Shown here: positions 1 through 64,000 of the stretch, piece after piece | How positions within the stretch are numbered: the first letter of the stretch is position 1 | How the letters are laid out: every line of letters begins with the position of its first letter | From: Escherichia coli | Lineage (GTDB): Bacteria > Pseudomonadota > Gammaproteobacteria > Enterobacterales > Enterobacteriaceae | Reading direction: 5' to 3' (one strand) | NCBI RefSeq assembly: GCF_001677475.2 | Contig: NZ_CP015229.1 | Length of the DNA stretch: 64,000 nucleotides | Translations under genes and position numbers: made by a program | The notes under the pieces: generated by a model | The model's input: the letters and a program-made list of their open reading frames with translations, nothing else | Told to the model about the DNA's origin: nothing | Database searches by the model: none

Positions 1-409
1 CGCAGGCACCTTTTCGATCACCTGCATTAATTCGTTTATAAAACGTCGACGGGAAACACTTACCGGGGCCAATGTTATACGGACAGAATGACGCGATCCC
101 CGCTTTCTGGGGTTCGGTCAGCGGCACTTTGATGTTTTTCTCCACCCATGCCAGCGCCTTATCCCGTTCGATAGCGTTAACCCGGTCGCATTTTTCTTTC
201 GACAGCTTCATGCCAGGAATCACAGGCTTACCATCCACCCGGGTGGCTCCACGGCAGATGGTCCAGATCCCCGCACCATCACGGTATGCCGTGGTGTGGT
301 TACCTTCCTTTTCATCCAGAAACTGATCCAGGATTTCAGGCGCAGAAGCACCTGCGGCAATCAGCGCCAGAACGGCAGCCGATAAACCATAGCGGAGTTT
401 CCTGCTCAT
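1..409 (-). CDS. SAR endolysin (phage 21 R-type lysozyme), C-terminus outside window
   Basis: Minus-strand translation from ATG at 407-409 gives MSRKLRYGLSAAVLALIAAGASAPEILDQF...TAYRDGAGIWTICRGAT; no stop before window edge; directly downstream of pinholin. Confidence 0.75.
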   Translation of the reverse strand, partial: MSRKLRYGLSAAVLALIAAGASAPEILDQFLDEKEGNHTTAYRDGAGIWTICRGATRVDGKPVIPGMKLSKEKCDRVNAIERDKALAWVEKNIKVPLTEPQKAGIASFCPYNIGPGKCFPSTFYKRINAGDRKGAC

Positions 410-413
410 CAGC

Positions 414-629
414 TTACTCTCCCCGTGCCGCCTTACGCCGGTCCTCTCTGATTTTGAAATACAGGTTAGTCAGACATGTCAGCAGCCCAAACAGCAGACT
501 CCCCAGCACGCCTATTGCCGCCCACTGAGACGGGGAAACCCTGTCCAGCAACTGCAGGAACCAGTAGCCCGTTCCCACCGCTGACGTGGTGTATGACACA
601 CCTGTTGTGATTTTTTCCATCTGGTACAT
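414..629 (-). CDS. Pinholin (phage 21 S-type, 71 aa)
   Basis: 71-aa ORF with two hydrophobic segments and charged C-terminus ([13 protein letters not shown]), closely resembling recalled S21; immediately upstream of SAR endolysin. Confidence 0.75.
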
Positions 630-705
630 ACCCCGTCTCCCGCAATCCGGAAGCTCACAACATGAAAAAGGCCAGCAGCTGTTTACTGATGGCCCTGACT
701 CCCCG

Positions 706-978
706 TTACAGCATCATGACCGATTCGGGTTGAGGTTCAGTCGCATCGGCGACCGGTGATTCAGGCTGAACTTCACCGCTCTCTGCGGTGGTATCTCCCG
801 CTTCAGTCGGTGGCTCTGCCTGTACACCAAGCAGCTCATCCAGAATGGCATCAACTTCTGCATCAAGACGCGCTTCCAGGTTATGGCGAAGTTTCTGTTT
901 CAGTGCGCTCAGGACTTCTTCAGAGCGCAGGACGTCCTTCACTGCCTCAGCAGTGACCAGGGATGTAATTTCTGACAT
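706..978 (-). CDS. Hypothetical acidic phage protein (~90 aa)
   Basis: ORF in late operon between esterase and holin; start taken at internal Met (MSEITSLV...). Confidence 0.35.
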
Positions 979-1003
979 GGGATTTTCTCGCTGAAAGGGG
1001 TTG

Positions 1004-1186
1004 TTAAGGAGTAATGGGCTCTTCGGGTTTGCTTCCGGCTGACTGACTGGCGCTGATTTTCTCAGCGGCCCTTTTATCAATCTGCCTGCGCCAGAAGTCA
1101 CGCATGGCCCTGTACCCACCCGAAAGGAGATACAGCACACAGACCACCGTACAGAAGTACAGCATCAGCTGATGAATAAATGTCAT
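1004..1186 (-). CDS. Hypothetical small membrane protein (60 aa)
   Basis: ORF with one hydrophobic segment followed by charged tail; late operon position. Confidence 0.3.
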   Translation of the reverse strand: MTFIHQLMLYFCTVVCVLYLLSGGYRAMRDFWRRQIDKRAAEKISASQSAGSKPEEPITP

Positions 1187-1322
1187 AATTTCTTACCGTT
1201 ATGGTTAACTAAGTAAACAGTTTTCATTTAAAAATGCCGATGACGAAAGTGGTAGTATCTTTCCTTGATTCTCCATGAATCTCACACCGCCAGAGGTCTC
1301 AGGCAACTGGCGGCTTTTTTTA

Positions 1323-3263
1323 TCATGCCGCGGCATCCGCGTTGTTCACTTCCACCGCAATGCTGTCAATCAGCACCGGGTAAGTCGCATTCCTGGTAAT
1401 GTCTGTCACATGCATCTTATCCGCCGCAAAGGCACTGACCGGTGACTGCGTCAGCGTGAACGGTGTACCATCCTGACCATCAATAACCGGCGTTACCTGA
1501 AGGCTGTTATTCCCGGCAAAGCGGAAAGCCAGCGTATGCCATTCATTATCAAATGCGCCAAGGGTTCCCAGTTTCTGGTTATTTGTCGCCACTTTCGCAT
1601 TGTGGTACATCACATTCAGGTCTTTTGCGTCTGTCTGGATGTAAAACGATGCCAGCAGATTATTCCCTGCATCCCCTGTCAGGGTGACACCCTGTGGCAG
1701 AGAGGAAACCGGCCAGTAAAGCGCCATGACATACTGGTTTGCCACCAGTTCACCGGATGCCTTAAAGCGGCAACTGATTAAACCTCCATTTTTCAGCAGT
1801 TCAGCGCCAGTACCGGCATCATGCTCCAGATGCCATGACCCTTTACCTGTCTCCTTGCTCAGCTTCATCGCGGTTCCACCTGTTGCACCCTCATCAGCAA
1901 CAATTTCCGCTTTACCTCCGCCAGCACTCCAGCCCTGTTCGGTCAGCTTCCCTTCAGACTCACTGGCCCGGTAAGACAGCAGTGTTGTGGTGCTTACCGC
2001 TTCACTTTCTGACGGTGACGGCGTCGGTGCGCCAGTTTCAGAAGATGGAACATCGACTTTTACTGTGGTTCTCCCGGCATGAACCAGAATCGCCGTTGCC
2101 AGACGGTCGGAAATAATCCCACGGCGTGCCCAGGAGCTGAAATGGCTCGCCCTGTCCTGTGACGTCCAGGTGGCTGAGCTGTCACGCCATTTCGAACCGT
2201 AATAACCGATACCCGGAATGTCCGGGTCTTCTTCCGGTTTGTTCGTCGGCACATTCACCCCGTTCTCATCGGTCATGAACGGTACGAAATGGATATTCTT
2301 TTCCGTTTTGTTTTTATAGCTGCCGTACACCATCTGGTAGGTGGATTCGTTCTTCTGCTTCCAGAAATACGTCGTGTCCCCACATATCCAGGGAACACCG
2401 CCAGCAGAGCCACCGACGCACTGGCCAGCCATATCCGCCAGGTCTGCACGGAATTTATCAACCAGCGCACCAAACTGTGCTGCGTGATTTGCCGGCGTAC
2501 CGCCAAAATCAAATTCCCCCTGCATCCACACCACGGCAAACAGCACATTTTTCGGGTTCTTCTTCAGTGCTGCTTTTGTTCGACCTATAAGGTCCTTATA
2601 CAGGGGCTTGTCCACCCCCCAGCGCACTGAATTCTCCGAGGCACCGGTCGCGTCACTGTATGTGCCATCAGCTCCGGTGGTGAACGCTGAACCACCACGA
2701 CAGCACGGAACCAGCAGAATACCCGCATTCGCCGGTATAAACGGCAGCAGTTTTTTGGCGATATGCAGCCCCTGCCCCACGGTTCCGTACTGCCCCTTTG
2801 ACAGGTCCGCTTTCGGATGGTTAAGACGGCTCATGTCCTGCACATCATGCAGACAATGGTCCGCCGGAATGATGTCGTTATATTTACAGGCGACACCGCC
2901 CGGTGTCACCGTACTGCGACGCGCCAGCTGCTTAATACGCGGCTCCGGACGGTCATATGTCTCCGGTAGCGGAAGACCTTCACCGTATGACATACCATTG
3001 GACTGACCGGCAAGCGCAATCACATAGTAATATTCTGGCGCAACAGAAGGATTCGTTGAGGTCGTCGGACGGTTGCCTGGCTCCTCAGGTGATGAGATGC
3101 TTCCCTCGCTCACAACTGGCTGGATGAATTCCGCACCATAACCAGCTGTCGAAATCAGCGCACTACCATAAGGCTGCCACCCTTCCTTCAGTTTTTGAGT
3201 TATTCGTTCCGCAAGATCGGACGGCGATACCGCCCTGACCACGTCATAGTGTTTAAATGCCAT
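1323..3263 (-). CDS. nanS-p: Prophage sialate O-acetylesterase-like protein (NanS-p family)
   Basis: 646-aa ORF starting MAFKHYDVVRAVSPSDLAERITQKLKEGWQPYG (DUF1737-like N-terminus) followed by esterase-like core; located between tRNAs and lysis genes as in Stx-type prophages. Confidence 0.7.
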   Translation of the reverse strand: MAFKHYDVVRAVSPSDLAERITQKLKEGWQPYGSALISTAGYGAEFIQPVVSEGSISSPEEPGNRPTTSTNPSVAPEYYYVIALAGQSNGMSYGEGLPLPETYDRPEPRIKQLARRSTVTPGGVACKYNDIIPADHCLHDVQDMSRLNHPKADLSKGQYGTVGQGLHIAKKLLPFIPANAGILLVPCCRGGSAFTTGADGTYSDATGASENSVRWGVDKPLYKDLIGRTKAALKKNPKNVLFAVVWMQGEFDFGGTPANHAAQFGALVDKFRADLADMAGQCVGGSAGGVPWICGDTTYFWKQKNESTYQMVYGSYKNKTEKNIHFVPFMTDENGVNVPTNKPEEDPDIPGIGYYGSKWRDSSATWTSQDRASHFSSWARRGIISDRLATAILVHAGRTTVKVDVPSSETGAPTPSPSESEAVSTTTLLSYRASESEGKLTEQGWSAGGGKAEIVADEGATGGTAMKLSKETGKGSWHLEHDAGTGAELLKNGGLISCRFKASGELVANQYVMALYWPVSSLPQGVTLTGDAGNNLLASFYIQTDAKDLNVMYHNAKVATNNQKLGTLGAFDNEWHTLAFRFAGNNSLQVTPVIDGQDGTPFTLTQSPVSAFAADKMHVTDITRNATYPVLIDSIAVEVNNADAAA

Positions 3264-3480
3264 GAATCCTCCCGGCCGGGATAATGTACTGAATAAGATA
3301 AGGAGTGAGCGGAAGTCCCGAAACACAAGGGAAAAAGACAACCACCCGCAAAAAAGAAATACACTCCTCACAGTTGCGCAGGGTGATTACTGTAAGGTAT
3401 TATTCGCAGCGTTAATTAATTGTTCATATTGCTTTTCTTCTTGCCAACCGCTCTTCCCGGGGGCGGCTTTTTTTGCATGT

Positions 3481-3504
3481 AAAAGGCCCCTGCTATGAGG
3501 GGCC
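3481..3504 (-). terminator. Putative intrinsic terminator upstream of esterase gene
   Basis: Minus-strand hairpin GGCCCCT-catagc-AGGGGCC followed by TTTT. Confidence 0.4.
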
Positions 3505-3752
3505 CTAGTATATGCCTAATCTCTGTATACTGCATGGTGCCGGGTGCCTCCCGGTGAGTTCGGCCTGGTGCCACCAAACCCGCGTATTCTCGCTTACGAT
3601 CATCAAAGAGATCATACCATTCACCAGTCGCCCCTCCGCACAGGGGGATTCACCATGCCAGTTTCTTTTAACAAACTCCCCGCAAATCAGACAACTGTCA
3701 ACTGTCTGAATTGTGAGACATTTAAAATTTTCGGGGCATGACTGATACCCGG

Positions 3753-3917
3753 CTAACTACCTGGCATGCCCTTTTTCACCAAAGGGAAAAGCACCACCAC
3801 AATACCAACCACCAGCACTCCATCCGCCAGCACCGACATGACCCTGCTGGTGAAATCCACCATCACCACCAGAAACAGCAGGAGTGCCACAGCAGCCAGA
3901 CGCAGTTTTAATGTCAC
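3753..3917 (-). CDS. Small hydrophobic protein (~54 aa), start overlapping upstream stop
   Basis: GTG start overlaps the TGA of the TerB-like gene; product VTLKLRLAAVALLLFLVVMVDF...GIVVVLFPLVKKG is strongly hydrophobic; not in ORF track (short). Confidence 0.3.
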   Translation of the reverse strand: MTLKLRLAAVALLLFLVVMVDFTSRVMSVLADGVLVVGIVVVLFPLVKKGMPGS

Positions 3918-4345
3918 AGGTGGTTCTCCAGTCGCAGGCCAAGAACACCGGCGATCTCTTCCAGAACCTTACGCTCTTCCGGCTCAATTTCACCATCCGC
4001 TTCAGCAATGGCCACCGCCACATCCAGCACATCTTCCGCTTCATGCGTATCGTGTTTTACATCTTCAATTTCACGCAACGCCGCTCGACGACCAATTTTA
4101 AAGTTGGTGTCAAGCTGACCTGTGATCGTGGCACTGATGGCATTAATTTCTGACGTAAACGCGGACAACGCAGGCTGGTTACGTAATACCTGTTCGATCT
4201 TCGCTTTCTCTGAAGCCTCACATTCACCATCTGCATAGGCCACCAGATAGGCAGCATTAATAACCGCCTGTGCCAGATCACGTTTCTCAAACTTTTTAAT
4301 TTCCGCTGCCGCTCTGCGGGTTTTCTTTTTGAAAATACCAAACAT
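3914..4345 (-). CDS. TerB-family (tellurite-resistance TerB-like) protein
   Basis: 143-aa ORF with paired ADGE(C/I)E-type motifs (AYADGECEASEKAKIE; AEADGEIEPEERKVLEEIAG) typical of TerB domain. Confidence 0.6.
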   Translation of the reverse strand: MFGIFKKKTRRAAAEIKKFEKRDLAQAVINAAYLVAYADGECEASEKAKIEQVLRNQPALSAFTSEINAISATITGQLDTNFKIGRRAALREIEDVKHDTHEAEDVLDVAVAIAEADGEIEPEERKVLEEIAGVLGLRLENHL

Positions 4346-4514
4346 CGTGACGTTCCTTTAGGTGGGTGAGCCAACGCCCGGGAGCGATCTGCCCACAGAG
4401 AAAGTCACACTGACCACTCCGTAAGCTCACCCCCGAAAGGCTCTGTGGTTGATATGCGCCGGGCGTGGCGCGGAGACAAAAAAGGCCCGCAAAAGCGAGC
4501 CTGGTAAATAAATA

Positions 4515-4591
4515 TGGCGCGTTGTACTAGATTCGAACCAGTGACCGATTGCTTAGAAGGCAATTGCTCTGTCCGGCTGAGCTAACAACGC
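4515..4591 (-). tRNA. argO: tRNA-Arg (anticodon UCU)
   Basis: 77-nt cloverleaf on minus strand: acceptor GCGTTGT/ACAACGC, anticodon loop CU-UCU-AA, TTCGAAT T-loop, encoded CCA. Confidence 0.8.
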
Positions 4592-4604
4592 AGTGTACAG
4601 ATAA

Positions 4605-4681
4605 TGGACCGCCATCGAGGACTCGAACCCCGCGCAACCAGCTTCGAAGGCTGGCGCTCTATCCCGATGAGCTAATGGCGG
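4605..4681 (-). tRNA. argN: tRNA-Arg (anticodon UCG)
   Basis: 77-nt cloverleaf on minus strand: anticodon stem CCAGC/GCTGG, loop CU-UCG-AA, TTCGAGT T-loop, encoded CCA; acceptor stem begins with C (unusual). Confidence 0.7.
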
Positions 4682-4688
4682 TAGGTGA

Positions 4689-4764
4689 TGGTGGCCCTTG
4701 CTGGATTTGAACCAGCGACCTGGCGATTATGAGTCGCTCGCTCTCACCACTGAGCTAAAGGGCC
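4689..4764 (-). tRNA. ileZ: tRNA-Ile2 type (anticodon CAU)
   Basis: 76-nt cloverleaf GGCCCTTTAGCTCAGTGG...anticodon loop CU-CAU-AA...GGGCCACCA; CAU anticodon could also be Met, Ile2 inferred from Stx-phage ileZ-argN-argO arrangement. Confidence 0.7.
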
Positions 4765-5134
4765 GGGCGCAGGATAATAACGGCACGTAACTAATTCTGC
4801 AATATCATCCGTTCTGACTGACTAAATTCTGAACTTCCCTGACCGTCTGCTCAAAACGCCCGCTCTCCAGCTCAACGCCAATTGCACGACGCCCCAGCGA
4901 CATTGCTGCTTTGACGCTACGGACATAAAAAAGCCAGCCACTGGGGGAGGCTGGCAAACTCGTAGAGCAAAATGCTGTTACGCAAACTTCGTTACAGGGT
5001 TATCCTGCAATACTTAAAATATACAATATTTAGAAAACTAATAGCACCATATGCGATTTTTAAGATTTTATTATTAATTGCGGTCGCACCTTCCTTTCTG
5101 TGTACTTTCCGTATAACTAACAGGATTCCGGATA

Positions 5135-5160
5135 CAAAAAACCCGCGCATCGGCGGGTTA
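5135..5160 (-). terminator. Intrinsic terminator between AT-rich island and tRNAs (possible tR')
   Basis: Minus-strand hairpin AACCCGC-cgatgc-GCGGGTT followed by TTTTTT. Confidence 0.5.
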
Positions 5161-5271
5161 AGCAGCGTGGCAATGTAACCACTCTTATCATGATATGCAG
5201 ATTTTTACGTACGTAAAATACTTTTTAGCATCCCGTTCAATCGGGAGCGGAATCAGGGATTCCGCGACGCT

Positions 5272-5586
5272 TCACACCACCTCTGGTGGGGATTTTCGAG
5301 CTCTTTTTTTACCACATAGCAATGTATTCAGTCGGCGTTGTTTGGGGCTTCTGCATAAACGACACCAGCTTTGCGGCCTTTTCTTATTCCAACAAATTCT
5401 GAATTCTAATTTTTTCTCAATTTCCTCATCAGAGACAGCTATTTTGCCGCAGAGAGGGCAAGTGTGCTTTTTATCATACTCGGTTTTCAGCACCTCAATT
5501 AACTTACGAATTAATGGCTTGATGTCATAAACGTTCCGCAAATCATAATCATGACCGATTTGAGCATAACTTATCTTCTGCAACAT
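5272..5586 (-). CDS. Hypothetical Cys-rich (zinc-ribbon-like) protein
   Basis: 104-aa ORF with CPLCGK...CWNK...CRLCRS; GGAGG 9 nt upstream of ATG; AT-rich; overlaps upstream gene by 16 nt. Confidence 0.45.
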   Translation of the reverse strand: MLQKISYAQIGHDYDLRNVYDIKPLIRKLIEVLKTEYDKKHTCPLCGKIAVSDEEIEKKLEFRICWNKKRPQSWCRLCRSPKQRRLNTLLCGKKRARKSPPEVV

Positions 5587-5864
5587 CCCTTTTCCTCCAG
5601 GCGTTGAAAGCCTTCTTCTATAATGGCACGAGATGCACGCATTCTGGTGGCAAAAAGAGATATTGACGGTAATGTTTGTGAATCTACATCTTGATGAAAT
5701 GAAACAAAATTAGCCAGCAGAGCTAATTCTGAATGGTTTATTTTTAACCTGTGCTGGTATTTCAAAAGCTCTCTGAGAATAACGAACCAGTCAATGTTTA
5801 AAATATCATCACTCCACAGAGACAAATCGTTTTTCTCTGCTTCCGGGAAATCCTCGATGTCCAT
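5571..5864 (-). CDS. Hypothetical winged-helix-like DNA-binding protein
   Basis: ~97-aa ORF; segment LPSISLFATRMRASRAIIEEGFQRLEEKG resembles winged-helix recognition region of replisome-organizer N-terminal domains; AGGGG upstream of second ATG. Confidence 0.4.
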   Translation of the reverse strand: MDIEDFPEAEKNDLSLWSDDILNIDWFVILRELLKYQHRLKINHSELALLANFVSFHQDVDSQTLPSISLFATRMRASRAIIEEGFQRLEEKGCCRR

Positions 5865-5994
5865 TTTACCCCTGTTCATTGTTGTATCTCTGCGGTTAAA
5901 CGGTAGATAACTCTTACGTCCTTGTCCTATAAAGTAAATAGCATAACGTTCACAAATTTACATACTTCACATAGTGAACGACAAGCGCCTGCTA

Positions 5995-6375
5995 TCACAG
6001 GCGCTGCACATATCGGTCCATTTTCAGTCTGACACCAAGTAACATTAACATCCCTTCAACCACGCCCTCCGCTTTCTGTAATTTTTTACCAATAGTTCCA
6101 TCAGAGCATCCATGCTTACGTGCCAGCGCCATGAACGTCTCCCCCAACACGTAATAATCAACCAGCAAGTCATGCAGATCACTGTTGTTCCTGTTAAGGC
6201 GAGCCATACACCCGCATATAATCATCGCGTCATCGTCACAACACTGTGGACGTGATTTTACTTTTTCGGGGATCAGTCCCTTAAATCCGGCAGCAATGGG
6301 CGACCATGTAACATCCTCATGGTTATTTGCCGCCCATGCCCCCCAGCGCTCAAGAACCTGCCGGATATCACGCAT
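5995..6375 (-). CDS. Late-gene antiterminator Q (QuuD / phage-21 Q family)
   Basis: [24 protein letters not shown]...[19 protein letters not shown] closely resembles recalled QuuD. Confidence 0.8.
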
Positions 6376-6565
6376 CAGTATCTTTACCCCATCCGCGATG
6401 AACCATAAGGACTCCATTGACGACGGCGTGCTTTTTCGCATCTTTATCATCAATGTATTTTCTGACTGTGGCACGATTGCAGTTCAGTATTCTGGCGACT
6501 TCTGTCTGATTTCCCCTGGTGCAGATCAGTAATTCAGGTATCGTTTGAATTTTAGCATTCATCAA
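6368..6565 (-). CDS. Small HTH-like protein
   Basis: 65-aa ORF with [21 protein letters not shown] helix-turn-helix-like segment; overlaps Q start by 8 nt. Confidence 0.35.
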
Positions 6566-6924
6566 ATGTTCTCCAGTTCGGTGATTTTTATCCCCACTCT
6601 ACCGCCAGGCACTTTCACGCCGCGAATTACGCGAATGTCATCGAATTGCTCGTCGTCTTCCGCAAATCCGGCGTGGATAAGAGAGTCGAGTAAACCTTTT
6701 AGGATGTTATCGAGGTCGCGACGGCGGGAATCTGGTGGTTCAGCAATAATTGTGATGCTAAGTCGTGATTTAGTGAAAATGTCTAATCTGAGTTGCCGGA
6801 TGATTTGCTGTACGTCTTTTCGGTATTTCTGGCCTTTATCGCTGATGTAGTACTGGCTTCCCCGTCTTCGCCAGTAGGTATTCACCGTCGGCGGCCAGGG
6901 AAGCACAAACTCATATTCATTCAT
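6562..6924 (-). CDS. rusA: RusA Holliday-junction resolvase
   Basis: 120-aa ORF with LPWPP..N.Y and DSRRRDLDN motifs characteristic of RusA. Confidence 0.85.
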   Translation of the reverse strand: MNEYEFVLPWPPTVNTYWRRRGSQYYISDKGQKYRKDVQQIIRQLRLDIFTKSRLSITIIAEPPDSRRRDLDNILKGLLDSLIHAGFAEDDEQFDDIRVIRGVKVPGGRVGIKITELENI

Positions 6925-7211
6925 GACTTAATTTTCCCCTCCTTCAGTAGTATCGCCTGCGTCCTGATCACGCCTTCCAGGTGGTAAAGTCTGGCGTCTT
7001 TGTTGTCGAGATTATGGGTGCGTCGGTCGATTTCATCGTGACACGCGCTACAAGCCCATGAGCCGATCAGGTCGTCAGGCTTCATTCCCGTTCCGCAAAT
7101 TCCAGCCATCCGGTAATGTGCCAGAACTGTAGTTTCAGGATTGCCATTGCATACGCCGTAAATACGTACCTGGCATTCTCTGCCGCGCGCTTCTTTGCGT
7201 AGGTTAGCCAT
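6921..7211 (-). CDS. Cys-rich nin-region protein (DUF1364 / YbcO-like)
   Basis: 96-aa ORF with CQVRIYGVC...CSACHDEID; conserved position upstream of rusA. Confidence 0.5.
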   Translation of the reverse strand: MANLRKEARGRECQVRIYGVCNGNPETTVLAHYRMAGICGTGMKPDDLIGSWACSACHDEIDRRTHNLDNKDARLYHLEGVIRTQAILLKEGKIKS

Positions 7212-7416
7212 TTACCTTCCCTCGCAATTGAAGAATTGACTGAAGGTCTTTTTTAATAAATATGCGAGTGCGAATTGAGCAGTAGTTTTCCTTCATTCTG
7301 GCGTAGTAATAGTCCTTTCTTTGCTTAAGCTTGTTGGCATCCGCTGTCATCCAGTCTTTTACAGCAAACTTAATTAACCAGCGGTAGCAGAGATACCATT
7401 TCAGATAATCACTCAT
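7204..7416 (-). CDS. Hypothetical nin-region protein
   Basis: 70-aa ORF, 8-nt overlap with downstream gene. Confidence 0.35.
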   Translation of the reverse strand: MSDYLKWYLCYRWLIKFAVKDWMTADANKLKQRKDYYYARMKENYCSIRTRIFIKKDLQSILQLRGKVNG

Positions 7417-7642
7417 CGTCTTCTTCCTCGTACATTGAGCTATTCGGATCGCTCATCAGTTCTGCGCAGCAATCGGAGCACACGTGAACTTCCAGCACAT
7501 GCAGCTTCTGACCGCAGTTAGCGCACGTTAAAGCTCGCTCGACGCTTTCTTTCTGGTATTGAAGAGATTGGGATGGACTAAGCATGGCTTTCACCATTAA
7601 AAAGTCGCTTGTAAGCATCAATGTCTCGTTTTGCTTCACCAA
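7409..7642 (-). CDS. Hypothetical Cys-rich protein with acidic tail
   Basis: CANCGQ...CSDCC motif, C-terminal EEEDDE; true start probably an internal Met because the 5' end overlaps the upstream gene. Confidence 0.35.
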   Translation of the reverse strand: MVKQNETLMLTSDFLMVKAMLSPSQSLQYQKESVERALTCANCGQKLHVLEVHVCSDCCAELMSDPNSSMYEEEDDE

Positions 7643-8021
7643 GCTTTCGTCTTAATTCCATGTTTTCTGATTCAAGCTTTTCCATGTCTTGCTGGTATCG
7701 ATCGCGGTGTTCTTTCCATGCTTTTCGATACGCCTTCATGTATGTCGTATTGGCCTTTCTCTTTGCCTGACGAACTGCGTGGTGGTTTTTCACAAACCAG
7801 TCAGGGTCGTTAAATGCTGCTCTGGCGCATGTATACCAATAATTTGTTGCCTCCCTGTTTAGCCAATAAATACTGATAAATGGCAACTGGATAGACACCA
7901 TTTTTCGTTGAGACTCTTTCTCGCCAAACATGTGCCCTTTTTTGATGCTAAGGCCAAATCCAGGTTGAATTAAAAGCATTGTCATTTCCTCGCACGATGT
8001 CTTAGCCACCGGATATCCCAC
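7578..8021 (-). CDS. Hypothetical phage protein with C-terminal coiled coil
   Basis: 147-aa ORF; start uncertain. Confidence 0.4.
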
Positions 8022-8154
8022 AGGTGAGCCGTGTAGTTGAAGGTTTTTACGTCAGATTCTTTTGGGATTGGCTTGCGTTTATTTCTGGAGCGTTTCGTTG
8101 GAAGGTATTTGCAGTTTTCACAGACTATATCGGTGATGCTTCGTCGCTTTCGTC

Positions 8155-8556
8155 TCATTCATACCTCCTGTCAGTAAATCTGATCCCCTGCTCCACAGCC
8201 CAGGAAGTTGTGTACTCAATCAGGCTTGCCATACGCTTCACGCTCATCTGCGCACTGCTTTCGCGGATATTGACGTATTCACCTTCAAGACCTGGCAAAA
8301 CATCAGCTTCCTGTTTTGTCGCCACGGCATGACCGCTGATTAACAAAACTTTCCACTGTTCTGGTTTTAGCCATCTGCCGCACCACTGAACCTGTCGGGA
8401 GATATCAGCGACCATCGCGTGAAATTTGGCATTTTGAGATAATTTTCTTGTTGGTTTGCGGATGTCTATGATGAATTTATCGGGGGCGGATTTTACTGCG
8501 TTTAATGCGTTAGCTCTGACGGATTCATTAATCAGATGATACCTTTGTCTTTCCAT
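8155..8556 (-). CDS. ninB: NinB recombination protein
   Basis: [30 protein letters not shown] matches recalled lambda NinB core (LDQNRKLWACLGDVSRQVEWHGRWL). Confidence 0.75.
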
Positions 8557-9238
8557 TAGATAGCGCCTCTTCTATGGTTTTTCCTCTCATTAGCCTTACT
8601 GTAATCGTTGAGTAGGGTATGCCTGTTTCTTCACTCCATTCTTTAATGGTCATTGTTTTCCCGTACGCTGTAAGATTTCGCGTTCTTCTGGTGTTGAGCT
8701 TTTGCTCTCGGTCAGTAGCCCATCGGCAATTCTCTTTGCAGTAATCACCATTGACATCAATACGATCAATGCTGCATCCGTCAGGCCTCTCTCCCATGTC
8801 TTCCAGGAAAAGATCAAATGAATTCCACCGTTCACAAACGCGAATCCCCCTCCCTCCATAGTTTTTGTATCCTGGTGTTTCGGGGTTATTGCATCTAGAT
8901 TTCATTTGGGCCCATGAAGAATATGCGCCCTTCCTTTTCCTGGGTTTTCCGTTATTTGCACATCTCAATGCTGCCGATTTCTTTACAAGACATCCGCATG
9001 ATTTAGTTCTACCTGTTGTCAGGGCCGAACGATAAATAAGTTTTTCCTTTCCACAATCACACCGACAAACCCATCGGCTTTCTCCAACTTTACCTCTTGG
9101 GTTTATATATGGATCTCCTTTTCGTAATACCACCAGGAGTCCGTATCTGTTGCCAATTTCAACCATATAGTAATTCCTTGCGCTTGTAGTCAGTAATGCG
9201 GATGGTGACTGGCTTGTCTTTATCGAGAGTTGTTGCAA
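8528..9238 (-). CDS. Cys-rich phage protein, possible HNH-type nuclease/DNA-binding protein
   Basis: CRCDCGK...CGC Zn motif and GYKNYGGRGIRVCERW...CRWAT segment; family assignment is from memory only. Confidence 0.4.
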   Translation of the reverse strand: MQQLSIKTSQSPSALLTTSARNYYMVEIGNRYGLLVVLRKGDPYINPRGKVGESRWVCRCDCGKEKLIYRSALTTGRTKSCGCLVKKSAALRCANNGKPRKRKGAYSSWAQMKSRCNNPETPGYKNYGGRGIRVCERWNSFDLFLEDMGERPDGCSIDRIDVNGDYCKENCRWATDREQKLNTRRTRNLTAYGKTMTIKEWSEETGIPYSTITVRLMRGKTIEEALSNGKTKVSSD

Positions 9239-9323
9239 GGATGGCGTTAATGGCGAATTGTTGCTGCTGCTTACTTCGGAGGAAGATAGTCTGGTTCATT
9301 ATTCCCTCTCATTGGATTTTCCC

Positions 9324-9348
9324 AACAAAAAAGGAGCCGAAGCTCCTT
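9324..9348 (-). terminator. Intrinsic terminator after Bro-N antirepressor gene
   Basis: Minus-strand hairpin AAGGAGC-ttcg-GCTCCTT followed by TTTTTTG. Confidence 0.4.
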
Positions 9349-9353
9349 TAGTT

Positions 9354-9986
9354 TCAGAATTCAAATTGTCTTGCCCGTAGTTGCGCCAGCATGCTTCTGG
9401 CCCTATGCACCATATAGTTGGCGGGATCAAGTTTTGCTGCTTCGCGGAGCAATGTGTCGCGAGTCCGGTTGGTTATATGACGAGTCTCGTAGGCCAGATC
9501 AAACAGTTTCCCGTAGTAATCAGAGTTCAGTTCTCTCATGACGGGGTATAGCTGTTTACTGAGTTGTTGTGCTTTTTCCATCCAGAGTTGAACGTAGCAG
9601 AGCAGGATGATGTCTTCTGCTGTGAATTGCGGCTGAATATGAGGTTGTGGCGGTATAGCGCTTTTTTCAGCTTCACGGTCCAGAATATCCAATACCCAGC
9701 GACGAAACTCTTTTGCTATTGGAGTTCGAGCAAACATCGCTATTAGGTGAGCGCCGCGTAATGAGAAGATGCGAGTCTCTTGCTTGTCCCCTTTAGGATC
9801 GGTCAATTTGACCGAGGCTGTCATACCGTTTGTGAATTCATCTGCGTGACGGGCATAGATGCGTGTTACCGAGCTTTGATCTGCATATTGTAACGCGCTG
9901 GCTATTTGGGGGGCAGACAACCACAGTAGACCATCTCGTTGAACGGTCTGGAATTGAACATTGTGGAATACAAGTTGAGTGCTCAT
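9354..9986 (-). CDS. Antirepressor-like protein, Bro-N-type N-terminal domain
   Basis: 210-aa ORF; C-terminal ~100 aa homologous to the adjacent paralog (QPQFTAEDIILLCYVQLWMEKAQ...LRARQFEF). Confidence 0.55.
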   Translation of the reverse strand: MSTQLVFHNVQFQTVQRDGLLWLSAPQIASALQYADQSSVTRIYARHADEFTNGMTASVKLTDPKGDKQETRIFSLRGAHLIAMFARTPIAKEFRRWVLDILDREAEKSAIPPQPHIQPQFTAEDIILLCYVQLWMEKAQQLSKQLYPVMRELNSDYYGKLFDLAYETRHITNRTRDTLLREAAKLDPANYMVHRARSMLAQLRARQFEF

Positions 9987-10240
9987 AGTTTTATGTCCTT
10001 TCGATTCGTTCAGATCACCCCGTGTTCAGCAGGGCGGTCGGGTACTTGAACACCGTCGAAAGTTCGGCCCGCATCCTTAGCCTTGCGGCTGTTTTTCGGT
10101 ATACGCGCTACCCGACCATATCTGAAAAATGGACATAAAAAATCCGCATGACTGACGGGCGCGGTTTCCGCTTTCGAAGGTGTGTTCAGCACCATGGAGC
10201 GGAATATATCCCCGCTAATGCGGATTTGTCAAATCTGGCC

Positions 10241-10906
10241 TTAAAACTCGAATTGTCTTGCCCGCAGGCTTTTCAGCATTGGTCTGGCCCGCTGGATAAC
10301 GAAACTTGACTGGTCAAGCCGTGCCGCCTCCCGCAGTAGCGCGTCTCTGTTCTTCGTCACCATGTAGATGGTTTCAAACGCAATGTCATACAGCTTGTTC
10401 GTGTATGAGGAGTTCAGCTCTTTCATAATGGGATACAGGTGTTTGCTGATGTTCTGGGCTTTTTCCATCCAGAGCTGCATGTAGCAAAGGAGGATGATTT
10501 CCTCGGCTGTGAATTGTGGCTGAATCTGCGACTGCTGTTCGGTTTGTATTGTTTTTCCCAGGCTGAAATAGCAGTCTTCCAGTTTTTCGAATACTTCCCA
10601 CGCTCGATCGGTTTCGAGCATTTTTGCATGACGGGCTGCGCCGCGTTCTGTCCAGAGGATGAGGTGCTTTGTACGCGGTGCAACTAAGTTACTTTGAGTA
10701 ACCTTGTTCTTAAATTCCCGCAATTCAGCCCCTTCCAATTTGAAGTAGTGCTTCCCGCAAACAAAACGCTCGGCATTGCGCGTATAGTTCACTTTGATGT
10801 TATTAGTTTCGGTGCCATAAAGTTGTGCCAAAAGCTCGGTGGTAATAACAAGAATCTGGTTATGGGTAATCGGGGAGATGGTTTCAACAGAGATTTGAGT
10901 TGTCAT
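10241..10906 (-). CDS. Antirepressor-like protein, ORF6N-type N-terminal domain
   Basis: N-terminus LAQLYGTETNNIKVNYTRNAERF...KHLILWTERGAARHAKML resembles ORF6N; C-terminus shared with 9354-9986 gene. Confidence 0.55.
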   Translation of the reverse strand: MTTQISVETISPITHNQILVITTELLAQLYGTETNNIKVNYTRNAERFVCGKHYFKLEGAELREFKNKVTQSNLVAPRTKHLILWTERGAARHAKMLETDRAWEVFEKLEDCYFSLGKTIQTEQQSQIQPQFTAEEIILLCYMQLWMEKAQNISKHLYPIMKELNSSYTNKLYDIAFETIYMVTKNRDALLREAARLDQSSFVIQRARPMLKSLRARQFEF

Positions 10907-11064
10907 AATGACGCCCTCTAGTGGTTTCTAAACTATCACCACCGTAAGGTTCCAATCATCGGGTGGTGAGACGCACAGGGTTGGAACTACCGGGAAACCG
11001 ACCGGCGAGCTTTTCAGCTCCCCCATGCGCCCCACCATAATTCAGATGTGCGCGTGCATACGAC

Positions 11065-11089
11065 AATAAAAAACACGCTCGCGGCGTGT
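11065..11089 (-). terminator. Intrinsic terminator upstream of antirepressor gene
   Basis: Minus-strand hairpin ACACGC-cgcga-GCGTGT followed by TTTTTATT. Confidence 0.4.
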
Positions 11090-11173
11090 GTTTGTCGCGG
11101 TCTCTATCCGGGGTTCCAATCCCGACGGCCAACTCGACCGTGCGAAGAATATAATCCCGGATAAGTAATTACG

Positions 11174-11257
11174 TCAACCCCAGCGGCAAATCGAATACTC
11201 CACCAGCGCCACCGCCAGTGCAATTCCTGCCGTTGTGAACGCCTCAGGCCAGGTCAT
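11174..11257 (-). CDS. 27-aa hydrophobic peptide, start overlapping upstream stop
   Basis: ATG overlaps TGA of 11254-11577 gene (ATGA); product MTWPEAFTTAGIALAVALVEYSICRWG; not in ORF track. Confidence 0.25.
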   Translation of the reverse strand: MTWPEAFTTAGIALAVALVEYSICRWG

Positions 11258-11577
11258 CGTAAAACATCCTCCACGCTTATAAGTCCGTTTCGCTCCAGAT
11301 AGTCCATCGCTTTATCCGGTAATTTGCAGCCCGGTTTCGCTTTCCTCAGTTGCCAGGCTAACTGCTTTACCAGCATGGTTAACTCGTCGACCAGACGCTG
11401 ATATCCCACTGGTTTGTATTCATGCAATTTACCAGCTGGCTCTGCTACCAGCGATGCCAGTGCAATTTTGAATAACTCACCCTCTACCCGTGCCATCTCT
11501 GAATTAGGGTGGCATTTCGCAATCGCTATTTTTAATTTAGCTTCTTCGATTAATTGCTCTTTTGTTAATTCAGTCAT
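11254..11577 (-). CDS. Hypothetical phage protein (107 aa)
   Basis: Clean ORF in nin-like region. Confidence 0.5.
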   Translation of the reverse strand: MTELTKEQLIEEAKLKIAIAKCHPNSEMARVEGELFKIALASLVAEPAGKLHEYKPVGYQRLVDELTMLVKQLAWQLRKAKPGCKLPDKAMDYLERNGLISVEDVLR

Positions 11578-11672
11578 TTTTCATTACTGCCCTTTCAGGC
11601 GGACTCCTGATGTTCTGAGGGTACAGAAATCCCTCCGGTTAAGGATTAAATTTTTAACAGTGCTAAATTTAA

Positions 11673-12029
11673 TTATTCAGTTCTGGATTTTGTCGCTCTG
11701 CGCATCCGCGCTTTTGCGTTACGCTCAATCTGAATTAGCTTTTCTATATTTTTCCGCCTTTCCCGTTCCTCCTGACGCAATAGCCTTACATCATCTGCCA
11801 GTCTGGTTTCTCTTTTCGCCACAGAGAGCATCCAGTCAAACGGCTCCACAACTGCACCGCAGATTTTACAGCGGACCTGACGCTCTTTTTCGTCAACCCG
11901 GACAGAGTCGTGATGACAATATGGTCTTTCCGATGGCTCATAAAGAAAATTAACCTGATTACGTGGGTCATCCTCTTTTACCGGAAATAAAACAATATTA
12001 CTTAACTCATCTTCTGGTTTTATTTCCAC
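11673..12029 (-). CDS. Hypothetical Cys-containing phage protein
   Basis: ORF with CHHD...CKICG; start set at GTG 12027-12029 preceded by AGGAGA, just past upstream stop. Confidence 0.4.
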   Translation of the reverse strand: MEIKPEDELSNIVLFPVKEDDPRNQVNFLYEPSERPYCHHDSVRVDEKERQVRCKICGAVVEPFDWMLSVAKRETRLADDVRLLRQEERERRKNIEKLIQIERNAKARMRRATKSRTE

Positions 12030-12030
12030 G

Positions 12031-12333
12031 TTAGTCTCCTTTAATACGAATCCCTGCAACACGTAGTGCATGTTCTAAATCAGCAAGATAAAGCCAGCTA
12101 CCATTTTCTTTAGGTATCATGACATGACGCTCATCAGCATTTATCGGGTGTCCATATCGAAGTTCATAGCCAGCCGGTAGCTGGACTTCCCTTGCTTCCA
12201 GTTCTGCAATGCGCTTGTCTTTGGCTTCCAGTTCATCAAGAACCTTCTTTATGGCTGGTGAATGTGCCGTATAACTCGCAGCCGGACCAGCAAGCATTAT
12301 CCTGAGCTGTGCTTTCGCTTTTTCTATTCTCAT
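12031..12333 (-). CDS. Hypothetical phage protein (100 aa)
   Basis: ORF; abuts next gene. Confidence 0.5.
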   Translation of the reverse strand: MRIEKAKAQLRIMLAGPAASYTAHSPAIKKVLDELEAKDKRIAELEAREVQLPAGYELRYGHPINADERHVMIPKENGSWLYLADLEHALRVAGIRIKGD

Positions 12334-12645
12334 CTATGCCATCACCTTGTTTCGCAACCAGACACAAACCGGACCATCTTCAGTATCATGAATGGAGCCA
12401 ATAAACCAGCCTTCGCCCTCTGGTCGTTCCGGTTCCCAGGTGGAAATATCGGGGTCATCTGCAACCGGATTTAAATAATCTTCATCCATGCTGCAAATAG
12501 TCCACTGAAGATTATTTGCCTTCATCCAGGCGCTAAACTCTTCCGTTGAAATATATTCCCGACCGTCACAGAACTTTTCATATTCTGGATGTGTCCAGCA
12601 GCCATATTCATCACGTTCTACTGGTATTTCTCTAATTTCATTCAT
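12334..12645 (-). CDS. Hypothetical phage protein (103 aa)
   Basis: ORF; 8-nt overlap with upstream gene. Confidence 0.5.
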   Translation of the reverse strand: MNEIREIPVERDEYGCWTHPEYEKFCDGREYISTEEFSAWMKANNLQWTICSMDEDYLNPVADDPDISTWEPERPEGEGWFIGSIHDTEDGPVCVWLRNKVMA

Positions 12646-12892
12646 TTCTGTTCTCCCATGTTTTCAGACTTTCACCGCAGAACGGGCAAAATGAAACCCG
12701 AACTGGTGATTTAGAAAATTCACCGGAACGCAACATCACTAAATCAGGGTCGCGAGTTAAATTCTCATTCCAGATTTTGTATATCAGCAGACCTTTTCGC
12801 GTCGTGTATTCAGCATCATGCTCAAGGGAGTTTGCCAGTGCCGTACACGGTTCTATCTTGTTGCCATAAACCTGGCATTTTGATTTACCCAC
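12638..12892 (-). CDS. Hypothetical Cys-containing phage protein (84 aa)
   Basis: ORF with CPFCG; 8-nt overlap with upstream gene. Confidence 0.45.
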   Translation of the reverse strand: MGKSKCQVYGNKIEPCTALANSLEHDAEYTTRKGLLIYKIWNENLTRDPDLVMLRSGEFSKSPVRVSFCPFCGESLKTWENRNE

Positions 12893-13373
12893 TGGTCGCT
12901 TCCTTCACAAAAATAATCCAATGTGTTTTATCGTTCTTACCGGTGCGCTGGCTGATGATTGGTTTCGCGTCGGTTAGTGCCAATATCTGGCGGACAGGTA
13001 TTTGCGTTTCATTCCATTTAAAAATCAGAACACCGTGTGGCCACAACACACGAAAGGCTTCTTTAAATCCCTGCCGCAAATCATCACGCCAGGTATCTTT
13101 ATTCAGCCGTCCATATTTCTTTCCCATCCAGGCGTTATCACCAACACGCTCAAGATGCGGAGGGTCGAATACAACAACCGGAAACGATGCGTCTGCAAAT
13201 GGTAATGCACGAAAATCTGCTATCAGGTCAGGGCTAATTATCAGGCGTCGTCCATCACATAATGTGTGCTCTTCTTTTCTGATATCGCTAAATATCGCCC
13301 GGTCGTCATTCTTATCGAACCAGAACATACGGCTGCCACAGCACATATCAAGAATGGTTGCAGGTGTACTCAC
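12885..13373 (-). CDS. Small SAM-dependent methyltransferase, probable orphan DNA methyltransferase
   Basis: 162-aa ORF with N-terminal DMCCGS (motif I-like) and downstream VVFDPPH (DPPY-like motif IV); no adjacent restriction gene. Confidence 0.5.
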   Translation of the reverse strand: MSTPATILDMCCGSRMFWFDKNDDRAIFSDIRKEEHTLCDGRRLIISPDLIADFRALPFADASFPVVVFDPPHLERVGDNAWMGKKYGRLNKDTWRDDLRQGFKEAFRVLWPHGVLIFKWNETQIPVRQILALTDAKPIISQRTGKNDKTHWIIFVKEATSG

Positions 13374-13801
13374 AGCATCACCTCCTGAAATTTCCCCTGA
13401 TAAAACGCCAACACGCGCTGCATAACCTCACTCTTCCGGCACTCGCGACAGATTATGTTCAGACGCCTGTCGTAACGACGTATTTCTCCGTCTGGTAATG
13501 AATAAACCAGGTCCGGGTCGCTCTTTTTTTTCACTGCTGCTTTCGACATCTTTTTGCGGGCCTTTATCCAGTCCTTACGTGCCTGTTCAGACGGAAATAG
13601 CCCGTAGCCGGAGTTGTATAAATCGCCACTGGCAACCAGCTCTCTGGCAAGAACACTCATCAGATATCTTGTCGCACCTGTTTTCGCTTCCAGTTGCCGT
13701 AACGTCTCGCGCCCGCTCAGACGCACAAGTTCAACAACCTGTACCTTAATTTTTTCCCGCTCTTCTTGTGTAAATACTTTTGCCATAAGCGCCTCCGGCA
13801 A
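13370..13801 (-). CDS. Hypothetical phage protein (143 aa)
   Basis: ORF; 4-nt overlap with methyltransferase gene. Confidence 0.5.
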   Translation of the reverse strand: MPEALMAKVFTQEEREKIKVQVVELVRLSGRETLRQLEAKTGATRYLMSVLARELVASGDLYNSGYGLFPSEQARKDWIKARKKMSKAAVKKKSDPDLVYSLPDGEIRRYDRRLNIICRECRKSEVMQRVLAFYQGKFQEVML

Positions 13802-14572
13802 TCACTTTTCCGATGCAACACGGCGGGAAGAATCAGCAATCTGTCGAACAATATCCCGGTGCTTGTTCAGCTCCCGCAGCGCGGCGCAGACACGCTCCCA
13901 CTTCTGGACATGATTTTTCGCCCGACGCAGTTCGCGGTTTGCCATATGCAGCGATGGTAAAACCAGGTCATCCGCTCGCGTTTCAGTAAACGATGGCAAC
14001 GACTGCACAATGTCCGCCACAGTTTCTGTTTTAATATCTTCCTGTGTTGCAGCTTCCTGTACCGGTAACGCAACACCTGCTGGCTGAGGAAAGGCTTTAC
14101 CATCGGTTTCTGCTACCGATGCAGCTTTCGGCTCTGCTGGTAAATTATCTCCAGGCATGCAGTAGCGAAATTTACCGTTCTGATTTACGCGTGCCAGGCG
14201 TCCCGTTGCGGTTACCACCGCCAGCGTGGAAGCAACCTTGCGAGTGCTGACACCGAACTTACCCGCCAGTTCCTCACATGTTTTAGCCCCCTCCTGAGAG
14301 ATAAACTCAATCATCATGTCAGCGCTAACTTTTGGAGCGACCTCTTCGGTTACCACATCCGGCGCTTCAGGTTGTAGTGCCTGCCCTTCGGTTACCCCGG
14401 ATTCACCTTCGACAGCCAGAAACCAGGTGTGACCCGTTTTATCAACAACGCCATTTTTTTTGAGTTCCCACAGTTCGTTGAGAACTTCTTCACGGCTGAT
14501 ATCAAGCCGCGCCGCCAGTTCAACAGAATTGGCTTTTCCCATCGCTTTCAGTGCATGCAGTACGGTTTCCAT
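13802..14572 (-). CDS. Hypothetical phage protein with winged-helix-like segments (256 aa)
   Basis: ORF directly downstream of DnaC-like gene. Confidence 0.5.
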
Positions 14573-14597
14573 CGAAAATTTACCTCGTCAAAAATTC

Positions 14598-15338
14598 TCA
14601 CATACCCTGACGCCCAACGTTTGATCGCCAGCTCTCCCAGTTAAAACTCACCCAACGACCACCGTTCATGGTCATACGGTCCATCACCCGCTCGCCGAGG
14701 AGTGTGCTCATCGCTGCGTGATTCAGGTTCGTCAGGATTCCGACAGTGCGCAGTGATGCCGTTCTGCGGTCGACGATCTGGTTCAGTATGACCTGCTCGT
14801 TGCGCGTATCCCGCTGCATGCCAATTTCATCCAGGACCAGAAGGTCGACCCCGCAAAGTTCCTGTAAAAATTTCTCACCGGACTTGCCGTTGTCATAGCC
14901 GTCATGCAACACGCTCATGACATCGGACACGGTGACGATAATCACGCTTCTCCCCTTCGCCATCAGCCGGTTGCCAATCGCTGCTGCCAGGTGATTTTTA
15001 CCGGTACCAGGTTTACCGCTGAACACGAAGTTTGTACACCCGGTCATCAATTCATCGGCAATGGATTTCGCCTGGCTCAGAGCATGGCGCTGACCGTCGT
15101 TCTGCACCCGGTAGTTCTCGAATGAGCACTTCCTGTGAAGCGGCTGGATGCCCGCACGGTTCAGGATTTTTTCAACCCGCGCCTGATGATTCTGGCGGTT
15201 AATTTCCTCGCTGCGCTTACGGCCCTCAGCCAGTTGCCATTCCCGCCATTCGTCGGTCGTCCGGAACGGTGCTGCCACGTGCGGTGGTGCCAGACGGCGC
15301 ACCCGTTCAAGAATCCCTCCTGTCGAAATGTTTTTCAT
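14598..15338 (-). CDS. DnaC-like replicative helicase loader (AAA+ ATPase)
   Basis: Walker A FSGKPGTGKNHLAAAIG and Walker B DLLVLDEIG in DnaC/IstB-like context. Confidence 0.8.
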   Translation of the reverse strand: MKNISTGGILERVRRLAPPHVAAPFRTTDEWREWQLAEGRKRSEEINRQNHQARVEKILNRAGIQPLHRKCSFENYRVQNDGQRHALSQAKSIADELMTGCTNFVFSGKPGTGKNHLAAAIGNRLMAKGRSVIIVTVSDVMSVLHDGYDNGKSGEKFLQELCGVDLLVLDEIGMQRDTRNEQVILNQIVDRRTASLRTVGILTNLNHAAMSTLLGERVMDRMTMNGGRWVSFNWESWRSNVGRQGM

Positions 15339-15344
15339 GGCTGA

Positions 15345-16427
15345 TTACCCCCTGAACCCCGGCGGAATTTCGGTGTCCGGTTCAGAAATGTGGTTCACGC
15401 AACGCTGGCTGACTGCGCCAGCCTTCGGCAGCGACCACGGATTTTCGAAATTCCTGTTCGGGCCAAAAAACGTCGATGCCTGCTGAACAAATTCAGTTCC
15501 CGCTTTCCCGGTAGCCTCCAGGTATCTTGCGTAACGCCTCACGCCATCCAGCACGACATCCGGTGACACCCCTTCGCGTAATCTGGCCCTCCAGGCATTG
15601 AACGCGGATTTCTTCGGGTTTGACCCTGCCCGATGCGGATATTCACGCCAGACCCGTTCGAACACGTCAGGATAATCAACTCGTCCCGCAGACGGTCCCG
15701 GCATCGCCCGGGTTAACCCAATCGGCTTCCCGCTCATCGCGGAATCGGCTTCAGGCTGCTGCGGTTGGTGTTGTTGCTCCGGTTCGACGAGCAGCACCTG
15801 CTGCACACAACGCCCGGAATCTGCTTCCGGTGTCATGCCAGCTGGTCCTGGACGTTCAGTCAGAACGGGACAAGAATCCACCAGTGGGTCCGTGGCGATT
15901 TTTTCGCCATGGACCAGAAGGGTTTTATCTCTTTCCTGTTCCTGTTCCTGTTCCTGTTCTTGGCTTGAAAGGGGCTCTGAAGGGGCTTCAATTTTCCGAC
16001 ATGATTCACGTCTGACATCCAGGTGGAAATCATCCTTATATCTATCATAAAAGGATGATAAAAAAGGATTTTCCAGCAACGCGGAATATTCATTTCTTAC
16101 CCCAGCACAACGGTTATCGCCTGGTTTCAGCGCTTCACCAACCTGCCATGCTGCCATTTCATGCACCCATACAACCTCAGAATCATGGTCATAGCTGCAA
16201 AAACCAGCCTCGCAAGCCATTTGAAGCCCCTTAGAAGCCCCTTCAGGATCAAGTCCGGTTTCGTGAGCAATGTACAAAACAGGCAGGTAATAAAGGCCCA
16301 GCATATTGGAATGAGGCGAGGTCATCATATACAACGCCACTACCATACATTCCGGACCAGACTTCCTTAGTTTTCGCCCTGTATCGCCTAACCAGAACTG
16401 AGGTGAAATTGTTGCGTAATTACGCAT
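15345..16427 (-). CDS. Replication initiator (lambda O-like replisome organizer)
   Basis: 360-aa ORF between cII and DnaC-like gene; internal repeats and an AT-rich tract inside the coding region resemble an O-gene-embedded origin. Confidence 0.55.
   Translation of the reverse strand: MRNYATISPQFWLGDTGRKLRKSGPECMVVALYMMTSPHSNMLGLYYLPVLYIAHETGLDPEGASKGLQMACEAGFCSYDHDSEVVWVHEMAAWQVGEALKPGDNRCAGVRNEYSALLENPFLSSFYDRYKDDFHLDVRRESCRKIEAPSEPLSSQEQEQEQEQERDKTLLVHGEKIATDPLVDSCPVLTERPGPAGMTPEADSGRCVQQVLLVEPEQQHQPQQPEADSAMSGKPIGLTRAMPGPSAGRVDYPDVFERVWREYPHRAGSNPKKSAFNAWRARLREGVSPDVVLDGVRRYARYLEATGKAGTEFVQQASTFFGPNRNFENPWSLPKAGAVSQRCVNHISEPDTEIPPGFRG
15935..15958. repeat. Hexanucleotide tandem repeat (CCTGTT)x4 inside replication gene
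   Basis: Perfect four-unit repeat; encodes (EQ)n on minus strand. Confidence 0.9.
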
Positions 16428-16460
16428 AGTCCCCTCGCATACAAGATTTACTCCATACCG

Positions 16461-16610
16461 CAGACGGTCCCGGTATCTCCCGGGTTAACCCAATCGGCTT
16501 CAGGCTGCTGCGGTTGGTGTGACTGCACATTGGTGTGACTGCACATCTTCACAGACGGTCCCGGTATCTCCGGGTTAACCCAATCGGCTTCAGGCTGCTG
16601 CGGTTGGTGT
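16461..16610. repeat. Two direct copies of a ~60-bp repeat, third copy at 15689-15775 inside the replication gene; includes tandem 15-bp repeat
   Basis: cagacggtcccggtatctc(c)cgggttaacccaatcggcttcaggctgctgcggttggtgt at 16461-16520 and 16552-16610; ggtgtgactgcacat duplicated at 16516-16545. Confidence 0.85.
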
Positions 16611-16680
16611 TGTTGCTGGCGAAATTCTTCCAGATGTGGCAGAATTATTACCGTGTATTGCTCCATGCCCTGCCTGAATA

Positions 16681-16977
16681 TCAGATATTCATCAGGATTT
16701 GCTCAGAACGTCCGGCCCCAACCGGACGTTTTTTATTTGCATGAACGTTAATGGCATGCTGGAAAGCCCGGCTGATCGGACTGATATCAGATGCCATCTG
16801 GAACGCGCATAAAATCGCCGCGATGTATCGCCAGTCGGTACGACTGACCTTCGATTCATGGCAGCCAATCATCTTCGCCAGTCCCCTTTGCGTCAGAGCT
16901 GACAGGTTGATAAGTAAATCCGTTTCAGCGCGATCGATATCGCGCTGCGACAGTTTGCTGTAACTTGTTTGTGACAT
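16681..16977 (-). CDS. cII: CII-like transcriptional activator
   Basis: C-terminus KKRPVGAGRSEQILMNI matches lambda CII C-terminus (KKRPAATERSEQIQMEF); position between cro and replication gene. Confidence 0.75.
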   Translation of the reverse strand: MSQTSYSKLSQRDIDRAETDLLINLSALTQRGLAKMIGCHESKVSRTDWRYIAAILCAFQMASDISPISRAFQHAINVHANKKRPVGAGRSEQILMNI

Positions 16978-17120
16978 TTCTTATGATTCCAAATAGTGAA
17001 TAGTTAGTTGAAAGGTATGCGTGGAAACGCATATGGCCTTAATTGGTCAGATATCTTGGGCCTCGCTTTTCAGCGACGTAGGACGAATGTCCATTGTGAA
17101 AAGAGCAGTGTTAATTGAGC

Positions 17121-17360
17121 TTATCGTTGACGATCAGGATTCGCTACATTGCGTAACCATTCGGCGGTAAATTTGCCATCAGATGCATTGGCGAGAATTT
17201 CCGAATAGTTGGTTTTCATCGTGTATTCGGTGCGAGGTAACGCTCCGTTTTTAACCCACTTATGAATTGCAACATTTGACAACCCGCATAAACGGGCAGC
17301 GACTGTTTGACCACCAACAGCTTTTACTGCGAATTGTATCGGATTCATACTGCTATCCAT
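17121..17360 (-). CDS. Cro-like HTH repressor
   Basis: 79-aa ORF with HTH-like QTVAARLCGLSNVAIHKWVK; divergent from cI. Confidence 0.6.
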   Translation of the reverse strand: MDSSMNPIQFAVKAVGGQTVAARLCGLSNVAIHKWVKNGALPRTEYTMKTNYSEILANASDGKFTAEWLRNVANPDRQR

Positions 17361-17440
17361 TAATTTAGTTAACTTCGAGTTAATGTTAACTATTAGCTGA
17401 CAGTTATGTCAACTATGTTTGATAATTAACGTATGGTTAA
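17361..17440. promoter_or_regulatory. Divergent cro/cI promoter-operator region (OR)
   Basis: Two perfect TTAAC-N5-GTTAA palindromes (17369-17383, 17426-17440); rc TTGACA at 17407-17412 for cro; CTGACA-18bp-GATAAT ending 7 nt before cI ATG. Confidence 0.5.
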
Positions 17441-18203
17441 AAAAGATGAACTAAAAGAAGCGTTCTCAAAGAGACTACTACAGGCATTATTAGATGCAGG
17501 TGTGGGCGGACGCGGTCAGGCTAAGCGGATTCAGAATGCAATGAAACTGCGAGGCATTGATATCTCTGAACCGGGGATCTGGAAATGGCTTAATTCTGCA
17601 TCAATTCCAGAAAAAACAAGTATTTTGGCACTTAGTGACTGGCTTTCCGTGAGGCCGGAGTGGTTGGAGTATGGCAGTAACGAGCCATCCGTAAAACAGC
17701 GACCTTCAATTCCAAACGAATCAGAATGGGGTTCCCTTGAAACTTGGGACAGAAATACACCACTACGAGATGATGAAGTTGAGGTGCCATATCTGAAAGA
17801 CATTGAGTTTGCATGCGGTGACGGAAGAGTTCATTGCGAAGATCATAATGGTTTTAAATTACGCTTCTCAAAAGCAACCCTGCGCCGTGTCGGAGCTAAC
17901 AGTGATGGTTCTGGTGTGCTTTGTTTTCCGGCTACTGGTGATAGCATGGAGCCCGTGATACCAGATGGAACAACAATCGCAGTAGACACAAACAACAAAC
18001 GTATTGTTGACGGCAAACTCTACGCCATCGCACAGCCTGGTGTCGGTGATGAAAAACTGAAGCGTATAAAACTATTGTACAGACGCCCCGGTGGAAAACT
18101 AATCATACGCAGTTATAACAGTGAAGAGTACCCTGACGAAGAAGCAGATACTCAAAGCGTGGAGATTATCGGAAAAGTTTTCTGGTATTCAGTTCTGCTT
18201 TAG
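17433..18203 (+). CDS. cI: CI-type prophage repressor (HTH N-terminus, S24 LexA-like C-terminus)
   Basis: 256-aa ORF with GDSMEP active-site motif and K-containing LexA-like C-terminal domain. Confidence 0.85.
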   Translation: MVKKDELKEAFSKRLLQALLDAGVGGRGQAKRIQNAMKLRGIDISEPGIWKWLNSASIPEKTSILALSDWLSVRPEWLEYGSNEPSVKQRPSIPNESEWGSLETWDRNTPLRDDEVEVPYLKDIEFACGDGRVHCEDHNGFKLRFSKATLRRVGANSDGSGVLCFPATGDSMEPVIPDGTTIAVDTNNKRIVDGKLYAIAQPGVGDEKLKRIKLLYRRPGGKLIIRSYNSEEYPDEEADTQSVEIIGKVFWYSVLL

Positions 18204-18213
18204 CCCCTCTCCC

Positions 18214-18237
18214 CCCGGCCTCAGAGCCGGGTTTTTT
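18214..18237 (+). terminator. Intrinsic terminator after cI
   Basis: Hairpin CCCGGC-ctcaga-GCCGGG followed by TTTTTT. Confidence 0.55.
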
Positions 18238-18366
18238 ATTAACCCAGCTAGCCAAAACTCATCTATCCTAGCTTCTATACCCCTTCATACTTGATAACCG
18301 TCGCTCACCGAACAAGCAATAATAATTAACTAAAAATCAAAAACATAGAATTTCCCCACAATAATT

Positions 18367-18409
18367 TTAACTTTTGGTTATTGACTAATGCTAACCAACA
18401 GTTAATAAT
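18367..18409 (+). promoter_or_regulatory. Candidate pL with operator half-sites (OL)
   Basis: TTGACT(18381-18386)-17bp-AATAAT(18404-18409); operator-like TTAAC-N5-GTTAT (18367-18381) and TAAC-N5-GTTA (18392-18404). Confidence 0.4.
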
Positions 18410-18445
18410 CATTTCACCAACAGGTCACCGATAACAACGCGGCCC

Positions 18446-18473
18446 CAATTGGAAAGCTCTTTAAACAACGTCG
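18446..18473 (+). promoter_or_regulatory. Candidate nutL (boxA + boxB hairpin)
   Basis: GCTCTTTAA (boxA-like) followed 5 nt later by GTCGA-acac-TCGAC hairpin, between putative pL and N-like gene. Confidence 0.35.
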
Positions 18474-18599
18474 AACACTCGACTACGTGGCTGCAAAGCC
18501 AGATCGCCCAACCGCATAAGCTGTCGGGTGCAATGCCGAAGCAATCATCTCAGGGGAGGCTTCGAGATTGCATCGCCAAAGTTTATTCGGGAGAAATCT

Positions 18600-18872
18600 A
18601 TGTCCAGAAAAACAGAATTTAAAGGCACCGCAGCTTCCCGCCGCAGAGCACGCAGGGCCGAGCTTCAGGGTCTGGAGGCATCAAGCGCTGATAAACTGCA
18701 CCGCCCCACACCTTCACGGGTGTACTTACAGTGCAAACGCAAAGCCGCAATGCGAGCTGAAGTAGTCACGATAACGACATTAACCAGAAAATATGAAGGC
18801 TCTACTTGTCTTCCAAACACTGCACTTTACGCAGCTGGCTATCGCAAATCAGGAACAATAACAGCGAGGTGA
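18600..18872 (+). CDS. N-like antiterminator with arginine-rich motif
   Basis: 90-aa ORF; N-terminal TAASRRRARRAELQGLE resembles lambda N ARM (QTRRRERRAEKQAQW); first gene right of cI. Confidence 0.55.
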   Translation: MSRKTEFKGTAASRRRARRAELQGLEASSADKLHRPTPSRVYLQCKRKAAMRAEVVTITTLTRKYEGSTCLPNTALYAAGYRKSGTITAR

Positions 18873-18875
18873 TTG

Positions 18876-19589
18876 ATGACCACGCCTTCAGTTTTGCCGC
18901 AAAAATTATGGCGTCCGCTTGCAGAGATTAAAAACTTCGTTGAAAAAATGCCTGATGGTGTTCGCCTTACGGAGGTTACAAAAAAAGTTAAGACGTTTGC
19001 CGAACTGTCAGGAAAAGAGAGAAACCAGCTCATCGATTTTATCGATAAACGGGAAAGCATCATTGTATTTAAGGTCAGAAAAGAAGGTTCTGGTAACGGA
19101 GTAACCTTTTTCCGCCACAAAAAATATGGATATCCCAAACGGGAAGGAAACGTCACAATCATTAAGGACCTTCAATCAAAATTATGTACCAAATGCGGGC
19201 AGACAAAATCAGTCAATGATTTTTATTCAGATGCCAGCAAGCGTGACGGGAGAGCCATTTATTGCAAGAAGTGCGAATCTGCAATGAAACGCTCACGCAG
19301 AGAATGCAACAAATTAATTCTGCAACAACAGGAACCTGAAATGAATAACCTCAAAGCAGTATCACCTTCACCAGAAACACTCAGAAAACAGGCTGAAGAA
19401 TTGCTGAAAGCCGCCGAAATTGCGGAGAAAAAACGCCAGGAAGATGATGTATTCAACAAAAAACTTGCGCCCTTAAAACTTGAAATTCTTCAGGCCGCCG
19501 GAAAAATGCAGCTTAAACTGGACGAATTCATCGACTGTATGGATGAAATGAATAAAGCAGTTCAGAAGCTTAAAGAGCTGACCGCCTGA
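18876..19589 (+). CDS. Hypothetical protein with Cys4 zinc-ribbon and C-terminal coiled coil (237 aa)
   Basis: CTKCGQ...CKKCES; GAGGTG upstream of ATG; follows N stop directly. Confidence 0.5.
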   Translation: MTTPSVLPQKLWRPLAEIKNFVEKMPDGVRLTEVTKKVKTFAELSGKERNQLIDFIDKRESIIVFKVRKEGSGNGVTFFRHKKYGYPKREGNVTIIKDLQSKLCTKCGQTKSVNDFYSDASKRDGRAIYCKKCESAMKRSRRECNKLILQQQEPEMNNLKAVSPSPETLRKQAEELLKAAEIAEKKRQEDDVFNKKLAPLKLEILQAAGKMQLKLDEFIDCMDEMNKAVQKLKELTA

Positions 19590-19620
19590 TATTAATAAAT
19601 TGCAACTACCGGAGTTAACT

Positions 19621-19977
19621 ATGAACGAAACAGAACTGAAGCACATTATCGCCCTGCTTCTGGAAGATGCCAGACAGGTTTATCGACTTAGCCCAAACTC
19701 CGCAACGCAGGAACGCATCCGGATGGCAGAAAAAGCGCTGAAACAGGAGAGTGAAAATAACATATCCGAAGTTAGCGCGAATGGTGAAAATGAAGCAATA
19801 GAAATAAACAGCAATATCAGCGACGGCGTAATAGCTTCATCCCACAAGACAATTCTCATGGGCGCACGACTTCTGGAGGTGATTACGAGTGAGCTTGAAA
19901 AGAACGGCATCAAGCCCACCCCTTGTTATTTAGAGTGTGTGTTAAATGTTATTGCTTACTCGATGTTCCGTCGGTGA
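19621..19977 (+). CDS. Hypothetical protein (~118 aa)
   Basis: ORF; start taken at MNETELKH. Confidence 0.45.
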   Translation: MNETELKHIIALLLEDARQVYRLSPNSATQERIRMAEKALKQESENNISEVSANGENEAIEINSNISDGVIASSHKTILMGARLLEVITSELEKNGIKPTPCYLECVLNVIAYSMFRR

Positions 19978-20090
19978 CAGATGAAAGTTTTCGATCAAGG
20001 AATGTTTCAAGTGCATCGTAAATAATGGAAATCGCCCCAGACGCCTGAGTAACACCCCCGCAGCAACATCCATGTATCAATATCCTCTTT

Positions 20091-20132
20091 GGCGGACATC
20101 GGTTTGCCGATTACTGATGTCCGCCCTTTTTT
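20091..20132 (+). terminator. Intrinsic terminator inside accessory block
   Basis: Hairpin GGCGGACATC-15nt-GATGTCCGCC followed by CTTTTTT. Confidence 0.5.
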
Positions 20133-20290
20133 AAAGTGAATTTTATGATGCGGTGAATGCGGCTATGCGCACGCGGAACAGTTAAACCGACAGGATGTCA
20201 CGGAAAATCATCATCCCCTGCTCCGGCGTTAATTGTTAACTGGTTAACGTCACCTGGAGGCACCAGGCACCGCATCAACAAAGTTCATTT

Positions 20291-20530
20291 GTGAAAATGG
20301 AGATAATTATGATTGCTCATCACTTCGGAACTGATGAAATACCACGTCAGTGCGTGACACCTGGCGATTATGTTCTTCATGAAGGCCGCACATATATCGC
20401 TTCAGCAAACAATATTGAAAAGAGAAAGCTCTATATTCGTAGCCTGACTACAAAAACATGCATTACCAACTGCATGATTAAAGTATTCATCGGGCGCGAT
20501 GGCTTACCCGTAAAAGCAGAGTCGTTGTGA
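20291..20530 (+). CDS. Hypothetical protein (79 aa)
   Basis: ORF downstream of internal terminator; start uncertain. Confidence 0.35.
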
Positions 20531-20615
20531 CGAGCAATTAAAATACACCTTCCATATCTGTAACAGACAAGCCGAAATAAAAACCGCATTAATTATCAAT
20601 CACGGAAAAATCAAA

Positions 20616-21002
20616 ATGAAAGAACTTGCGCAAAATGAAATATTTTCCGAAACCAGTCCTGATGCAATAAATGAACTCAAAGAAATTGCAGAACGCATCA
20701 GTAAAATATGCAAAGAATACCAAATCGACTTTGTATTTTCTTTTTCAGTACTTACAGAGGTTGGAAATAACGAATATAAGGACAGTCGTTTTGTTTTATG
20801 TGGGTTAAATGGCAAAACACCAAGCCCATATATTCATGCTGCACGTGAAGTCGTCAGAAGCAACATTGGAGCACAACAAATCCATACACTGGCGCAGGCT
20901 CTTGAGTTTGCAAGAGAAAATTCTGAGTGCGACTGCCCTGAATGCCAGCACGAAAAGGAAAAAACAACTCACAAAACAGCAAACCAGGCAACCTTCCACT
21001 GA
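20616..21002 (+). CDS. Hypothetical protein with C-terminal Cys cluster (128 aa)
   Basis: ORF ending SECDCPECQHEKE. Confidence 0.45.
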   Translation: MKELAQNEIFSETSPDAINELKEIAERISKICKEYQIDFVFSFSVLTEVGNNEYKDSRFVLCGLNGKTPSPYIHAAREVVRSNIGAQQIHTLAQALEFARENSECDCPECQHEKEKTTHKTANQATFH

Positions 21003-21109
21003 AATAAAAATCCGGCAGCGCAGGCTACCGGATTTCTCCCTGCGTCACCGTATTCGGAGAAATCAGACAAAGGGCCGCTAATTCTAATCCAGCCAGAGGT
21101 TTAAATACA

Positions 21110-23179
21110 ATGAGCGCTGATAAACAGACTTTTGCACTACACTGCGAAGCAAAAAACGATAAAGTCAGAAAACGCCTTAGCATCAAAGGCGGTTTTTTCT
21201 GGACCGAGGCCAGAAAACTTTCTGTCGCAGTTTCCCGCTGCATTGCAGCCATGGACGATGCAGGCTACGACGAGGATGATTTCAAAAAACCCGTTCGCGT
21301 AAATTTCCCCGTCGTGAATGACCTTCCACCGGAAGGCGTGTTTGATACTGAATTCTGCAACCGCTATGAAAAAGGCGGTAACGATGGCATCACCATGATG
21401 GCTATCCCCTTCGATGACAACATCAACGGTGAAGATGCTACAACTGCTGGCGATGACAACGATAACCTGGACGGAACTATTCCGGATGATGTGGAGAAAA
21501 GCGAATCCCCGGACAGCGACGATGACTGTTCTGAGTGTGAAATTCCCGTCGCCACTCTGAGCCTTACTCATCGCTTCCTTCACCTCTTCTTCTTCAGCAA
21601 GGATGAAGATGGAAAATACCGGCATCACGCCACACCAGAACAACGTAATCAGGTGATTCGTCTGGAGATGGACACAGAAGACAGTTACCTTCAGAGCCTG
21701 CTTACTGCTGTGCGTTCACATCCAGAACTGGATAAGCTGACGAATTATCATCTGGGAAGACTGGCACAATCCGTTGGAAAGGCATTCTCTCACTCAACAA
21801 CCCGTCATATCAGCCCGGCCGAATTCGACAAGTTCATCTCCACCTGGATGAAAACAGACTATGTGGATCAGGGATTGCTGGCAAAAGAATGGCAGAAAGG
21901 AAATTGTGTTACAGGCATCACCCGTACGCCTTCCGGTGCTAACGCTGGCGGCGGAAATCTTACCGATCGTGGCGAAGGCTTTACCCACAATCAGGCATCA
22001 CTGGCGCGAGACATTGCCACTGGCGTTCTGGCCCGTTCAATGGATGTGGATATTTATAACCTGCACCCTGCACATGCAAAACGCGTTGAAGAAATCGTTG
22101 CAGAGAATAAACCGCCCTTTTCTGTTTTCCGTGACAAATTCATCGCCATGCCCGGTGGGCTGGATTATTCCCGCGCCATTGTGGTGGCTTCCGTGAAAGA
22201 AGCACCAATCGGCATTGAGGCTATCCCGGCGCGCGTGACTGAATATCTCAACAAAGTGTTGACCGAAACCGATCACGCTAACCCGGATCCGGAAATCGTA
22301 GAAATTGCCTGCGGTCGCTCATCAGCCCCGATGCCGCAGCGCGGAACAGCAGAAGAGATACATGACGATGAAGAAAAGCAGCAAACATCGGACGCAATGT
22401 CTAATGAACAGGCAGCGCCTGAATCAGTGGAAGAAATTCCAGTTAAACATAATGCGGACACGCAATCACTGGAAAATGTCTCATCTGTAGAAACGAAATA
22501 CCAGGAACTGAGAGCAGAACTCCATGAAGCCAGGAAAAACATTTCGCCCAAAAATCCTGTCGATGCAGACAAATTGCTGGCTGCCTCTCGTGGGGAGTTC
22601 GTTGAAGGTATCAGCGACCCAACCGACCCGAAGTGGGTGAAGGGGATCCAGACTCGCGACACTGAGGACCAGAATCAATCCAAAGTGGAACAAAATGAGC
22701 CAGAAGCAGAACAAAACAGCCCGGATACGCAACAAAACGGACCGGAAGAGCAACAGCCAGGGCCAGTAATGCAACAGGAAGTGGAAAAGGTTTGCACCGC
22801 ATGCGGTCAGAACGGTGGCGGGCATTGCCCTGACTGTGGTCCAGTAATGGGAGATGAAACTTACGCTGAAACTTTTGGAGAAAATGACACCGCTGCTGGA
22901 GATGACCAGGCACAAATGAAGAATGAATACATTCAGAAAAATGCTGTTGATACAACTCAGGAACACGATTCGGTTGTTCACATCGATCCAGATAGTGATG
23001 CTTCTGACAATAATGATGATTCAGAGCAAGCAGATTTCGACTGGAAAAGGCAACTCGTGCTTGCAGCCGTCTATGGTTTGTGCGCAAACCCTGCATGCGT
23101 CGCAACAGCGCCAGCAATCCCTGATATCGCAATCATGATTGCCAACAGGCTTGAAAATTTTGGAGGTGATAAATCATGA
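21110..23179 (+). CDS. Large highly acidic protein of unknown function (689 aa) with C-terminal Cys4 motif
   Basis: Multiple D/E-rich tracts ([50 protein letters not shown]), [16 protein letters not shown]; stop overlaps gam start. Confidence 0.6.
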
Positions 23180-23472
23180 ATGCCTGGCTTATCCCCGATC
23201 GCATTGAAGAGCAGTCATGGGCACGACACTACCGGCAAATTGCCCGTGAGGAAAACGAGACTGAACTGGCGGACGACCTGGAAAAAGGTCTGCCCCAGCA
23301 CCTGTTTGAATCGCTGTGCATCGATAATCTGCAACGTCATGGAGCCAGCAAAAAAGCCATTGCCCGTGCATTTGATGACGATGTCGATTTTCAGGAACGC
23401 ATGGCAGAACACATCCGGTACATGGTTGAAACCATTGCCCGCCACCAGATTTATATTGATTCAGAGGTATAA
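23176..23472 (+). CDS. gam: Gam (RecBCD inhibitor)
   Basis: 98-aa product near-identical to recalled lambda Gam C-terminal 98 aa (EAQSWARHY...[12 protein letters not shown]...MVETIA). Confidence 0.9.
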
Positions 23473-23477
23473 ACCAG

Positions 23478-24263
23478 ATGAGTACAGCTCTCGCAACGCT
23501 GGCAGGGAAGCTGGCTGAACGTGTCGGCATGGATTCTGTCGACCCACAGGAACTGATCACCACTCTTCGCCAGACTGCATTTAAAGGTGATGCCAGCGAT
23601 GCGCAGTTCATCGCATTGCTGATCGTTGCCAACCAGTACGGCCTTAATCCATGGACGAAAGAAATTTACGCCTTCCCTGATAAGCAGAACGGCATCGTTC
23701 CGGTGGTGGGCGTTGATGGCTGGTCCCGCATTATCAACGAAAACCAGCAGTTTGATGGCATGGACTTTGAGCAGGACGATGAATCCTGTACATGTCGGAT
23801 TTACCGCAAAGACCGTAATCATCCGATCTGTGTTACCGAATGGATGGATGAATGCCGCCGCGCACCATTCAAAACCCGCGAAGGCAGAGAAATCACGGGG
23901 CCCTGGCAGTCGCATCCCAAACGGATGTTACGGCATAAAGCCATGATTCAGTGTGCCCGTCTGGCCTTCGGATTTGCTGGTATCTATGACAAGGATGAAG
24001 CCGAACGCATTGTCGAAAATACCGCATATACTACAGAACGTCAGCCGGAACGCGACATCACCCCGGTTAACGAAGAGACCATGTCGGAAATTAACGCCCT
24101 TCTTACTTCCATGGAAAAAACGTGGGATGACGACCTCTTGCCGCTCTGTTCCCAGATATTTCGCCGCTACATTCGAGCGTCGTCAGAACTGTCCCAGGCC
24201 GAAGCAGAGAAGGTTCTTGGATTCCTGAAACAGAAAGCCACGGAGCAGAAGGTGGCAGCATGA
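23478..24263 (+). CDS. bet: Bet (Red-beta single-strand annealing protein)
   Basis: 261-aa product near-identical to recalled lambda Bet ([72 protein letters not shown]...). Confidence 0.92.
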
Positions 24264-24940
24264 CACCAGAAATTATCCTACAACGTACCGGGATCGACGT
24301 GAGAGGTGTCGAGCAGGGAGATTATGCATGGCAAAAATTACGGCTCGGGGTCATCACAGCTTCAGAAGTTCACAACGTGATAGCCAAACCCCGCTCCGGA
24401 AAGAAATGGCCTGACATGAAAATGTCCTACTTCCACACCCTGCTGGCTGAGGTCTGCACGGGTGTGGTCCCGGAAGTTAACGCCAAAGCCCTGGCATGGG
24501 GAAAACAGTACGAGAACGACGCCAGAGCCCTGTTTGAGTTTACTTCCGGCGTGAATGTTACTGAATCCCCGATCATCTATCGCGACGAAAGTATGCGTAC
24601 CGCCTGCTCTCCGGATGGATTATGCAGTGACGGCAACGGCCTTGAGCTGAAATGTCCGTTTACCTCCCGGGATTTCATGAAATTCCGGCTCGGTGGTTTC
24701 GAGGCCATAAAATCAGCTTACATGGCCCAGGTGCAATTCAGCATGTGGGTGACTCGAAAAGATGCCTGGTACTTCGCCAACTATGACCCGCGCATGAAGC
24801 GTGAAGGCCTGCATTATGTCGTGGTCGAGCGGGATGAAAAATACATGGCTGGTTTTGACGAGATGGTGCCGGAGTTCATCGAAAAAATGGACGAAGCACT
24901 GGCTGAAATTAGTTTTGTATTTGGGGAGCAATGGCGATAG
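24260..24940 (+). CDS. exo: Exo (lambda 5'-3' exonuclease)
   Basis: 226-aa product near-identical to recalled lambda Exo (...[33 protein letters not shown]...). Confidence 0.92.
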
Positions 24941-24978
24941 CCGTAGCAACGAGGTGCAAATGATATGACAGTTAAGGA

Positions 24979-25239
24979 ATGCTACCGGTGTTCGTCCTGA
25001 TCCAGCGCGGGCAATCTTTCGTCGATGCCAACAACTATCCGGTGGAAATCTGCAAGGTAACTCTTACTCAGGTGATCTACCGAAGACTCGACGGCAGAAC
25101 CCGAGCCACTTCAATTGGTGCATTTAATGAAGAATTTGAGCGAGTCGACCACAACGAACTACACATGATTAAAGCGGAAATTGAGAAGGAAATGCATATT
25201 GCCAGCCTTCGAAAAATGCGACGTACATCAATCAACTGA
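24979..25239 (+). CDS. Hypothetical small protein
   Basis: ORF between exo and xis; start codon uncertain. Confidence 0.3.
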   Translation: MLPVFVLIQRGQSFVDANNYPVEICKVTLTQVIYRRLDGRTRATSIGAFNEEFERVDHNELHMIKAEIEKEMHIASLRKMRRTSIN

Positions 25240-25273
25240 CAACCGCCTTCGGGCGGTTTTTAATGGCAAAAAT

Positions 25274-25645
25274 ATGGATTCACACAGTATCACCCTCAAA
25301 GAGGCCTGTCAGTTTCTCAAGATATCAAGGCCAACAGCTGTTAACTGGATACGAACGGGCCGACTACAGGCAACACGAAAAAATTCTTCCGGTAAAAGAT
25401 CACCTTATCTCACAACCCGGCAAGCCTGCATTGCAGCACTTCATTCACCGCTGCATACTGTCCAGGTGAGCGCGGGTGATGGCATAACAGAGGAAAGAAA
25501 ATGTCACTCTTCCGCAGAGGTGAAATATGGTACGCCTCGTACTCGCTCCCGGGCGGGAAGCGAATTAAGGAGTCTCTTGGCACAAAGGACAAGCAGCAAG
25601 CTCAGGAGTTGCACGACAAGCGAAAAGCAGAACTCTGGCGAGTAG
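25274..25645 (+). CDS. xis: Excisionase-like HTH protein
   Basis: [31 protein letters not shown] matches Xis/AlpA-type HTH; directly upstream of and overlapping int; C-terminal extent uncertain. Confidence 0.5.
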
Positions 25646-26664
25646 ACAGACTGGGGGATATGCCAGATGTCACTTTCGAAGAAGCCTGCCTGAGATGGCT
25701 TGAGGAAAAAGCCGACAAGAAATCCATCGATTCCGATAAATCCAGAATCGCATTCTGGATTGAGCATTTCGAGGGAATAAGGATTAAGGATATATCGGAG
25801 GCAATGATCTACTCAGTTATCAGCAAAGCGTATAACCGAAAAACAAAGGAGAGATGGAAGTTGCAGGTGGAGGCTGCATTAAGAAAAGGGAAAGAACCAC
25901 CAGCCTATATACCTAAATCGGTGAGCACGCAAACAAAAGCAACACACCTGGCAATGATCAAGGCTATTCTGCGCGCCGCAGAGCGAGACTGGAAATGGCT
26001 TGAAAAAGCACCTGTAATCAAAATACCTGCCGTAAAAAACAAACGCGTGAGATGGCTGGAAAAAGAAGAAGCCAGGAGACTCATTGATGCATGTTCTGAC
26101 CCCCTGAAATCTGTAGTTAAATTTGCATTGGCAACTGGCCTGAGGAGATCAAACATTATTAATCTGGAGTGGCAACAAATCGATATGCAGCGACGTGTTG
26201 CCTGGGTAAACCCTGAAGACAGTAAGTCAAACCGCGCTATTGGGGTCGCACTGAATGACACTGCCTGCAAGGTGTTGCGTGATCAAATAGGCAAACATCA
26301 CCGCTGGGTGTTTGTTTATACCACTGCTGCCAGAAGGCCTGACGGGACAATGACACCAAGCATCAGAAAGATGCGCCTGGACTATAACACATCGTGGTTA
26401 ACAGCATGTCGTCGGGCAGGAATTGAAAATTTCCGTTTTCATGACCTCCGCCATACCTGGGCCAGTTGGTTAATTCAGTCAGGTGTACCGCTGTCAGTAC
26501 TTCAGGAAATGGGCGGCTGGGAGTCTATCGAAATGGTGCGTAGGTACGCACACCTTGCACCTAATCATTTGACAGAGCACGCGAGGAAAATTGACGACAT
26601 ATTGGGTGACGATGTCCCAAATTTGTCCCACTCTGAGGTTTTTGAGGATGCAAAGAAAGCATAA
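25501..26664 (+). CDS. int: Tyrosine integrase
   Basis: 387-aa ORF with HDLRHTWAS...RRYAHL catalytic region; last phage gene before host junction. Confidence 0.85.
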
Positions 26665-26701
26665 GCAATTGAATTAGAATGAGTTAAGCTCACGCTTTCA
26701 A

Positions 26702-27256
26702 GTGGTGAGCAACAACTTTAAAGATCTTGGCCCGGAAGTCAGTTTCCGCCGTATTTATGAATATGCTGGCGGCGACTGGCAGGAAGATAATGGCGTCTGG
26801 CACCAGAACGTGTTCGCTTATTATCTCTCCATCTCCTGTAACCATTGCGATGACCCCGCATGTACAAAAGTCTGCCCCAGCGGCGCAATGCATAAGCGTG
26901 AAGATGGCTTTGTGGTGGTTGATGAAGATGTTTGTATCGGCTGCCGCTACTGCCACATGGCTTGTCCGTACGGCGCGCCACAGTACAATGCTGAAAAAGG
27001 GCACATGACGAAGTGCGATGGTTGTTATTCGCGCGTCGCCGAGGGGAAACAACCCATATGTGTCGAATCCTGCCCGCTGCGTGCACTTGAGTTCGGTCCA
27101 ATTGAAGAGCTGCGCCAGAAGCACGGCACTCTGGCTGCCGTTGCGCCACTGCCGCGCGCGCATTTCACAAAACCCAATATCGTTATCAAACCTAACGCCA
27201 ACAGCCGCCCGACCGGCGATACCACTGGTTATCTGGCTAACCCGGAGGAAGTGTAA
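26702..27256 (+). pseudogene. ynfG: ynfG 3' fragment (DmsB-like Fe-S subunit), 5'-truncated at prophage junction
   Basis: In-frame C-terminal ~180 aa of a DmsB-type ferredoxin (CNHCDDPAC..., CIGCRYCHMACP) with no upstream N-terminal Cys cluster; frame opens just after int. Confidence 0.6.
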
Positions 27257-27257
27257 A

Positions 27258-28112
27258 ATGGGAAATGGATGGCATGAATGGCCACTGGTTATCTTTACCG
27301 TATTGGGTCAATGCGTAGTAGGCGCGCTGATTGTTAGCGGAATTGGCTGGTTCGCCGCCAATAATGACGCAGACCGTCAGCGTATTGTCCGTGGCATGTT
27401 TTTCCTCTGGCTGTTGATGGGCATCGGGTTTATTGCCTCTATCATGCACCTGGGATCCCCACTGCGGGCGTTTAACTCGCTGAATCGAATCGGAGCTTCT
27501 GGTCTGAGTAACGAGATTGCTGCCGGTTCCATATTTTTTGCCGTTGGCGGATTATGGTGGCTGGTGGCAGTCATCGGTAAAATGCCGCAAGCGTTGGGGA
27601 AACTCTGGTTACTTGTCAGCATGGCGCTCGGCGTCATTTTCGTCTGGATGATGACCTGCGTGTATCAAATCGACACAGTGCCAACCTGGCATAACGGTTA
27701 CACTACGCTGGCTTTCTTCCTGACAGTATTGTTGAGCGGTCCAATACTTGCTGCCACAATTCTGCGGGCAGCCCGCGTTACATTTAATACCACACCATTT
27801 GCCATCATTAGCGTTCTGGCGCTGATCGCTTGTGCCGGGGTGATTGTGCTGCAAGGTTTGTCTCTGGCGTCTATTCACTCATCCGTACAACAAGCCAGCG
27901 CACTGGTACCAGATTATGCCTCCTTACAGGTCTGGCGTGTGGTATTGTTATGCGCAGGTCTAGGATGCTGGCTTTGTCCGCTCATTCGTCGCCGTGAACC
28001 TCACGTTGCCGGACTTGTTCTGGGGCTAATCCTCATACTTGGCGGTGAGATGATCGGGCGTGTGCTCTTTTATGGCCTGCACATGACGGTAGGAATGGCT
28101 ATTGCAGGTTAA
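27258..28112 (+). CDS. ynfH: DMSO-reductase-type membrane anchor subunit YnfH
   Basis: 284-aa polytopic membrane ORF starting MGNGWHEWPLVIF, start abuts ynfG stop. Confidence 0.85.
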   Translation: MGNGWHEWPLVIFTVLGQCVVGALIVSGIGWFAANNDADRQRIVRGMFFLWLLMGIGFIASIMHLGSPLRAFNSLNRIGASGLSNEIAAGSIFFAVGGLWWLVAVIGKMPQALGKLWLLVSMALGVIFVWMMTCVYQIDTVPTWHNGYTTLAFFLTVLLSGPILAATILRAARVTFNTTPFAIISVLALIACAGVIVLQGLSLASIHSSVQQASALVPDYASLQVWRVVLLCAGLGCWLCPLIRRREPHVAGLVLGLILILGGEMIGRVLFYGLHMTVGMAIAG

Positions 28113-28154
28113 CAAATTGGTGCGGGGCAACCCGCACATTTCAGGATGTTAGGA

Positions 28155-28769
28155 ATGACCCATTTTTCACAGCAAGATAATTTTTCTGTCGCGGCGCGCG
28201 TGTTGGGTGCGCTGTTTTATTACGCTCCAGAGAGTGCTGAAGCCGCACCTCTGGTTGTGGTACTCACCAGTGACGGCTGGGAAACTCAGTGGCCGCTACC
28301 AGAAGCGTCATTAGCGCCGCTGGTGACAGCTTTTCAGGCACAGAGTGAAGAGACTCACGCCCAGGCCTGGCAGCGTTTGTTTGTCGGCCCGTGGGCACTG
28401 CCGTCTCCGCCGTGGGGATCGGTCTGGCTGGATCGCGAATCTGTGCTGTTTGGCGATTCAACATTGGCACTTCGTCAGTGGATGCGCGAGAAAGGCATTC
28501 AGTTTGAAATGAAGCAAAACGAACCGGAAGATCATTTTGGTTCACTGCTGTTGATGGCTGCGTGGTTGGCGGAGAATGGTCGCCAGACAGAATGCGAAGA
28601 ATTGCTGGCATGGCACCTTTTTCCGTGGTCAACACGATTTCTTGACGTTTTTATCGAAAAAGCAGAACACCCTTTCTACCGTGCACTGGGTGAACTGGCT
28701 CGCTTAACGCTGGCGCAATGGCAATCACAACTGTTGATTCCTGTCGCGGTTAAACCACTCTTTCGATAG
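28155..28769 (+). CDS. dmsD: Tat proofreading chaperone DmsD
   Basis: 204-aa ORF MTHFSQQDNFSVAARVLGALFYYAPES; conserved position after ynfH. Confidence 0.85.
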   Translation: MTHFSQQDNFSVAARVLGALFYYAPESAEAAPLVVVLTSDGWETQWPLPEASLAPLVTAFQAQSEETHAQAWQRLFVGPWALPSPPWGSVWLDRESVLFGDSTLALRQWMREKGIQFEMKQNEPEDHFGSLLLMAAWLAENGRQTECEELLAWHLFPWSTRFLDVFIEKAEHPFYRALGELARLTLAQWQSQLLIPVAVKPLFR

Positions 28770-28962
28770 GATCACCGTAATATTGCCGGATGGTGACGAT
28801 TACGCGCAATTCGGCAATAATAGGTTACAGTGTCACCTTTTTAATCTCTTAAAGCACGCACTGCTTTTGCGGCTGGCCTCTTTTGCCGCAAAATAGTCAC
28901 CCGTGTTTAATTGCCCATTTCTGCTCATGCATCATCTACACATCTATCCGGATCTGCGCACT

Positions 28963-30219
28963 ATGTTCCGCCGTCTGCTTATCGCAACAGTCGTCGGTAT
29001 TCTCGCGGCCTTTGCCGTTGCCGGGTTTCGTCATACGATGCTGCTACTGGAGTGGTTGTTCCTCAATAATGACTCGGGCAGTCTGGTCAATGCAGCTACA
29101 AATCTTTCCCCGTGGCGACGGCTGCTAACTCCGGCGCTCGGCGGACTGGCGGCGGGTTTGTTGCTGATGGGCTGGCAGAAATTTACCCAGCAACGCCCTC
29201 ATGCGCCGACCGATTACATGGAAGCGTTGCAAACCGATGGTCAGTTTGATTACGCAGCAAGCCTGGTTAAATCGCTTGCCTCTCTGCTGGTAGTAACCAG
29301 CGGCAGTGCAATAGGTCGCGAAGGTGCGATGATTCTTTTAGCTGCCCTTGCCGCCTCCTGTTTTGCCCAACGTTTTACGCCACGCCAGGAGTGGAAATTA
29401 TGGATCGCCTGTGGAGCTGCGGCGGGAATGGCTGCGGCCTATCGCGCCCCGCTTGCTGGCAGTTTATTTATAGCCGAAGTGCTGTTTGGCACTATGATGT
29501 TGGCCTCTCTCGGCCCGGTGATTATTTCCGCCGTCATGGCGTTGCTGGTTAGCAATCTTATTAATCATAGCGACGCGTTACTCTACAGCGTACAACTCTC
29601 AGTGACGGTTCAGGCTCGTGACTATGCGCTGATTATCAGTACAGGTGTGCTGGCAGGTCTGTGCGGACCACTGTTGTTAACGTTAATGAACGCCTGTCAT
29701 CGTGGATTTGTGAGCCTCAAGCTTGCGCCGCCCTGGCAACTGGCACTGGGCGGGTTGATCGTGGGTCTGCTTTCCCTGTTCACACCTGCAGTGTGGGGCA
29801 ATGGCTATAGCACCGTACAATCCTTTTTAACCGCCCCGCCACTGTTAATGATCATTGCCGGGATCTTCCTCTGTAAACTGTTTGCCGTGCTGGCGAGTAG
29901 TGGTTCTGGCGCGCCCGGTGGTGTCTTTACACCGACGCTATTTATCGGTCTTGCCATTGGCATGCTGTATGGTCGTAGCCTGGGATTATGGTTCCCTGAT
30001 GGCGAAGAAATTACGCTTTTACTCGGATTGACCGGAATGGCGACACTGTTGGCGGCGACCACGCACGCGCCGATTATGTCGACGTTGATGATATGTGAAA
30101 TGACCGGGGAGTATCAGCTACTCCCCGGTTTATTGATTGCCTGCGTAATTGCGTCGGTAATTTCGCGGACGTTACACCGTGACTCTATCTACCGCCAGCA
30201 CACTGCGCAGCATAGCTAA
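28963..30219 (+). CDS. clcB: Voltage-gated ClC-type chloride channel ClcB
   Basis: 418-aa membrane ORF with GREG and GxFxP ClC motifs. Confidence 0.85.
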
Positions 30220-30867
30220 GCGGATGTATTGCCCCAGTTCACGCTGTTCGGCGCGCGGCAGATAAGGCAGTTCACCAATGAGCGGTGCCGGAAGTTTTTT
30301 ACCCAGCACATCAATGATTTCCGCATAATGCGCCAGTCCTGGATTGATTCGGTTAGCCACCCAGCCAATGAGCGGCAGCCCGTCGTTGGCAATCGCCTGA
30401 GCTGTTAGTAGTGCATGGTTAATGCAACCTTCCTGAATACCGACAACCATCAATACCGGCAGTTGTTCCTGCACCACCCATTCAGAGAGCGGACGCAAAT
30501 CATTCATCAGACTGCGCCAGCCGCCAGTCCCTTCTACCACGACATGATCGACTTTATCGGTCAGGTTTGCCAGGCCGTTTGAAATGAGGGTGTAATTGAT
30601 TGGGCAACTGTGCGCCACGCTACTTTCTTCTTCGCTTAACGCGATAGGATTAACTGCTTCATAAGGCAGTTCGATGGTTGAAACACTCTGCAACACCAGG
30701 GCATCTTTATTACGCAGCCCTTCGGGTGTCTCTTTGCTCCCCTTCGCTACGGGTTTATATCCCGCAACCGTTTTTCCCTGGGAGGCTAACGCTTGTAGCA
30801 ATGCGCGGGAAACCACCGTTTTCCCTACAGAAGTGTCTGTACCGGTAATAAAGAAACGCTTCAGCAT
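30172..30867 (-). CDS. ynfK: Dethiobiotin synthetase paralog BioD2 (YnfK)
   Basis: 231-aa ORF with P-loop GTDTSVGKT; convergent overlap with clcB. Confidence 0.85.
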
Positions 30868-30991
30868 CACTAACTCCACCGTTATGCTTCACAAATATAA
30901 ACCAGGAAAATAATTAACCTTGAAAGTCTAAGTTATGCTTTCCTGGCCCAAATTGAGATAGCGCAAATTTTGGTAGAACAGTTAAAAAATG

Positions 30992-32212
30992 TTAACCCTG
31001 CAACAGACGAATCAACAAAGAACCGTTATACATCGCGTCTTTTACCAGCGCAGCCCCTGCCATCGTACCCTGGTTAGAAAACTGAGTACTCTCAACGCTA
31101 ATGTGCTGACTATACGCAGGAAGGGCCTGCTGACGGATGCTGTCCGAGATGACCGGGAAGAGGATATCTGCCGCTTTACTTAACGGTGAGCCAATCAGTA
31201 TTTTTTGCGGGTTAAATAAATTCACCATGATGGCAAGAATGCGACCGACATGCGCGCCTACCCCGGTAATGATGTCTTTTGCCAGTAGATCGCCGCGCAA
31301 TGCCGCCTGACACAATGAGTCCACGGTTAACGGTTGTCCATGTAACATCGAGCTCATGGATTGATTGAGACGCAGCTGTGCCAGCTCAAGAATACTGTCC
31401 ACACTGGCGATGGTTTCGAGGCAACCGTGATTCCCGCAATAACAGCGTTTCCCATACGGGTCAACCTGTGTGTGGCCTATTTCCACGAGGCTACTGCTGC
31501 CTGCGTGTAGCAGATGACCATCGGTAATGACGCCCGCCCCCACGTTGTGATCGATAACCACCTGAATCACATCGCGCGCCCCGCGTGAGGCACCAAACAA
31601 GGCCTCTGCCATCGTCCATGCGCTGATATCATGCTGGATATAAACCGGTACGCCGGTATGCTGCTCCAGCGCCTCGCCGAGCGGCATCTCTTTTACATCC
31701 TCGTAGAACGGCATGCGATGTACAATGCCATTTTCCGTATCAATAATTCCCGGCAAGGTTATGGCAATCGAAGTTAGACGCTCAAGTTTTTTCTGGTGGC
31801 GGATAAAAAACTGATCGATATGGGAAATAATACGATCCAGCAATGGTGAGTCATCTTTTAACGCCAGTTCCTGCGCCTCCTCCACCACCAGTTTGCTGCT
31901 CAGATCGCGCAGAGCAAGGAAAATCTCCCCGCGACTAATGCGCAGAGAAAGATAGTGCCAGGCTTCAGTTTCAACCACCAGCCCCACCGCCGGACGGCCA
32001 CGGTTCCCCGCTTCTTTGATTTCCAGCTCTTGCACCAGGTGTGCTTCGAGCATCTCACGGACAATTTTAGTGATACTGGCAGGAGCCAGTTGCGCCAGAC
32101 GGGAAAGATCGATACGCGAGACTGGACCAAGCTGATCAATCAGGCGATATACCGCGCCCGCGTTGGTCTGCTTTATTTGATCAATGTGCCCAGGCTGGTT
32201 TTCAGCAACCAC
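30992..32212 (-). CDS. mlc: Mlc (DgsA) ROK-family global regulator
   Basis: 406-aa ORF MVAENQPGHIDQIKQTNAGAVYRLIDQLGPVSRIDLSR. Confidence 0.9.
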   Translation of the reverse strand: MVAENQPGHIDQIKQTNAGAVYRLIDQLGPVSRIDLSRLAQLAPASITKIVREMLEAHLVQELEIKEAGNRGRPAVGLVVETEAWHYLSLRISRGEIFLALRDLSSKLVVEEAQELALKDDSPLLDRIISHIDQFFIRHQKKLERLTSIAITLPGIIDTENGIVHRMPFYEDVKEMPLGEALEQHTGVPVYIQHDISAWTMAEALFGASRGARDVIQVVIDHNVGAGVITDGHLLHAGSSSLVEIGHTQVDPYGKRCYCGNHGCLETIASVDSILELAQLRLNQSMSSMLHGQPLTVDSLCQAALRGDLLAKDIITGVGAHVGRILAIMVNLFNPQKILIGSPLSKAADILFPVISDSIRQQALPAYSQHISVESTQFSNQGTMAGAALVKDAMYNGSLLIRLLQG

Positions 32213-32346
32213 CGCATACTCCCTATATTTTCGCGCTCCGAAATAATCTGTAGGCTATGGTGAAGCACTTCAATACGTGTCGTCAAATTTTTACTTAGGC
32301 ATGTGATTAACAGCACATTTTTCGGGCTTTTTCGCTGAAATTTCCC

Positions 32347-33240
32347 TCACCTGAGAGCATTCAGCAGATGAATACGAAAGTTTCGCGCAGCTGGACTTTG
32401 TTCATGATGTTTCGGCCAGACCAACCACATTTCAGAAACCGCATCCTCTTCAGCAATCGGCACCCAGCGCATTTCGTTGAGCTGAACACGTTTAAATGAC
32501 GCAGGCAAAATTGAAACACCCAGACCGGCGGAAACCAGACCGATGATGGTCATAGCCTCACCCACCTCCTGAGTGATGACGGGCGTCAAATGGTAACGTC
32601 GCATCAGTCCGAGAATATCGTCATACAGCCCTGTCCCTACGTGCGGATCAAAAAAGACAAAGGGTTCTTTCGCCAGTTCAGCCAGCGTTACATTCGGGTT
32701 ATTTGCCAGGGGATGATCGTGCGGGATCATCGCCATAAGCGGTTCATGGACGATGACTGCGTGTTCAAGCGTCTCCGGTAACGCTGTGTTACGCAGCAAT
32801 CCCATATCCAGCGTTCCTTCAATGAGCGGGGCGATTTGCTCGCGAGTGTTCATTTCGCGGGTTTGTAAATGGACATCAGGATAATCACGGCGAAACAGCG
32901 ATAACGTATCAGACACCGCCCGAATAAAAGGAGCGGACGAAGTAAAACCAATACGCAACTCCCCCGCTTCACCCTGATGCAGTCTTTCCGCTCGAGCGGC
33001 AGCGTCATCCACCATAGACAGGATTTGCCGACTATCTGCAAGAAACTGTTTTCCTGCTGCTGTCAGCAATACACTGCGATTGGTTCGTGCCAGCAGTCGG
33101 GCACCAATTTGTTGCTCCAGCGCTTGAATCTGCTGACTTAGCGGCGGTTGCGAAATATTCAGGCGGGCAGCGGCGCGCCCGAAATGCAGCTCTTCCGCAA
33201 CAGCAACAAAGTAACGCAGATGACGAAGTTCAATATTCAT
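32347..33240 (-). CDS. ynfL: LysR-type transcriptional regulator YnfL
   Basis: 297-aa ORF with N-terminal LysR HTH; divergent from ynfM. Confidence 0.85.
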   Translation of the reverse strand: MNIELRHLRYFVAVAEELHFGRAAARLNISQPPLSQQIQALEQQIGARLLARTNRSVLLTAAGKQFLADSRQILSMVDDAAARAERLHQGEAGELRIGFTSSAPFIRAVSDTLSLFRRDYPDVHLQTREMNTREQIAPLIEGTLDMGLLRNTALPETLEHAVIVHEPLMAMIPHDHPLANNPNVTLAELAKEPFVFFDPHVGTGLYDDILGLMRRYHLTPVITQEVGEAMTIIGLVSAGLGVSILPASFKRVQLNEMRWVPIAEEDAVSEMWLVWPKHHEQSPAARNFRIHLLNALR

Positions 33241-33346
33241 ATTTAAAACATCTTATTTGAGATTATTAATATATTAGACAGAACAATTCGATTTTCCTAC
33301 CCTATGTATAAGCCTGATCCACAGGCATATTTAGCAAGGATTTCAA

Positions 33347-34600
33347 GTGAGCCGTACTACAACTGTTGATGGCGCTCCGGCAAGCGACACTGACAAGCAA
33401 AGCATTTCTCAGCCAAATCAATTTATTAAACGCGGTACGCCGCAATTTATGCGCGTCACCCTGGCGCTGTTCTCTGCCGGACTGGCAACCTTTGCACTTC
33501 TCTATTGTGTGCAGCCTATCCTTCCGGTGCTTTCGCAGGAGTTTGGCTTAACGCCCGCGAACAGTAGTATTTCACTGTCCATTTCCACGGCGATGTTGGC
33601 TATCGGTTTGCTGTTTACTGGCCCGCTATCCGATGCCATTGGGCGCAAACCAGTGATGGTAACGGCGCTACTGTTGGCCTCCATTTGTACGTTACTTTCG
33701 ACAATGATGACCAGCTGGCACGGCATTTTGATTATGCGCGCCTTGATTGGGCTTTCGTTAAGTGGCGTGGCTGCTGTTGGCATGACTTATCTTAGCGAGG
33801 AAATCCACCCCAGTTTCGTGGCCTTTTCGATGGGGTTGTATATCAGCGGCAACTCAATTGGCGGCATGAGCGGACGCTTAATTAGTGGTGTCTTCACGGA
33901 CTTTTTCAACTGGCGAATTGCTCTGGCGGCAATCGGTTGTTTCGCGCTAGCCTCGGCGTTGATGTTCTGGAAAATCCTCCCGGAATCACGCCATTTTCGC
34001 CCGACTTCGCTGAGACCTAAGACGTTGTTTATCAACTTTCGTCTGCACTGGCGTGACCGGGGATTACCGTTATTGTTCGCAGAAGGCTTTTTGCTGATGG
34101 GGTCGTTCGTCACGCTGTTTAATTACATCGGCTATCGGTTGATGCTCTCCCCCTGGCATGTCAGTCAGGCCGTGGTTGGCTTATTATCGCTGGCCTATTT
34201 GACCGGTACATGGAGCTCACCCAAAGCCGGAACCATGACCACCCGCTATGGGCGCGGTCCAGTGATGTTGTTTTCGACGGGGGTTATGCTGTTTGGTTTA
34301 CTGATGACCTTATTTAGCTCGCTGTGGCTGATCTTTGCCGGAATGTTACTCTTCTCAGCCGGGTTCTTCGCAGCCCACTCAGTAGCCAGCAGCTGGATCG
34401 GCCCCCGCGCAAAACGCGCTAAAGGCCAGGCCTCCTCGCTGTATCTGTTCAGTTACTATCTGGGGTCGAGTATTGCCGGGACGCTGGGTGGTGTTTTCTG
34501 GCATAACTATGGCTGGAACGGCGTCGGCGCATTTATTGCTCTGATGCTGGTCATTGCTCTGCTGGTCGGGACGCGTTTGCATCGTCGTCTGCACGCCTGA
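33347..34600 (+). CDS. ynfM: MFS transporter YnfM
   Basis: 417-aa 12-TM-like ORF. Confidence 0.85.
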   Translation: MSRTTTVDGAPASDTDKQSISQPNQFIKRGTPQFMRVTLALFSAGLATFALLYCVQPILPVLSQEFGLTPANSSISLSISTAMLAIGLLFTGPLSDAIGRKPVMVTALLLASICTLLSTMMTSWHGILIMRALIGLSLSGVAAVGMTYLSEEIHPSFVAFSMGLYISGNSIGGMSGRLISGVFTDFFNWRIALAAIGCFALASALMFWKILPESRHFRPTSLRPKTLFINFRLHWRDRGLPLLFAEGFLLMGSFVTLFNYIGYRLMLSPWHVSQAVVGLLSLAYLTGTWSSPKAGTMTTRYGRGPVMLFSTGVMLFGLLMTLFSSLWLIFAGMLLFSAGFFAAHSVASSWIGPRAKRAKGQASSLYLFSYYLGSSIAGTLGGVFWHNYGWNGVGAFIALMLVIALLVGTRLHRRLHA

Positions 34601-35023
34601 AAAATAAGTCCGGACTGCGGTAAATACCCATCCGGACTTATTGCCTGCTCAAACCAACGTTAATAGCCATCCTAAAATAGACGAAGCGCCAGCCAATTCC
34701 CGCAGCGCATCTAGCGTCATCAGGATTATAAGTACCCAAATAAACGGATTCATTTTGCTGTGTGTCATTTATTACTGATGCGCAGTTATTCTACCGCTTT
34801 GTAAGTAGTAAAATAGTTAACCCGATCAAGACTACTATTATTGGTAGCTAAATTTCCCTTAAGTCACAATGCGTTATTATCAATGCTGTAATTTATTCAG
34901 CATTTGTACATATCGTTACACGCTGAAACCAACCACTCACGGAAGTCTGCCATTCCCAAAGATATAGTTATTTCAACGGCCCCGCAGTGGGGTTAAATGA
35001 AAAAACAAATTGAGGGTATGACA

Positions 35024-35332
35024 ATGAAAAAAGTATTAGCTCTGGTTGTTGCCGCTGCTATGGGTCTGTCTTCTGCCGCCTTTGCTGCAGAGACTGCGAC
35101 CACTCCTGCTCCGACTGCGACGACCACCAAAGCAGCGCCTGCGAAAACCACACATCATAAAAAACAGCATAAAGCAGCACCTGCCCAGAAAGCGCAGGCG
35201 GCTAAAAAGCATCATAAAAATGCGAAAGCTGAACAGAAAGCCCCTGAACAAAAAGCGCAGGCAGCGAAGAAACACGCCAGGAAACACAGCCATCAGCAAC
35301 CGACAAAACCTGCTGCACAACCCGCAGCGTAA
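35024..35332 (+). CDS. asr: Acid shock protein Asr
   Basis: Signal peptide [21 protein letters not shown] followed by low-complexity K/A/H/Q-rich repeats. Confidence 0.85.
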
Positions 35333-35424
35333 GTTTTCAACAGTAATGCTGGCGCGCCCCCTCGCGCCTGAAAATTACGGTGCTAAGCGGGTAACGTTTA
35401 GCACCGCCTTTAGCGGAGGGTAGT

Positions 35425-35508
35425 ATGGTGGGCCGTTATCGCTTTGAGTTCATTCTTATCATCCTTATTTTATGCGCACTGATTGCCGCCCGTTTTTATC
35501 TTTCCTGA
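35425..35508 (+). CDS. ydgU: Small hydrophobic protein YdgU (27 aa)
   Basis: ATG preceded by GGAGGG; MVGRYRFEFILIILILCALIAARFYLS; conserved position between asr and ydgD. Confidence 0.6.
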   Translation: MVGRYRFEFILIILILCALIAARFYLS

Positions 35509-35607
35509 TCGTAGTTATCTGATTTTACTCCCACTTTCATCCCGTCCCGTCTATAGTATTTATGAGGGTTTGCTTTTAATAATCATAATTACCCACCAGA
35601 GTGTGAT

Positions 35608-36429
35608 ATGCGTACAACCATTGCTGTAGTGTTGGGTGCAATTAGTTTGACGTCTGCTTTTGTGTTTGCAGATAAACCAGACGTTGCCAAATCGGCAAAC
35701 GATGAGGTCAGCACCCTGTTTTTTGGTCATGATGATCGTGTGCCAGTGAATGACACGACCCAATCACCGTGGGATGCGGTTGGGCAACTGGAAACGGCCA
35801 GCGGCAATTTATGTACGGCGACGCTGATTGCACCCAATCTGGCATTAACAGCAGGACACTGTTTATTGACGCCGCCTAAGGGTAAAGCCGATAAAGCGGT
35901 GGCGCTGCGTTTTGTGTCAAATAAAGGTCTTTGGCGCTATGAGATCCACGACATAGAAGGCCGCGTTGATCCGACACTGGGAAAGCGGTTAAAAGCAGAT
36001 GGGGATGGTTGGATTGTTCCTCCCGCAGCTGCGCCGTGGGACTTCGGTTTGATTGTGCTACGTAATCCCCCTTCTGGCATTACACCGTTGCCGTTATTTG
36101 AGGGAGATAAAGCCGCGCTTACCGCCGCATTAAAATCGGCTGGTCGTAAAGTCACTCAGGCGGGATACCCAGAAGATCATCTCGATACGTTGTACAGTCA
36201 TCAAAACTGTGAAGTGACTGGCTGGGCGCAAACGTCGGTAATGTCACATCAGTGCGATACCTTGCCGGGTGACAGCGGTTCGCCTCTGATGTTGCATACC
36301 GATAACGGCTGGCAATTAATTGGGGTACAAAGTTCGGCTCCTGCTGCGAAAGATCGCTGGCGCGCCGATAATCGGGCCATTTCTGTTACCGGTTTTCGTG
36401 ACAAGCTGGATCAACTGTCACAAAAATAA
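35608..36429 (+). CDS. ydgD: Trypsin-like serine peptidase YdgD
   Basis: Signal peptide plus catalytic motifs TAGHC and GDSGSP. Confidence 0.85.
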
Positions 36430-36467
36430 TGTTCAAACGCTGCCCGACAGCGCGGGCAGCGTGTTCA

Positions 36468-36797
36468 TCAGGCAAGTTTCACCATGATCATTCCAGCCAA
36501 CAGCAAGACCAGGCCAATCCAGCCTTTACGATTTAACCGTTGACCAAACAAGATCCAACCTGCGGCTAACGTGGCGGCAATACCAAACCCGCCCCACAAT
36601 GCATAAGCGACAGACAAGTCGATCCCTTTAACGGCCTGAGAAAGCGCACTAAAGGCAGCCAGCACCGCTGCCAGGGAGAGCAAGCCAAATATTTTGCGAC
36701 GAAAGCCGTCAGAAAATTTCAAAAAGACGTTAGCAACGATTTCCAGCACGATTGCCAATGCCAGCCAGGCGGCGTGAACCCATTCAAACTGCGCCAT
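36468..36797 (-). CDS. mdtI: SMR-family spermidine exporter subunit MdtI
   Basis: 109-aa 4-TM ORF overlapping mdtJ. Confidence 0.85.
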
Positions 36798-37149
36798 GGT
36801 TCACCTCCAGTTCAGGTTTACGCGCTTTACGGGTACCTGATTTGATCAACACAATCCCGGCGACCAGGGTGGTTAACCCGGCAATTTTCATCAGCGATAA
36901 ACTTTCGTCGAATAACAAAACGCTAAACAAGGTAATAAATAAAATACCGATACCTTCCCACAGCGCATAAGCCACGCCTAAGGCTATTTTTTTAACGGCG
37001 AAAGAGAGAAATATATACGACAGAGAAATCATCACCAGCATTAAAATAAAGCCGCCATTTCCCTCACTGACGCTCGCCCATTTCATAGACAGCGTACCGG
37101 TAATTTCTGTAGCAATAGCCAGACCTAATAAAATCCAATAAATATACAT
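36784..37149 (-). CDS. mdtJ: SMR-family spermidine exporter subunit MdtJ
   Basis: 121-aa 4-TM ORF. Confidence 0.85.
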
Positions 37150-37560
37150 TATCCTTCTCCTGCAAGAGAATTATTTTAATTTTCGCTTAATTCAGCGAAA
37201 CCAAAGTAAAGTGGTCAAGCCCCGCGCATAGGGCAAGCTTAGGCAGAAGAAAGGACTAAAGCGCGTTGCGCCAGTGCTGCTCACCTACGAGCAAGATAGT
37301 GGATGAGGTACGAAGATGGGTAAATGTAGAAAATAACGTCCTGAACAAATTGTCCATAATATTACAATTATCCGCAGTGTTGCTTCTCGTCATCGCGGAT
37401 GATAATTGTCCTCGGTAGTTGAACACGCCTTTTTTGTATCATAGCTTAAGAATTAACTCAAAATATTTTCATTTCTTTACCTGAGCGGTTTGATTTTCGT
37501 TATGATGACGGAGCGAAAAAGACATTATTATTAGCAAAGGAAGAAAAAACGGGGACAAGC

Positions 37561-38595
37561 ATGGCAAAGCCGATCATCACGCTCAATGGCCTAAAAATCG
37601 TCATTATGTTGGGAATGCTGGTCATTATTCTCTGCGGTATCCGTTTTGCCGCCGAGATCATCGTGCCGTTTATTCTCGCATTATTTATTGCTGTTATTCT
37701 TAACCCGCTGGTGCAACATATGGTCCGCTGGCGAGTGCCGCGTGTACTGGCGGTGTCGATTTTGATGACCATCATCGTGATGGCGATGGTGTTGCTATTA
37801 GCTTATCTGGGTTCCGCGCTCAACGAGTTGACGCGGACGTTACCGCAATATCGCAACTCTATTATGACGCCGCTGCAAGCTCTTGAGCCGTTGTTGCAAC
37901 GCGTAGGGATTGACGTCTCAGTTGACCAACTGGCGCATTACATAGATCCGAACGCGGCGATGACGTTGCTCACCAACTTATTGACGCAGTTATCTAATGC
38001 CATGTCATCAATCTTTTTATTGCTGCTGACGGTGCTGTTTATGCTGCTCGAAGTGCCACAATTGCCCGGAAAATTTCAGCAAATGATGGCGCGTCCGGTT
38101 GAAGGGATGGCGGCGATTCAACGTGCGATTGACAGTGTTTCTCATTATCTGGTGCTGAAAACAGCCATCAGCATCATCACCGGCCTGGTCGCCTGGGCGA
38201 TGCTCGCCGCACTCGATGTTCGCTTCGCTTTTGTCTGGGGATTGCTGGCCTTTGCGCTTAATTACATCCCTAATATTGGTTCAGTTCTCGCGGCAATCCC
38301 CCCTATCGCTCAGGTACTGGTGTTTAATGGCTTCTACGAAGCGTTGCTGGTGCTGGCGGGATATCTGCTGATTAATCTGGTCTTCGGCAATATTCTGGAG
38401 CCGCGCATCATGGGACGTGGGCTGAGGCTTTCGACATTGGTGGTATTTTTGTCGTTGATTTTTTGGGGATGGTTGTTAGGACCGGTGGGTATGCTGCTTT
38501 CCGTGCCGTTGACAATTATTGTCAAAATTGCGCTTGAACAAACAGCGGGAGGTCAAAGCATCGCCGTTCTGTTAAGCGATCTCAATAAAGAGTGA
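37561..38595 (+). CDS. tqsA: AI-2 exporter family protein TqsA (YdgG)
   Basis: 344-aa polytopic membrane ORF. Confidence 0.85.
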
Positions 38596-38616
38596 CGGCC
38601 TCCGCAGAGGCCGTCA
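38593..38616 (-). terminator. Hairpin between convergent tqsA and pntB
   Basis: TGACGGCCTC-cgca-GAGGCCGTCA perfect 10-bp stem; U-rich stretch on minus strand. Confidence 0.4.
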
Positions 38617-38619
38617 GGG

Positions 38620-40011
<1,392 letters not shown>

Positions 40012-40018
40012 TTACCCC

Positions 40019-41614
<1,596 letters not shown>

Positions 41615-42074
41615 TCATGTACGAGCTAAATGTTACTCCGTTAAAATAAATTAGTAACAAACGCCCTATAACGTACTGAAAATTATGCCTGTGATCTAGC
41701 GCCAAAAATCAGTATTTCGGCGTGAACTCGCAAAATATTAACGATTCAGCCGTGATAGTGGGATAAACACCTTAGAACGCCGGATAAAGACTGATAATTG
41801 TCTTCGACGGTCAGGTAAAACGAGACATCGCCCCGGTACGAATCACTACTTAACATTAAATTAACTTATACAATTCAGTTGCTTCAGCAGTATTGATGCT
41901 GATACGGCTGTTTTTTAAGCATCGACGGTCATTTGAGCACGATTAAAATTGGCTTAAGGAATGTGATATGAAAAATGACGCAGACAGTTACACCGTTTAA
42001 ATGCAATAATCAGCCACGTTTCTCGTTAATAACAATACCAGTACCTGGTTTGCGCAAGGCGAAGGATTATTTTT

Positions 42075-43019
42075 ATGAAGCTTAAGAACACCCTCCTGGC
42101 GTCGGCACTGCTTTCTGCTACGGCATTCTCCGTTAACGCAGCAACAGAACTGACACCGGAGCAAGCGGCAGCGGTTAAACCTTTTGACCGTGTAGTGGTT
42201 ACCGGTCGTTTTAATGCTATTGGCGAAGCGGTGAAAGCCGTTTCTCGTCGCGCAGATAAAGAAGGTGCCGCCTCTTTTTATGTTGTCGACACTTCTGATT
42301 TTGGTAACAGCGGTAACTGGCGTGTGGTCGCTGACCTCTATAAAGCCGATGCTGAAAAAGCAGAAGAAACAAGTAATCGCGTAATTAACGGTGTTGTCGA
42401 ACTGCCGAAAGATCAGGCTGTTCTGATTGAACCGTTTGACACGGTCACCGTCCAGGGCTTCTATCGTAGCCAGCCAGAAGTCAATGATGCCATCACCAAA
42501 GCGGCAAAAGCGAAAGGTGCCTACTCTTTCTACATCGTTCGTCAAATCGATGCCAACCAGGGCGGCAACCAGCGTATTACTGCATTCATCTATAAAAAAG
42601 ATGCGAAGAAACGTATCGTCCAGAGCCCGGATGTGATCCCGGCAGATTCCGAAGCAGGACGTGCAGCTCTGGCTGCCGGTGGCGAAGCTGCGAAGAAAGT
42701 TGAGATCCCGGGTGTTGCGACTACCGCATCACCAAGTTCTGAAGTCGGTCGCTTCTTTGAAACCCAGTCATCAAAAGGCGGGCGTTACACCGTCACGCTC
42801 CCGGATGGCACTAAAGTCGAAGAACTCAACAAAGCGACCGCAGCGATGATGGTCCCGTTCGACAGCATCAAATTCTCTGGCAACTACGGCAACATGACCG
42901 AAGTCTCCTATCAGGTTGCGAAACGTGCCGCGAAGAAAGGTGCTAAGTATTACCACATCACCCGCCAGTGGCAGGAACGTGGTAATAACCTGACCGTCAG
43001 CGCAGATCTGTATAAATAA
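42075..43019 (+). CDS. ydgH: Periplasmic DUF1471-repeat protein YdgH
   Basis: Signal peptide and three internal repeats. Confidence 0.85.
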   Translation: MKLKNTLLASALLSATAFSVNAATELTPEQAAAVKPFDRVVVTGRFNAIGEAVKAVSRRADKEGAASFYVVDTSDFGNSGNWRVVADLYKADAEKAEETSNRVINGVVELPKDQAVLIEPFDTVTVQGFYRSQPEVNDAITKAAKAKGAYSFYIVRQIDANQGGNQRITAFIYKKDAKKRIVQSPDVIPADSEAGRAALAAGGEAAKKVEIPGVATTASPSSEVGRFFETQSSKGGRYTVTLPDGTKVEELNKATAAMMVPFDSIKFSGNYGNMTEVSYQVAKRAAKKGAKYYHITRQWQERGNNLTVSADLYK

Positions 43020-43037
43020 CTATTCAGTTACTCCTAT

Positions 43038-43068
43038 AAGGCGGCTTGATGCCGCCTTTCGCATTTTT
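43038..43068 (+). terminator. Intrinsic terminator after ydgH
   Basis: AAGGCGGC-ttgat-GCCGCCTT followed by TCGCATTTTT. Confidence 0.5.
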
Positions 43069-43204
43069 AGTCACAAATTTCCCCGCGACCATTGCATGCA
43101 GACACATCTCTTCGTAAAATCCCGCGCTTCAGTGGCAAACTCCATTTTTATGCGTTTTGCCCTAATATTTATTCTTCTTATCACGTTTTAATCACTGGAT
43201 ATCG

Positions 43205-44587
43205 ATGGAAAAGAAACTGGGACTGAGCGCACTCACCGCGCTGGTATTAAGCTCAATGCTGGGCGCGGGTGTTTTCAGTCTGCCGCAAAATATGGCGGCA
43301 GTTGCCAGCCCGGCAGCACTGCTCATCGGCTGGGGTATTACTGGCGCTGGCATTTTATTGCTGGCCTTTGCCATGCTGATCCTCACGCGCATTCGTCCCG
43401 AACTTGACGGCGGTATCTTTACCTATGCCCGCGAAGGGTTTGGCGAGCTAATCGGCTTTTGTTCCGCATGGGGATACTGGCTGTGCGCAGTCATCGCCAA
43501 CGTCTCCTATCTGGTGATCGTTTTTTCCGCGTTAAGCTTTTTTACGGACACGCCGGAATTGCGCCTGTTTGGCGATGGTAATACCTGGCAATCGATAGTC
43601 GGTGCATCGGCTTTATTGTGGATTGTTCACTTTTTGATCCTGCGCGGGGTGCAAACCGCTGCCAGTATTAACCTGGTGGCGACACTGGCAAAATTGTTGC
43701 CGCTTGGTCTGTTTGTCGTGCTGGCGATGATGATGTTCAAACTGGATACCTTCAAGCTCGACTTCACCGGACTTGCACTTGGCGTACCCGTTTGGGAACA
43801 GGTGAAAAACACCATGCTGATCACCCTGTGGGTTTTCATTGGTGTGGAAGGTGCCGTGGTTGTTTCTGCGCGTGCGCGTAATAAACGTGATGTTGGCAAA
43901 GCGACACTGCTGGCGGTTCTCTCCGCTCTGGGCGTTTACTTGCTGGTAACGCTGCTTTCGCTGGGTGTGGTGGCACGTCCTGAACTGGCTGAAATTCGTA
44001 ACCCGTCAATGGCCGGTCTGATGGTGGAAATGATGGGACCGTGGGGCGAAATCATCATCGCTGCCGGTTTGATCGTTTCCGTTTGCGGCGCGTACTTAAG
44101 CTGGACCATCATGGCGGCGGAAGTTCCGTTTCTTGCAGCCACTCATAAAGCATTCCCGCGCATTTTTGCGCGCCAGAACGCACAAGCTGCGCCGTCCGCT
44201 TCACTATGGCTGACCAACATCTGCGTGCAAATTTGTCTGGTACTCATCTGGCTGACCGGTTCCGATTACAACACATTGCTGACCATCGCCTCAGAAATGA
44301 TTCTGGTGCCCTATTTCCTGGTCGGCGCGTTCTTGCTGAAAATCGCAACCCGTCCACTGCATAAGGCGGTAGGTGTCGGTGCCTGCATTTATGGCTTATG
44401 GTTACTGTACGCCTCTGGTCCAATGCACTTGCTGTTATCCGTTGTTCTGTATGCACCGGGGCTGCTGGTTTTCCTGTATGCGCGCAAAACGCATACACAT
44501 GATAATGTACTGAACCGTCAGGAAATGGTGCTGATTGGCATGCTGTTAATTGCCTCAGTTCCGGCGACCTGGATGCTGGTGGGATAA
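43205..44587 (+). CDS. ydgI: APC-family amino-acid antiporter YdgI (arginine:ornithine antiporter-like)
   Basis: 460-aa 12-TM-like ORF. Confidence 0.8.
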   Translation: MEKKLGLSALTALVLSSMLGAGVFSLPQNMAAVASPAALLIGWGITGAGILLLAFAMLILTRIRPELDGGIFTYAREGFGELIGFCSAWGYWLCAVIANVSYLVIVFSALSFFTDTPELRLFGDGNTWQSIVGASALLWIVHFLILRGVQTAASINLVATLAKLLPLGLFVVLAMMMFKLDTFKLDFTGLALGVPVWEQVKNTMLITLWVFIGVEGAVVVSARARNKRDVGKATLLAVLSALGVYLLVTLLSLGVVARPELAEIRNPSMAGLMVEMMGPWGEIIIAAGLIVSVCGAYLSWTIMAAEVPFLAATHKAFPRIFARQNAQAAPSASLWLTNICVQICLVLIWLTGSDYNTLLTIASEMILVPYFLVGAFLLKIATRPLHKAVGVGACIYGLWLLYASGPMHLLLSVVLYAPGLLVFLYARKTHTHDNVLNRQEMVLIGMLLIASVPATWMLVG

Positions 44588-44623
44588 CGTTCATCCCATC
44601 GTTGGATAGCAAAGGAGATAACG

Positions 44624-45346
44624 ATGGGTAAAACCCAGCCCTTGCCAATATTAATTACTGGCGGAGGTCGTCGCATCGGCCTCGCCCTCGCATGGCATTT
44701 CATTAATCAAAAGCAACCGGTGATTGTCAGCTATCGGACACACTATCCAGCCATTGATGGACTGATTAATGCAGGTGCGCAGTGTATTCAGGCTGATTTT
44801 TCGACCAACGACGGTGTGATGGCGTTTGCCAATGAAGTACTAAAAAGCACCCATGGTCTGCGTGCTATTTTGCATAACGCCAGTGCGTGGATGGCGGAAA
44901 AACCGAGTGCGCCACTGGCCGACGTGCTGGCTTGCATGATGCAGATCCACGTTAATACCCCATACCTGCTCAACCATGCGCTGGAAAGATTACTGCGTGG
45001 GCACGGACACGCCGCCAGCGATATCATTCACTTTACCGATTATGTGGTGGAGCGCGGTAGCGACAAACATATTGCGTATGCTGCAAGCAAAGCGGCACTG
45101 GATAATATGACCCGCTCGTTTGCCCGCAAGCTGGCACCGGAAGTGAAAGTGAATTCTATTGCGCCATCGCTGATCCTGTTTAATGAACATGATGATGCCG
45201 AATATCGACAACAGGCGCTGAATAAATCACTGATGAAAACCGCGCCTGGCGAGAAAGAAGTGATCGACCTGGTCGATTACTTACTTATCAGCTGCTTTGC
45301 CACCGGACGCAGTTTCCCACTTGATGGCGGTCGTCATCTGCGTTAA
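44624..45346 (+). CDS. folM: Dihydromonapterin reductase FolM (SDR family)
   Basis: 240-aa ORF with N-terminal TGGGRRIG Rossmann motif and YxxxK. Confidence 0.85.
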   Translation: MGKTQPLPILITGGGRRIGLALAWHFINQKQPVIVSYRTHYPAIDGLINAGAQCIQADFSTNDGVMAFANEVLKSTHGLRAILHNASAWMAEKPSAPLADVLACMMQIHVNTPYLLNHALERLLRGHGHAASDIIHFTDYVVERGSDKHIAYAASKAALDNMTRSFARKLAPEVKVNSIAPSLILFNEHDDAEYRQQALNKSLMKTAPGEKEVIDLVDYLLISCFATGRSFPLDGGRHLR

Positions 45347-45678
45347 TGCAGCTTTATCCAGCATATAATCAACACCCATGCGCTTATTCCCCAGCACGCA
45401 ACAGAACCAACAAAAGCAGCGGGTAAGCGCATCATTCCGGTGAAATACCACAGCGACACCAGGTAAACAAAATAGGGAATAATCGACCACATGCTAAAAA
45501 TGATGGTTGCGCGCAAGGCTTCAATGCCGCGTTCGCTGGCAACAATATAATGCGCGATGAGTGCAAAGGTCGGGAAAAGTGGTATCAGCCCGGCGATATA
45601 ATAATTTTTCGTTTTTGCTAAAACACCAATCAACAGCACTACCAGCGCACCGAGCGCGGCTTTGATTACCAGCCCCAT
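45343..45678 (-). CDS. ydgC: GlpM-family inner membrane protein YdgC
   Basis: 111-aa hydrophobic ORF convergent with folM. Confidence 0.8.
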   Translation of the reverse strand: MGLVIKAALGALVVLLIGVLAKTKNYYIAGLIPLFPTFALIAHYIVASERGIEALRATIIFSMWSIIPYFVYLVSLWYFTGMMRLPAAFVGSVACWGISAWVLIICWIKLH

Positions 45679-45806
45679 CTTTTTACCTTAACACTTCCAT
45701 AACAAGTCATCAGTAGAATACCTGATGAAACCTTGTTTAGAAACGATTGATAGTAAGTAAAAACAGCGGGGTGTATTGTGACGTTTTTATATCTACCGTG
45801 AATGTT

Positions 45807-46526
45807 ATGAACACTATCGTATTTGTGGAAGATGATGCGGAAGTCGGTTCACTGATTGCTGCGTACCTGGCAAAACATGATATGCAGGTTACCGTGGAAC
45901 CGCGCGGCGACCGGGCCGAAGAAACTATTTTGCGAGAAAATCCGGATTTGGTGTTACTCGACATCATGCTACCAGGCAAGGACGGCATGACCATTTGTCG
46001 TGATTTACGCGCAAAGTGGTCCGGACCGATTGTTCTTCTAACCTCTCTCGATAGCGATATGAACCACATCCTGGCACTGGAAATGGGTGCCTGCGACTAT
46101 ATTCTCAAAACGACGCCCCCTGCTGTTTTGCTAGCGCGTTTACGTTTGCATTTGCGTCAGAATGAGCAAGCCACACTGACCAAAGGTCTACAGGAAACGT
46201 CTCTGACTCCCTACAAAGCCCTGCATTTCGGCACATTGACCATCGATCCCATCAACCGCGTAGTCACCCTGGCTAACACTGAAATCTCGCTCTCGACAGC
46301 TGATTTCGAATTATTGTGGGAATTAGCTACCCATGCCGGGCAAATCATGGACCGCGATGCATTGCTGAAAAATTTACGCGGCGTCAGTTATGACGGACTG
46401 GATCGTAGCGTGGACGTGGCTATTTCGCGGTTAAGAAAAAAACTGCTCGATAACGCCGCAGAACCTTATCGCATTAAAACTGTGCGTAACAAAGGCTATC
46501 TATTTGCGCCTCATGCATGGGAATAA
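45807..46526 (+). CDS. rstA: Response regulator RstA (OmpR family)
   Basis: 239-aa ORF MNTIVFVEDDAEVGSLIA... with receiver and winged-helix domains. Confidence 0.9.
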   Translation: MNTIVFVEDDAEVGSLIAAYLAKHDMQVTVEPRGDRAEETILRENPDLVLLDIMLPGKDGMTICRDLRAKWSGPIVLLTSLDSDMNHILALEMGACDYILKTTPPAVLLARLRLHLRQNEQATLTKGLQETSLTPYKALHFGTLTIDPINRVVTLANTEISLSTADFELLWELATHAGQIMDRDALLKNLRGVSYDGLDRSVDVAISRLRKKLLDNAAEPYRIKTVRNKGYLFAPHAWE

Positions 46527-46529
46527 GCG

Positions 46530-47831
46530 ATGAAAAAATTGTTTATCCAGTTTTACCTGTTATTGTTTGTCTGCTTCCTTGTGATGTCTCTGCTGGTTGG
46601 GCTGGTGTACAAATTTACCGCCGAACGCGCGGGCAAACAGTCGCTGGATGATTTGATGAACAGTTCGCTGTATCTGATGCGCAGCGAATTGCGTGAGATC
46701 CCCCCACACGACTGGGGTAAGACGCTGAAAGAGATGGATTTAAATCTCTCTTTCGATCTGCGTGTCGAGCCACTGAGTAAATACCATCTTGATGATATTT
46801 CCATGCACCGACTGCGTGGCGGCGAAATTGTCGCCCTGGACGATCAGTACACGTTTTTGCAACGTATCCCGCGCAGCCACTACGTGCTGGCAGTTGGTCC
46901 TGTTCCTTATCTTTATTATCTCCATCAGATGCGATTGCTGGATATCGCCCTGATCGCTTTTATTGCTATTTCCCTCGCCTTTCCGGTGTTTATCTGGATG
47001 CGTCCGCACTGGCAGGATATGTTAAAACTGGAAGCAGCGGCGCAACGATTTGGCGATGGGCATCTCAATGAACGTATCCACTTTGATGAGGGTTCGAGCT
47101 TTGAACGACTTGGTATCGCATTTAACCAGATGGCCGACAATATCAACGCCTTGATTGCCAGCAAAAAACAGCTTATTGACGGTATCGCTCACGAACTGCG
47201 AACACCGTTAGTGCGCCTGCGTTATCGACTGGAGATGAGCGATAACCTGAGCGCCGCCGAATCCCAGGCGTTGAATCGCGATATCAGTCAACTTGAAGCT
47301 TTAATTGAAGAGCTGCTGACTTATGCCCGACTCGATCGCCCACAAAACGAGCTTCATCTTAGCGAACCAGACCTGCCGTTGTGGCTGTCAACGCATCTGG
47401 CAGACATTCAGGCAGTAACACCCGATAAAACGGTACGGATTAAAACGCTCGCGCAAGGCCATTATGCGGCGTTGGATATGCGCTTAATGGAGCGCGTGCT
47501 GGATAATTTGCTCAATAACGCCCTGCGCTACTGTCATTCAACGGTTGAAACCAGCCTGCTACTGTCGGGGAATAGAGCGACATTAATTGTTGAGGATGAT
47601 GGCCCAGGGATTGCCCCAGAAAACCGCGAACATATCTTTGAACCTTTTGTTCGCCTCGATCCCAGCCGGGATCGCTCAACCGGCGGCTGCGGGCTGGGGT
47701 TGGCAATTGTCCACTCTATAGCACTAGCAATGGGCGGTACGGTTAATTGTGACACCAGCGAACTGGGTGGTGCCCGCTTCTCGTTTAGCTGGCCGTTATG
47801 GCATAACATCCCGCAATTTACCTCTGCTTGA
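46530..47831 (+). CDS. rstB: Sensor histidine kinase RstB
   Basis: 433-aa ORF with two TM segments, HAMP, H-box AHELRTP and ATPase motifs. Confidence 0.9.
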   Translation: MKKLFIQFYLLLFVCFLVMSLLVGLVYKFTAERAGKQSLDDLMNSSLYLMRSELREIPPHDWGKTLKEMDLNLSFDLRVEPLSKYHLDDISMHRLRGGEIVALDDQYTFLQRIPRSHYVLAVGPVPYLYYLHQMRLLDIALIAFIAISLAFPVFIWMRPHWQDMLKLEAAAQRFGDGHLNERIHFDEGSSFERLGIAFNQMADNINALIASKKQLIDGIAHELRTPLVRLRYRLEMSDNLSAAESQALNRDISQLEALIEELLTYARLDRPQNELHLSEPDLPLWLSTHLADIQAVTPDKTVRIKTLAQGHYAALDMRLMERVLDNLLNNALRYCHSTVETSLLLSGNRATLIVEDDGPGIAPENREHIFEPFVRLDPSRDRSTGGCGLGLAIVHSIALAMGGTVNCDTSELGGARFSFSWPLWHNIPQFTSA

Positions 47832-47872
47832 CACTACGCGCACGGTGGTCAAGTCACCACCACTGTGCTATA

Positions 47873-50236
<2,364 letters not shown>

Positions 50237-50417
50237 GGCCTGCTCCTCACCTGATTAATTTTTTCTTTCTGTTTTGCTTTCGCTAAGCAACTTTTAGCTC
50301 ACTCATTATTTACCATTTGATAACAAATGTTTGGTCTTTCGTGCCATGTAAAAAAACCGCCCCGAATGAACTGCACCCCAAAAGTTGGACACTCAACGAA
50401 GTAAGGTGCAGTTTTTT

Positions 50418-50939
50418 ATGAGTAAATATTCTCTCAGCTTTAAGCTTGAGGTTGTGCAGCACTATCTTTCCGGCATGGAAGGGCAGAAAGCGACTGCAAA
50501 GCGTTTTGGTATCGATCACAGTGCCGTTCGTAAGTGGACTGCTGCCTGGAAGCTTCATGGCGAAGCCGGACTTACCACCCGGCATTTCGCCTATTCTCCC
50601 GTCTTTAAAGAGTCCGTTATCCTGCATATGCGTGAGCACCGGTTGTCTGTTCGCGAAGTCTGTGCAAAATTCACTATTCCGGCTTTCTCCACGGTCCTTC
50701 TGTGGGAACGCCTGTATGATGAAGGGGGATTAGAAGCCCTCACTGACAGCCGACGCGGGAGAAAAACGATGCCAGAACGCCCTGAAAATAACCCGGCACC
50801 TTCTTTACAGGCTCCTCTTAACCATGATGAACGAGAGGAACTTGAACAACTGCGTGTTGAAGTGGCTTATCTAAAAAAGTTGCAGGCCTTGCTCAGGGAA
50901 AAAAGCACGTCAAAACGCGGGATAAAACGCAGATCGTGA
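50418..50939 (+). CDS. IS3-family transposase OrfA (HTH)
   Basis: 173-aa ORF MSKYSLSFKLEVVQHY...; contains A_AAA_AAG slippery heptamer at 50873-50879. Confidence 0.8.
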   Translation: MSKYSLSFKLEVVQHYLSGMEGQKATAKRFGIDHSAVRKWTAAWKLHGEAGLTTRHFAYSPVFKESVILHMREHRLSVREVCAKFTIPAFSTVLLWERLYDEGGLEALTDSRRGRKTMPERPENNPAPSLQAPLNHDEREELEQLRVEVAYLKKLQALLREKSTSKRGIKRRS

Positions 50940-51775
50940 ATGAGTTAAGGCCGGACTTCCCTCTTGCGCGCTTGTTAAAAGCGGCAGGGCTGGCGAGAAG
51001 TACGTTCTACTGGCAACTGGCGAGCGGTAAAAAACCAGACAAATATGCCGATGATAAGCGGCAGATTTTAACGCTGTTCCATAAACATAAAGGACGGTAT
51101 GGATACAGGCGAATCACGCTGGCTATCCGCCGGGAAGGAAGCTTACTGAACCATAAAAAGGTTCAGAGGTTAATGAAGGCGTTAGATTTAACCTGCTGTA
51201 TCAGAAGGAAGAAATACAACTCTTACAGAGGCCGGTATGGGAAAGTGGCGGGTAATGTGCTGAACCGGCAGTTCAGTGCGGATAAGCCCAACCAGAAGTG
51301 GGTAACAGATGTCACGGAATTTAAAATCAGCGGAGAAAAACTGTATCTGTCCCCCGTTCTGGATCTGTATAACGGAGAAATAGTTGCGTATCAGATGGCG
51401 TCCCGTCCTCTTCTGTCGATGGTGGATGACATGCTGTTGAAGGCTGTATCTGTACTGGGTAAAGACGAATACCCGCTGCTCCACTCAGATCAGGGCTGGC
51501 AATATCAGATGGCGCATTATCAGAACCGGCTTAAGGAGGCTGGTCTGAAACAGAGCATGTCAAGGAAGGGGAACTGTCATGACAATGCGGTGATGGAAAG
51601 CTTCTTCGGCACGCTGAAATCTGAGTGTTTTTACCTGATGGAACACAAGAATATCAGCGAGTTGCGCATGGCTATCGATAATTACATCCACTATTACAAC
51701 CATGAAAGAATAAAACAGAAACTGAAAGGCCTGAGTCCGGTAGAGTACCGAACCCAGGCCCTGATAGCCGCTTAA
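50936..51775 (+). CDS. IS3-family transposase OrfB (DDE catalytic domain; likely expressed as OrfAB by -1 frameshift)
   Basis: 279-aa ORF in -1 frame relative to orfA with integrase-core-like DDE region (HSDQGWQY..., ...NAVMESFFGTLKSE). Confidence 0.8.
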   Translation: MNELRPDFPLARLLKAAGLARSTFYWQLASGKKPDKYADDKRQILTLFHKHKGRYGYRRITLAIRREGSLLNHKKVQRLMKALDLTCCIRRKKYNSYRGRYGKVAGNVLNRQFSADKPNQKWVTDVTEFKISGEKLYLSPVLDLYNGEIVAYQMASRPLLSMVDDMLLKAVSVLGKDEYPLLHSDQGWQYQMAHYQNRLKEAGLKQSMSRKGNCHDNAVMESFFGTLKSECFYLMEHKNISELRMAIDNYIHYYNHERIKQKLKGLSPVEYRTQALIAA

Positions 51776-51823
51776 TATAAACCGTCCAACATTATGGGGT
51801 CAGTTCACGAAGGGCGGCTCTGT

Positions 51824-53470
51824 TTATTTCACACAGCGGGTGCATTGTGTGAGTTGTATCTGCTGGAAGAAGTCATTTCCTTTATCATCCACAAGGATAA
51901 ACGCCGGGAAATCTTCCACTTCAATTTTCCAGATGGCTTCCATTCCCAGTTCCGGATATTCAACACATTCCAGGCTCTTAATACTTCCCTGCGCCAATAC
52001 AGCTGCCGGACCACCGATACTGCCGAGGTAGAAGCCGCCGTGTTTTTTACAAGCATCCGTCACCTGCTGGCTGCGGTTGCCTTTCGCCAGCATGATCATA
52101 CTTCCGCCCTGCGCTTGCAGTTGATCGACATAAGAATCCATCCGTCCGGCGGTCGTTGGGCCAAGAGAACCGGAGGCATAACCTTCCGGCGTTTTGGCCG
52201 GACCCGCGTAGTAAATCGGATGATCTTTAATGTACTGCGGCAGCCCTTCACCGTTATCCATCCGCTCTTTCAGTTTGGCGTGAGCAATATCACGACCAAC
52301 GATAATCGTGCCATTCAGCGATAAGCGTGTAGAAACGGGATACTGCGACAACTGTGCGAGGATCTCTTTCATCGGACGGTTAAGGTCAACGCGCACCGCT
52401 TCGCCTTCTCCCGCTTTGCGCAGCTCTTCCGGGATATATTTGCCTGGATTATGTTCCAGTTTTTCGATCCAGACACCCTGACGGTTGATCTTCGCTTTGA
52501 TATTACGGTCAGCAGAACAGGAGACACCCATACCGACCGGGCAGGATGCGCCGTGACGTGGCAGGCGAATCACGCGGATGTCGTGAGCGAAGTATTTACC
52601 ACCAAACTGCGCACCCAGACCAAGATTTTGCGCTTCGATCAGCAATTCTTTTTCCAGTTCCACATCGCGGAACGCCTGACCGTGCTCATTCCCTTCCGTT
52701 GGTAGTTCATCATAGTATTTCGCGGAAGCCAGTTTCACCGTTTTAAGGTTCGTTTCTGCAGAAGTTCCACCAATAACGAACGCAATATGATACGGAGGAC
52801 AGGCCGCCGTACCCAGAGTGCGCATCTTCTCAACCAGGTAATTTTTCAGTTTCCCCGGCGTTAGTAACGCTTTGGTTTCCTGATAGAGATACGTCTTGTT
52901 TGCCGAACCACCACCTTTGGCGATACAGAGGAATTTGTACTCGTCGCCATCAACGGCATAAAGATCGATCTGCGCTGGCAGATTGGTGCCGGTATTCACC
53001 TCTTTATACATATCCAGTGGCGCGTTTTGCGAGTAGCGCAGATTATCTTCGATATAAGTGTTATAGACACCGCGCGCCAGCGCCGCTTCATCACCACCAC
53101 CGGTCCATACACGCTGCCCTTTTTTACCAACAATAATCGCGGTGCCGGTATCCTGACAGGTCGGCAGAATGCCTTTCGCCGCGATGTCGGAGTTACGCAG
53201 GAATTGCAGCGCCACATATTTATCATTTTCGCTGGCTTCTGGGTCACGCAGAATGTCGGCCACCTGTTGTTGGTGAGCCGGACGCAGCATAAACGACGCA
53301 TCATGAAACGCCTGACGCGCCAACAAAGTTAACGCTTCGGGTGCGACTTTCAAAATCTCCTGCCCTTCAAATTCAGATACGCTAACGTGTTCGCTGGTTA
53401 GCAGGTAATACTCAGTATCATCTTTTTTGAGTGGAAAAGGAGCCTGATAATGAAAGGGTTTGTTTGACAT
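51824..53470 (-). CDS. fumA: Fumarate hydratase class I, aerobic
   Basis: 548-aa [34 protein letters not shown]. Confidence 0.92.
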
Positions 53471-53668
53471 TGTTCTCTCACTTACTGCCTGGTTTGGTTA
53501 TGCTCTGGGCGGGTGTTCCGTTGCCCTGTTAAAAGCGAGTAACAATATCCTACACACTTTTTTAACAAAAACTGAGACTAGTACGACTTTTTGCGGCTCC
53601 AGGTTACTTCCCGTAGGATTCTTGCTTTAATAGCGGGATTAATTTCCACATTAAAACAGGGATTGATC

Positions 53669-54844
53669 ATGCAAAAACTCATTAACTCAGTGCAAAACTA
53701 TGCCTGGGGCAGCAAAACGGCGTTGACTGAACTTTATGGTATGGAAAATCCGTCCAGCCAGCCGATGGCCGAGCTGTGGATGGGCGCACATCCGAAAAGC
53801 AGTTCACGGGTGCAGAATGCCGCCGGAGATATCGTTTCACTGCGTGATGTGATTGAGAGTGATAAATCGACTCTGCTCGGAGAGGCCGTTGCCAAACGCT
53901 TTGGCGAACTGCCTTTCCTGTTCAAAGTATTATGCGCAGCACAGCCGCTCTCCATTCAGGTTCATCCAAACAAACGCAATTCTGAAATCGGTTTTGCCAA
54001 AGAAAATGCCGCAGGTATTCCGATGGATGCCGCCGAGCGTAACTATAAAGATCCTAACCACAAGCCGGAGCTGGTTTTTGCGCTGACGCCTTTCCTTGCG
54101 ATGAACGCGTTTCGAGAGTTTTCCGAGATTGTCTCCCTACTCCAGCCGGTCGCAGGTGCACATCCGGCGATTGCTCACTTTTTACAACAGCCTGATGCCG
54201 AACGTTTAAGCGAACTGTTCGCCAGCCTGTTGAATATGCAGGGTGAAGAAAAATCCCGCGCGCTAGCGATTTTAAAATCGTCCCTCGATAGCCAGCAGGG
54301 TGAACCGTGGCAAACGATTCGTTTAATTTCTGAATTTTACCCGGAAGACAGCGGTCTGTTCTCCCCGCTATTGCTGAATGTGGTGAAATTGAATCCTGGC
54401 GAAGCGATGTTCCTGTTCGCTGAAACACCGCACGCTTACCTGCAAGGCGTGGCACTGGAAGTGATGGCGAACTCCGATAACGTGCTGCGTGCGGGTCTGA
54501 CCCCTAAATACATTGATATTCCGGAACTGGTTGCCAATGTGAAGTTCGAAGCCAAACCGGCTAACCAGTTGTTGACCCAGCCGGTGAAACAAGGTGCAGA
54601 ACTGGACTTCCCGATTCCTGTGGATGATTTTGCCTTCTCGCTGCATGACCTTAGTGATAAAGAAACCACCATTAGCCAGCAGAGTGCCGCCATTTTGTTC
54701 TGCGTCGAAGGCGATGCAACGCTGTGTAAAGGTTCTCAACAGTTACAGCTTAAACCGGGTGAATCAGCGTTTATTGCCGCCAACGAATCACCGGTGACTG
54801 TCAAAGGCCACGGCCGTTTAGCGCGTGTTTACAACAAGCTGTAA
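53669..54844 (+). CDS. manA: Mannose-6-phosphate isomerase
   Basis: 391-aa ORF MQKLINSVQNYAWGSKTALTELYG. Confidence 0.92.
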   Translation: MQKLINSVQNYAWGSKTALTELYGMENPSSQPMAELWMGAHPKSSSRVQNAAGDIVSLRDVIESDKSTLLGEAVAKRFGELPFLFKVLCAAQPLSIQVHPNKRNSEIGFAKENAAGIPMDAAERNYKDPNHKPELVFALTPFLAMNAFREFSEIVSLLQPVAGAHPAIAHFLQQPDAERLSELFASLLNMQGEEKSRALAILKSSLDSQQGEPWQTIRLISEFYPEDSGLFSPLLLNVVKLNPGEAMFLFAETPHAYLQGVALEVMANSDNVLRAGLTPKYIDIPELVANVKFEAKPANQLLTQPVKQGAELDFPIPVDDFAFSLHDLSDKETTISQQSAAILFCVEGDATLCKGSQQLQLKPGESAFIAANESPVTVKGHGRLARVYNKL

Positions 54845-54944
54845 GAGCTTACTGAAAAAATTAACATCTCTTGCTAAGCTTATTAAAGGCTTATAACACC
54901 TTCAGGCGGCCAGTCCGCCTGATTTCATTTTATGGATAATCATT

Positions 54945-56453
54945 ATGAATAAATCGCTGGTAGCGGTAGGCGTCATTGTTGCGCTAGGCGTAGTCTGGAC
55001 AGGCGGCGCATGGTATACAGGCAAGAAGATTGAAACCCATCTCGAAGACATGGTCGCGCAAGCGAACGCGCAACTCAAACTGACAGCTCCTGAATCCAAC
55101 CTGGAAGTCAGTTATCAAAACTATCATCGCGGCGTATTCAGCAGCCAGTTGCAACTGTTGTTGAAACCCATTGCCGGGAAAGAAAATCCGTGGATTAAAA
55201 GCGGTCAGAGCGTCATCTTCAACGAATCGGTTGATCATGGTCCCTTTCCCCTTGCCCAGCTCAAAAAACTGAACCTGATCCCGTCGATGGCATCAATTCA
55301 AACCACGCTGGTTAATAACGAAGTAAGCAAACCACTGTTTGATATGGCAAAAGGTGAAACGCCTTTTGAGATTAACTCCCGCATTGGTTACAGCGGAGAT
55401 TCCAGTTCCGATATTTCGCTCAAACCACTGAATTACGCGCAAAAGGATGAAAAAGTCGCCTTTAGCGGCGGCGAGTTCCAGTTAAATGCTGACAGAGACG
55501 GCAAAGCTATCTCCCTTTCCGGGGAGGCGCAAAGTGGTCGGATAGACGCAGTTAACGAATACAACCAGAAAGTGCAGTTGACCTTTAATAATCTGAAAAC
55601 CGACGGTTCCAGCACGCTGGCAAGTTTTGGTGAGCGCGTAGGAAACCAAAAACTGTCACTGGAAAAAATGACCATTTCAGTGGAAGGCAAAGAACTGGCA
55701 CTGCTGGAAGGCATGGAGATCAGCGGTAAATCGGATCTGGTCAATGATGGTAAAACGATCAATAGCCAACTGGATTACTCGCTAAACAGCCTGAAGGTAC
55801 AGAATCAGGATCTGGGCAGCGGCAAGCTGACTTTAAAAGTCGGCCAGATTGATGGTGAAGCCTGGCATCAGTTTAGCCAGCAATATAACGCGCAAACTCA
55901 GGCGCTGCTGGCACAGCCAGAAATTGCCAACAATCCCGAACTTTATCAGGAGAAAGTGACAGAAGCCTTCTTTAGCGCCCTGCCGCTGTTGCTGAAAGGC
56001 GATCCGGTGATTACTATTGCGCCGCTAAGCTGGAAAAACAGTCAGGGTGAAAGTGCGCTGAATCTTTCGCTGTTCCTGAAAGATCCGGCAACGACTAAAG
56101 AAGCGCCGCAAACGCTAGCGCAGGAAGTAGACCGCTCGGTTAAATCTCTGGATGCGAAACTTACCATTCCGGTGGATATGGCAACTGAGTTGATGACTCA
56201 GGTAGCGAAGCTGGAAGGTTATCAGGAAGATCAAGCGAAAAAACTGGCGAAACAGCAAGTTGAAGGTGCATCAGCAATGGGGCAGATGTTCCGTCTGACC
56301 ACCTTGCAGGACAATACCATCACCACCAGCCTGCAATATGCTAACGGTCAGATCACGTTAAACGGGCAGAAAATGCCACTGGAAGATTTTGTTGGGATGT
56401 TTGCGATGCCGGCATTAAACGTTCCGGCTGTACCCGCTATTCCGCAGCAGTAA
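54945..56453 (+). CDS. ydgA: DUF945-family protein YdgA
   Basis: 502-aa ORF with N-terminal TM/signal segment. Confidence 0.85.
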   Translation: MNKSLVAVGVIVALGVVWTGGAWYTGKKIETHLEDMVAQANAQLKLTAPESNLEVSYQNYHRGVFSSQLQLLLKPIAGKENPWIKSGQSVIFNESVDHGPFPLAQLKKLNLIPSMASIQTTLVNNEVSKPLFDMAKGETPFEINSRIGYSGDSSSDISLKPLNYAQKDEKVAFSGGEFQLNADRDGKAISLSGEAQSGRIDAVNEYNQKVQLTFNNLKTDGSSTLASFGERVGNQKLSLEKMTISVEGKELALLEGMEISGKSDLVNDGKTINSQLDYSLNSLKVQNQDLGSGKLTLKVGQIDGEAWHQFSQQYNAQTQALLAQPEIANNPELYQEKVTEAFFSALPLLLKGDPVITIAPLSWKNSQGESALNLSLFLKDPATTKEAPQTLAQEVDRSVKSLDAKLTIPVDMATELMTQVAKLEGYQEDQAKKLAKQQVEGASAMGQMFRLTTLQDNTITTSLQYANGQITLNGQKMPLEDFVGMFAMPALNVPAVPAIPQQ

Positions 56454-56465
56454 TTCACAGCCAAA

Positions 56466-56491
56466 ACGCCGGAGATTTTTCTCTCCGGCGT
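56466..56491. terminator. Bidirectional intrinsic terminator between ydgA and uidC
   Basis: ACGCCGGAGA-tttttc-TCTCCGGCGT with T-run on plus and A-run before it. Confidence 0.55.
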
Positions 56492-56497
56492 TATTTC

Positions 56498-57763
56498 TTA
56501 CTTCAACATAAAGTCATACTGAATACTCATTTTCACATCCCAGTAATTCAGGCGATCGCCCAGAGTACTGCCATCGCGCTTTTCCCGCCCTTTATCGGCA
56601 GCAAGAAAGAAATTCATCCCTTGTAACGGCCCTTCGCTGACCCGATAGTTCATACCACCTAAGATACCCGCGCCTTCAATCCGCACATCTCGTTTACTGG
56701 ATTCATAGCCGCGAGTCACAATCGGTGCAAATGTCAGCGTAAATTGCGGAGTTACACGGTAGTTAACGCCCAATTGCCAGGACTGCATTCCTTCACGGTT
56801 ACGATCAAGACTTAATGAAAAGGGATAGCCAATGTCGGTATCCACCACGGCACCATTCATTGCATGGCGCAAATAACCACCACTGCCAAATACGCTTCCC
56901 CACGGCGCATTCCAGGTCAATTGTCCACTAACCAACGCCGTTTCATTGGGCTGGCTGGTATTACGACTTAAACCTTCGAGCTGCGCGTAAAAGCCGAGCA
57001 ACTCCCCTTTCAACGTATAATTCGGGTCGAGCGGTATGCTTTTCTCAAGAATACTTTGTATCTGATTGGAAACATCTTTCTGTACCGATGCCCCCAGAGA
57101 ATAGCGACTGGTATTATCATGCCAACTGGCGGCTAAAAAAGAACGTGCGCGGTGTTTATCGTATTTTCCCGTCTGGCTGTTATACACCCCTTCATCACGA
57201 ATACCGGTTGTTGAATCGGTCCATAAAAATACTCGTGAACGCCACATTCCCCACAGATCAATATTTGGCGTTAAAGCCCAATAACCTAATGCTCCTTCAG
57301 AAACTGTCGGTAATGTACGTTGCGAACTGCCAGCCATTAACGGAATACGATAAGGTAAGCTACCATAACTATAATCCGTCCCGAAGCGACCTAATTTAAG
57401 TAGGCTATTTTCACTGGGTTTTATTTTTACTGCTCCCAGGGCAAAGCCAAAACTTTTATCACCATCAAGATACCACCGGGTACTCATATCAGCACGAGCA
57501 CCTAATTTATAAACATAATACGCCCCGCCTTCAACGCCAATAATATTGGAATAATAACCACTATTGAAATCGAGCAATCCTCCCTGTACCCATGCGTAAA
57601 TATCTCTTCCCGCGCCAGCACTGGGCTTATCAGCCCTGCGTAATTCATTTTTCAGTCTGATGCGCAGTCCCGCTTCATCGTCAGCCAGTTGCGCCGCGTA
57701 AGCAGAGGTAAGGCCAGAGGCAGCCGTCAGGCAAATAACGGCCATGGCCACTATTTTTCTCAT
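56498..57763 (-). CDS. uidC: Outer-membrane porin-like protein UidC
   Basis: 421-aa ORF with signal peptide, ends in aromatic residue pattern typical of OM beta-barrels. Confidence 0.85.
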   Translation of the reverse strand: MRKIVAMAVICLTAASGLTSAYAAQLADDEAGLRIRLKNELRRADKPSAGAGRDIYAWVQGGLLDFNSGYYSNIIGVEGGAYYVYKLGARADMSTRWYLDGDKSFGFALGAVKIKPSENSLLKLGRFGTDYSYGSLPYRIPLMAGSSQRTLPTVSEGALGYWALTPNIDLWGMWRSRVFLWTDSTTGIRDEGVYNSQTGKYDKHRARSFLAASWHDNTSRYSLGASVQKDVSNQIQSILEKSIPLDPNYTLKGELLGFYAQLEGLSRNTSQPNETALVSGQLTWNAPWGSVFGSGGYLRHAMNGAVVDTDIGYPFSLSLDRNREGMQSWQLGVNYRVTPQFTLTFAPIVTRGYESSKRDVRIEGAGILGGMNYRVSEGPLQGMNFFLAADKGREKRDGSTLGDRLNYWDVKMSIQYDFMLK

Positions 57764-57801
57764 AGTTGCACCTTTGATGTTCTGATTATTTTTATTGAAT
57801 A

Positions 57802-61034
<3,233 letters not shown>

Positions 61035-61203
61035 TTAACCAATTCTGTGTTGCACACAGTTATCTGTGAGAAACCCATGGAAGAGAAATGGAAATAAAAA
61101 GAACTGACACCGCGATCAAAAAACCAAAAACTGCAATACCCACAGCGTGATATAGATCGCATTAATCTTTCAAACAGCGTTGACAGAAGCCATAAAATAA
61201 GCA

Positions 61204-61219
61204 ATCGAACGTTCGTTCG
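61204..61219. promoter_or_regulatory. Candidate UidR operator in uidA promoter region
   Basis: TCGAACGTTCGTTCGA with perfect 10-bp palindrome CGAACGTTCG, between uidR and uidA. Confidence 0.3.
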
Positions 61220-61371
61220 AGCGTCTTGAGAACGATAAACTCTCATGACATATGGCTACGGTGAATATTTTTGGGGGAATTCTCCGATCCCGGGGAGATT
61301 GTATTTTGTACAGGGAAATTAAAGTATGAAACGCGGGCTCAGTTGTCACCAGCCCGCGGAAAGAGAGAGGA

Positions 61372-61962
61372 TCAGGATGCGGTTAAGATACCGCCAATCA
61401 TCGCGCGTAATCCCTGAGCAAACGACGCTTCACGCGCCAGATCTTCCGCTTCGATATCGGCCAGTACACCGTAGGTCAGATCCAGCAGTAAACGTGAAGT
61501 CATTGCCGTGTTGATGTCTGGGCTTATCTCGCCTTTTTGCTGGGCATCACGCATCCGCTGGGCAACAAATTCCGTGATCGTCATATGCTTATTTTTAAGC
61601 ATGGCGGCGACCTGTGGGTTACGCATCCCTTCCGCCATAATTTCGACCACCAACGCCCGTTGTCCAAAGGCTTCATGGGTGAGAGAGACAATAGACTCGA
61701 CCATATAGTCAACGAAATGAATCCCTTCAATCGGTTCCCGGAAACGGGCCAGCGCCCTCTCCTGGTCCTGTAAGATAATCGCCTGAATCAGGGCTTCTTT
61801 GGAGATGAAATGGTGATAGAGCGTCCCGGGACTAATGGCGCAAGATTTACAGATGGCTTTCATCGAGGCACTGTGAAATCCATTTTCTGAAAAAATCTCT
61901 CTGGCAGCATTGAGGATCCGGGTCCGTGTCGGTTGTGCTTCAGTCTGCATGTTATCCATCAT
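61372..61962 (-). CDS. uidR: TetR-family repressor UidR
   Basis: 196-aa ORF with N-terminal TetR HTH (RTRILNAAREIFSENGFHSASMKAICKSCAISPGTLYHHF). Confidence 0.9.
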   Translation of the reverse strand: MMDNMQTEAQPTRTRILNAAREIFSENGFHSASMKAICKSCAISPGTLYHHFISKEALIQAIILQDQERALARFREPIEGIHFVDYMVESIVSLTHEAFGQRALVVEIMAEGMRNPQVAAMLKNKHMTITEFVAQRMRDAQQKGEISPDINTAMTSRLLLDLTYGVLADIEAEDLAREASFAQGLRAMIGGILTAS

Positions 61963-62190
61963 AAAACCATTATAGTTAGCGTGAATAACTAGTTTACCGC
62001 GTTGTCAGGTGAGCGCCTATCATTGCTGTTGAATAGTGCGAAGGCACACTCTATTCGTATACTTTTCACCCAGCAATTGGTTAACCAATAGCCGTGATTT
62101 GGCTGCCAGTTGTTTCGCAGAGACGTTGATGAATTGCACACGCTATCCCGGTAAACAACACATACGGCTGTTTACCGGTTCGTTAGTGTA

Positions 62191-62958
62191 TTAATTCAGC
62201 TCCTGTACCCCACCACCGGAGACGGTGAGAATTTGTCCGCTTACCCAGCTGGCTGCAGGCGAGCAAAGGAACAGCGCCGCGTTAGCAATATCTTGCGGTT
62301 GGCCCAGACGTCTGATCGGCGTGTGCTGTAACATTTTTTGTTCAATTTCTGGTGTAATAACGGATTTCAAGGCATCGGTTAATATTGCCCCCGGCGCAAT
62401 GCCATTCACCCGAATATTTTTTTCACCCAGGTCAAACGCCATATTTCTGACCAGATGACTGGCCGCAGCTTTAGATGATGCATAAGAAGTCATGTTTATA
62501 TTTTTATTTTCTGCCGCCATAGAAGTGATGGTCAGAATAACGCCACCGCCATTTTTTTCCATTTCTGGCGCAACAAGTTGTGACAGATGGAAAAAAGAAA
62601 ACACATTCAGTTCATAAGCACGGCGAAAATCTGCCATTGGCATATCAAACGGTTTAGGACCACCGCCACCGGCGTTGTTAACCAGGATATCAACTTTACC
62701 CAGCTTACTGACGGCAAAGTCTGCCAGTGCAGAGAGTTCCTGTTCGGAAGTAATATCACAACGGCAGGCAAATGCCTGACCACCCAGTTGTTGAATTTCA
62801 TCTACAACATGGTTAGCTGCGTCGGCGTTAATATCACTGACCACCACAGATGCGCCAGCTGTCGCGAATGTAATGGCAATTTCTTTACCAATACCTGCAC
62901 CGGCACCTGTGATGATGGCACATTTTCCGTCGAGTCTCAGGTTGTCAGAATTAAACAC
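62191..62958 (-). CDS. hdhA: 7-alpha-hydroxysteroid dehydrogenase (SDR)
   Basis: 255-aa ORF with TGAGAGIG Rossmann motif and YxxxK. Confidence 0.9.
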   Translation of the reverse strand: MFNSDNLRLDGKCAIITGAGAGIGKEIAITFATAGASVVVSDINADAANHVVDEIQQLGGQAFACRCDITSEQELSALADFAVSKLGKVDILVNNAGGGGPKPFDMPMADFRRAYELNVFSFFHLSQLVAPEMEKNGGGVILTITSMAAENKNINMTSYASSKAAASHLVRNMAFDLGEKNIRVNGIAPGAILTDALKSVITPEIEQKMLQHTPIRRLGQPQDIANAALFLCSPAASWVSGQILTVSGGGVQELN

Positions 62959-63069
62959 ATAAACCTCCTGTGAACTTCAGTAAAAATAAAAGGCACCGCC
63001 TGTGTGCCACATTTTTTATCATTAACCTTGAGGAAAGGACACTACCAGGTATAGCAGATAAAGAGAGGA

Positions 63070-64000
<931 letters not shown>

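Follow-up and report, generated by a model that had tools for sequence, protein, structure and literature searches.

The replication origin of phage lambda lies inside the initiator reading frame, gene O, and consists of four 18-19-bp iterons together with an AT-rich region; the N-terminal domain of O binds there and its C-terminal domain recruits the helicase loader P. Prophages in general also suffer instability at short direct repeats, through homologous recombination and slippage between the copies. Among Stx phages, a relevant described replication region is 'Eru4', of which Shigella phage 75/02 Stx is the type phage (Fagerlund et al. 2022, PMC8951638). The words 'repeat' and 'iteron' have zero occurrences in the text of that paper, as in that of the second Eru paper, and neither repeats nor an origin is apparently described there. 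A literature search with the iteron sequence presented below and for lambdoid origins yielded nothing on the present replication module. The module is common in Stx1-type and other prophages of E. coli and Shigella, and its origin appears to be undescribed so far: the kind of system is ordinary and well known, this member of it apparently undescribed.

In the window analysed here, a 64-kb stretch of E. coli DNA to which all coordinates refer, lies the early-right operon of a lambdoid prophage of the Stx type. On its minus strand follow cro (17121-17360), a cII-like activator gene (16681-16977; phrog_191, E = 2e-33), an 'O-like' replication initiator gene of 360 amino acids (15345-16427; phrog_1701, E = 7e-151) and a gene for a DnaC-like helicase loader (14598-15338; NF009043, 495 bits, above the cut-off), while cI (17433-18203) lies on the plus strand. 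A segment of 1.7 kb shares 98-99% identity with Escherichia phage phiSTEC1589-Stx1c, with Shigella phages 75/02 Stx and POCJ13, and with phage PhiR5_2, and the module as a whole matches the Eru4 replication region at 98.8-99% nucleotide identity. A plasmid collection searched with the region upstream of the initiator gave no match. As in lambda, the initiator has two domains and the genes are arranged in the order cro-cII-(oop)-initiator-loader; the 3' end of cII and the oop terminator are homologous to those of lambda at the sequence level. The replication proteins themselves differ, however. The loader is DnaC-like, where that of lambda is P, and the initiator falls outside the lambda O family, with no match in Pfam-A at E <= 0.001, Phage_rep_O included.

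The initiator comprises a winged-helix-like N-terminal domain (residues 1 to about 155), an (EQ)n repeat, a linker, a C-terminal domain and a DnaT-like tail. In the AF2 model of the N-terminal domain (pLDDT 86) a helix-turn-helix is combined with a beta-hairpin (helices at residues 50-57 and 61-73, strands at 77-80 and 85-88). When compared with the PDB using Foldseek, all matches of this domain were to winged helix-turn-helix proteins but were weak, with E = 6e-3 at best and TM scores of about 0.3. The C-terminal 25 residues resemble the C-terminus of DnaT, and are the only part of the protein that resembles anything solved.

Within the gene the probable origin, as judged from sequence, is formed by four 11-bp units, GAAGGGGCTTC, arranged as two helically phased pairs that flank an AT-rich tract. 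These units had gone unnoticed in the first-pass annotation. Cluster 1 (16221-16246, minus strand) encodes PEGASKGLQ, and cluster 2 (15966-15991, plus strand) encodes EAPSEPLS. Each contains two units 11 bp apart, and the second cluster is inverted with respect to the first; GAAGGGGCTTC is quasi-palindromic, and the 'inversion' amounts to a 3-nt change at its centre. The AT-rich tract between the clusters (15992-16110) is a candidate DNA-unwinding element. The first-pass annotation had pointed to such a tract with inverted repeats, and both aspects are borne out by a GC fraction of 0.32-0.38 across 15990-16110 and a 13-nt inverted repeat (16029-16041/16047-16059). Exact AAGGGGCT sites number five in the window, four of which fall in 15969-16243 as 11-bp-spaced pairs. 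No DnaA boxes were found in the region.

The clusters are conserved to a degree that the surrounding sequence is not. In 80 of 80 IMG/VR loci they occupy positions +185/+196 and about +440-463 of the initiator gene, and matching clusters are present at both gene positions in Klebsiella, Fraca, Acinetobacter, Ralstonia and Rhizobium homologues. They are degenerate in the Ralstonia homologue and in one metagenome locus (L097), and the Rhizobium prophage homologue, at 46% amino-acid identity, retains GGAAGGGGCTTCGAAGGGGCTTC exactly. In the Acinetobacter phage a further, third cluster immediately precedes the initiator start codon. Cluster 2 is found in either orientation among homologues, the encoded peptide alternating between EGASKGL and EAPSKPL. 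A comparison of seven diverse homologues showed that, where residues are identical, the codons too are identical in a fraction of 0.86-0.94 of cases at the clusters, versus 0.25-0.75 in the rest of the N-terminal domain. Codon identity is thus raised at the clusters, indicating a constraint at the level of DNA, as expected of initiator-binding sites. The earlier suggestion of an origin embedded in the initiator gene, AT-rich tract included, draws support from this codon identity and from the conserved cluster positions, and we infer that the initiator binds the 11-mers and that unwinding takes place at the AT-rich tract.

The candidate origin resembles that of lambda in lying inside the initiator reading frame and in combining repeated, helically phased motifs with an adjoining AT-rich tract. 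The differences lie in its architecture. Lambda has its four iterons on one side, in DNA encoding the linker of O, whereas here the units are of 11 bp, the two clusters lie about 230 bp apart on either side of the AT-rich tract and are mutually inverted, and both fall in the part of the gene encoding the winged-helix domain that is itself presumed to bind the 11-mers. The peptide encoded by cluster 1 forms part of helix 61-73 in the model, predicted to be the second helix of the winged-helix motif. On a more speculative view, 11-bp units that partly encode the predicted DNA-reading helix would represent an unusually tight coupling of site and binder across Proteobacteria. The conserved iterons, present from E. 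coli to Rhizobium, delimit a widespread family of initiators and origins that has no Pfam model at present.

Directly 3' of cluster 2, in gene orientation, lies a microsatellite encoding the (EQ)n repeat, which the first-pass annotation gave as (CCTGTT)x4 and which we find as (TTCCTG)4.5 at 15933-15959 on the minus strand; among near-identical prophages it has 4-8 units. All family members examined have a repeat of the SQEQEQEQ type after cluster 2, with a KE-rich version in the two most divergent, Rhizobium-type homologues. The C-terminal regions beyond it are unrelated between lineages. The (EQ)n repeat marks the edge of what looks, from these comparisons, like a conserved 'DNA-binding domain plus origin' module.

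Apart from the 11-bp units, the locus contains three copies of a much longer repeat of about 60 bp, one inside the initiator gene and two upstream of its start codon. These had been seen in the first reading of the sequence, with coordinates that were right; two lengths, given below, need correcting. All three are on the minus strand: copy A, a long form, at 15686-15779, encoding the linker EQQHQPQQPEADSAMSGKPIGLTRAMPGPSAG; copy B, a short form, at 16458-16522; and copy C, a short form with a 1-bp deletion relative to B, at 16549-16618. Outside a single 23-bp gap the copies are 93-97% identical in pairwise comparison (A and B at 61 of 63 positions, A and C at 65 of 70, B and C at 60 of 62), and exact matches of 41 nt place them far above chance. 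Their presence in 77 complete E. coli genomes and in six phage records excludes an assembly artefact.

The insertion noted earlier within the internal copy is real, although it measures 23 bp (15720-15742) and not 22. It is bounded by AATCGGCTTC 10-mers and therefore equals a local duplication of period 23, which is indel-prone. Similarly, the tandem repeat reported between the upstream copies is present but has a unit of 16 bp rather than 15, identified by TRF as the minisatellite TTGGTGTGACTGCACA, repeated 2.1 times, at 16514-16546. Copies A, B and C are all entered in the same codon phase, and C is also exited in the phase of A: the upstream copies are pieces of coding DNA set into a non-coding gap.

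The ~60-bp repeat is, then, the coding DNA of the inter-domain linker of the initiator (QQHQPQQPEAD...PGPS), which joins the N-terminal DNA-binding domain to the C-terminal domain, copied into the space between cII/oop and the initiator start. Its affiliation is clarified by the initiators of E. coli phages of the Tritos/vB_EcoS-640R1 type. These have the linker and C-terminal domain in common with the present protein (65% amino-acid, about 82% nucleotide identity), including the copy A sequence and the PEADS/AATCGGCTTC sub-repeats, but their N-terminal domain is unrelated (a 'phage replisome organiser'), their internal repeats are CGTGAC instead, and the phages are without upstream linker copies. 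Since the copy A sequence is found with an unrelated N-terminus, it belongs to the linker/C-terminal module and not to the DNA-binding specificity of this initiator. OkiPb01711, an allele of the Tritos type, has a 24-bp gap at precisely the site of the 23-bp gap in copies B and C, from which it follows that long and short forms of the repeat both exist in genuine initiator genes. We also considered the 60-bp repeat as a domain-shuffling junction, an idea weakened by the position of the N-/C-module junction, which comes right after (EQ)n/(DK)n, upstream of the 60-bp segment.

The upstream copies are variable even among close relatives. In a survey of 5,426 complete E. coli genomes, with carriers of this N-terminal domain defined at >=98.5% identity, the domain was present in 77 genomes and at least one upstream copy in 77, which are taken to be one set. 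The majority of loci have two upstream copies. L007 has a single copy, as do four of 29 IMG/VR loci (L023, L035, L038 and L042), and three copies are seen in P0001, which has a 102-aa variant of the open reading frame discussed below, and in L009. The number of 16-mer units also differs between strains, with extra or fewer units in P0002 and P0004, a variation seen in the 88-aa and 76-aa variants of that open reading frame. In L009 the three upstream copies are all long and have the same allele, CTGATGCC, as the internal copy of that locus, whereas other strains have an internal CTGATGCC allele alongside short upstream copies with CTGAAGCC. This allele pattern bears the mark of gene conversion in which the internal copy served as donor and the upstream copies as recipients.

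A more drastic event is recorded in strain SW071611 (locus L008), where the left part of copy A is joined to the right part of copy C and the 772 bp encoding the N-terminal domain are gone, a loss that is due to crossover between copy A and an upstream copy. The initiator remnant is annotated as frameshifted with its N-terminus missing. Judging by identical match coordinates, the sister wastewater isolates SW071619 and SW07163 appear to share the deletion.

At greater distances the upstream copies are not seen at all. Among 51 IMG/VR loci with 72-78% identity in the N-terminal domain none has them, and they are absent in the Klebsiella, Fraca, Acinetobacter and Ralstonia phage homologues. Their instability within the clade, together with this absence from distant relatives, indicates that the upstream copies are derived, clade-specific and unstable. 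Like direct-repeat deletion and copy-number change in prophages at large, the present case features copy numbers from one to three, a variable minisatellite, conversion and a 772-bp deletion. It is unlike the general case in that the repeats bracket exactly the origin and the DNA-binding domain of the initiator, for which reason one crossover should disable replication.

Our preferred reading, to which we would attach a probability of roughly 0.7, is that the upstream repeats are a recombinogenic duplication of linker DNA and that the origin consists of the four 11-bp GAAGGGGCTTC iterons around the AT-rich tract. Most likely, an old illegitimate recombination or duplication would have placed a linker segment between cII/oop and the ribosome-binding site of the initiator, although a donor for the 31-nt spacer was searched for and not found. 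The copies have since behaved as passive substrates for recombination, with unequal crossing-over altering the number of upstream copies and gene conversion carrying the internal allele onto them. Crossover between an upstream and the internal copy deletes 772 bp, containing the DNA-binding domain and the probable origin, and the resulting prophage should be replication-dead. Replication in intact phages would depend on the winged-helix domain, presumed to bind the four GAAGGGGCTTC units, and on unwinding at the AT-rich tract. The first-pass annotation had offered a recombination scar as one account of the upstream copies, and this is the option that fits the evidence. The repeats also account for how replication-dead (cryptic) prophages can readily arise. 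Work on ori cloning and Stx-phage replication is given a concrete target in the 11-bp GAAGGGGCTTC clusters and the AT-rich tract, as the probable origin, and not in the 60-bp repeats.

Every known member of the clade (>=98.5% identity) nevertheless keeps at least one upstream copy. Such retention would be explained by a neutral scar in a young clade, and equally by a function in cis. The latter leads to an alternative that we consider unlikely, namely that the repeats are a selected device bracketing an 'origin plus DNA-binding domain' cassette, or else low-affinity initiator sites or leader elements that tune the initiator. If a bracketing device were at work, homologous recombination could excise or silence the cassette or exchange it between lambdoid phages; if the upstream copies tuned expression of the initiator, they would also tune prophage induction and Stx output.

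Quite unlikely is the proposal that the three ~60-bp copies are themselves iterons or auxiliary initiator sites, those upstream serving to titrate or handcuff the initiator or to regulate its expression. The copies are indeed direct repeats within and beside the initiator gene, and at least one stands upstream in each of the 77 E. coli genomes that have the N-terminal domain. They may have common alleles within one phage, as in L009, and each contains a GGGTTAACCC palindrome and GAAGCCGATT, the best match in the repeat to the inverted iteron GAAGCCCCTT, agreeing at 8 of 10 positions of its core. Against this, GAAGGGGCT is absent, even with one mismatch allowed, from 16428-16680 and 15686-15779, and units of 60-84 bp greatly exceed known iterons in length. 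Some 190 bp separate copy A from cluster 2, its nearest iteron cluster, and some 210 bp separate it from the AT-rich tract. The earlier idea that the internal copy is an origin iteron has to be given up, as this linker-coding DNA is common to initiators of the Tritos type, which have an unrelated N-terminal domain and different iterons. Nor do the upstream copies qualify as extra iterons, since they are missing in all relatives with 72-78% identical N-terminal domains as well as in the Klebsiella, Acinetobacter, Fraca and Ralstonia homologues, and since their copy number, spacing and long or short form vary among near-identical phages. We reject the 60-bp copies as iterons because the shared-motif and co-inheritance tests both fail in silico, leaving a small possibility that the initiator might bind the ~60-bp repeats weakly via GAAGCCGATT.

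Copies C and B are spanned by a 72-aa open reading frame (16448-16666, minus strand; phrog_2751), which is very unlikely to be either a genuine gene for a small protein or a functional upstream frame coupled in translation to the initiator. All related records carry it as a hypothetical protein, and it constitutes a PHROG family; its ATG is 14 nt past the cII stop, and every frame version either overlaps the initiator start codon or stops no more than about 20 nt from it. Yet its relatives are of 41, 42, 46, 51, 58, 62, 72, 76, 88 and 102 amino acids, with C-terminal sequences that shift with the frame between strains, and the L009 counterpart ends within the first repeat copy. Most of the sequence derives from the linker DNA of the initiator gene, and in the 17 unique N-terminal codons every difference between strains is nonsynonymous. 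Among 5.8 billion proteins there are no homologues outside this E. coli clade: the search returned only 10 clusters, all beginning MEQY, and those with a named source were all from E. coli. The frame is best read as accidental and no credible gene, which stays open because the copies retain the open linker frame. The earlier doubt that it was a real gene is upheld by the variation in length and frame and by the nonsynonymous differences in the first 17 codons. The unstable copies also explain the variable annotation of this spurious 'hypothetical protein'. In the alignment with lambda its ATG falls in sequence homologous to the cII-O intergenic region, the place where oop starts on the lambda map. 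A further possibility, that the MEQYT start is what remains of an ancestral O gene of the lambda type, was discarded on the same alignment, in which it corresponds to the intergenic region and oop start and not to the O coding start.

A role of the repeats as a structured RNA leader, or as a DNA cruciform, controlling transcription or translation into the initiator gene is highly improbable: each ~60-bp unit has short palindromes together with a 7-nt terminal inverted repeat (ACCGCAG...CTGCGGT), and the sense-strand fold of copy B gives z = -2.8, but z lies between -0.6 and +0.5 for copies A and C and for every antisense fold, an Rfam scan of 14000-19000 gave no match, scans revealed no promoter- or terminator-like sites in 16428-16680, and a 1-bp indel, a 23-bp indel and changes of copy number in the repeats are all tolerated.

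Upstream of the repeats, an oop-like antisense RNA is predicted on the plus strand at 16653-16738, its start and promoter being placed by inference alone. The terminator scan located its intrinsic terminator at 16705-16732 on the same strand, antisense to the 3' end of cII. The region aligns to lambda 38570-38690. CAGAAT (16640-16645) aligns with CATAAT, the -10 box of pO in lambda; no consensus -35 accompanies it here, and the promoter scan produced no match. The ~60-bp repeats start just past this putative oop-like promoter region.

The (EQ)n-coding hexanucleotide repeat of the initiator gene (positions 15933-15959 of the window; also present in comparison loci L011-L014, including an Acinetobacter phage, and in L096 and the metagenome locus L097) varies from 4 to 8 units across near-identical prophages. 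In every initiator homologue examined, from Rhizobium to E. coli, iteron cluster 2, a candidate group of initiator-binding units, is followed by a repeat of this kind, which in the Rhizobium homologue is KE-rich. The repeat marks the junction between the N-terminal part of the initiator and unrelated C-terminal modules.

One initiator, at 1501-2610 of locus L047 (IMG/VR 2703718851_000010), has the N-terminal domain of the present family (78% identity), and its linker and C-terminal domain closely resemble those of the phage Tritos, the translations here being compared by eye rather than by computation. This initiator is a natural chimera of the present N-terminal domain and a Tritos-like linker and C-terminal domain, and shows domain shuffling directly after the (EQ)n repeat. 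In the prophage of E. coli SW071611 (NZ_CM129855.1, 2431990-2432463) recombination between copies of the linker-coding repeat has removed the initiator's N-terminal domain and the candidate origin. Two sister wastewater isolates, SW071619 and SW07163, show a short match at identical coordinates and probably carry the same deletion.

Over its last ~25 residues, NHISEPDTEIPPGFRG (15345-15420), the initiator matches the C-terminal end of DnaT from E. coli (PDB codes 6aep and 2ru8), hence its annotations as 'primosomal protein I'.

Candidate iteron cluster 1 (16221-16246; residues 61-69) encodes EGASKGL, part of the second helix in a predicted winged-helix motif, so that the presumed initiator-binding site overlaps the coding DNA of the presumed DNA-reading helix. 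Acinetobacter phages have a third cluster directly upstream of the initiator start codon (1755-1787 of locus L013, from phage YMC/09/02/B1251), with AAGCCCCTT-type units at 11-bp spacing; no equivalent lies upstream of the start in the E. coli clade.

An oop-like antisense RNA is predicted on the plus strand opposite the cII 3' end (16653-16738; terminator 16705-16732, plus strand). Rfam has no entry for it. In alignment with lambda, the terminator and the 3' half of the RNA show clear homology to oop, and CAGAAT at 16640-16645 lines up with the lambda pO -10 box.

Follow-up and report, generated by a model that had tools for sequence, protein, structure and literature searches.

Identity and organization of the immunity region

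The divergent genes cro and cI in the window (the whole stretch of 64,000 nucleotides of Escherichia coli contig NZ_CP015229.1 that was analysed) raise the question of which operator word governs this switch, and of how a repressor gene with no Shine-Dalgarno sequence before it comes to be translated. DNA comparison showed the immunity region to be 98.7-99% identical to Stx phages POCJ13, 75/02 Stx and phiSTEC1589, in which the annotated gene order is cII, cro, cI, N. In the window, cro (17121-17348, minus strand) and cI (17433-18203, plus strand) are separated by 84 bp that contain candidates for the promoters PR and PRM. A second set of operators was found on the promoter pL, followed by nut-like elements and an N-type antiterminator gene, as is the rule for lambdoid immunity regions. 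Positions 17121-18872 very probably form the lysis/lysogeny switch of a POCJ13 / 75-02-type Stx prophage, a homologue of the switch of phage 933W that uses another operator word. The element is of an ordinary type, while its operator word, TTAAC-N5-GTTAA, is a specificity not described earlier.

The preliminary description had read this locus as an immunity region with cI/Cro operators and a pL/OL pair. This reading was upheld by the homology of the cI N-terminal domain and of Cro to their 933W counterparts, by the shared layout, by the OL pairs and by covariation among relatives. The comparison drawn there with lambda, on account of a PRM-like leaderless cI, is to be amended in that the closest analogue is 933W and not lambda. 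Facts on 933W were taken from later open papers and annotated GenBank records. A search of NCBIfam with cI, Cro, N and cII gave nothing useful.

Operators between cro and cI

A search of the window for TTAAC-N5-GTTAA, a check suggested in the preliminary description, returned only two exact matches, at 17369-17383 and 17426-17440, both at the cro/cI junction, with 0.05 expected in 64 kb; two or more exact matches occurred in none of 100 shuffles. With one mismatch allowed, five matches were obtained (1.88 expected in 64 kb), four of them lying in the two regulatory regions, namely the two OR palindromes and the sites at 18367-18381 and 18391-18405. The sequences and positions of the two perfect palindromes had been given correctly, except that the second does not merely lie between the genes, as it spans the start codon of cI; the inventory had also overlooked OR2 (17393-17407) and the promoter PR.

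OR1 (17369-17383, TTAACTTCGAGTTAA), a perfect palindrome, lies across the presumed start of PR, immediately downstream of the -10 element of that promoter, and occupies the place of 933W OR1 in annotated 933W-type regions. Position 6 is T or C in both of its halves, as it is in 27 of 27 distinct relatives, which agrees with the preference measured for 933W (PMC3317979). OR3 (17426-17440, TTAACGTATGGTTAA), the other perfect palindrome, takes in the edge of the PRM -10 as well as the cI start codon and has the A of that codon (17433) as its centre, in a register identical to that of 933W OR3, CGTACTCATGGTTCA. The G at position 6 of its left half suggests, judging from the relatives and from PMC3317979, that it is weaker than OR1. 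Between them lies the weak site OR2 (TTAGCTGACAGTTAT, two mismatches), which contains the PRM -35 hexamer, falls on the -35 and spacer of PR, and holds the same position as 933W OR2, its centre being 24 bp from that of OR1 and 33 bp from that of OR3 (centres at 17376, 17400 and 17433). OR2 carries G at position 4 (TTAGC) and may be barely occupied, because this change lowers affinity more than 6-fold in 933W. A site at +24 was found in all relatives, mostly as TTAACTGACAGTTAT, and among members of the C and G classes described below the left half of OR2 varies with the specificity class. An alternative OR2 at 17386-17400 (TTAACTATTAGCTGA) was rejected, as its TTAAC is absent from the relatives.

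Position 2 is T in the OR and OL sites, the left half of the proximal OL site deviating at position 1 and not at position 2. No further dyad family was found in OR or OL. The prediction that the five 15-bp dyads (OR1-3 and two OL sites) are the operators of cI and Cro is supported by these features.

Promoters and start codons of cro and cI

The PR candidate (17383-17412, minus strand) consists of TTGACA (17412-17407) and TAACAT (17388-17383) with an 18-nt spacer, and matched 10 of 12 consensus positions in a consensus scan. Its TTGAC, adjoining OR2, is kept in 32 of 32 distinct OR versions. The -10 element TAACAT, at its 18-nt spacing, is less canonical and weaker than in relatives, which have TATAAC or TATATT, and is differently placed. 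A second PR candidate, TTAACA-16-TAAATT, was set aside, as transcription from it would begin 7 nt before the conserved cro ATG and its -35 lacks conservation.

Translation of cro, which encodes a YdaS/Cro-type HTH protein of 75 aa, most likely starts at 17348 (MNPIQ...) and not at 17360, the earlier choice, which lies 12 nt too far upstream. The longer ORF is disfavoured by the 75-aa form annotated in RefSeq and by the cro genes of relatives, which all start with MNP..., 20-25 nt beyond OR1 and mostly with a Shine-Dalgarno sequence.

The PRM candidate (17397-17426, plus strand) comprises CTGACA (17397-17402), an 18-nt spacer and GATAAT (17421-17426), again matching 10 of 12 consensus positions. 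Among the 32 distinct OR versions, the -10 is GATAAT, GATATT or GATACT, always 6 nt before the ATG, and the -35 is CTGACA in 24. The reported distance of 7 nt between this promoter and the cI ATG is accurate when counted to the A at 17433, the seventh base after the end of the -10 at 17426. Six bases, TAACGT, lie in between; they contain no Shine-Dalgarno sequence, as had been stated, and their TAA (17427-17429) is an in-frame stop 3 nt upstream of the start codon. The same six bases precede the ATG of lambda cI. The geometry conserved in the 32 distinct OR versions supports the prediction that the cI mRNA is leaderless. A precedent alongside lambda cI is PaaR2 of CP-933P, the leaderless translation of which was established by 5' RACE and N-terminal sequencing (PMC8630535).

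The region between cI and N

An intrinsic terminator (18214-18240, plus strand; a 6-bp all-GC stem with a 6-nt loop at 18214-18231, and a T run) begins 11 nt past the cI stop, and hence directly after cI as previously noted. The DNA beyond cI is non-coding, with no ORF longer than 57 aa in 18204-18599, although it extends over 396 bp, between the cI stop (18203) and the N ATG (18600), and not over about 360 bp. Given the terminator and the lack of such ORFs, the claim that no rexAB-like genes are present stands. In relatives, the slot between cI and OL was found to hold RexA (E 2e-99), BstA (E 3.5e-124), PDC-M63 and PDC-M66; this site of defence genes is empty here.

The promoter pL (18381-18409, plus strand) consists of TTGACT (18381-18386), a 17-nt spacer and AATAAT (18404-18409), with 10 of 12 consensus positions, and the same hexamers occur at the same offsets in 39 of 54 relatives. 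The two imperfect operator copies described on this promoter were recovered as one-mismatch sites 24 bp apart, a distance that was found to be constant (centres here at 18374 and 18398). The distal, OL2-like site (18367-18381, TTAACTTTTGGTTAT) ends in the T that is the first base of the pL -35, and the proximal, OL1-like site (18391-18405, CTAACCAACAGTTAA) lies in the pL spacer and overlaps the -10. The distal site reads TTAAC-N5-GTTAT in the 18 distinct versions found, and its pentamers are invariant in 11 near-identical copies in which the surrounding segment is hypervariable. OL was not part of the pattern by which the relatives were retrieved, so that the OL pairs constitute a test independent of that pattern; of 44 distinct relatives for which downstream DNA was available, 33 had exactly two OL sites, 24 bp apart. 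Seven positions vary in the OL core, and all of them fall outside the 20 pentamer positions (hypergeometric p ~0.003). A possible weak third OL site (18326-18340, TTAACTAAAAATCAA, two mismatches) was noted 41 bp to the left of the distal site, and a comparable TTAAC-N5-xTTCA occurs at -42 in about 20 of 56 distinct OL regions.

Further downstream, a boxA-like sequence (GCTCTTTAA, 18456-18464) and a boxB-like hairpin (GTCGAACACTCGAC, 18470-18483), the latter also picked up by the terminator scan, make 18456-18483 (plus strand) a candidate nutL by analogy with the lambda nut sites. From 18456 onward to N, the DNA is shared with many Stx phages at about 93%. The first gene of the pL operon (18600-18872, plus strand) encodes an N-like antiterminator of 90 aa with an arginine-rich N terminus, which matched PHROG 271 (anti-termination protein N-like, E 2e-22) and is annotated as N in POCJ13.

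The cI and Cro proteins

The cI repressor (256 aa) is composed of an HTH N-terminal domain and an S24 autocleavage domain, the latter detected by Pfam as Peptidase_S24 at residues 126-250 (E 5e-16). The motifs GDS171MEP, K210 in KRIK and A127-C128-G129 point to a Ser171/Lys210 dyad and to cleavage at Cys128-Gly129, a Cys-Gly site that we take to be used by analogy with UmuD. The C-terminal domain resembles those of the Salmonella UPF_BP1 and Yersinia YP3 repressors and not that of 933W, and cooperativity may for this reason differ from that of 933W, the type of which is characterized by non-cooperative binding and by similar affinities for OR2 and OR3. These two phages were considered as partners for phylogenetic footprinting and rejected, as their likeness is confined to the C-terminal domain, their HTH domains and operators being different.

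Pfam found no HTH in cI. BLASTP, however, aligned residues 1-83 with 933W cI at 33% identity (E 1e-13), and a profile of the cI family matched the N-terminal domains of P22 c2 (E 1e-6) and TP901-1 CI (E 1e-5). An AF2 model (pLDDT 86) has five helices (3-21, 29-39, 46-53, 61-70 and 75-80), and Foldseek placed it with the TP901-1 CI N-terminal domain, P22 c2 and 434 Cro, at a probability of 1.0 to phage repressor N-terminal domains. The N-terminal domain is a 933W-like HTH that Pfam misses. Its recognition helix is E46-L53 (EPGIWKWL), in which K51-W52 align with K46-W47 of 933W and are invariant in 24 diverse members. Cro matched Pfam YdaS_toxin (E 6.6e-6) and PHROG 35 (transcriptional repressor), and is 37% identical to 933W Cro (E 2e-16).

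Relatives and operator classes

A word-indexed homologue search with the cI N-terminal domain returned only nine proteins, mostly partial, and scans with DNA patterns were far more productive. In 67 of 67 IMG/VR loci with OR1 and OR3 at matching spacing, a homologous MVK... repressor was found to start in OR3; there are 32 distinct OR versions with OR2 at +24, and the operator positions are also kept in genomes of seven named genera. As the pattern fixed OR1 and OR3, freedom from bias is limited to OR2, OL, position 6 and, in a relaxed scan, position 2; T or C occupies position 6 in 140 of 140 half-sites of OR1, OLa and OLb among relatives. The relaxed scan of viral contigs gave at least 106 distinct OR versions. 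Among the matches listed, position 2 covaries at the four free positions in 102 of 106 distinct ORs, which fall into a T class (at least 32 distinct ORs), a C class (at least 51) and a G class (at least 19), and these classes track the recognition helix of cI. The four ORs with mixed position-2 bases lack a repressor ORF and were dismissed as chance matches. A double-strand match in Proteus myxofaciens (L195), considered as a second leaderless gene, was likewise rejected as a chance CCAT in OR1.

We tentatively raise the possibility that these loci belong to one large 933W-type family, spread over Enterobacterales and Pseudomonas, whose immunity specificity depends chiefly on one operator base, that at position 2 and its mate, read through a small code of helix residues. 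Trp at helix position 5 may specify T, Lys at helix position 2 may specify G, and Gln/Thr may specify C. If this is true, all T-class prophages, comprising the present Stx phage and prophages of Citrobacter, Enterobacter, Proteus, Morganella, Xenorhabdus and Edwardsiella, would be cross-immune despite N-terminal domains only 45-70% identical, and specificity would be re-programmable by one or two substitutions. The three operator classes, one base pair apart, offer a natural system in which the divergence of immunity specificities can be studied.

These relatives bear on two other accounts of the palindromes. It is extremely unlikely that they are chance AT-rich motifs, or are tied to the nearby HpaI-like GTTAAC words at 17368 and 17385, and have no regulatory role: the region is indeed AT-rich, but two palindromes were observed where 0.05 were expected, their positions are kept in 32 distinct relatives and in genomes of the seven genera, OL pairs appear in the independent test, and position 2 covaries. 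A regulatory role could also be served if the palindromes were read mainly by Cro or another factor and cI bound other sequences. Since cro and cI are co-inherited, the two proteins cannot be told apart by the way in which position 2 covaries with the cI helix. Pfam detects no HTH in cI, and a CI clade of Eru4 phages has been called HTH-less (PMC8951638). Nonetheless, binding to equivalent sites has been measured for the homologous domain of 933W (PMC3317979), Lys51 of cI matches the 933W K46 that reads the conserved C:G at position 5, both profile and predicted fold are those of a phage repressor HTH, other dyad families are absent from OR and OL, and lambdoid cI and Cro share operators, all of which make this account very unlikely. 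The palindromes are best regarded as operators recognized by cI.

Proposed regulation and its significance

In the mechanism proposed, OR1 and the sites of OL would be occupied by cI dimers, with the weak OR2 joining them as repressor levels rise, and PR and pL would thereby be shut. PRM, with its -35 inside OR2 and back to back with that of PR, would come into use when PR is blocked, whether because repressor activates it directly, as has been reported for 933W, or because the competing promoter has been silenced. With still more repressor, OR3 would be filled and PRM shut, keeping repressor low in the hair-trigger pattern described for 933W. Transcripts from PRM would have their 5' end no more than 2 nt from the AUG, so that cI would be translated without a leader or Shine-Dalgarno sequence. 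RecA-stimulated self-cleavage of cI (Cys128-Gly129, Ser171/Lys210) would lead to prophage induction, after which pL would read through nutL into N.

Two steps of this scheme have alternatives. OR2 may not activate PRM, repressor at OR1 simply removing the competing PR while occupancy of OR2 is neutral or inhibitory. Its centre is some 33 bp ahead of the point at which PRM is presumed to start, and CTGACA forms operator positions 5-10; as OR2 is centred near -33 of PRM and not -42, activation contacts of the lambda type cannot be assumed. The -35 hexamers of PR and PRM are 4 bp apart (TTGACA-TAAC-TGTCAG), PRM, which agrees with the consensus at 10 of 12 positions, might work without an activator, and PR and PRM of phage 434 are described as being used in a mutually exclusive way (cited in PMC4848623). 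Against this, in 933W, with the same overlap of OR2 and -35, the repressor is reported to activate PRM first and to repress it at about 4-fold higher concentration (PMC5977221, citing Bullwinkle and Koudelka 2011), and a purely competitive scheme is held to be somewhat unlikely. The cI message, for its part, might be leadered, starting farther upstream or on a long PRE-type transcript, with the AUG reached by a mechanism other than Shine-Dalgarno pairing. A CII-type site, TTGC-N6-TTGT, at about 16953-16966 suggests a PRE transcript with a long leader, and in one relative (L008) a GGAG that overlaps the -10 stands 9 nt before the ATG. A leader is nevertheless improbable in view of the -10 placed exactly 6 nt before the ATG in 32 distinct ORs, with an operator half-site and no Shine-Dalgarno sequence in between, the in-frame TAA 3 nt upstream, the absence of any other plus-strand promoter-like site between cro and cI, and the leaderless state of lambda cI and PaaR2 in the same arrangement (PMC8630535). 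A leaderless cI expressed from PRM is retained as the preferred reading.

That the two perfect sites fall on PR and on the start of PRM suggests a strongly autorepressed cI gene and little repressor, which would bear on the ease of prophage induction and hence on toxin production. For Eru4-type Stx1 phages (75/02 Stx, POCJ13), a map of the operators in their immunity region is now provided, together with a mechanism that can be tested. A published survey associates Eru4 phages with CI clades III and V and describes clade III as HTH-less and of unknown regulatory function (PMC8951638).

Comparison with known switches

As in lambda, cI and cro are divergent, OR has three sites, nutL and N come after OL/pL, the repressor is of the S24 autocleaving kind and the -10 ends 6 nt before the cI AUG. 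Lambda operators, however, are 17 bp and not 15 bp long, and its OR3 lies upstream of the start codon, whereas OR3 covers the start codon here. Lambda OR2 is centred near -42 of PRM, whereas the present OR2 covers the -35, and lambda has three OL sites and rexAB after cI, in contrast to two clear OL sites and no rex. The N-terminal domains of the P22 c2 and 434 repressors have the same five-helix HTH (P22 c2 by profile, E 1e-6; TM ~0.75 on the target), but their operators differ and the loop between helices 2 and 3 is longer here. In the PaaR2/YdaS pair of CP-933P (E. coli O157:H7), too, the genes for a cI-like regulator and a YdaS-type Cro are divergent, PR and PRM overlap in the short stretch between them, and operators accompany a PL-like promoter (PMC8630535). 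PaaR2 differs in having no S24 domain, in heading a toxin-antitoxin operon and in its 18-bp palindromes of another consensus, GTTTAGTAA.

The closest likeness is to 933W, to which both the cI N-terminal domain (33%) and Cro (37%) are homologous. The two switches share 15-bp dyads in which positions 4-5 are A-C and position 6 is T/C (PMC3317979), three OR sites of which OR3 has its centre at the A of the cI start codon, the PRM -35 within OR2, two OL sites, and a cI that begins MV..., its GTT codon inside the operator. In 933W operators, AC at positions 4-5 is invariant and T or C is preferred at position 6 (PMC3317979), two properties also seen here; 933W is without OL3 (PMC5977221). The spacing of OR sites is 24 and 32 bp in the 933W type and 24 and 33 bp here. 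Furthermore, the present switch has perfect palindromes at both OR1 and OR3, a 5-residue insertion before the recognition helix, an S24 C-terminal domain from another lineage, and neither stk nor any other gene between cI and OL. Position 2 of the operator is G in 933W, where it is read by S41/K42, and T here, where E46/P47 stand in the place of these residues and Trp occupies helix position 5. The architecture is shared, and with T in place of G at position 2 the two phages are, as judged by sequence, not homoimmune.

Genes of the immunity region

The immunity region was found to consist of a small, leftward HTH gene, cro (at the left end of 17121-18872), an 84 bp control region, the rightward cI gene for a 256 aa repressor (17433-18203) and an arginine-rich N-like gene of 90 aa (18600-18872), with cII-like, O-like and DnaC-like genes lying further out to the left of cro. 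Cro is of the YdaS/Cro type, cI possesses a Peptidase_S24 domain (residues 126-250, Pfam, E 5e-16), and PHROGs assignments were concordant for cI, Cro, N and CII. Shigella phages POCJ13 and 75/02 Stx and Escherichia phage phiSTEC1589-Stx1c carry immunity regions 98.7-99% identical to that of the window, and the POCJ13 annotation shows the same succession of genes (CII-like, repressor, CI-like, N-like). From approximately 18456 onward (nutL and N), identity of about 93% was shared with many other Stx phages. This POCJ13-type region is present in 13 of 5426 complete E. coli genomes. In E. coli genomes with the region, RefSeq (PGAP) places a frameshifted ‘hypothetical protein’ pseudogene at ~18446-18620, from the nutL leader into the beginning of N, which is probably a spurious ORF overlying a transcribed leader.

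Operators and promoters

Searching the 64 kb for TTAAC-N5-GTTAA returned two exact matches (17369-17383 and 17426-17440) against 0.05 expected, and no shuffle gave two. At one mismatch, five matches were found against 1.9 expected, four of them being these two sites and those at 18367-18381 and 18391-18405. The two perfect palindromes at cro/cI of the preliminary description are thus the only exact matches, and its two imperfect copies on the TTGACT-17-AATAAT promoter were also recovered. The sequence statements of that description were all confirmed, the length of the non-coding stretch being the one figure changed, but a two-mismatch site between cro and cI, TTAGCTGACAGTTAT, had been overlooked. 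The operators between these genes, OR1, OR2 (the added site) and OR3, have their centres at 17376, 17400 and 17433, 24 and 33 bp apart, the last centre being the A of the cI ATG, and the pair right of cI is termed OL.

Consensus scanning identified candidate promoters PR (TTGACA-18-TAACAT) toward cro, pL (TTGACT-17-AATAAT, 18381-18409) rightward and PRM toward cI, the last being the previously described CTGACA-18-GATAAT (10/12), whose -10 hexamer ends at 17426. OR3 spans the final base of this hexamer, the start point and the first three cI codons. The operator of phage 933W is symmetric and 15 bp long, with positions 4-5 (A, C) invariant and T or C preferred at position 6 (PMC3317979). In the window, OR1 and OR3 are perfect dyads, with OR2 carrying G at position 4, a position invariant in 933W.

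The -10 region of PR contains an additional TTAAC (17386-17390) that is particular to POCJ13-type OR, relatives having GGTTATATC or similar. As it displaces the canonical TATAAC -10 of the relatives, PR of the window phage may be weaker or may use an 18-nt spacer. A lone half-site was observed 4 nt past OR1 on the cro side (17360-17364; TTAAT in the window), being TTAAC in 17 and TTAAT in 7 of approximately 46 distinct relatives. No second half lies at operator spacing from it, and it could possibly serve Cro binding, provide an extra repressor contact or have no role. At 18326-18340, to the left of the distal OL site by 41 bp, TTAACTAAAAATCAA was found, and of 56 distinct OL regions about 20 have a similar TTAAC-N5-xTTCA at -42. 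The site is possibly a weak OL3, an operator that 933W reportedly lacks.

Conservation of the layout among relatives

Protein searches identified a relative on an unassigned contig (N-terminal domain 66% identical) with TTAACTACGAGTTAA, TTAACTGACAGTTAT and TTAACAAATGGTTAA as its operators, a second (57%) with the operator word of the window, and Pseudomonas prophages (43%) in which each of the three OR places reads TCAAC-N5-GTTGA, so that the layout was already seen to be shared. IMG/VR was then scanned for OR1 and OR3 at the window distance, giving 67 loci, all of which encode a homologous repressor starting MVK or MVN at an ATG within OR3. Together with the relatives fetched earlier, these amounted to 32 distinct OR versions, in which the informative features are those left free by the scan pattern, OL being wholly outside it. 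A site at +24 was present in every version, mostly as TTAACTGACAGTTAT, and was adjoined in all 32 by GTCAA, the PR -35 TTGAC on the opposite strand. The PRM -35 CTGACA was central in OR2 in 24 of the 32, with the PRM -10 (GATAAT, GATATT or GATACT) at a constant 6 nt from the ATG.

Exactly two OL sites (≤1 mismatch), 24 bp apart, were found in 33 of the 44 distinct loci with downstream DNA. The first is invariably TTAAC-N5-GTTAT, its last T opening TTGACT, and the second lies within the pL spacer and over the -10. Position 6 was T or C in 140/140 half-sites of OR1 and the two OL sites of relatives. In the left OR3 half, 10 of 21 versions, the window among them, had G or A at this position, so that by the 933W rule OR3 would be tuned for weaker binding than OR1. 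Among 11 near-identical copies, seven variable positions fell inside 18367-18405, with none in the 20 pentamer positions (p ~0.003).

The pL/OL segment as a whole (18352-18450) was observed to be hypervariable, having 16 variable positions in 99 bp among these 11 copies, which are otherwise ~99% identical. By comparison, the 344 bp of cro plus OR did not vary at all, and cI varied at 1.2% of positions. Within the segment, a pyrimidine patch of 6 bp (18352-18357) is different in almost all of the copies. The variability may stem from tuning of pL, from recombination or from a mutational hot spot.

Specificity classes and the N-terminal domain of cI

A relaxed scan left position 2 free in both halves of OR1 and OR3, and the matches listed, together with the earlier loci, gave at least 106 distinct OR versions. 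Among the 106 listed, all four places held C in 51, T in 32 and G in 19, the four mixed versions all being without a repressor ORF. Both the left half of OR2 and the recognition helix of the repressor track the class. The helix is xPGIWKW or TTAVWKW in the T class (invariably Trp at helix position 5), TQAISKW or TTAIGKW in the C class, and PKAVSKW or DKGAGKW in the G class (invariably Lys at helix position 2; 933W has SKGVSKW). At the level of sequence, this covariation shows a single symmetric protein, encoded adjacently, as the predicted reader of all four half-sites. Judged by its operators and helix, the window is a member of the T class, a class without any studied phage. In the deposited phage collection, only five records, the POCJ13 group, exceeded 60% identity in the N-terminal domain, and the T-class layout was found in species-representative genomes of Citrobacter, Enterobacter, Proteus, Morganella, Xenorhabdus, Arsenophonus and Edwardsiella.

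In a survey of CI proteins from Stx phages, 75/02 Stx and POCJ13 were classed as Eru4, a type accompanied by CI clades III and V, clade III being described as HTH-less and of unknown regulatory function (PMC8951638). Pfam found no HTH in the cI of the window, in keeping with clade III. However, a profile of 24 diverse N-terminal domains matched the DNA-binding domain of P22 c2 (E 1e-6), the N-terminal domain of TP901-1 CI (1e-5) and, at a weak level, that of the 434 repressor. Modelling with AlphaFold2 (mean pLDDT 86) gave a five-helix structure in which residues 46-53 form the recognition helix, and the Foldseek neighbours of the model were the TP901-1 CI N-terminal domain, P22 c2, 434 Cro and lambda repressor. 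Profile, model and neighbours indicate that the domain is an HTH, which Pfam likely misses because of a 5-residue insertion ahead of the recognition helix, common to the T and C classes.

The interval between cI and OL

The absence of rex-like genes and the terminator directly after cI were both borne out, with a GC-rich hairpin and T run located by consensus scan at 18214-18240 and no ORF longer than 57 aa in 18204-18599. This interval is non-coding as proposed, with a length of 396 bp in place of ~360 bp. In relatives, OL follows the cI stop after anything between 81 and 2433 bp, and five loci with the same operators (L030, L044, L019, L062 and L077) contain defence genes there. Slot contents of relatives included RexA (E 2e-99) with a membrane protein, BstA (E 3.5e-124), PDC-M63A/B and PDC-M66A/B (a HipA-like kinase pair). 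The position is therefore a defence-gene slot, empty in the window.

Proposed working of the switch

Six bases (TAACGT) separate the end of GATAAT from the A of the cI ATG at 17433, and the in-frame TAA at 17427-17429 precludes a start of the cI ORF further upstream. The next in-frame Met is residue 37, a start that would remove the first two helices. This geometry is best accounted for by leaderless translation of cI, which is likely and has direct precedents in lambda and PaaR2 (PMC8630535).

While the parts of the switch and their positions are observed, their functioning is proposed by analogy with 933W and lambdoid phages. Repressor dimers on OR1 (PR start) and OR2 (PR -35 and spacer) would turn PR off, occupation of the OL pair would turn pL off, and OR3 would provide negative autoregulation. 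The perfect dyads of OR1 and OR3, with the position-4 G of OR2, probably keep the repressor level low, as proposed for 933W. Repressor bound at OR2 may also activate PRM. That PRM simply gains access once PR is blocked, with no activation needed, is the less likely alternative; its near-consensus sequence and its -35 within OR2, 4 bp from the opposite-strand PR -35, speak for this, but activation by OR2-bound repressor has been reported for 933W. Induction would proceed via RecA-stimulated cleavage of cI, as suggested by the S24 domain, with candidate residues Ser171 (in GDSMEP) and Lys210 (in KRIK). The bond cleaved is presumably Cys128-Gly129, by analogy with UmuD. Just within the start of the cII-like gene, TTGC-N6-TTGT (16953-16966, + strand) resembles the lambda CII motif at PRE and would yield an establishment transcript running antisense through cro and into cI.

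Other features of the window

A repeat of ~60 bp is present in three copies, one within the O-like replication gene and two in the small ORF upstream of it, and a perfect 16-bp tandem duplication was also noted (15686-15771, 16458-16520, 16552-16610, 16514-16545). These are possibly origin iterons, and in two ORFs they give rise to a recurring QQPEAD peptide. A set of three tRNA genes (Arg-tct, Arg-tcg and one with a CAT anticodon) was observed in the arrangement known from upstream of stx in Stx phages, as were minus-strand Rfam matches to STnc100, sRNA-Xcc1, C4 antisense RNA and isrK (together 3475-3687, 4515-4764, 10028-10117 and 10959-11141).

Comparison with phage 933W

Residues 1-83 of cI were 33% identical to the 933W repressor (E 1e-13) and Cro was 37% identical to 933W Cro (E 2e-16), and by sequence the nearest characterised relative of the switch is 933W, not lambda. 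GenBank annotations of the 933W type give OR1 as CGTACTTTCAGTACG, OR2 as TGAACTGAAAGTTTT and OR3 as CGTACTCATGGTTCA. All are 15-mers, their centres are separated by 24 and 32 bp, and the midpoint of OR3 is the A of the cI start codon. The window matches this plan, with a second spacing of 33 bp versus 32. 933W reportedly has no OL3, its repressor binds non-cooperatively, and PRM is repressed via OR3 at just ~4-fold above the maximally activating repressor level (PMC5977221).

Added here are a complete operator map, the link to 933W, a correction of the HTH-less label and the three-class covariation, with the functional steps being predictions. The preliminary description was borne out and its interpretation largely correct, although the element itself is of an ordinary kind, a new member of the 933W-type immunity switches with a new specificity class. 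In 933W, position 2 is G and is contacted by S41/K42, with K46 contacting position 5 (PMC3317979). In the alignment, 933W K46-W47 correspond to K51-W52 of the window cI, whereas S41/K42 are replaced by E46/P47, which is consistent with a conserved C at position 5 and with T instead of G at position 2.

Follow-up and report, generated by a model that had tools for sequence, protein, structure and literature searches.

The 64 kb stretch of E. coli DNA analysed here (the window, to which all positions refer) carries two real nut sites, nutL ahead of the N gene and nutR after cro, which share one four-part anatomy: a boxA of the rrn type ending in CAAY, a spacer hairpin, a UACG linker and a boxB hairpin. 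Very probably they are the nutL and nutR of a Stx lambdoid phage that follows the H-19B/VT2-Sakai design, in which N would bind the second hairpin of each site to bring about antitermination, the spacer hairpin serving as a 'reducer'. The original prediction of a lambda-type N/nut system, with nutL between pL and N and nutR after cro, is upheld by the gene layout, the N_peptide match, the motifs and the annotation of related phages.

Phage Identity and Layout of the Immunity Region

The window represents a Stx-converting lambdoid phage that shares about 99% identity with POCJ13 and 75/02 Stx; the 2 kb between 16900 and 18900 shows 98.7–98.9% identity to the Stx phages phiSTEC1589-Stx1c, POCJ13 and 75/02 Stx. 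The gene order is lambdoid: cII and cro on the minus strand, cI on the plus strand, a terminator, pL, and N on the plus strand. The cII gene (16681–16977, minus strand) matches Pfam Phage_CII (E = 6.5e-26), while cI (17433–18203, plus strand) encodes a Peptidase_S24 domain and is followed by an intrinsic terminator recognised by a terminator scan (18214–18231). A cro-like gene of 79 aa, taken from the ORF list (17121–17360, minus strand), has a counterpart in POCJ13 that is annotated as a transcriptional repressor; its Pfam match, to the HTH-type YdaS family, is weak and falls under the curated cutoff.

A consensus scan placed a candidate pL (TTGACT-17-AATAAT, 18381–18409, plus strand) 3′ of the cI terminator and 47 nt 5′ of the nutL boxA, and a candidate pR (TTGACA-18-TAACAT, 17383–17412, minus strand) 5′ of cro. 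Both show 10/12 matches and are consensus matches only, such matches being no commoner across the region than in shuffled sequence. Downstream of nutR and ahead of cII, the minus strand folds into a hairpin in the tR1 region (UAUGCGU-UUCC-ACGCAUA, 17016–17033), the sequence of which is invariant among the window, H-19B and VT2-Sakai. The VT2-Sakai record annotates this position as 'putative rho dependent terminator for pR transcript', and the nutR/tR1 segment of H-19B is in experimental use as a Rho-dependent terminator (PMC3526286). The cII gene would be the first to need read-through past tR1 for its expression. On the other side, a long hairpin (18516–18586, plus strand; MFE -33.5 kcal/mol, z = -2.1) lies between the nutL boxB and the Shine-Dalgarno sequence of N (GGGAG, 18589–18593, plus strand), and its homologue in VT2-Sakai scores z = -5.2. 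It occupies the same place as the RNase III-sensitive stem of the lambda N leader.

The N antiterminator gene (18600–18872, plus strand) encodes a protein of 90 aa that matches Pfam N_peptide (PF25694) over its full length, residues 1–90, with E = 4.1e-26 and a score of 91.9 bits (cutoff 27.9). It is 97.8% identical to the N of POCJ13, and with the N annotated in VT2-Sakai and numerous further Stx phages it has 85.6% identity, so that its earlier description as a divergent N protein does not hold. The ARM lies at about residues 8–24 (KGTAASRRRARRAELQG), and with this ARM (KGTAASRRRARRAELQ) and the N_peptide match the protein belongs with the lambdoid N proteins. Alignments with the N proteins of H-19B, ε34, P22 and lambda delimit three conserved modules: the ARM, an HRPTxSR segment and a C-terminal segment. 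The HRPTxSR segment and the C-terminal CLPNxALYAAGYRKSxxITAR of the window N are held in common with the N proteins of H-19B and P22, and the leucine of CLPN is the equivalent of H-19B L108, the site of a suppressor of RNA polymerase mutants. The leader from nutL to N is present in 63 phage records.

Anatomy of the Two nut Sites

The nutL site occupies 18456–18501 on the plus strand, 3′ of the candidate pL and 5′ of N (18600), and reads GCUCUUUAAACAAC / GUCGA-ACAC-UCGAC / UACG / UGGCU-GCAA-AGCCA. Its boxA is of the extended rrn type (GCUCUUUA-AACAAC, 18456–18469), and the 8-nt core, GCUCUUUA, is the rrn boxA core UGCUCUUUA (rrn sequence from PMC2724277). The CAAC tail is kept 5′ of the spacer hairpin in all relatives. 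The spacer hairpin follows at 18470–18483 (fold -5.7 kcal/mol, z = -3.6), then the UACG linker (18484–18487), which is unchanged in the nut alignments A2 and A4 and in 29/29 distinct nutL variants, and lastly boxB (18488–18501; fold -7.1 kcal/mol), a 5-bp stem closed by a GNRA tetraloop.

The original prediction had placed GCTCTTTAA and, 5 nt later, a GTCGA-ACAC-TCGAC hairpin at 18446–18473. Both strings and the gap of 5 nt (ACAAC) are correct, but the positions need shifting by about 10 nt: GCTCTTTAA lies at 18456–18464 and the hairpin at 18470–18483, so that the interval takes in boxA but stops 4 nt into the hairpin. The second hairpin of nutL (TGGCT-GCAA-AGCCA, 18488–18501) had been passed over, as had the first hairpin of nutR (GGAC-ATTC-GTCC, 17092–17081).

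The nutR site (17106–17063, minus strand) lies between the stop of cro (17121) and the start of cII (16977), and reads GCUCUUUUCACAAU / GGAC-AUUC-GUCC / UACG / UCGCU-GAAA-AGCGA. Its extended boxA (GCUCUUUU-CACAAU, 17093–17106) has CAC-U in front, as in the rrn leader; the segment reads CAC-UGCUCUUUU-CACAAU, with UGCUCUUUU as the core. The rrn boxA-spacer is CACugcucuuuaacaauuua, or in a second rendering CACugcucuuuaACAAUuua (both PMC2724277), and because the boxAs of the window match it, the CAAY 5′ of each spacer hairpin is taken as the tail of an extended boxA. Both cores, GCUCUUUA at nutL and UGCUCUUUU at nutR, lie 5′ of boxB and fit the boxA consensus CGCUCUUA / UGCUCUUUA (PMC2724277). The spacer hairpin of nutR (17081–17092; fold -5.0 kcal/mol, z = -3.75) is identical in H-19B, VT2-Sakai, ε34 and one Enterobacter phage, and is joined by a UACG linker (17077–17080) to boxB (17063–17076; fold -7.6 kcal/mol, z = -3.4), again a 5-bp stem with a GNRA tetraloop. 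The same boxB 14-mer, TCGCTGAAAAGCGA, is labelled 'putative NutR - boxB' in the ε34 record.

At this site the interval first proposed, 17063–17105, was correct, with CTCTTTTCA lying inside GCTCTTTTCACAAT at 17106–17093 and the hairpin at 17076–17063, both on the minus strand. The hairpin had been written as TCGC-tgaaaa-GCGA; it is boxB as supposed, but the 6-nt loop gives way in the fold to a UCGCU/AGCGA stem with a GAAA tetraloop, and the U-A pair that closes this loop covaries to C-G and U.G in relatives. Nor does the loop match that of lambda boxB, as had been suggested, since GAAA has 4 nt and is one base short of the lambda GAAAA pentaloop.

Both composite motifs are rare in the window. 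The only two copies of GCTCTTTNNNCAAY in the 64 kb are those at the two nut sites, against 0.10 expected, and 0/100 shuffles reach two. The same holds for TACGTNGCTGNAAAGCNA, the motif that unites the nutL boxB with the nutR boxB, with two copies at these sites and nowhere else (expected 0.01). Folding, one of the checks proposed for the original prediction, recovered two hairpins at each site, and the MFE fold contains both at nutL and at nutR. The whole nut regions fold unexceptionally (z = -0.9 and -1.6), the single hairpins reaching z = -2.2 to -3.8; thermodynamics alone is weak, and the case is one of comparative evidence. Rfam covariance models gave no match with E ≤ 1 in 16000–20000, and we know of no Rfam model for nut or boxB.

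Identity of boxB and Its Match to N

Because a single N recognises nutL and nutR, boxB must be an element common to both sites. The first hairpins of the two sites have neither stem nor loop in common, while the second hairpins are alike apart from one stem pair, G-C in one and C-G in the other, and the N of the GNRA loop, and are the only element, besides boxA and UACG, that nutL and nutR have in common. The nutL boxB is thus predicted to be UGGCU-GCAA-AGCCA, the counterpart of UCGCU-GAAA-AGCGA at nutR.

The pairing of boxB with N was followed across about 200 related loci, collected from viral contigs with two DNA-pattern scans, of which one took the nutR spacer hairpin as its anchor and the other UACG plus boxB. 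The N gene of each locus was placed by tblastn, ARM classes were read directly from the table of the loci, and N, nutL and nutR were all parsed in 104 loci. As the patterns came from the nut sites themselves, prevalence figures from this collection are biased; ARM class was never a selection criterion. Every locus with an ARM of the H-19B class (RRRERLKAKAL) carries GACAA loops at both nutL and nutR (36/36). Loci with an ARM of the RRR-x-RRA-xxQ class, which comprises 32 distinct N termini including that of the window, carry GNAA tetraloops at both sites in 67 of 68 cases, the remaining one being an ambiguous parse with a 5-nt 'GGCAA' loop at nutR. Loop class therefore fits ARM class in 103/104 loci, and the two classes never mix. 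In the window, the same boxB at nutL and nutR, fitting its own ARM, is found at 18488–18501 and 17076–17063 and not at 18470–18483. Its loops have 4 nt (GCAA and GAAA), and a five-nucleotide boxB loop with an extruded base, of the lambda and P22 kind, was not found at either site.

The boxB stem also covaries. Pair 1 occurs as UA, CG, AU or GC, pair 2 as GC, CG or AU, and pair 5 as UA, CG or UG. On alignment A4, 100% of the cells are paired and three of the five pairs show double changes; the covariation score is reached by 0/500 shuffles, and slid controls fall to 12–55% paired. Both MAFFT nut alignments, A2 and A4, misplace the gaps of the spacer hairpin, with its unequal loop and stem lengths, and A4 was used only for boxB, where its columns are clean.

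The combination of a GNRA-tetraloop boxB with an RRR-x-RRA-xxQ ARM may constitute a separate, experimentally uncharacterised class of N-boxB specificity, a reading to which we give an even chance. The tetraloop class is common in Stx phages of the VT2-Sakai type, in POCJ13-like phages and in ε34-like phages of Salmonella and Enterobacter, and no experimental study of an N/boxB pair of this class was found in the open-access literature. If it were truly orthogonal to the H-19B/P22 class, the difference between GACAA and GAAA, set in an otherwise nearly identical nutR module, would amount to a natural one-nucleotide specificity switch, and would offer a natural test of the role of the extruded loop base of lambda and P22, for example in NusA dependence.

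The Spacer Hairpin

The hairpin at 18470–18483 is a spacer hairpin of the H-19B type, and by analogy with that phage it most likely acts as a 'reducer'. Spacer dyads of this type are present at both sites of the window (18470–18483 and 17092–17081), in which the GACAA boxB and RRRERLKAKAL ARM of H-19B are absent. Its conservation had been named as a point on which the original prediction would stand or fall, and in relatives pairing is indeed kept at this position, as it is in the covarying stem of boxB.

Spacer hairpins were parsed explicitly from the TACG anchor and controlled with shuffles and slid anchors. A set of 29 distinct nutL variants was identified solely by position 5′ of N and by UACG-boxB, and in all 29 a hairpin fills the space from CAAC to UACG without a gap; its stem is GTCGA/TCGAC, GATTC/GAATC, GGTGA/TCACC or GATTC/GAGTC, and its loop, of 3–6 nt, is free in sequence. 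In the boxB-anchored sample, 52/57 distinct upstream variants carry a stem of 4 bp or more that directly abuts UACG, versus 4.5% in shuffles, and the five misses are stems of the GATTC type with an interior longer than the loop limit set. At least 10 unrelated stems occur with pairing kept, and hardly any variation is seen in the outermost G-C pair or in CAAY and UACG on either side. Phages with a GATTC-type nutL have no canonical boxA. The complement of the nutL spacer hairpin (18483–18470, minus strand) was flagged as terminator-like in a scan and was rejected, its stem being only 5 bp and the total of such matches equalling the shuffle expectation.

Folding of the spacer hairpin removes 12–14 nt from the RNA, so that only 10 single-stranded nucleotides part the boxA core from boxB at nutL and at nutR alike. 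For the corresponding dyad of H-19B, Neely and Friedman reportedly found in 2000 that breaking one arm inactivates NUT and that compensatory changes restore activity, while deletion of the dyad is said to have little effect, so that its role may be minor; the name 'reducer' is said to be theirs. They are also said to have found the H-19B boxA dispensable, with NusB and S10 not required. The role of boxA in the window is therefore uncertain; because the window has a consensus boxA at both sites, its dependence on boxA may differ from that of H-19B. Experiments on H-19B nutR describe two hairpins, the spacer and boxB, both of which are protected by N with NusA/NusG, boxA being left unprotected (PMC3526286).

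Proposed Mechanism and Alternative Readings

The early transcripts from pL and pR each carry a GCUCUUU(A/U)-CAAY boxA, a spacer hairpin of free sequence, UACG and a boxB (UNGCU/AGCNA). By homology with known N systems, the arginine-rich N terminus of the 90-aa N is predicted to bind boxB, with its GCAA loop at nutL and GAAA loop at nutR, while the HRPTxSR segment and the conserved C terminus would contact NusA and RNA polymerase, and boxA probably brings in NusB/S10. The N complex would then move with polymerase, suppressing tR1 before cII-O-P on the right and the terminators past N on the left. The spacer hairpin, as a presumed 'reducer', would act by folding and so taking its 12–14 nt out of the linear RNA.

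It is very improbable that the nutL boxB is instead GTCGA-ACAC-TCGAC, 5 nt past boxA in the manner of lambda, as originally put forward. That hairpin is real and stable (z = -3.6), stands at a lambda-like distance from boxA and is conserved as a structure in relatives, yet one N acts at both sites and the nutR spacer, GGAC-AUUC-GUCC, differs from it in stem and loop. In relatives its stem and loop vary freely, with no tracking of the ARM class of N, in contrast to the next hairpin (18488–18501), which matches the nutR boxB and the loop class of which follows the ARM class in every cleanly parsed locus: phages with identical N ARMs have ACAC, CTC, ACTC or ATC loops at this position, and a GATTC/GAATC stem is found with both ARM classes; the spacer hairpin therefore carries no N specificity. 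The homologous element of H-19B was assigned by experiment as a spacer and not as boxB (PMC3526286), and in the ε34 and VT2-Sakai annotations the second hairpin is where boxB lies or the nut feature ends. A different possibility, compatible with the assignment of boxB to the second hairpin, is that the spacer hairpin is active, either as a determinant of NusA binding or by hiding or presenting rut so as to tune Rho at nutR/tR1. This is rather unlikely, though the H-19B spacer is protected by Rho as well as by N with NusA/NusG, and Rho and NusA reportedly share their binding region there (PMC3526286). The near-invariant outer G-C pair, CAAY and UACG suggest recognition of the junction, and the sequence GGAC-AUUC-GUCC is kept in many phages, albeit in a sample selected by that sequence; GGAC/GTCC is still the commonest spacer stem in the boxB-anchored sample. 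Against an active spacer, stem and loop are otherwise free (at least 10 stems), which argues against sequence-specific recognition of the hairpin body. The H-19B results ascribed to Neely and Friedman also count against it, in that function was reportedly restored by compensatory changes and deletion reportedly mattered little.

It is barely credible that the motifs have no function, as remnants or chance matches, and that early read-through is independent of N and nut. The promoter and terminator calls in the window are consensus matches only, which would leave room for such a view, but the N gene is intact and under evident constraint directly 3′ of nutL in all relatives, and each composite motif is confined to its two expected positions. 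Both stems covary and the boxB loop co-varies with the N ARM, while the nutR-tR1 module is nearly identical to the experimentally active one of H-19B.

Comparison with Known Systems

VT2-Sakai (AP000422.1), an Stx2 phage of the Sp5 type, has the same four-part anatomy at both sites, and its leader from nutL to N is 91% identical to that of the window. The two phages have identical nutR boxBs (UCGCU-GAAA-AGCGA) and nutR spacer hairpins, and at nutL an identical boxA, GTCGA/TCGAC spacer stem and UGGCU/AGCCA boxB stem. They differ in the loop of the nutL boxB (GCAA in the window, GAAA in VT2-Sakai), in the loop of the nutL spacer (ACAC versus CUC) and in the tail of the nutR boxA (UUCACAAU versus UGUAACAAC), and the immunity region of VT2-Sakai (cI/cro) is unrelated to that of the window.

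With H-19B the window shares an identical nutR spacer hairpin (GGAC-AUUC-GUCC), UACG and boxB stem (UCGCU/AGCGA), and a three-way alignment of the nutR-tR1-cII leader of the window, H-19B and VT2-Sakai gave a mean column identity of about 92%. The nutL of H-19B likewise has a two-hairpin architecture. The boxB loop of H-19B, however, is a P22-like GACAA pentaloop, whereas that of the window is a GNAA tetraloop, a single-base indel apart (GA-AA versus GACAA), and the ARMs belong to different classes (RRRERLKAKAL versus RRRARRAELQ). The H-19B N has 127 aa and is 38% identical to that of the window, which is without about 37 of its central residues. H-19B nutL is without a canonical boxA, in contrast to the window, which has one at both sites; the nutLs of H-19B and ε34 have no GCUCUUU core but keep ACAAC.

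Comparison with the nut sites of lambda, 21 and P22, as the original prediction had proposed, puts the boxA-boxB spacing of 10 nt in the window within their 8–14 nt. Lambda and the window have in common the genome position, the order boxA-spacer-boxB, a 5-bp boxB stem, U-A closure and a G...A loop, and their ARMs are similar (AQTRRRERRAEKQ in lambda, AASRRRARRAELQ in the window), although by alignment position a counterpart of lambda Trp18 is missing from the window ARM. In lambda, boxB carries a pentaloop (GAAAA/GAAGA), in contrast to the genuine 4-nt GNRA loop of the window. The lambda pentaloop is said, after Legault in 1998, to take up a GNRA fold by extruding one base. The lambda spacer is short and linear, 8–9 nt without a hairpin (PMC2724277), where the window has a spacer hairpin, and the lambda boxA is CGCUCUUA rather than the rrn-type GCUCUUU(A/U). 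The HRPTxSR segment of the window N aligns with the NRPxLS (NRPILSL) region of lambda N, where lambda N(34–47) binds NusA AR1 (PMC2724277); the C-terminal halves of the two proteins are unrelated in sequence.

P22 gp24 and the window N have in common the C-terminal RNAP-binding segment, LPxxALYAAGxRKSxxITAR, and the P22 boxB (stem GCGCU/AGCGC) belongs to the same GNRA-like loop family. Unlike the window, P22 has a GACAA pentaloop, no spacer hairpin and, at nutL, a linear spacer of 11 nt. The N of phage 21 is identical to that of the window at 13/17 residues of the ARM and is otherwise unrelated. Its pL-boxA leader is visibly homologous to that of the window (CAGAYTGGCAGGCTCTTTAA), but its boxB, a stem of 7 bp (nutL) or 5 bp (nutR) with a CUAACC-type loop, is unrelated to the tetraloop. 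The phage 21 hairpins are UCUCAAC-CUAACC-GUUGAGA at nutL and UCACC-UCUAACCG-GGUGA at nutR, with boxA-boxB spacings of 12 and 14 nt. A boxB of the phage 21 type was considered for the window and rejected, as no such hairpin was found at the nut sites and the association of ARM with loop points to the tetraloop.

The Salmonella phage ε34, which is P22-like, has a nutR spacer hairpin and nutR boxB identical to those of the window, a GAAA tetraloop in its nutL boxB (CGGCU-GAAA-AGCCG) and an ARM of the same class (RRRERRAALQ). Its N has 120 aa and is 39% identical to that of the window. Both its nut sites are without a canonical boxA, and its nutL spacer stem is GATTC/GAATC. A 'novel BoxB specificity' was predicted for an ARM of this class in the 2008 paper on the ε34 genome (PMC2629481).

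Prior Annotation and Implications

The nut system of the window is an ordinary one, of the kind already described for H-19B and VT2-Sakai. It is mildly novel only in that a GNRA-tetraloop boxB, one loop nucleotide away from that of the H-19B class, co-occurs with an ARM class of its own; this pairing of loop class with ARM class, neat as a comparative result, was foreseen by the ε34 authors and is unsurprising to specialists. Early-operon read-through dependent on N lies upstream of Q, and hence of Shiga-toxin expression, and the true target of N matters when reporters or anti-virulence interference are designed.

Records of POCJ13, the nearest relative, and of POCJ13-like Stx phages have no nut annotation, while nutL and nutR are annotated in the record of 933W. 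In AP000422.1 (VT2-Sakai), 'putative N-utilization leftward' and 'rightward' are given over the homologous stretches as undivided blocks of 40 nt, which stop within the boxB loop and leave the sub-elements unmarked. The practical gain is therefore in the accuracy of annotation, the boundaries of boxA, spacer hairpin, UACG and boxB being transferable to dozens of Stx phage genomes.

Comparison of the Leader and boxB with Phage 21 and VT2-Sakai

The pL leader of phage 21 (CAGATTGGCAGGCTCTTTAACATCGACGGACTCTCAAC; nt 2440–2490 of locus L202) is visibly homologous to that shared by VT2-Sakai (nt 3196–3235 of locus L004) and the window (nt 18440–18483 of the stretch), CAGACTGGCAGGCTCTTTAAACAACGTCGACTCTCGAC, and the arginine-rich motifs of the phage 21 and window N proteins are identical at 13 of 17 positions. 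Despite this similarity in both leader and motif, the boxB hairpin of phage 21 is unrelated to that of Sakai and the window, a sequence pattern suggesting either a mosaic exchange or divergence exactly at the boxA/boxB junction.

The VT2-Sakai record (AP000422.1) carries two features annotated as 'putative N-utilization' (nt 3206–3246 and 562–601 of locus L004). Both end within the boxB loop (…TGGCTGAAA and …TCGCTGAA), so that the 3′ arm of boxB is cut off in each case; the published annotation is thus slightly wrong at these two sites.

The N Leader Hairpin and Start Codon

RNA folding of the N leader gave a long, extended hairpin (nt 18516–18586, + strand; MFE −33.5 kcal/mol, z = −2.1), located between the nutL boxB and the N Shine-Dalgarno sequence (GGGAG, nt 18589–18593, + strand). 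The homologous sequence of VT2-Sakai adopts the same fold (z = −5.2). This position corresponds to that of the RNase III-sensitive stem in the N leader of lambda, a modulator of N translation.

A longer reading frame of 114 aa, with a GTG start (nt 18528–18872, + strand), begins upstream of the 90 aa N ORF, and it is this 114 aa form that is annotated as N of VT2-Sakai in NC_000902. Conservation of the N terminus (MSRKTEFKG/MTRRTQFKG) and the presence of the GGGAG Shine-Dalgarno sequence support the ATG at nt 18600 as the probable start, in preference to the upstream GTG.

Other Features of the Region

On the strand antisense to cII, opposite the 3′ end of the gene, is a strong intrinsic terminator (nt 16705–16732, + strand) with an 11 bp stem and a T run after it; its placement is like that of the oop RNA terminator of lambda and P22.

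Two 41 nt direct repeats (CCGGGTTAACCCAATCGGCTTCAGGCTGCTGCGGTTGGTGT; nt 16480–16520 and 16570–16610), 100% identical and 90 nt apart, are found within a small ORF (nt 16448–16666, − strand). Partial copies (nt 15708–15771 and 15686–15734; 68–93% identical) occur about 770 nt away, inside a replication-initiator-like ORF of 360 aa (nt 15345–16427, − strand). The repeats could represent a duplicated gene fragment or be origin-related.

What the first reader, a model, noticed from the sequence alone, without database searches (positions are those of the whole stretch)
18876..23179. Uncharacterised accessory block between N and gam, including a 689-aa highly acidic protein
Between the N-like antiterminator and gam, lambda carries ral, sieB, kil and cIII. 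Here the slot holds five unrelated ORFs (18876-19589 with a Cys4 ribbon and coiled coil, 19621-19977, 20291-20530, 20616-21002 with a Cys cluster, 21110-23179) and no recognisable kil or cIII. The 689-aa protein is strongly acidic in long tracts, has a C-terminal CxxC...CxxC motif, and its stop overlaps the gam start, so it is co-transcribed with the Red genes from pL. Its position and DNA-mimic-like charge make an anti-restriction or anti-defence role plausible; this is the strongest candidate for an undescribed system.
Basis: partly seen in the sequence, partly recalled or inferred. Interest (0 to 1): 0.8.

Follow-up and report, generated by a model that had tools for sequence, protein, structure and literature searches.

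The report
Nuclease-less RecE relative beside lambda Red genes
The large acidic protein is not an orphan: it is the mysterious front two-thirds of the RecE recombination exonuclease, with the nuclease replaced by a tiny helical domain, so databases that call it an exonuclease are wrong, though what it does is still unknown.

Summary
The five ORFs exist as described and form the early-left (pL) operon of a lambdoid prophage. The reading "five unrelated ORFs, no kil, undescribed system" does not hold.

- **kil:** ORF 20291-20530 is KilR, 90% identical to the E. coli K-12 FtsZ inhibitor.
- **The 689-aa ORF:** it matches RecE (exonuclease VIII) residues ~43-546 at 55-59% identity. It lacks the PD-(D/E)XK nuclease domain.
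- **Its C-terminus:** a conserved ~45-aa helical motif (QQLxxAAxxGLCANP) ends the protein instead. In the sister lineage P0121 this motif starts exactly at RecE residue 588. The same motif ends YdfE-like proteins and also occurs as free-standing phage mini-proteins.
- **Integrity:** the gene is intact, under purifying selection (dN/dS about 0.2), and its stop overlaps the gam start. It is common in E. coli and Shigella Stx-type phages, where it is mislabelled "exodeoxyribonuclease VIII".
- **Charge:** the acidity lies almost entirely in predicted disordered linkers, not on a folded DNA-mimic surface. No anti-defence homology was found.
- **Fold:** the confident 400-residue fold has no structural relative outside the RecE family.
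- **Family:** relatives carry alternative C-terminal modules (5'-3' nuclease, 3'-5' exonuclease, RecT, others).

I favour a DNA-end or recombination accessory role, but this is inferred. ORFs 237, 118 and 128 remain uncharacterised.

The parts
18381..18409 (+). pL-like sigma-70 promoter candidate (TTGACT-17-AATAAT), downstream of the cI-like repressor gene (17433-18203) and its terminator (18214-18231)
   Evidence: consensus scan only; position relative to repressor and N
18528..18872 (+). N-like antiterminator; the real start is probably internal, giving about 90 aa
   Evidence: phrog_271 E 3e-23; the near-identical neighbour in L014 carries Pfam N_peptide PF25694
18876..19589 (+). ORF237: uncharacterised. 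Central Cys4 zinc ribbon (aa ~100-145) and a C-terminal half that looks helical (not tested)
   Evidence: phrog_2539 (unknown function) E 6e-130. Ribbon-only matches to Lar-like, endonuclease VII and HNH families at E 1e-6 to 6e-10. No Pfam, NCBIfam, PADLOC or PDB match. Named 'hypothetical protein' in NCBI.
19621..19977 (+). ORF118: uncharacterised; widespread in E. coli prophages including O157:H7
   Evidence: phrog_2982 (unknown function) E 5e-67; no other matches; seen on 1000 or more contigs
20091..20135 (+). Strong hairpin plus T-run (intrinsic-terminator-like), at the position of the 3' end of the Rac kilS sRNA upstream of kilR
   Evidence: RNAfold -23.6 kcal/mol; blastn aligns window 20114-20533 to K-12 Rac kilS 3' end + kilR at 83%
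20291..20530 (+). kilR (FtsZ/septation inhibitor of Rac type); likely start ATG at 20309 (73 aa)
   Evidence: NF008465 155 bits (cut-off 92); phrog_294; 90% identity to K-12 KilR
20616..21002 (+). ORF128: uncharacterised. Occupies the slot of ydaE+racC in Rac but is unrelated to both by BLASTP. C-terminal CxCxxC cluster.
   Evidence: phrog_2016 (unknown function) E 2e-77; weak sub-threshold YnfU zinc-binding hit; no alignment to RacC or YdaE; no PDB match
21110..23179 (+). 689-aa nuclease-less RecE-N/YdfE-family protein (whole gene including stop)
21110..21418 (+). aa 1-103: confidently modelled alpha/beta N-terminal domain (RecE-type; part of PF06630)
   Evidence: AF2 block-mean pLDDT 84-98 for residues 11-100; Pfam PF06630 over 55-197
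21542..22354 (+). aa 145-415: all-helical domain holding the conserved core (aa ~240-415) shared by RecE and YdfE-like proteins. Motifs: T273, G276, AGG279-281, TD285-286, D312-x-D314, PG348-349, R355, E386, H389.
   Evidence: AF2 pLDDT above 90; conservation; dN/dS 0.08-0.16; aligned to P0183 (YdfE_N+YdfE_C)
22481..22639 (+). aa 458-510: conserved helical segment ([16 protein letters not shown]...DPKWVKGIQ), shared with RecE
22787..22849 (+). aa 560-580: Cys4 zinc ribbon (C562, C565, C573, C576), conserved in RecE
   Evidence: direct reading; aligned with the K-12 RecE CNACGQTGGDNCPDCG segment
23027..23176 (+). aa 640-689: C-terminal helical-hairpin motif ([18 protein letters not shown]...[11 protein letters not shown]) that stands where RecE has its nuclease domain
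   Evidence: alignment A2 with invariant A, A, G, N, P; domain boundary at RecE residue 588; dN/dS 0.18; helices 640-658 and 670-682; reciprocal PHROG matches
23176..23472 (+). gam (RecBCD inhibitor); its ATG overlaps the stop of the 689-aa gene
   Evidence: phrog_259 E 2e-55; Pfam Gam in L014; sequence
23478..24263 (+). bet (Red-beta annealase)
   Evidence: Pfam RecT family PF03837 in L014 and annotation in related phages
24260..24940 (+). exo (lambda exonuclease, YqaJ family): the actual exonuclease of this operon
   Evidence: Pfam YqaJ PF09588 in L014 and annotation in related phages

Best explanation
Shown:
- The block is the pL early-left operon of a lambdoid prophage of Stx-phage type. 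Rac-type genes (kilR and the 5' two-thirds of recE) are joined to the lambda Red genes gam-bet-exo.
- The 689-aa protein consists of, in order: an alpha/beta N-domain, a helical core, a conserved helix, a Zn ribbon, acidic disordered linkers, and a ~45-aa helical-hairpin domain of the YdfE type.
- That last domain stands where RecE has its PD-(D/E)XK nuclease. The protein therefore lacks the only nuclease domain known in RecE; the exonuclease of this operon is lambda Exo.
- The gene is intact, under purifying selection, and its stop overlaps the gam start.

Inferred (my estimate about 35-40%):
- The conserved N-module is a non-nucleolytic platform for phage DNA-end processing and recombination.
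- In relatives it is covalently joined to a 5'-3' exonuclease, a 3'-5' exonuclease or an annealase.
- Here it acts in trans with Gam/Bet/Exo. The C-terminal hairpin and the flexible acidic linkers probably serve as protein-binding elements.
- This would be analogous to the way the N-terminal region of full-length RecE boosts linear-linear recombination.
For: Identity:
- PHROG 607 positions 1-618 of 883; NCBIfam RecE positions 1-593 of 877, 739 bits; PF06630.
- 59% identity to Rac-SA53 RecE residues 1-572 and 55% to K-12 RecE residues 43-546.

No nuclease:
- No PDB hit for the 689-aa protein, while K-12 RecE hits 3H4R at residues 605-866 as a positive control.
- No DUF3799 domain.

Domain swap at the boundary:
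- P0121 reads ...TGEVAD|IALTNLTWKQRL; RecE reads ...TGEVAD|PVIVEDIEPG.
- The C-motif is conserved at the extreme C-terminus in 22 of 84 diverged family representatives.

Selection and coupling:
- dN/dS is 0.19-0.24 for the whole gene, 0.08-0.16 for the core and 0.18 for the C-motif.
- ATGA overlap with gam.

Synteny with Red:
- The same arrangement occurs in 75/02 Stx, POCJ13, PhiR5_2, phiSTEC1589 and L008.
- 78 of 5426 complete E. coli genomes hold the tail-gam junction.

Fusion evidence for a DNA-processing link (the census of 84 representatives and the Pfam scan of 107 alignment members are two different counts):
- 84-representative census: 21 carry a PD-(D/E)XK nuclease, 22 the C-motif, 14 a DEDD 3'-5' exonuclease and 2 RecT; the Pfam scan of the 107 members finds 21 DUF3799, 14 Rv2179c-like and 3 RecT.
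- One further type sits between Gam and Sipho_Gp157.

Literature:
Against: - Relatives bearing the C-motif occur in four different prophage contexts with no recombinase in the operon at all. They are followed only by a small ORF, xis and int (P0151, P0183, P0208, P0195). The module evidently works without Red or RecET.
- No partner or activity was demonstrated.
- AF2 did not dock the C-motif onto the core (pLDDT 59-72, pTM 0.45).
- The fold has no informative structural relative.
- Conserved polar residues (DxD, TD, R, E..H) leave open an unrecognised enzymatic activity.
- The RecT fusions are few and could be deletion artefacts.
Confidence: 0.5

Rival explanations
1. Host-takeover or other early function unrelated to recombination. 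The RecE-N/YdfE module acts on a host target, as its operon neighbours KilR, DicB and YdfD do. Its adjacency to, or fusion with, recombination enzymes would then reflect only its position at the distal end of the pL operon.
For: - YdfE-type and RecE-type C-motif proteins stand alone between kil/dicB-like genes and xis-int, with no recombinase in the operon.
- K-12 Qin has dicB-ydfD-ydfE.
- The highly variable C-terminal modules (at least five types) resemble arms-race modularity.
- The conserved DxD, TD, R and E..H residues in the core could be an active site.
Against: - All identifiable fused modules are DNA-processing enzymes used in phage recombination.
- The N-terminal region affects RecET recombination outcome (PMC11611040).
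- No toxicity or host-target data exist; the YdfE literature is empty.
Confidence: 0.25
2. One reading: an anti-restriction or anti-defence protein that works as an acidic DNA mimic or decoy.
For: - Net charge -60, pI 4.56.
- Early-left operons carry anti-defence genes, with Gam next door.
- RecE itself has been described as an anti-restriction factor and as a trigger of retron-Sen2, and the neighbouring Rac gene racC blocks the retron toxin (bioRxiv 10.1101/2020.06.22.160242).
- Modular C-termini are compatible with an arms race.
Against: - -50 of the -60 net charge lies in four segments with pLDDT below 50, one of which evolves fast (dN/dS 0.54 for the one linker tested). The folded domains are about neutral. 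To my knowledge (not checked here), characterised DNA mimics such as Ocr and ArdA display charge on rigid folds.
- No match to PADLOC models (a defence-system library, so only a weak test) and no Ocr, ArdA or Ral family among the PHROG, Pfam or NCBIfam hits; the only Lar-like hit is the zinc ribbon of the neighbouring ORF237.
- The RecE effect on retron msDNA was reproduced in vitro with commercial truncated RecE (the nuclease fragment), which is the part absent here.
Confidence: 0.15
3. A decaying remnant: a recE gene truncated when gam-bet-exo replaced the nuclease domain and recT, now read through into junk sequence.
For: - Mosaic junction close to the gam start: megablast matches to ordinary lambda-type gam start at 23218, inside gam.
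- Score below the NCBIfam RecE cut-off.
Against: - Purifying selection includes the C-terminal motif.
- Length is conserved at ~680-700 aa in most of the 120 best clusters (109 of 120 are 663-700 aa), across hits of 77-98% identity.
- The tail is homologous to the C-terminus of diverged YdfE-type proteins and to free-standing mini-proteins.
- The stop overlaps the gam start, with a Shine-Dalgarno sequence just upstream.
Confidence: 0.05

Closest known systems
RecE (exodeoxyribonuclease VIII) of the Rac prophage, E. coli K-12 (866 aa)
   Same: - 55% identity over RecE residues 43-546, covering the N-domain, helical core, conserved helix and Cys4 ribbon.
- Same operon position downstream of kilR.
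- The N-terminal region is 'of unknown function' in RecE too.
   Different: - Lacks the PD-(D/E)XK nuclease (RecE 588/605-866; PDB 3H4R).
- Ends instead in a 45-aa helical motif.
- Followed by gam-bet-exo, not recT.
- Scores 739 bits against a cut-off of 1269 for the RecE equivalog model.
YdfE-like proteins of Qin-type prophages (Pfam YdfE_N PF27430 + YdfE_C PF27432; PHROG 26058, unknown function)
   Same: - Shares the conserved core (aa 238-415) and the C-terminal QQLxxAAxxGxCANP motif.
- Same place in the early-left operon, upstream of xis-int.
   Different: - The N-terminal ~200 residues are of RecE type (PF06630), not YdfE_N.
- Carries the RecE 'mid' helix and Zn ribbon.
- Followed by the Red genes, whereas the YdfE-type loci examined have no recombinase.
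- Precomputed Pfam for close relatives lists only PF06630.
Lambda Red early-left region (N-ral-sieB-kil-cIII-gam-bet-exo)
   Same: N-like antiterminator, a division inhibitor, and gam-bet-exo in the same order and orientation.
   Different: - The division inhibitor is Rac KilR, not lambda Kil.
- No cIII, ral or sieB was detected.
- Three uncharacterised ORFs and the RecE-N protein fill the slot.
Structured DNA-mimic anti-restriction proteins (Ocr, ArdA)
   Same: Strong net negative charge and early expression.
   Different: No sequence or fold similarity was found, and the charge lies in predicted-disordered linkers rather than on a rigid surface.

Membership tests
RecE / exodeoxyribonuclease VIII (NCBIfam NF007259 equivalog) | N-terminal RecE region (Pfam PF06630 and downstream conserved core) | tested here: met
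   PF06630 E 3e-12; 55-59% identity to RecE N-terminal ~550 residues
RecE / exodeoxyribonuclease VIII (NCBIfam NF007259 equivalog) | C-terminal PD-(D/E)XK 5'-3' exonuclease domain (Pfam DUF3799; PDB 3H4R; RecE 588/605-866) | tested here: not met
   No PDB hit, while K-12 RecE hits 3H4R as a positive control. No DUF3799. No alignment beyond residue 593.
RecE / exodeoxyribonuclease VIII (NCBIfam NF007259 equivalog) | Whole-protein score above the curated cut-off (1269 bits) | tested here: not met
   738.9 bits, covering model positions 1-593 of 877
RecE / exodeoxyribonuclease VIII (NCBIfam NF007259 equivalog) | Paired with recT immediately downstream | tested here: not met
   Downstream genes are gam, bet and exo
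YdfE-like (Pfam YdfE_N + YdfE_C; PHROG 26058) | Conserved central core and C-terminal QQLxxAAxxGxCANP helical motif at the extreme C-terminus | tested here: met
   BLASTP to P0183 aligns 238-415 and 645-683; alignment A2 has invariant A, A, G, N, P; C-motif against phrog_26058 positions 585-620 of 633, E 0.025 (weak), core E 1.5e-26
YdfE-like (Pfam YdfE_N + YdfE_C; PHROG 26058) | YdfE_N-type N-terminal domain, with Pfam YdfE HMMs matching | tested here: not met
   The N-terminus is RecE type. No BLASTP alignment to the K-12 YdfE fragment. Precomputed Pfam of close relatives lists only PF06630. The Pfam version available for scanning did not report the YdfE models.
KilR FtsZ inhibitor (NF008465), for ORF 20291-20530 | Score above the curated cut-off and near-full-length similarity to K-12 KilR | tested here: met
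   155.3 bits against cut-off 92; 90% identity over 73 aa
DNA-mimic anti-restriction proteins (Ocr, ArdA type) | Homology to a known family, or a folded surface displaying DNA-like arrays of acidic residues | tested here: not met
   No Ocr, ArdA or Ral family among the PHROG, Pfam or NCBIfam hits, and no PADLOC hit (a defence-system library, so a weak test). Fold searches were uninformative. The acidic residues are concentrated in segments with pLDDT below 50.
DNA-mimic anti-restriction proteins (Ocr, ArdA type) | Inhibition of restriction or defence systems in vivo | not testable with these tools
   Needs plating assays
Lar/Ral-like restriction alleviation, for ORF 18876-19589 | Full-length similarity to Lar (PHROG 5558 / Pfam Lar_restr_allev) | tested here: inconclusive
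   Only the zinc ribbon (aa 99-163) matches phrog_5558 (E 2e-9), and it matches endonuclease VII and HNH ribbon regions equally well. No Pfam hit.

The most novel reading that the evidence does not exclude
[quoted passage not shown] Its C-terminus is a swappable effector slot that can hold a 5'-3' PD-(D/E)XK nuclease, a 3'-5' DEDD exonuclease, an annealase, other helical modules, or a 45-aa hairpin domain. That hairpin also circulates as a free-standing mini-protein in unrelated phages. The window shows the platform working in trans with lambda Red, so RecE would be only one fusion product of a broader, uncharacterised system that targets or organises DNA-end processing, or counters a host function.
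Probability: 0.3. Interest if true: 0.6.

Novelty: new variant of a known kind. Interest (0 to 1): 0.4.

Why it matters
- **Annotation error.** Many database entries carry the label 'exodeoxyribonuclease VIII/VII' for a protein with no RecE-type nuclease domain: over 100 clusters at 90% identity, and 78 of 5426 complete E. coli genomes for this junction alone. This is a correctable, propagating error.
- **A handle on an open question.** The function of RecE's N-terminal ~590 residues has been unknown since RecE was dissected, even though full-length RecE is the basis of linear-linear 'direct cloning' recombineering. A natural free-standing version encoded next to gam-bet-exo allows a clean genetic test: add it in trans to Red, or delete it from phages such as PhiR5_2 or 75/02 Stx.
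- **Domain-level hypotheses.** The precise domain swap at residue 588, and the family's alternative C-terminal modules, can each be tested directly.

Tried and rejected
- **Intramolecular docking of the C-motif.** AF2 on a core-linker-C-motif fusion with a paired alignment gave a helical hairpin at pLDDT 59-72 and pTM 0.45. There was no confident docking, so the test is inconclusive.
- **ORF128 as a RacC or YdaE equivalent.** BLASTP found no similarity. The only hit was a sub-threshold YnfU zinc-motif match.
- **Direct similarity to the K-12 YdfE pseudogene fragment.** None by BLASTP. The link to the YdfE family rests on full-length YdfE-type proteins.
- **Defence or anti-defence libraries.** PADLOC gave nothing meaningful.
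- **Literature.** Searches for YdfE, for nuclease-less RecE and for phage PhiR5_2 found no functional study. The first search was spoiled by prefix matching. Fu et al. 2012 is not held.
- **A Rad52/Sak-like annealase in the 'GRLRRL' C-terminal domain type (P0126).** This was my impression only. Pfam and a PDB profile search gave nothing, so it is not used as evidence.
- **cIII.** PHROG scans of the ORFs in the gaps between genes found no cIII family.

Full report
**1. Observation**

All five ORFs lie on the + strand at the stated coordinates. They sit between an N-like antiterminator (18528-18872; phrog_271) and gam-bet-exo (23176-24940). A DUF4222 gene and an integrase follow.

Upstream lie a cI-like S24 repressor (17433-18203), a terminator (18214-18231) and a pL-like promoter match (18381-18409). 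The block is therefore the early-left operon of a lambdoid prophage.

Near-identical DNA (97%) occurs in Shigella phages 75/02 Stx and POCJ13, and 92-93% identical DNA in phiSTEC1589-Stx1c and PhiR5_2.

The 689-aa product has pI 4.56 (126 D+E, 66 K+R). It has a Cys4 ribbon at C562/C565/C573/C576. Its TGA overlaps the gam ATG, with GGAGG just upstream. These parts of the observation are confirmed.

**2.

ORF 20291-20530 is KilR. It scores 155 bits against NF008465 (cut-off 92) and is 90% identical to the K-12 Rac FtsZ inhibitor.

At the DNA level, window 20114-20533 aligns at 83% to K-12 Rac kilR plus the 3' end of the kilS sRNA region. A strong hairpin with a T-run lies at 20091-20135 (-23.6 kcal/mol).

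The 689-aa ORF is not an orphan:
- PHROG 607 ('exonuclease'), positions 1-618 of 883, E 3e-256.
- NCBIfam RecE equivalog, positions 1-593 of 877. The score of 739 bits is below the 1269-bit cut-off.
- Pfam PF06630.
- 59% identity to Rac-SA53 RecE residues 1-572 and 55% to K-12 RecE residues 43-546.

The exact sequence is in NCBI as 'exodeoxyribonuclease VIII / RecE family exodeoxyribonuclease'.

**3. It has no RecE nuclease domain**

Nothing aligns to RecE beyond residue ~593. The protein has no PDB sequence hit. As a positive control, K-12 RecE hits 3H4R over residues 605-866. No DUF3799/PDDEXK domain is found.

The last 96 residues occur, among 50,697 phage records, only in the six records of this phage group, always immediately upstream of gam.

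**4. The C-terminus is a real domain, not read-through**

The final ~45 residues ([43 protein letters not shown]) are conserved at the extreme C-terminus of 22 diverged representatives. These share only 30-40% identity overall and are 490-730 aa long. The consensus is LTYxQQLTIAALQGLCANPA...DDlPxMA..LA, with invariant A, A, G, N, P.

In the sister lineage P0121 (68% identical, also followed by gam-bet-exo) the RecE-like linker continues up to ...DKTGEVAD and then switches to the motif. K-12 RecE reads ...DETGEVAD|PVIVEDIEPGIYYG at the same place. The switch is at RecE residue 588. To my knowledge (not checked here) this is the N-terminal limit of the truncated 'RecE588' enzyme.

Pairwise Nei-Gojobori dN/dS values:
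- whole gene: 0.19-0.24
- conserved core: 0.08-0.16
- C-motif: 0.18
- acidic linker 594-639: 0.54

The ~680-700-aa length is kept in most of the 120 best clusters: 109 of 120 are 663-700 aa, across hits of 77-98% identity, and the rest are shorter, several of them labelled partial. 78 of 5426 complete E. coli genomes hold the tail-gam junction at megablast sensitivity. The decaying-remnant explanation is therefore rejected.

**5. Family relationships**

Two diverged C-motif proteins (P0183, P0208) carry the Pfam families YdfE_N and YdfE_C. They share the core (aa 238-415) and the C-motif with the window protein. PHROG 26058 (unknown function) is this type.

The K-12 Qin ydfE pseudogene is the eponym and lies in dicB-ydfD-ydfE. 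Its N-terminal fragment does not align by BLASTP. The window protein is thus a hybrid: a RecE-type N-terminus and middle with a YdfE-type C-terminus.

Census of 84 family representatives of at least 450 aa that hold the core:

| C-terminal module | Representatives |
|---|---|
| PD-(D/E)XK nuclease | 21 |
| C-motif | 22 |
| Rv2179c-like DEDD 3'-5' exonuclease (confirmed in P0123, residues 624-795) | 14 |
| RecT | 2 |
| Further conserved C-terminal type A | ~7 |
| Further conserved C-terminal type B | ~7 |

A separate Pfam scan of the 107 alignment members gives matching numbers: 21 DUF3799, 14 Rv2179c-like and 3 RecT. All 50 AFDB50 relatives listed are Enterobacterales.

**6. Genomic contexts**

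| Form | Context |
|---|---|
| C-motif forms (window, 75/02, PhiR5_2, L008) | followed by gam-bet-exo |
| C-motif forms (P0151, P0183, P0208, P0195) | followed only by a 60-70-aa ORF, xis and int; no recombinase anywhere in the operon |
| DEDD-fused form (P0123) | KilR-YdaE-[gene]-xis-int |
| One other C-terminal type (P0126) | between Gam and Sipho_Gp157 |

**7. Structure**

AF2 with 107 homologues gives mean pLDDT 73.8. Block-mean pLDDT is 84-98 over residues 11-100 (alpha/beta) and mostly above 90 (88-98) over residues 141-410 (all-helical). Helices are moderately confident at 458-476 and 486-493.

Disorder (pLDDT below 50) is predicted for 104-115, 130-135, 416-457, 511-559 and 577-643. 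The C-terminal hairpin has pLDDT of about 60.

Of the net -60 charge, -50 lies in the four disordered linkers, and the folded parts are near neutral. This argues against a structured DNA mimic.

Fold searches gave no informative relative:
- PDB Foldseek: nothing at E 0.001 or better.
- AFDB50: RecE family only.

The AF2 test of core-to-C-motif docking was inconclusive.

Conserved polar residues in the core are T273, T285/D286, E/D301, D312/D314, R355, E386 and H389, next to a Gly-rich loop at 276-281. They could mark a binding or catalytic site.

**8. The C-motif elsewhere**

A profile of the motif finds free-standing 60-90-aa proteins in metagenomic phage contigs and cyanobacteria, for example ...GMTIRQQFVMAAMQGLCANP...ADAALAEE. 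They lie among early and DNA-metabolism genes.

These proteins match PHROG 2201 and, reciprocally, several of them (4 of the 8 scanned) match the C-terminus of PHROG 26058. All are of unknown function.

**9. Other ORFs**

ORF237 (phrog_2539), ORF118 (phrog_2982) and ORF128 (phrog_2016) belong to PHROG families of unknown function. They have no Pfam, NCBIfam, PADLOC or PDB match and are 'hypothetical protein' in NCBI.
- The zinc ribbon of ORF237 resembles ribbons in Lar-like, endonuclease VII and HNH families. This holds for the ribbon only.
- ORF128 occupies the ydaE/racC slot but is unrelated to both.
- No cIII was found.

**10. Interpretation**

Shown:
- The protein's identity, the absence of the nuclease domain and the precise domain replacement.
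- Purifying selection and the stop-start overlap with gam.
- The modular architecture of the family.

Inferred:
- Every identifiable module fused to this N-module is a recombination or DNA-end enzyme.
- Full-length RecE outperforms its nuclease domain in linear-linear recombination (PMC11611040).
- I therefore favour a non-nucleolytic platform or accessory role in DNA-end processing, acting here in trans with Red. I put this at about 35-40%.
- The stand-alone occurrences without any recombinase are the main counter-evidence. They keep a recombination-independent early or host-directed function alive, at about 25%.
RecE has been linked to anti-restriction and retron triggering. However, the in-vitro msDNA digestion there used commercial truncated RecE, the nuclease fragment that is missing here, and the charge argument is weak.

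**11. Verdict**

This is a real, intact and common gene of a known family. It is mis-annotated in public records, and its function is unknown.

It is a new architectural variant rather than a new system. Interest is moderate, mainly because it offers a natural experiment on the long-unexplained RecE N-terminal region.

Noticed in passing
window 23027-23176; proteins P0292-P0362; loci L016-L018: The 45-aa C-terminal motif (QQLxxAAxxGLCANP...) also forms the core of free-standing 60-90-aa proteins, often starting ...PAYP.... They occur in metagenomic phage contigs and cyanobacteria, among early and DNA-metabolism genes. They match PHROG 2201 (unknown function) and have no Pfam family.
   Followed up: partly
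proteins P0122, P0130, P0132, P0242, P0250 (E. coli/Shigella sister variants of the 689-aa protein): These variants extend about 8 residues past the window protein's end and finish in ...GVTDDEHMPDF or ...TSDERLPDF. This acidic tip recalls, from memory, the SSB C-terminal tail (DDDIPF). The window's own protein lacks the extension.
   Followed up: no
window 20091-20135 (+): A strong hairpin plus T-run (-23.6 kcal/mol) lies between ORF118 and kilR. It lines up with the 3' end of the Rac kilS sRNA, so a KilS-like sRNA or a tL-type terminator may be present. Rfam gave no hit there.
   Followed up: partly
loci L013 (P0123) and L020 (P0126): Family members carry other C-terminal modules. P0123 (805 aa) has an Rv2179c-like DEDD 3'-5' exonuclease and sits in KilR-YdaE-[gene]-xis-int with no annealase. 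P0126 (775 aa) has a conserved ~215-aa domain (KKSLTDAxKKALSxLGF...GRLRRL) and lies between Gam and Sipho_Gp157. That domain looked annealase-like to me, but Pfam and PDB profile searches gave nothing.
   Followed up: partly
public records for window 21110-23179 and homologues (NC_029120.1, KJ603229.1, PV340546.1, many WP_/E. coli entries): Nuclease-less proteins of ~680-700 aa are annotated 'exodeoxyribonuclease VIII', 'RecE family exodeoxyribonuclease' or even 'exonuclease VII'. This is a propagated mis-annotation.
   Followed up: yes
window 3475-3687, 4518-4764, 10028-10117, 10959-11141 (all - strand): Rfam gathering-threshold hits elsewhere in the prophage: STnc100 sRNA, three tRNA genes, sRNA-Xcc1, C4 antisense RNA and isrK.
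   Followed up: no
window 15345-16666 (- strand): The replication-region ORF (15345-16427) and the next small ORF (16448-16666) share repeated peptide stretches (QQHQPQQPEAD...) and a QEQEQEQE run. This implies repeated DNA near the replication genes, possibly iterons.
   Followed up: no
window 21173-21217 (+): Terminator-like hairpins with T-runs lie about 60-100 nt inside the 5' end of the 689-aa gene. The scan total (14 sites) is not above the shuffled expectation (10.5 +/- 3.6), so this may be chance.
   Followed up: no
window 25501-27256: The prophage integrase is adjacent to a ynfG/dmsB-like 4Fe-4S gene (26702-27256). In the close relative L014 this gene is followed by dmsC-like genes, which marks the integration site.
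   Followed up: no

Follow-up and report, generated by a model that had tools for sequence, protein, structure and literature searches.

An attachment junction inside ynfG of Escherichia coli, very probably the integrase-proximal end of a lambdoid prophage of the phiPOC-J13/Shigella 75/02 integration type

In the 64,000-nucleotide stretch of Escherichia coli DNA analysed here (contig NZ_CP015229.1; hereafter the window), a phage integrase gene is followed by a ynfG reading frame that lacks its beginning, and then by ynfH and dmsD. This raises two questions: at which base does phage DNA give way to bacterial DNA, and what does the insertion mean for ynfG and for the genes behind it? Very probably, a lambdoid prophage of the phiPOC-J13/Shigella 75/02 integration type ends here, and the region represents its attachment junction on the integrase side, the one called attL for lambda. 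A tyrosine recombinase gene stands beside the junction, an excisionase gene is adjacent to int, and a short core sequence has swapped flanks. The features on which this reading rests are collected in Table 1.

Table 1. Features of the visible prophage, of the ynfG junction and of the genes downstream
Feature	Positions	Strand	Remarks
Lambdoid prophage, visible part	1-26716	.	window begins inside the prophage
Holin	414-629	-	one bound of the stx-position interval
nanS-p	1323-3371	-	between Q and holin
TerB-like 'tellurite resistance' moron	3914-4345	-	PHROG 632, E=2e-68
tRNA cluster Arg(tct), Arg(tcg), Met(cat)	4515-4764	-	position usual for Stx-type phages
Split gene, PHROG 34160	5272-5879	-	just downstream of Q; family without known function
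Antiterminator Q	5995-6474	-	other bound of the stx-position interval
Excisionase Xis, 123 aa	25274-25645	+	145-nt overlap with the start of int
Tyrosine integrase (int), 387 aa	25501-26664	+	intact; stop TAA at 26662-64
Candidate arm-type repeat TGTCCCAAATTTGTCCCA	26613-26630	+	int-proximal arm; repeat search of attP contig (family D1)
Candidate arm-type integrase site ATGCAAAG	26648-26655	+	69 nt before core; k-mer analysis of reconstructed attP (repeat families D2, D10)
Phage-derived arm	26665-26716	+	int stop to core; identical to intact attP, unlike ynfG; includes half-site GAGCAACAAC
Common core/overlap TTTAAAG, 7 bp	26717-26723	+	ynfG nt 79-85, codons 27-29
ynfG 3' fragment, bacterial DNA, pseudogene	26717-27256	+	ynfG nt 79-618, codons 27-205 + stop
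ynfH (membrane anchor subunit)	27258-28112	+	intact, 855 nt, no internal stops; 6 aa differences vs K-12-like
sigma54 ChIP motif TAGGAATGGCTATTGCA, 17 nt	28090-28106	+	exact match; last ynfH codons, 50 bp upstream of dmsD
dmsD (Tat proofreading chaperone)	28155-28769	+	intact, no stops; NF008632 E=9e-104, full length; 3 aa differences vs K-12-like

The integrase matches the Pfam Phage_integrase domain (PF00589, E=5e-45) over model positions 1-171 of 172, as well as PHROG integrase families, and it carries the motifs TGLRRS (212), HDLRH (314), GGWES (338) and RRYAH (347), which make up the R...HxxR...(H/W)...Y signature of tyrosine recombinases. The gene is 99.4-99.6% identical at the nucleotide level to those of the Shigella phages phiPOC-J13 and 75/02 Stx and of Escherichia phage PhiR5_2, and it ends 52 nt before the core. 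Xis matches the PHROG 2907 excisionase profile (E=2e-43) over positions 2-117 of 117; its score for the TIGR01764 excisionase domain, 28.4 bits, lies just under the cut-off of 28.8 bits. At the site of this ORF in related genomes, RefSeq records only a 66-nt 'helix-turn-helix, missing C-terminus' pseudogene (L001:1975-2040; L007:26775-26840). As the 123-aa ORF matches the excisionase profile over its full length, xis seems to be under-annotated in this phage group. From the window edge to the junction, the prophage runs through lysis genes, nanS-p, the TerB-like moron, tRNAs, Q, nin, replication, immunity, recE/gam/bet/exo, xis and int, an order that parallels that of the annotated prophages of 2009C-3133 and O104:H4 C227-11. 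Two recombination modules adjoin each other within it, one a 689-aa RecE-family exonuclease and the other a lambda-type gam-bet-exo (together 21110-24940, plus strand).

The crossover site emerged from a four-way alignment of the window junction, intact ynfG, the far junction of the related lysogen 2009C-3133 and an uninterrupted attP from IMG/VR, in which attP and the far junction were taken from related genomes and not from the window's own genome. TTTAAAG is the sole block common to attP, attB and both junctions. Intact ynfG (attB) reads ...GTGCAAAGAT-TTTAAAG-ATCTTGGCC..., the far junction of 2009C-3133 reads ...GTGCAAAGAT-TTTAAAG-TTGGTTACG..., and the window junction reads ...GAGCAACAAC-TTTAAAG-ATCTTGGCC.... 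The attP predicted from the three-way alignment was GAGCAACAAC-TTTAAAG-TTGGTTACG, and an exact search of IMG/VR with it returned one contig, in which the integrase gene is followed by the predicted attP, uninterrupted, and then by far-arm sequence. In the GenBank records of phiPOC-J13, 75/02 and PhiR5_2, the sequence begins only at the prophage boundary, and attP across the core is not shown there. The original prediction had placed a prophage/chromosome junction here with its att core in the 5' region of ynfG, and the position of the core at ynfG nt 79-85 bears this out. In an alignment with an uninterrupted K-12-like locus, identity to intact ynfG begins exactly at 26717 (ynfG nt 79, codon F27), and no full-length ynfG runs across the junction. 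Similarly, when 5,426 complete E. coli genomes were searched with megablast, the alignment of uninterrupted genomes did not begin before query position 418 (window position 26717). The ynfG frame does resume after the integrase stop, as had been proposed, but not immediately: 52 nt of non-ynfG sequence come first.

One element of that prediction has to be given up, namely that the residues KDLGPEVSF... are phage-derived. Right after TTTAAAG, attP and the far junction each depart from ynfG (phage TTGGTTACG; ynfG ATCTTGGCC), and thus the sequence from 26717 onwards is bacterial, the seven shared bases aside; the phage-derived part lies upstream of 26717 only, where it encodes VVSNN after the TAG at 26675. 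A phage that carried its own ynfG-like segment, so that KDLGPEVSF... was phage-encoded and the crossover lay deeper in ynfG, could account for one observation, which is that the phage arm upstream of the core resembles ynfG at 11 of 18 bases (binomial p ~0.001). However, such a phage would need ATCTTGGCCCGG after TTTAAAG in its attP, and the uninterrupted attP contradicts this. Downstream of the core, moreover, attP agrees with attB at just 5 of 18 bases (p=0.48), and divergence from native ynfG over the 540 nt that follow 26717 is of the usual between-strain kind (4 synonymous differences). We find a captured segment hardly credible, and similarity between integrase half-sites is the better explanation of the upstream resemblance.

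Read towards the core, the candidate core-type half-sites are B (GTGCAAAGAT), B' (GGGCCAAGAT), C (GAGCAACAAC) and C' (ACGTAACCAA). All four flanks share GCAAnnA, a pattern that suggests imperfect inverted half-sites around the 7-bp overlap. The candidate arm-type repeat of the int-proximal arm has a related copy, TGTCTCACTTTTGTCCCA, in the other attP arm, and a further candidate, TGTC(C/T)CA..TTTGTCCCA, occurs once in each arm. The shorter candidate site ATGCAAAG occurs three times across both arms, at -69, +80 and +100 relative to the core. Going by their sequence, these half-sites and arm repeats may be where the integrase binds. The arrangement resembles that of lambda Int/Xis, in which attP (POP') recombines with attB (BOB'): in both systems an excisionase gene adjoins that of a tyrosine recombinase, int lies beside attP and the overlap is 7 bp long, and they share inverted core-type half-sites, repeats in both arms and simple attL/attR, the sites here being putative ones. 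Unlike lambda, the phage inserts into an attB that lies within a coding sequence, and the gene is not reconstituted by phage DNA; furthermore, its integrase falls, in contrast to that of lambda, in a P22/epsilon34-like sequence group (76-81% nt identity).

We propose that the phage integrase recombined attP (...GAGCAACAAC-TTTAAAG-TTGGTTACG...) with attB in ynfG (...GTGCAAAGAT-TTTAAAG-ATCTTGGCC...), with strand exchange inside the 7-bp overlap between imperfect inverted core-type half-sites of consensus GCAAnnA. Integration of this kind splits ynfG: a 540-nt 3' piece is left next to int, an 85-nt 5' piece would stay with ynfE-ynfF at the far prophage end, and the intact ynfH and dmsD genes come to lie downstream of int instead of downstream of the FNR-dependent ynfE promoter. 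As int and xis are both intact, precise restoration of ynfG on excision is predicted.

What does the junction leave of YnfG? The remaining codons carry no amino-acid changes relative to K-12-like ynfG. The first 26 are missing, and with them C14, C17, C20 and C24 (Cys group I), in agreement with the predicted absence of the N-terminal Cys cluster; the NCBIfam DmsB model TIGR02951 accordingly matches the fragment only from profile position 25 of 161. A four-cluster Fe-S subunit has four Cys groups, with 16 Cys for four [4Fe-4S] clusters, and 12 of the 16 Cys are left here. An in-frame TAG at 26675-77 precedes the frame, which then stays open from 26678 to 27256. Its only possible starts are GTG codons at 26702 (the first) and 26705, with no Shine-Dalgarno sequence upstream, and the fragment does not amount to a full reading frame equipped with a start codon and a ribosome-binding site. 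Immediately before the core, the phage-derived codons give VVSNN where native ynfG has LACKD. An N-terminus restored by the phage was considered and rejected: read on the phage side, the frame encodes no Cys and is closed by a stop 14 codons upstream. As the phage supplies no replacement N-terminus, any product of the fragment would be without C14, C17, C20 and C24 and unable to assemble four [4Fe-4S] clusters. The loss of YnfG function is a well-supported conclusion from the sequence, and PGAP annotates the corresponding fragments in 2009C-3133 and O104:H4 C227-11 as 'incomplete; missing N-terminus' pseudogenes. On the far side, the ynfG fragment of related lysogens ends after nine phage-encoded codons, as MTTQ...CKDFKVGYVSFKIN and a stop. 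Two antisense ORFs (26690-27163 and 26739-27149, minus strand) lie inside conserved ynfG sequence and were treated as mechanical.

The insertion site itself is not new: ynfG is an already known integration site, routinely annotated as a pseudogene, and an ordinary feature. Phage phiPOC-J13 sits in S1742 of Shigella flexneri and enters the homologue ynfG on lysogenization of MG1655 (Gray et al., 2014; PMC4193171), and its site-specific integration and excision have been shown experimentally in MG1655 and 2457T (PMC4193171). The 75/02 phage also uses the ynfG/S1742 site (PMC5447701), the ynfG site has been reported for an O113:H4 crow isolate (PMC10562709), and it is listed in the STECode preprint. 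The resemblance to ynfG is not fortuitous: the int-ynfG junction is present in 88 of the 5,426 complete E. coli genomes (~1.6%), including O104:H4 C227-11, and the standard far junction in 81; no match to the phage arm plus core was found in GTDB species-representative genomes. The junction of 2009C-3133, which belongs to a Stx1a prophage, matches that of the window exactly across 60 phage-side nucleotides, through the core and into ynfG for 23 nt, and that of C227-11 (2011 outbreak lineage, stx-negative prophage) is the same apart from one phage-side substitution. Both of these genomes share with the window the order int, ynfG pseudogene, ynfH, dmsD, clcB. Early-region identity to the window is 97.9% for 2009C-3133 and 94.8% for O104:H4; immunity and cargo genes differ.

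The published target of phiPOC-J13 and 75/02 Stx, both Stx1a-converting, is that of the window, and their early regions are 97.6-97.8% identical to it (14187-25000); over the window's first 25 kb, however, they cover only ~43% at high identity. A Stx-converting prophage carries stxA and stxB between antiterminator Q and the lysis cassette. In the window this interval, from Q to the holin on the minus strand, is fully visible, and no stx ORFs were found in it. Thus, despite the match of its int and early region to Stx1a phages, the prophage is without stx, and it carries there instead, unlike phiPOC-J13 and 75/02, the tRNAs, the TerB-like moron and a split gene. The latter comprises an ORF (5571-5879) that matches positions 1-94 of PHROG 34160 and an overlapping ORF (5272-5586) that matches positions 95-197; as the two match successive halves of one family, we take them to be one gene broken by a frameshift.

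The far end of the prophage must be approached through relatives. No ynfG 5' end and no second copy of the core region were found in the 64-kb window, so the far junction cannot be read from it. The best matches among the 5,426 complete genomes reach 98.6% at the prophage end and 98.5-98.6% over 24.7 kb of chromosome; as none reaches 99%, related lysogens were used. The chromosomal flank from 27300 to 52000 is likewise at most 98.5-98.6% identical to any of these genomes; the host may come from a lineage that they do not represent, such as a Shigella or an atypical E. coli. This flank contains an IS3-family insertion (50385-51775, plus strand; orfA 50385-50939, orfB 50936-51775; NF033516, 345 bits) between ORFs taken as fumC and fumA. 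The IS3 stretch is absent from most of the E. coli compared (94% query cover, in two pieces), and the two genomes with full cover annotate an IS3-like ISEcB1 transposase.

In 2009C-3133, the int junction belongs to a ~61-kb prophage whose far end adjoins an 84-nt '4Fe-4S binding protein, missing C-terminus' pseudogene lying directly after ynfF. The original prediction that the 5' part of ynfG, with ynfE and ynfF, lies beyond the far prophage end therefore agrees with related lysogens, where the 5' 85 nt and ynfE/ynfF are found at the far end of a ~61-kb prophage. By analogy, the far junction in the present genome would be expected to read ynfF-ynfG(nt 1-85) followed by TTGGTTACGTATCG..., and it is likely to lie beyond the far prophage end.

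The closest relative of the window's prophage, 2014C-3307 (NZ_CP027368.1, 98.6%), differs from this simple layout. Its int junction lies near 974 kb on the minus strand and its far junction (L005:6227-6310) near 1.627 Mb on the plus strand, ~650 kb away and in opposite orientation, which implies a large chromosomal inversion with one endpoint in the ynfG prophage. It could be, then, that the att site in the window is genuine and that what remains of the prophage has been rearranged or partly deleted, with the ynfG 5' part and ynfEF not simply at its far end and precise excision lost. The split junctions of 2014C-3307 (0.97 Mb, minus; 1.63 Mb, plus) fit such a history, as do the smaller count of standard far junctions (only 81, against 88 int junctions) and the frameshift that splits the gene between Q and the tRNAs in the window. 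However, the visible 26.7 kb of prophage is collinear with intact relatives, int and xis are intact, and in most lysogens the two junctions are ~61 kb apart. We judge a remnant of this kind unlikely.

The question of what happens to ynfH and dmsD is less easily settled. Both genes are intact, and dmsD is followed by its usual neighbours clcB, bioD and mlc. The only documented promoter of ynfEFGH-dmsD is directly activated by FNR and lies upstream of ynfE (PMC3688515); thus the genes are physically separated from it, and the prediction that they are cut off from their native promoter is upheld. A polar effect on ynfH-dmsD is plausible from this arrangement. Such an effect would extend past the disrupted complex, as dmsD, the last gene of the operon, serves another enzyme: DmsD is required for the maturation of DmsABC (PMC12096835). 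The other intragenic sites of lambdoid and Stx phages, wrbA, ompW, sbcB and yecE, likewise involve site-specific insertion into a dispensable gene, and ynfG appears in one list with such sites (PMC10562709; STECode preprint), but ynfG, unlike these, lies in mid-operon, ahead of a last gene that acts on DmsABC (PMC12096835).

It may equally be asked whether the insertion has much effect on these two genes at all. Under this alternative, read-through from int or an internal promoter would supply ynfH and dmsD, only YnfG would be lost, and DmsB/DmsC might substitute for it. A terminator scan of the stretch from int to ynfH detected no intrinsic terminator, which leaves room for phage transcription to read through, and the RNA fold of 26655-26760 is no more stable than that of shuffled sequence (z = -0.29). 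The Shine-Dalgarno sequence of ynfH (GGAGGA, 27244-49) is retained, the sigma54 motif ahead of dmsD is conserved, and both genes are intact in the window, 2009C-3133 and O104:H4. Ynf and Dms subunits are said to be partly interchangeable, in a finding attributed to Lubitz and Weiner from 2003, which would soften the loss of YnfG. On the other hand, the sole documented operon promoter is the one at ynfE, and little transcription of int is expected while the lysogen is repressed. Furthermore, sigma70-like sites are not enriched in the region (6 found, against 4.3 +/- 1.8 in shuffled sequence) and lend no support to a new promoter. The sigma54 motif may possibly act as an independent dmsD promoter, going by its exact match; the corresponding K-12 intragenic ChIP site, IS21, which lies 50 bp upstream of dmsD, scored low in ChIP and has no demonstrated transcript (PMC4591121). 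A GC-rich hairpin, GTGCGGGGCAACCCGCAC, is also present between ynfH and dmsD (stretch 28090-28137). We found no paper in the literature that tests respiration in ynfG lysogens. Weighing these points, we regard a near-neutral insertion as a serious contender whose chances fall somewhat short of even, and the attachment junction itself stands whichever way ynfH and dmsD are expressed.

The prophage might further act as a reversible switch (active lysogeny), in which integration abolishes YnfEFGH electron transfer and excision rebuilds the ynfEFGH-dmsD operon. Here int and xis are intact, the 7-bp core is precise, the ynfG fragment has not decayed and a terminator is absent, all of which is compatible with such a switch; we nevertheless hold it to be very improbable. 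If it were true, ynfH-dmsD and, through DmsD, the maturation of DmsABC would be under read-through from the int region instead of FNR, and anaerobic DMSO/selenate respiration would be tied to the state of the prophage, for example in O104:H4 and in Stx1a-positive Shigella.

In summary, the finding has little significance beyond annotation, as ynfG is an established site for Stx1a phages and their stx-negative relatives. This work adds a definition of the site at the level of single bases (core TTTAAAG at ynfG nt 79-85, GCAAnnA half-sites and candidate arm repeats), its confirmation by an uninterrupted attP, and an estimate of its prevalence in complete E. coli genomes (~1.6%). Furthermore, as DmsD is needed for the maturation of DmsABC, altered anaerobic S-oxide/selenate respiration is conceivable in every lysogen of this group, including the outbreak lineages.
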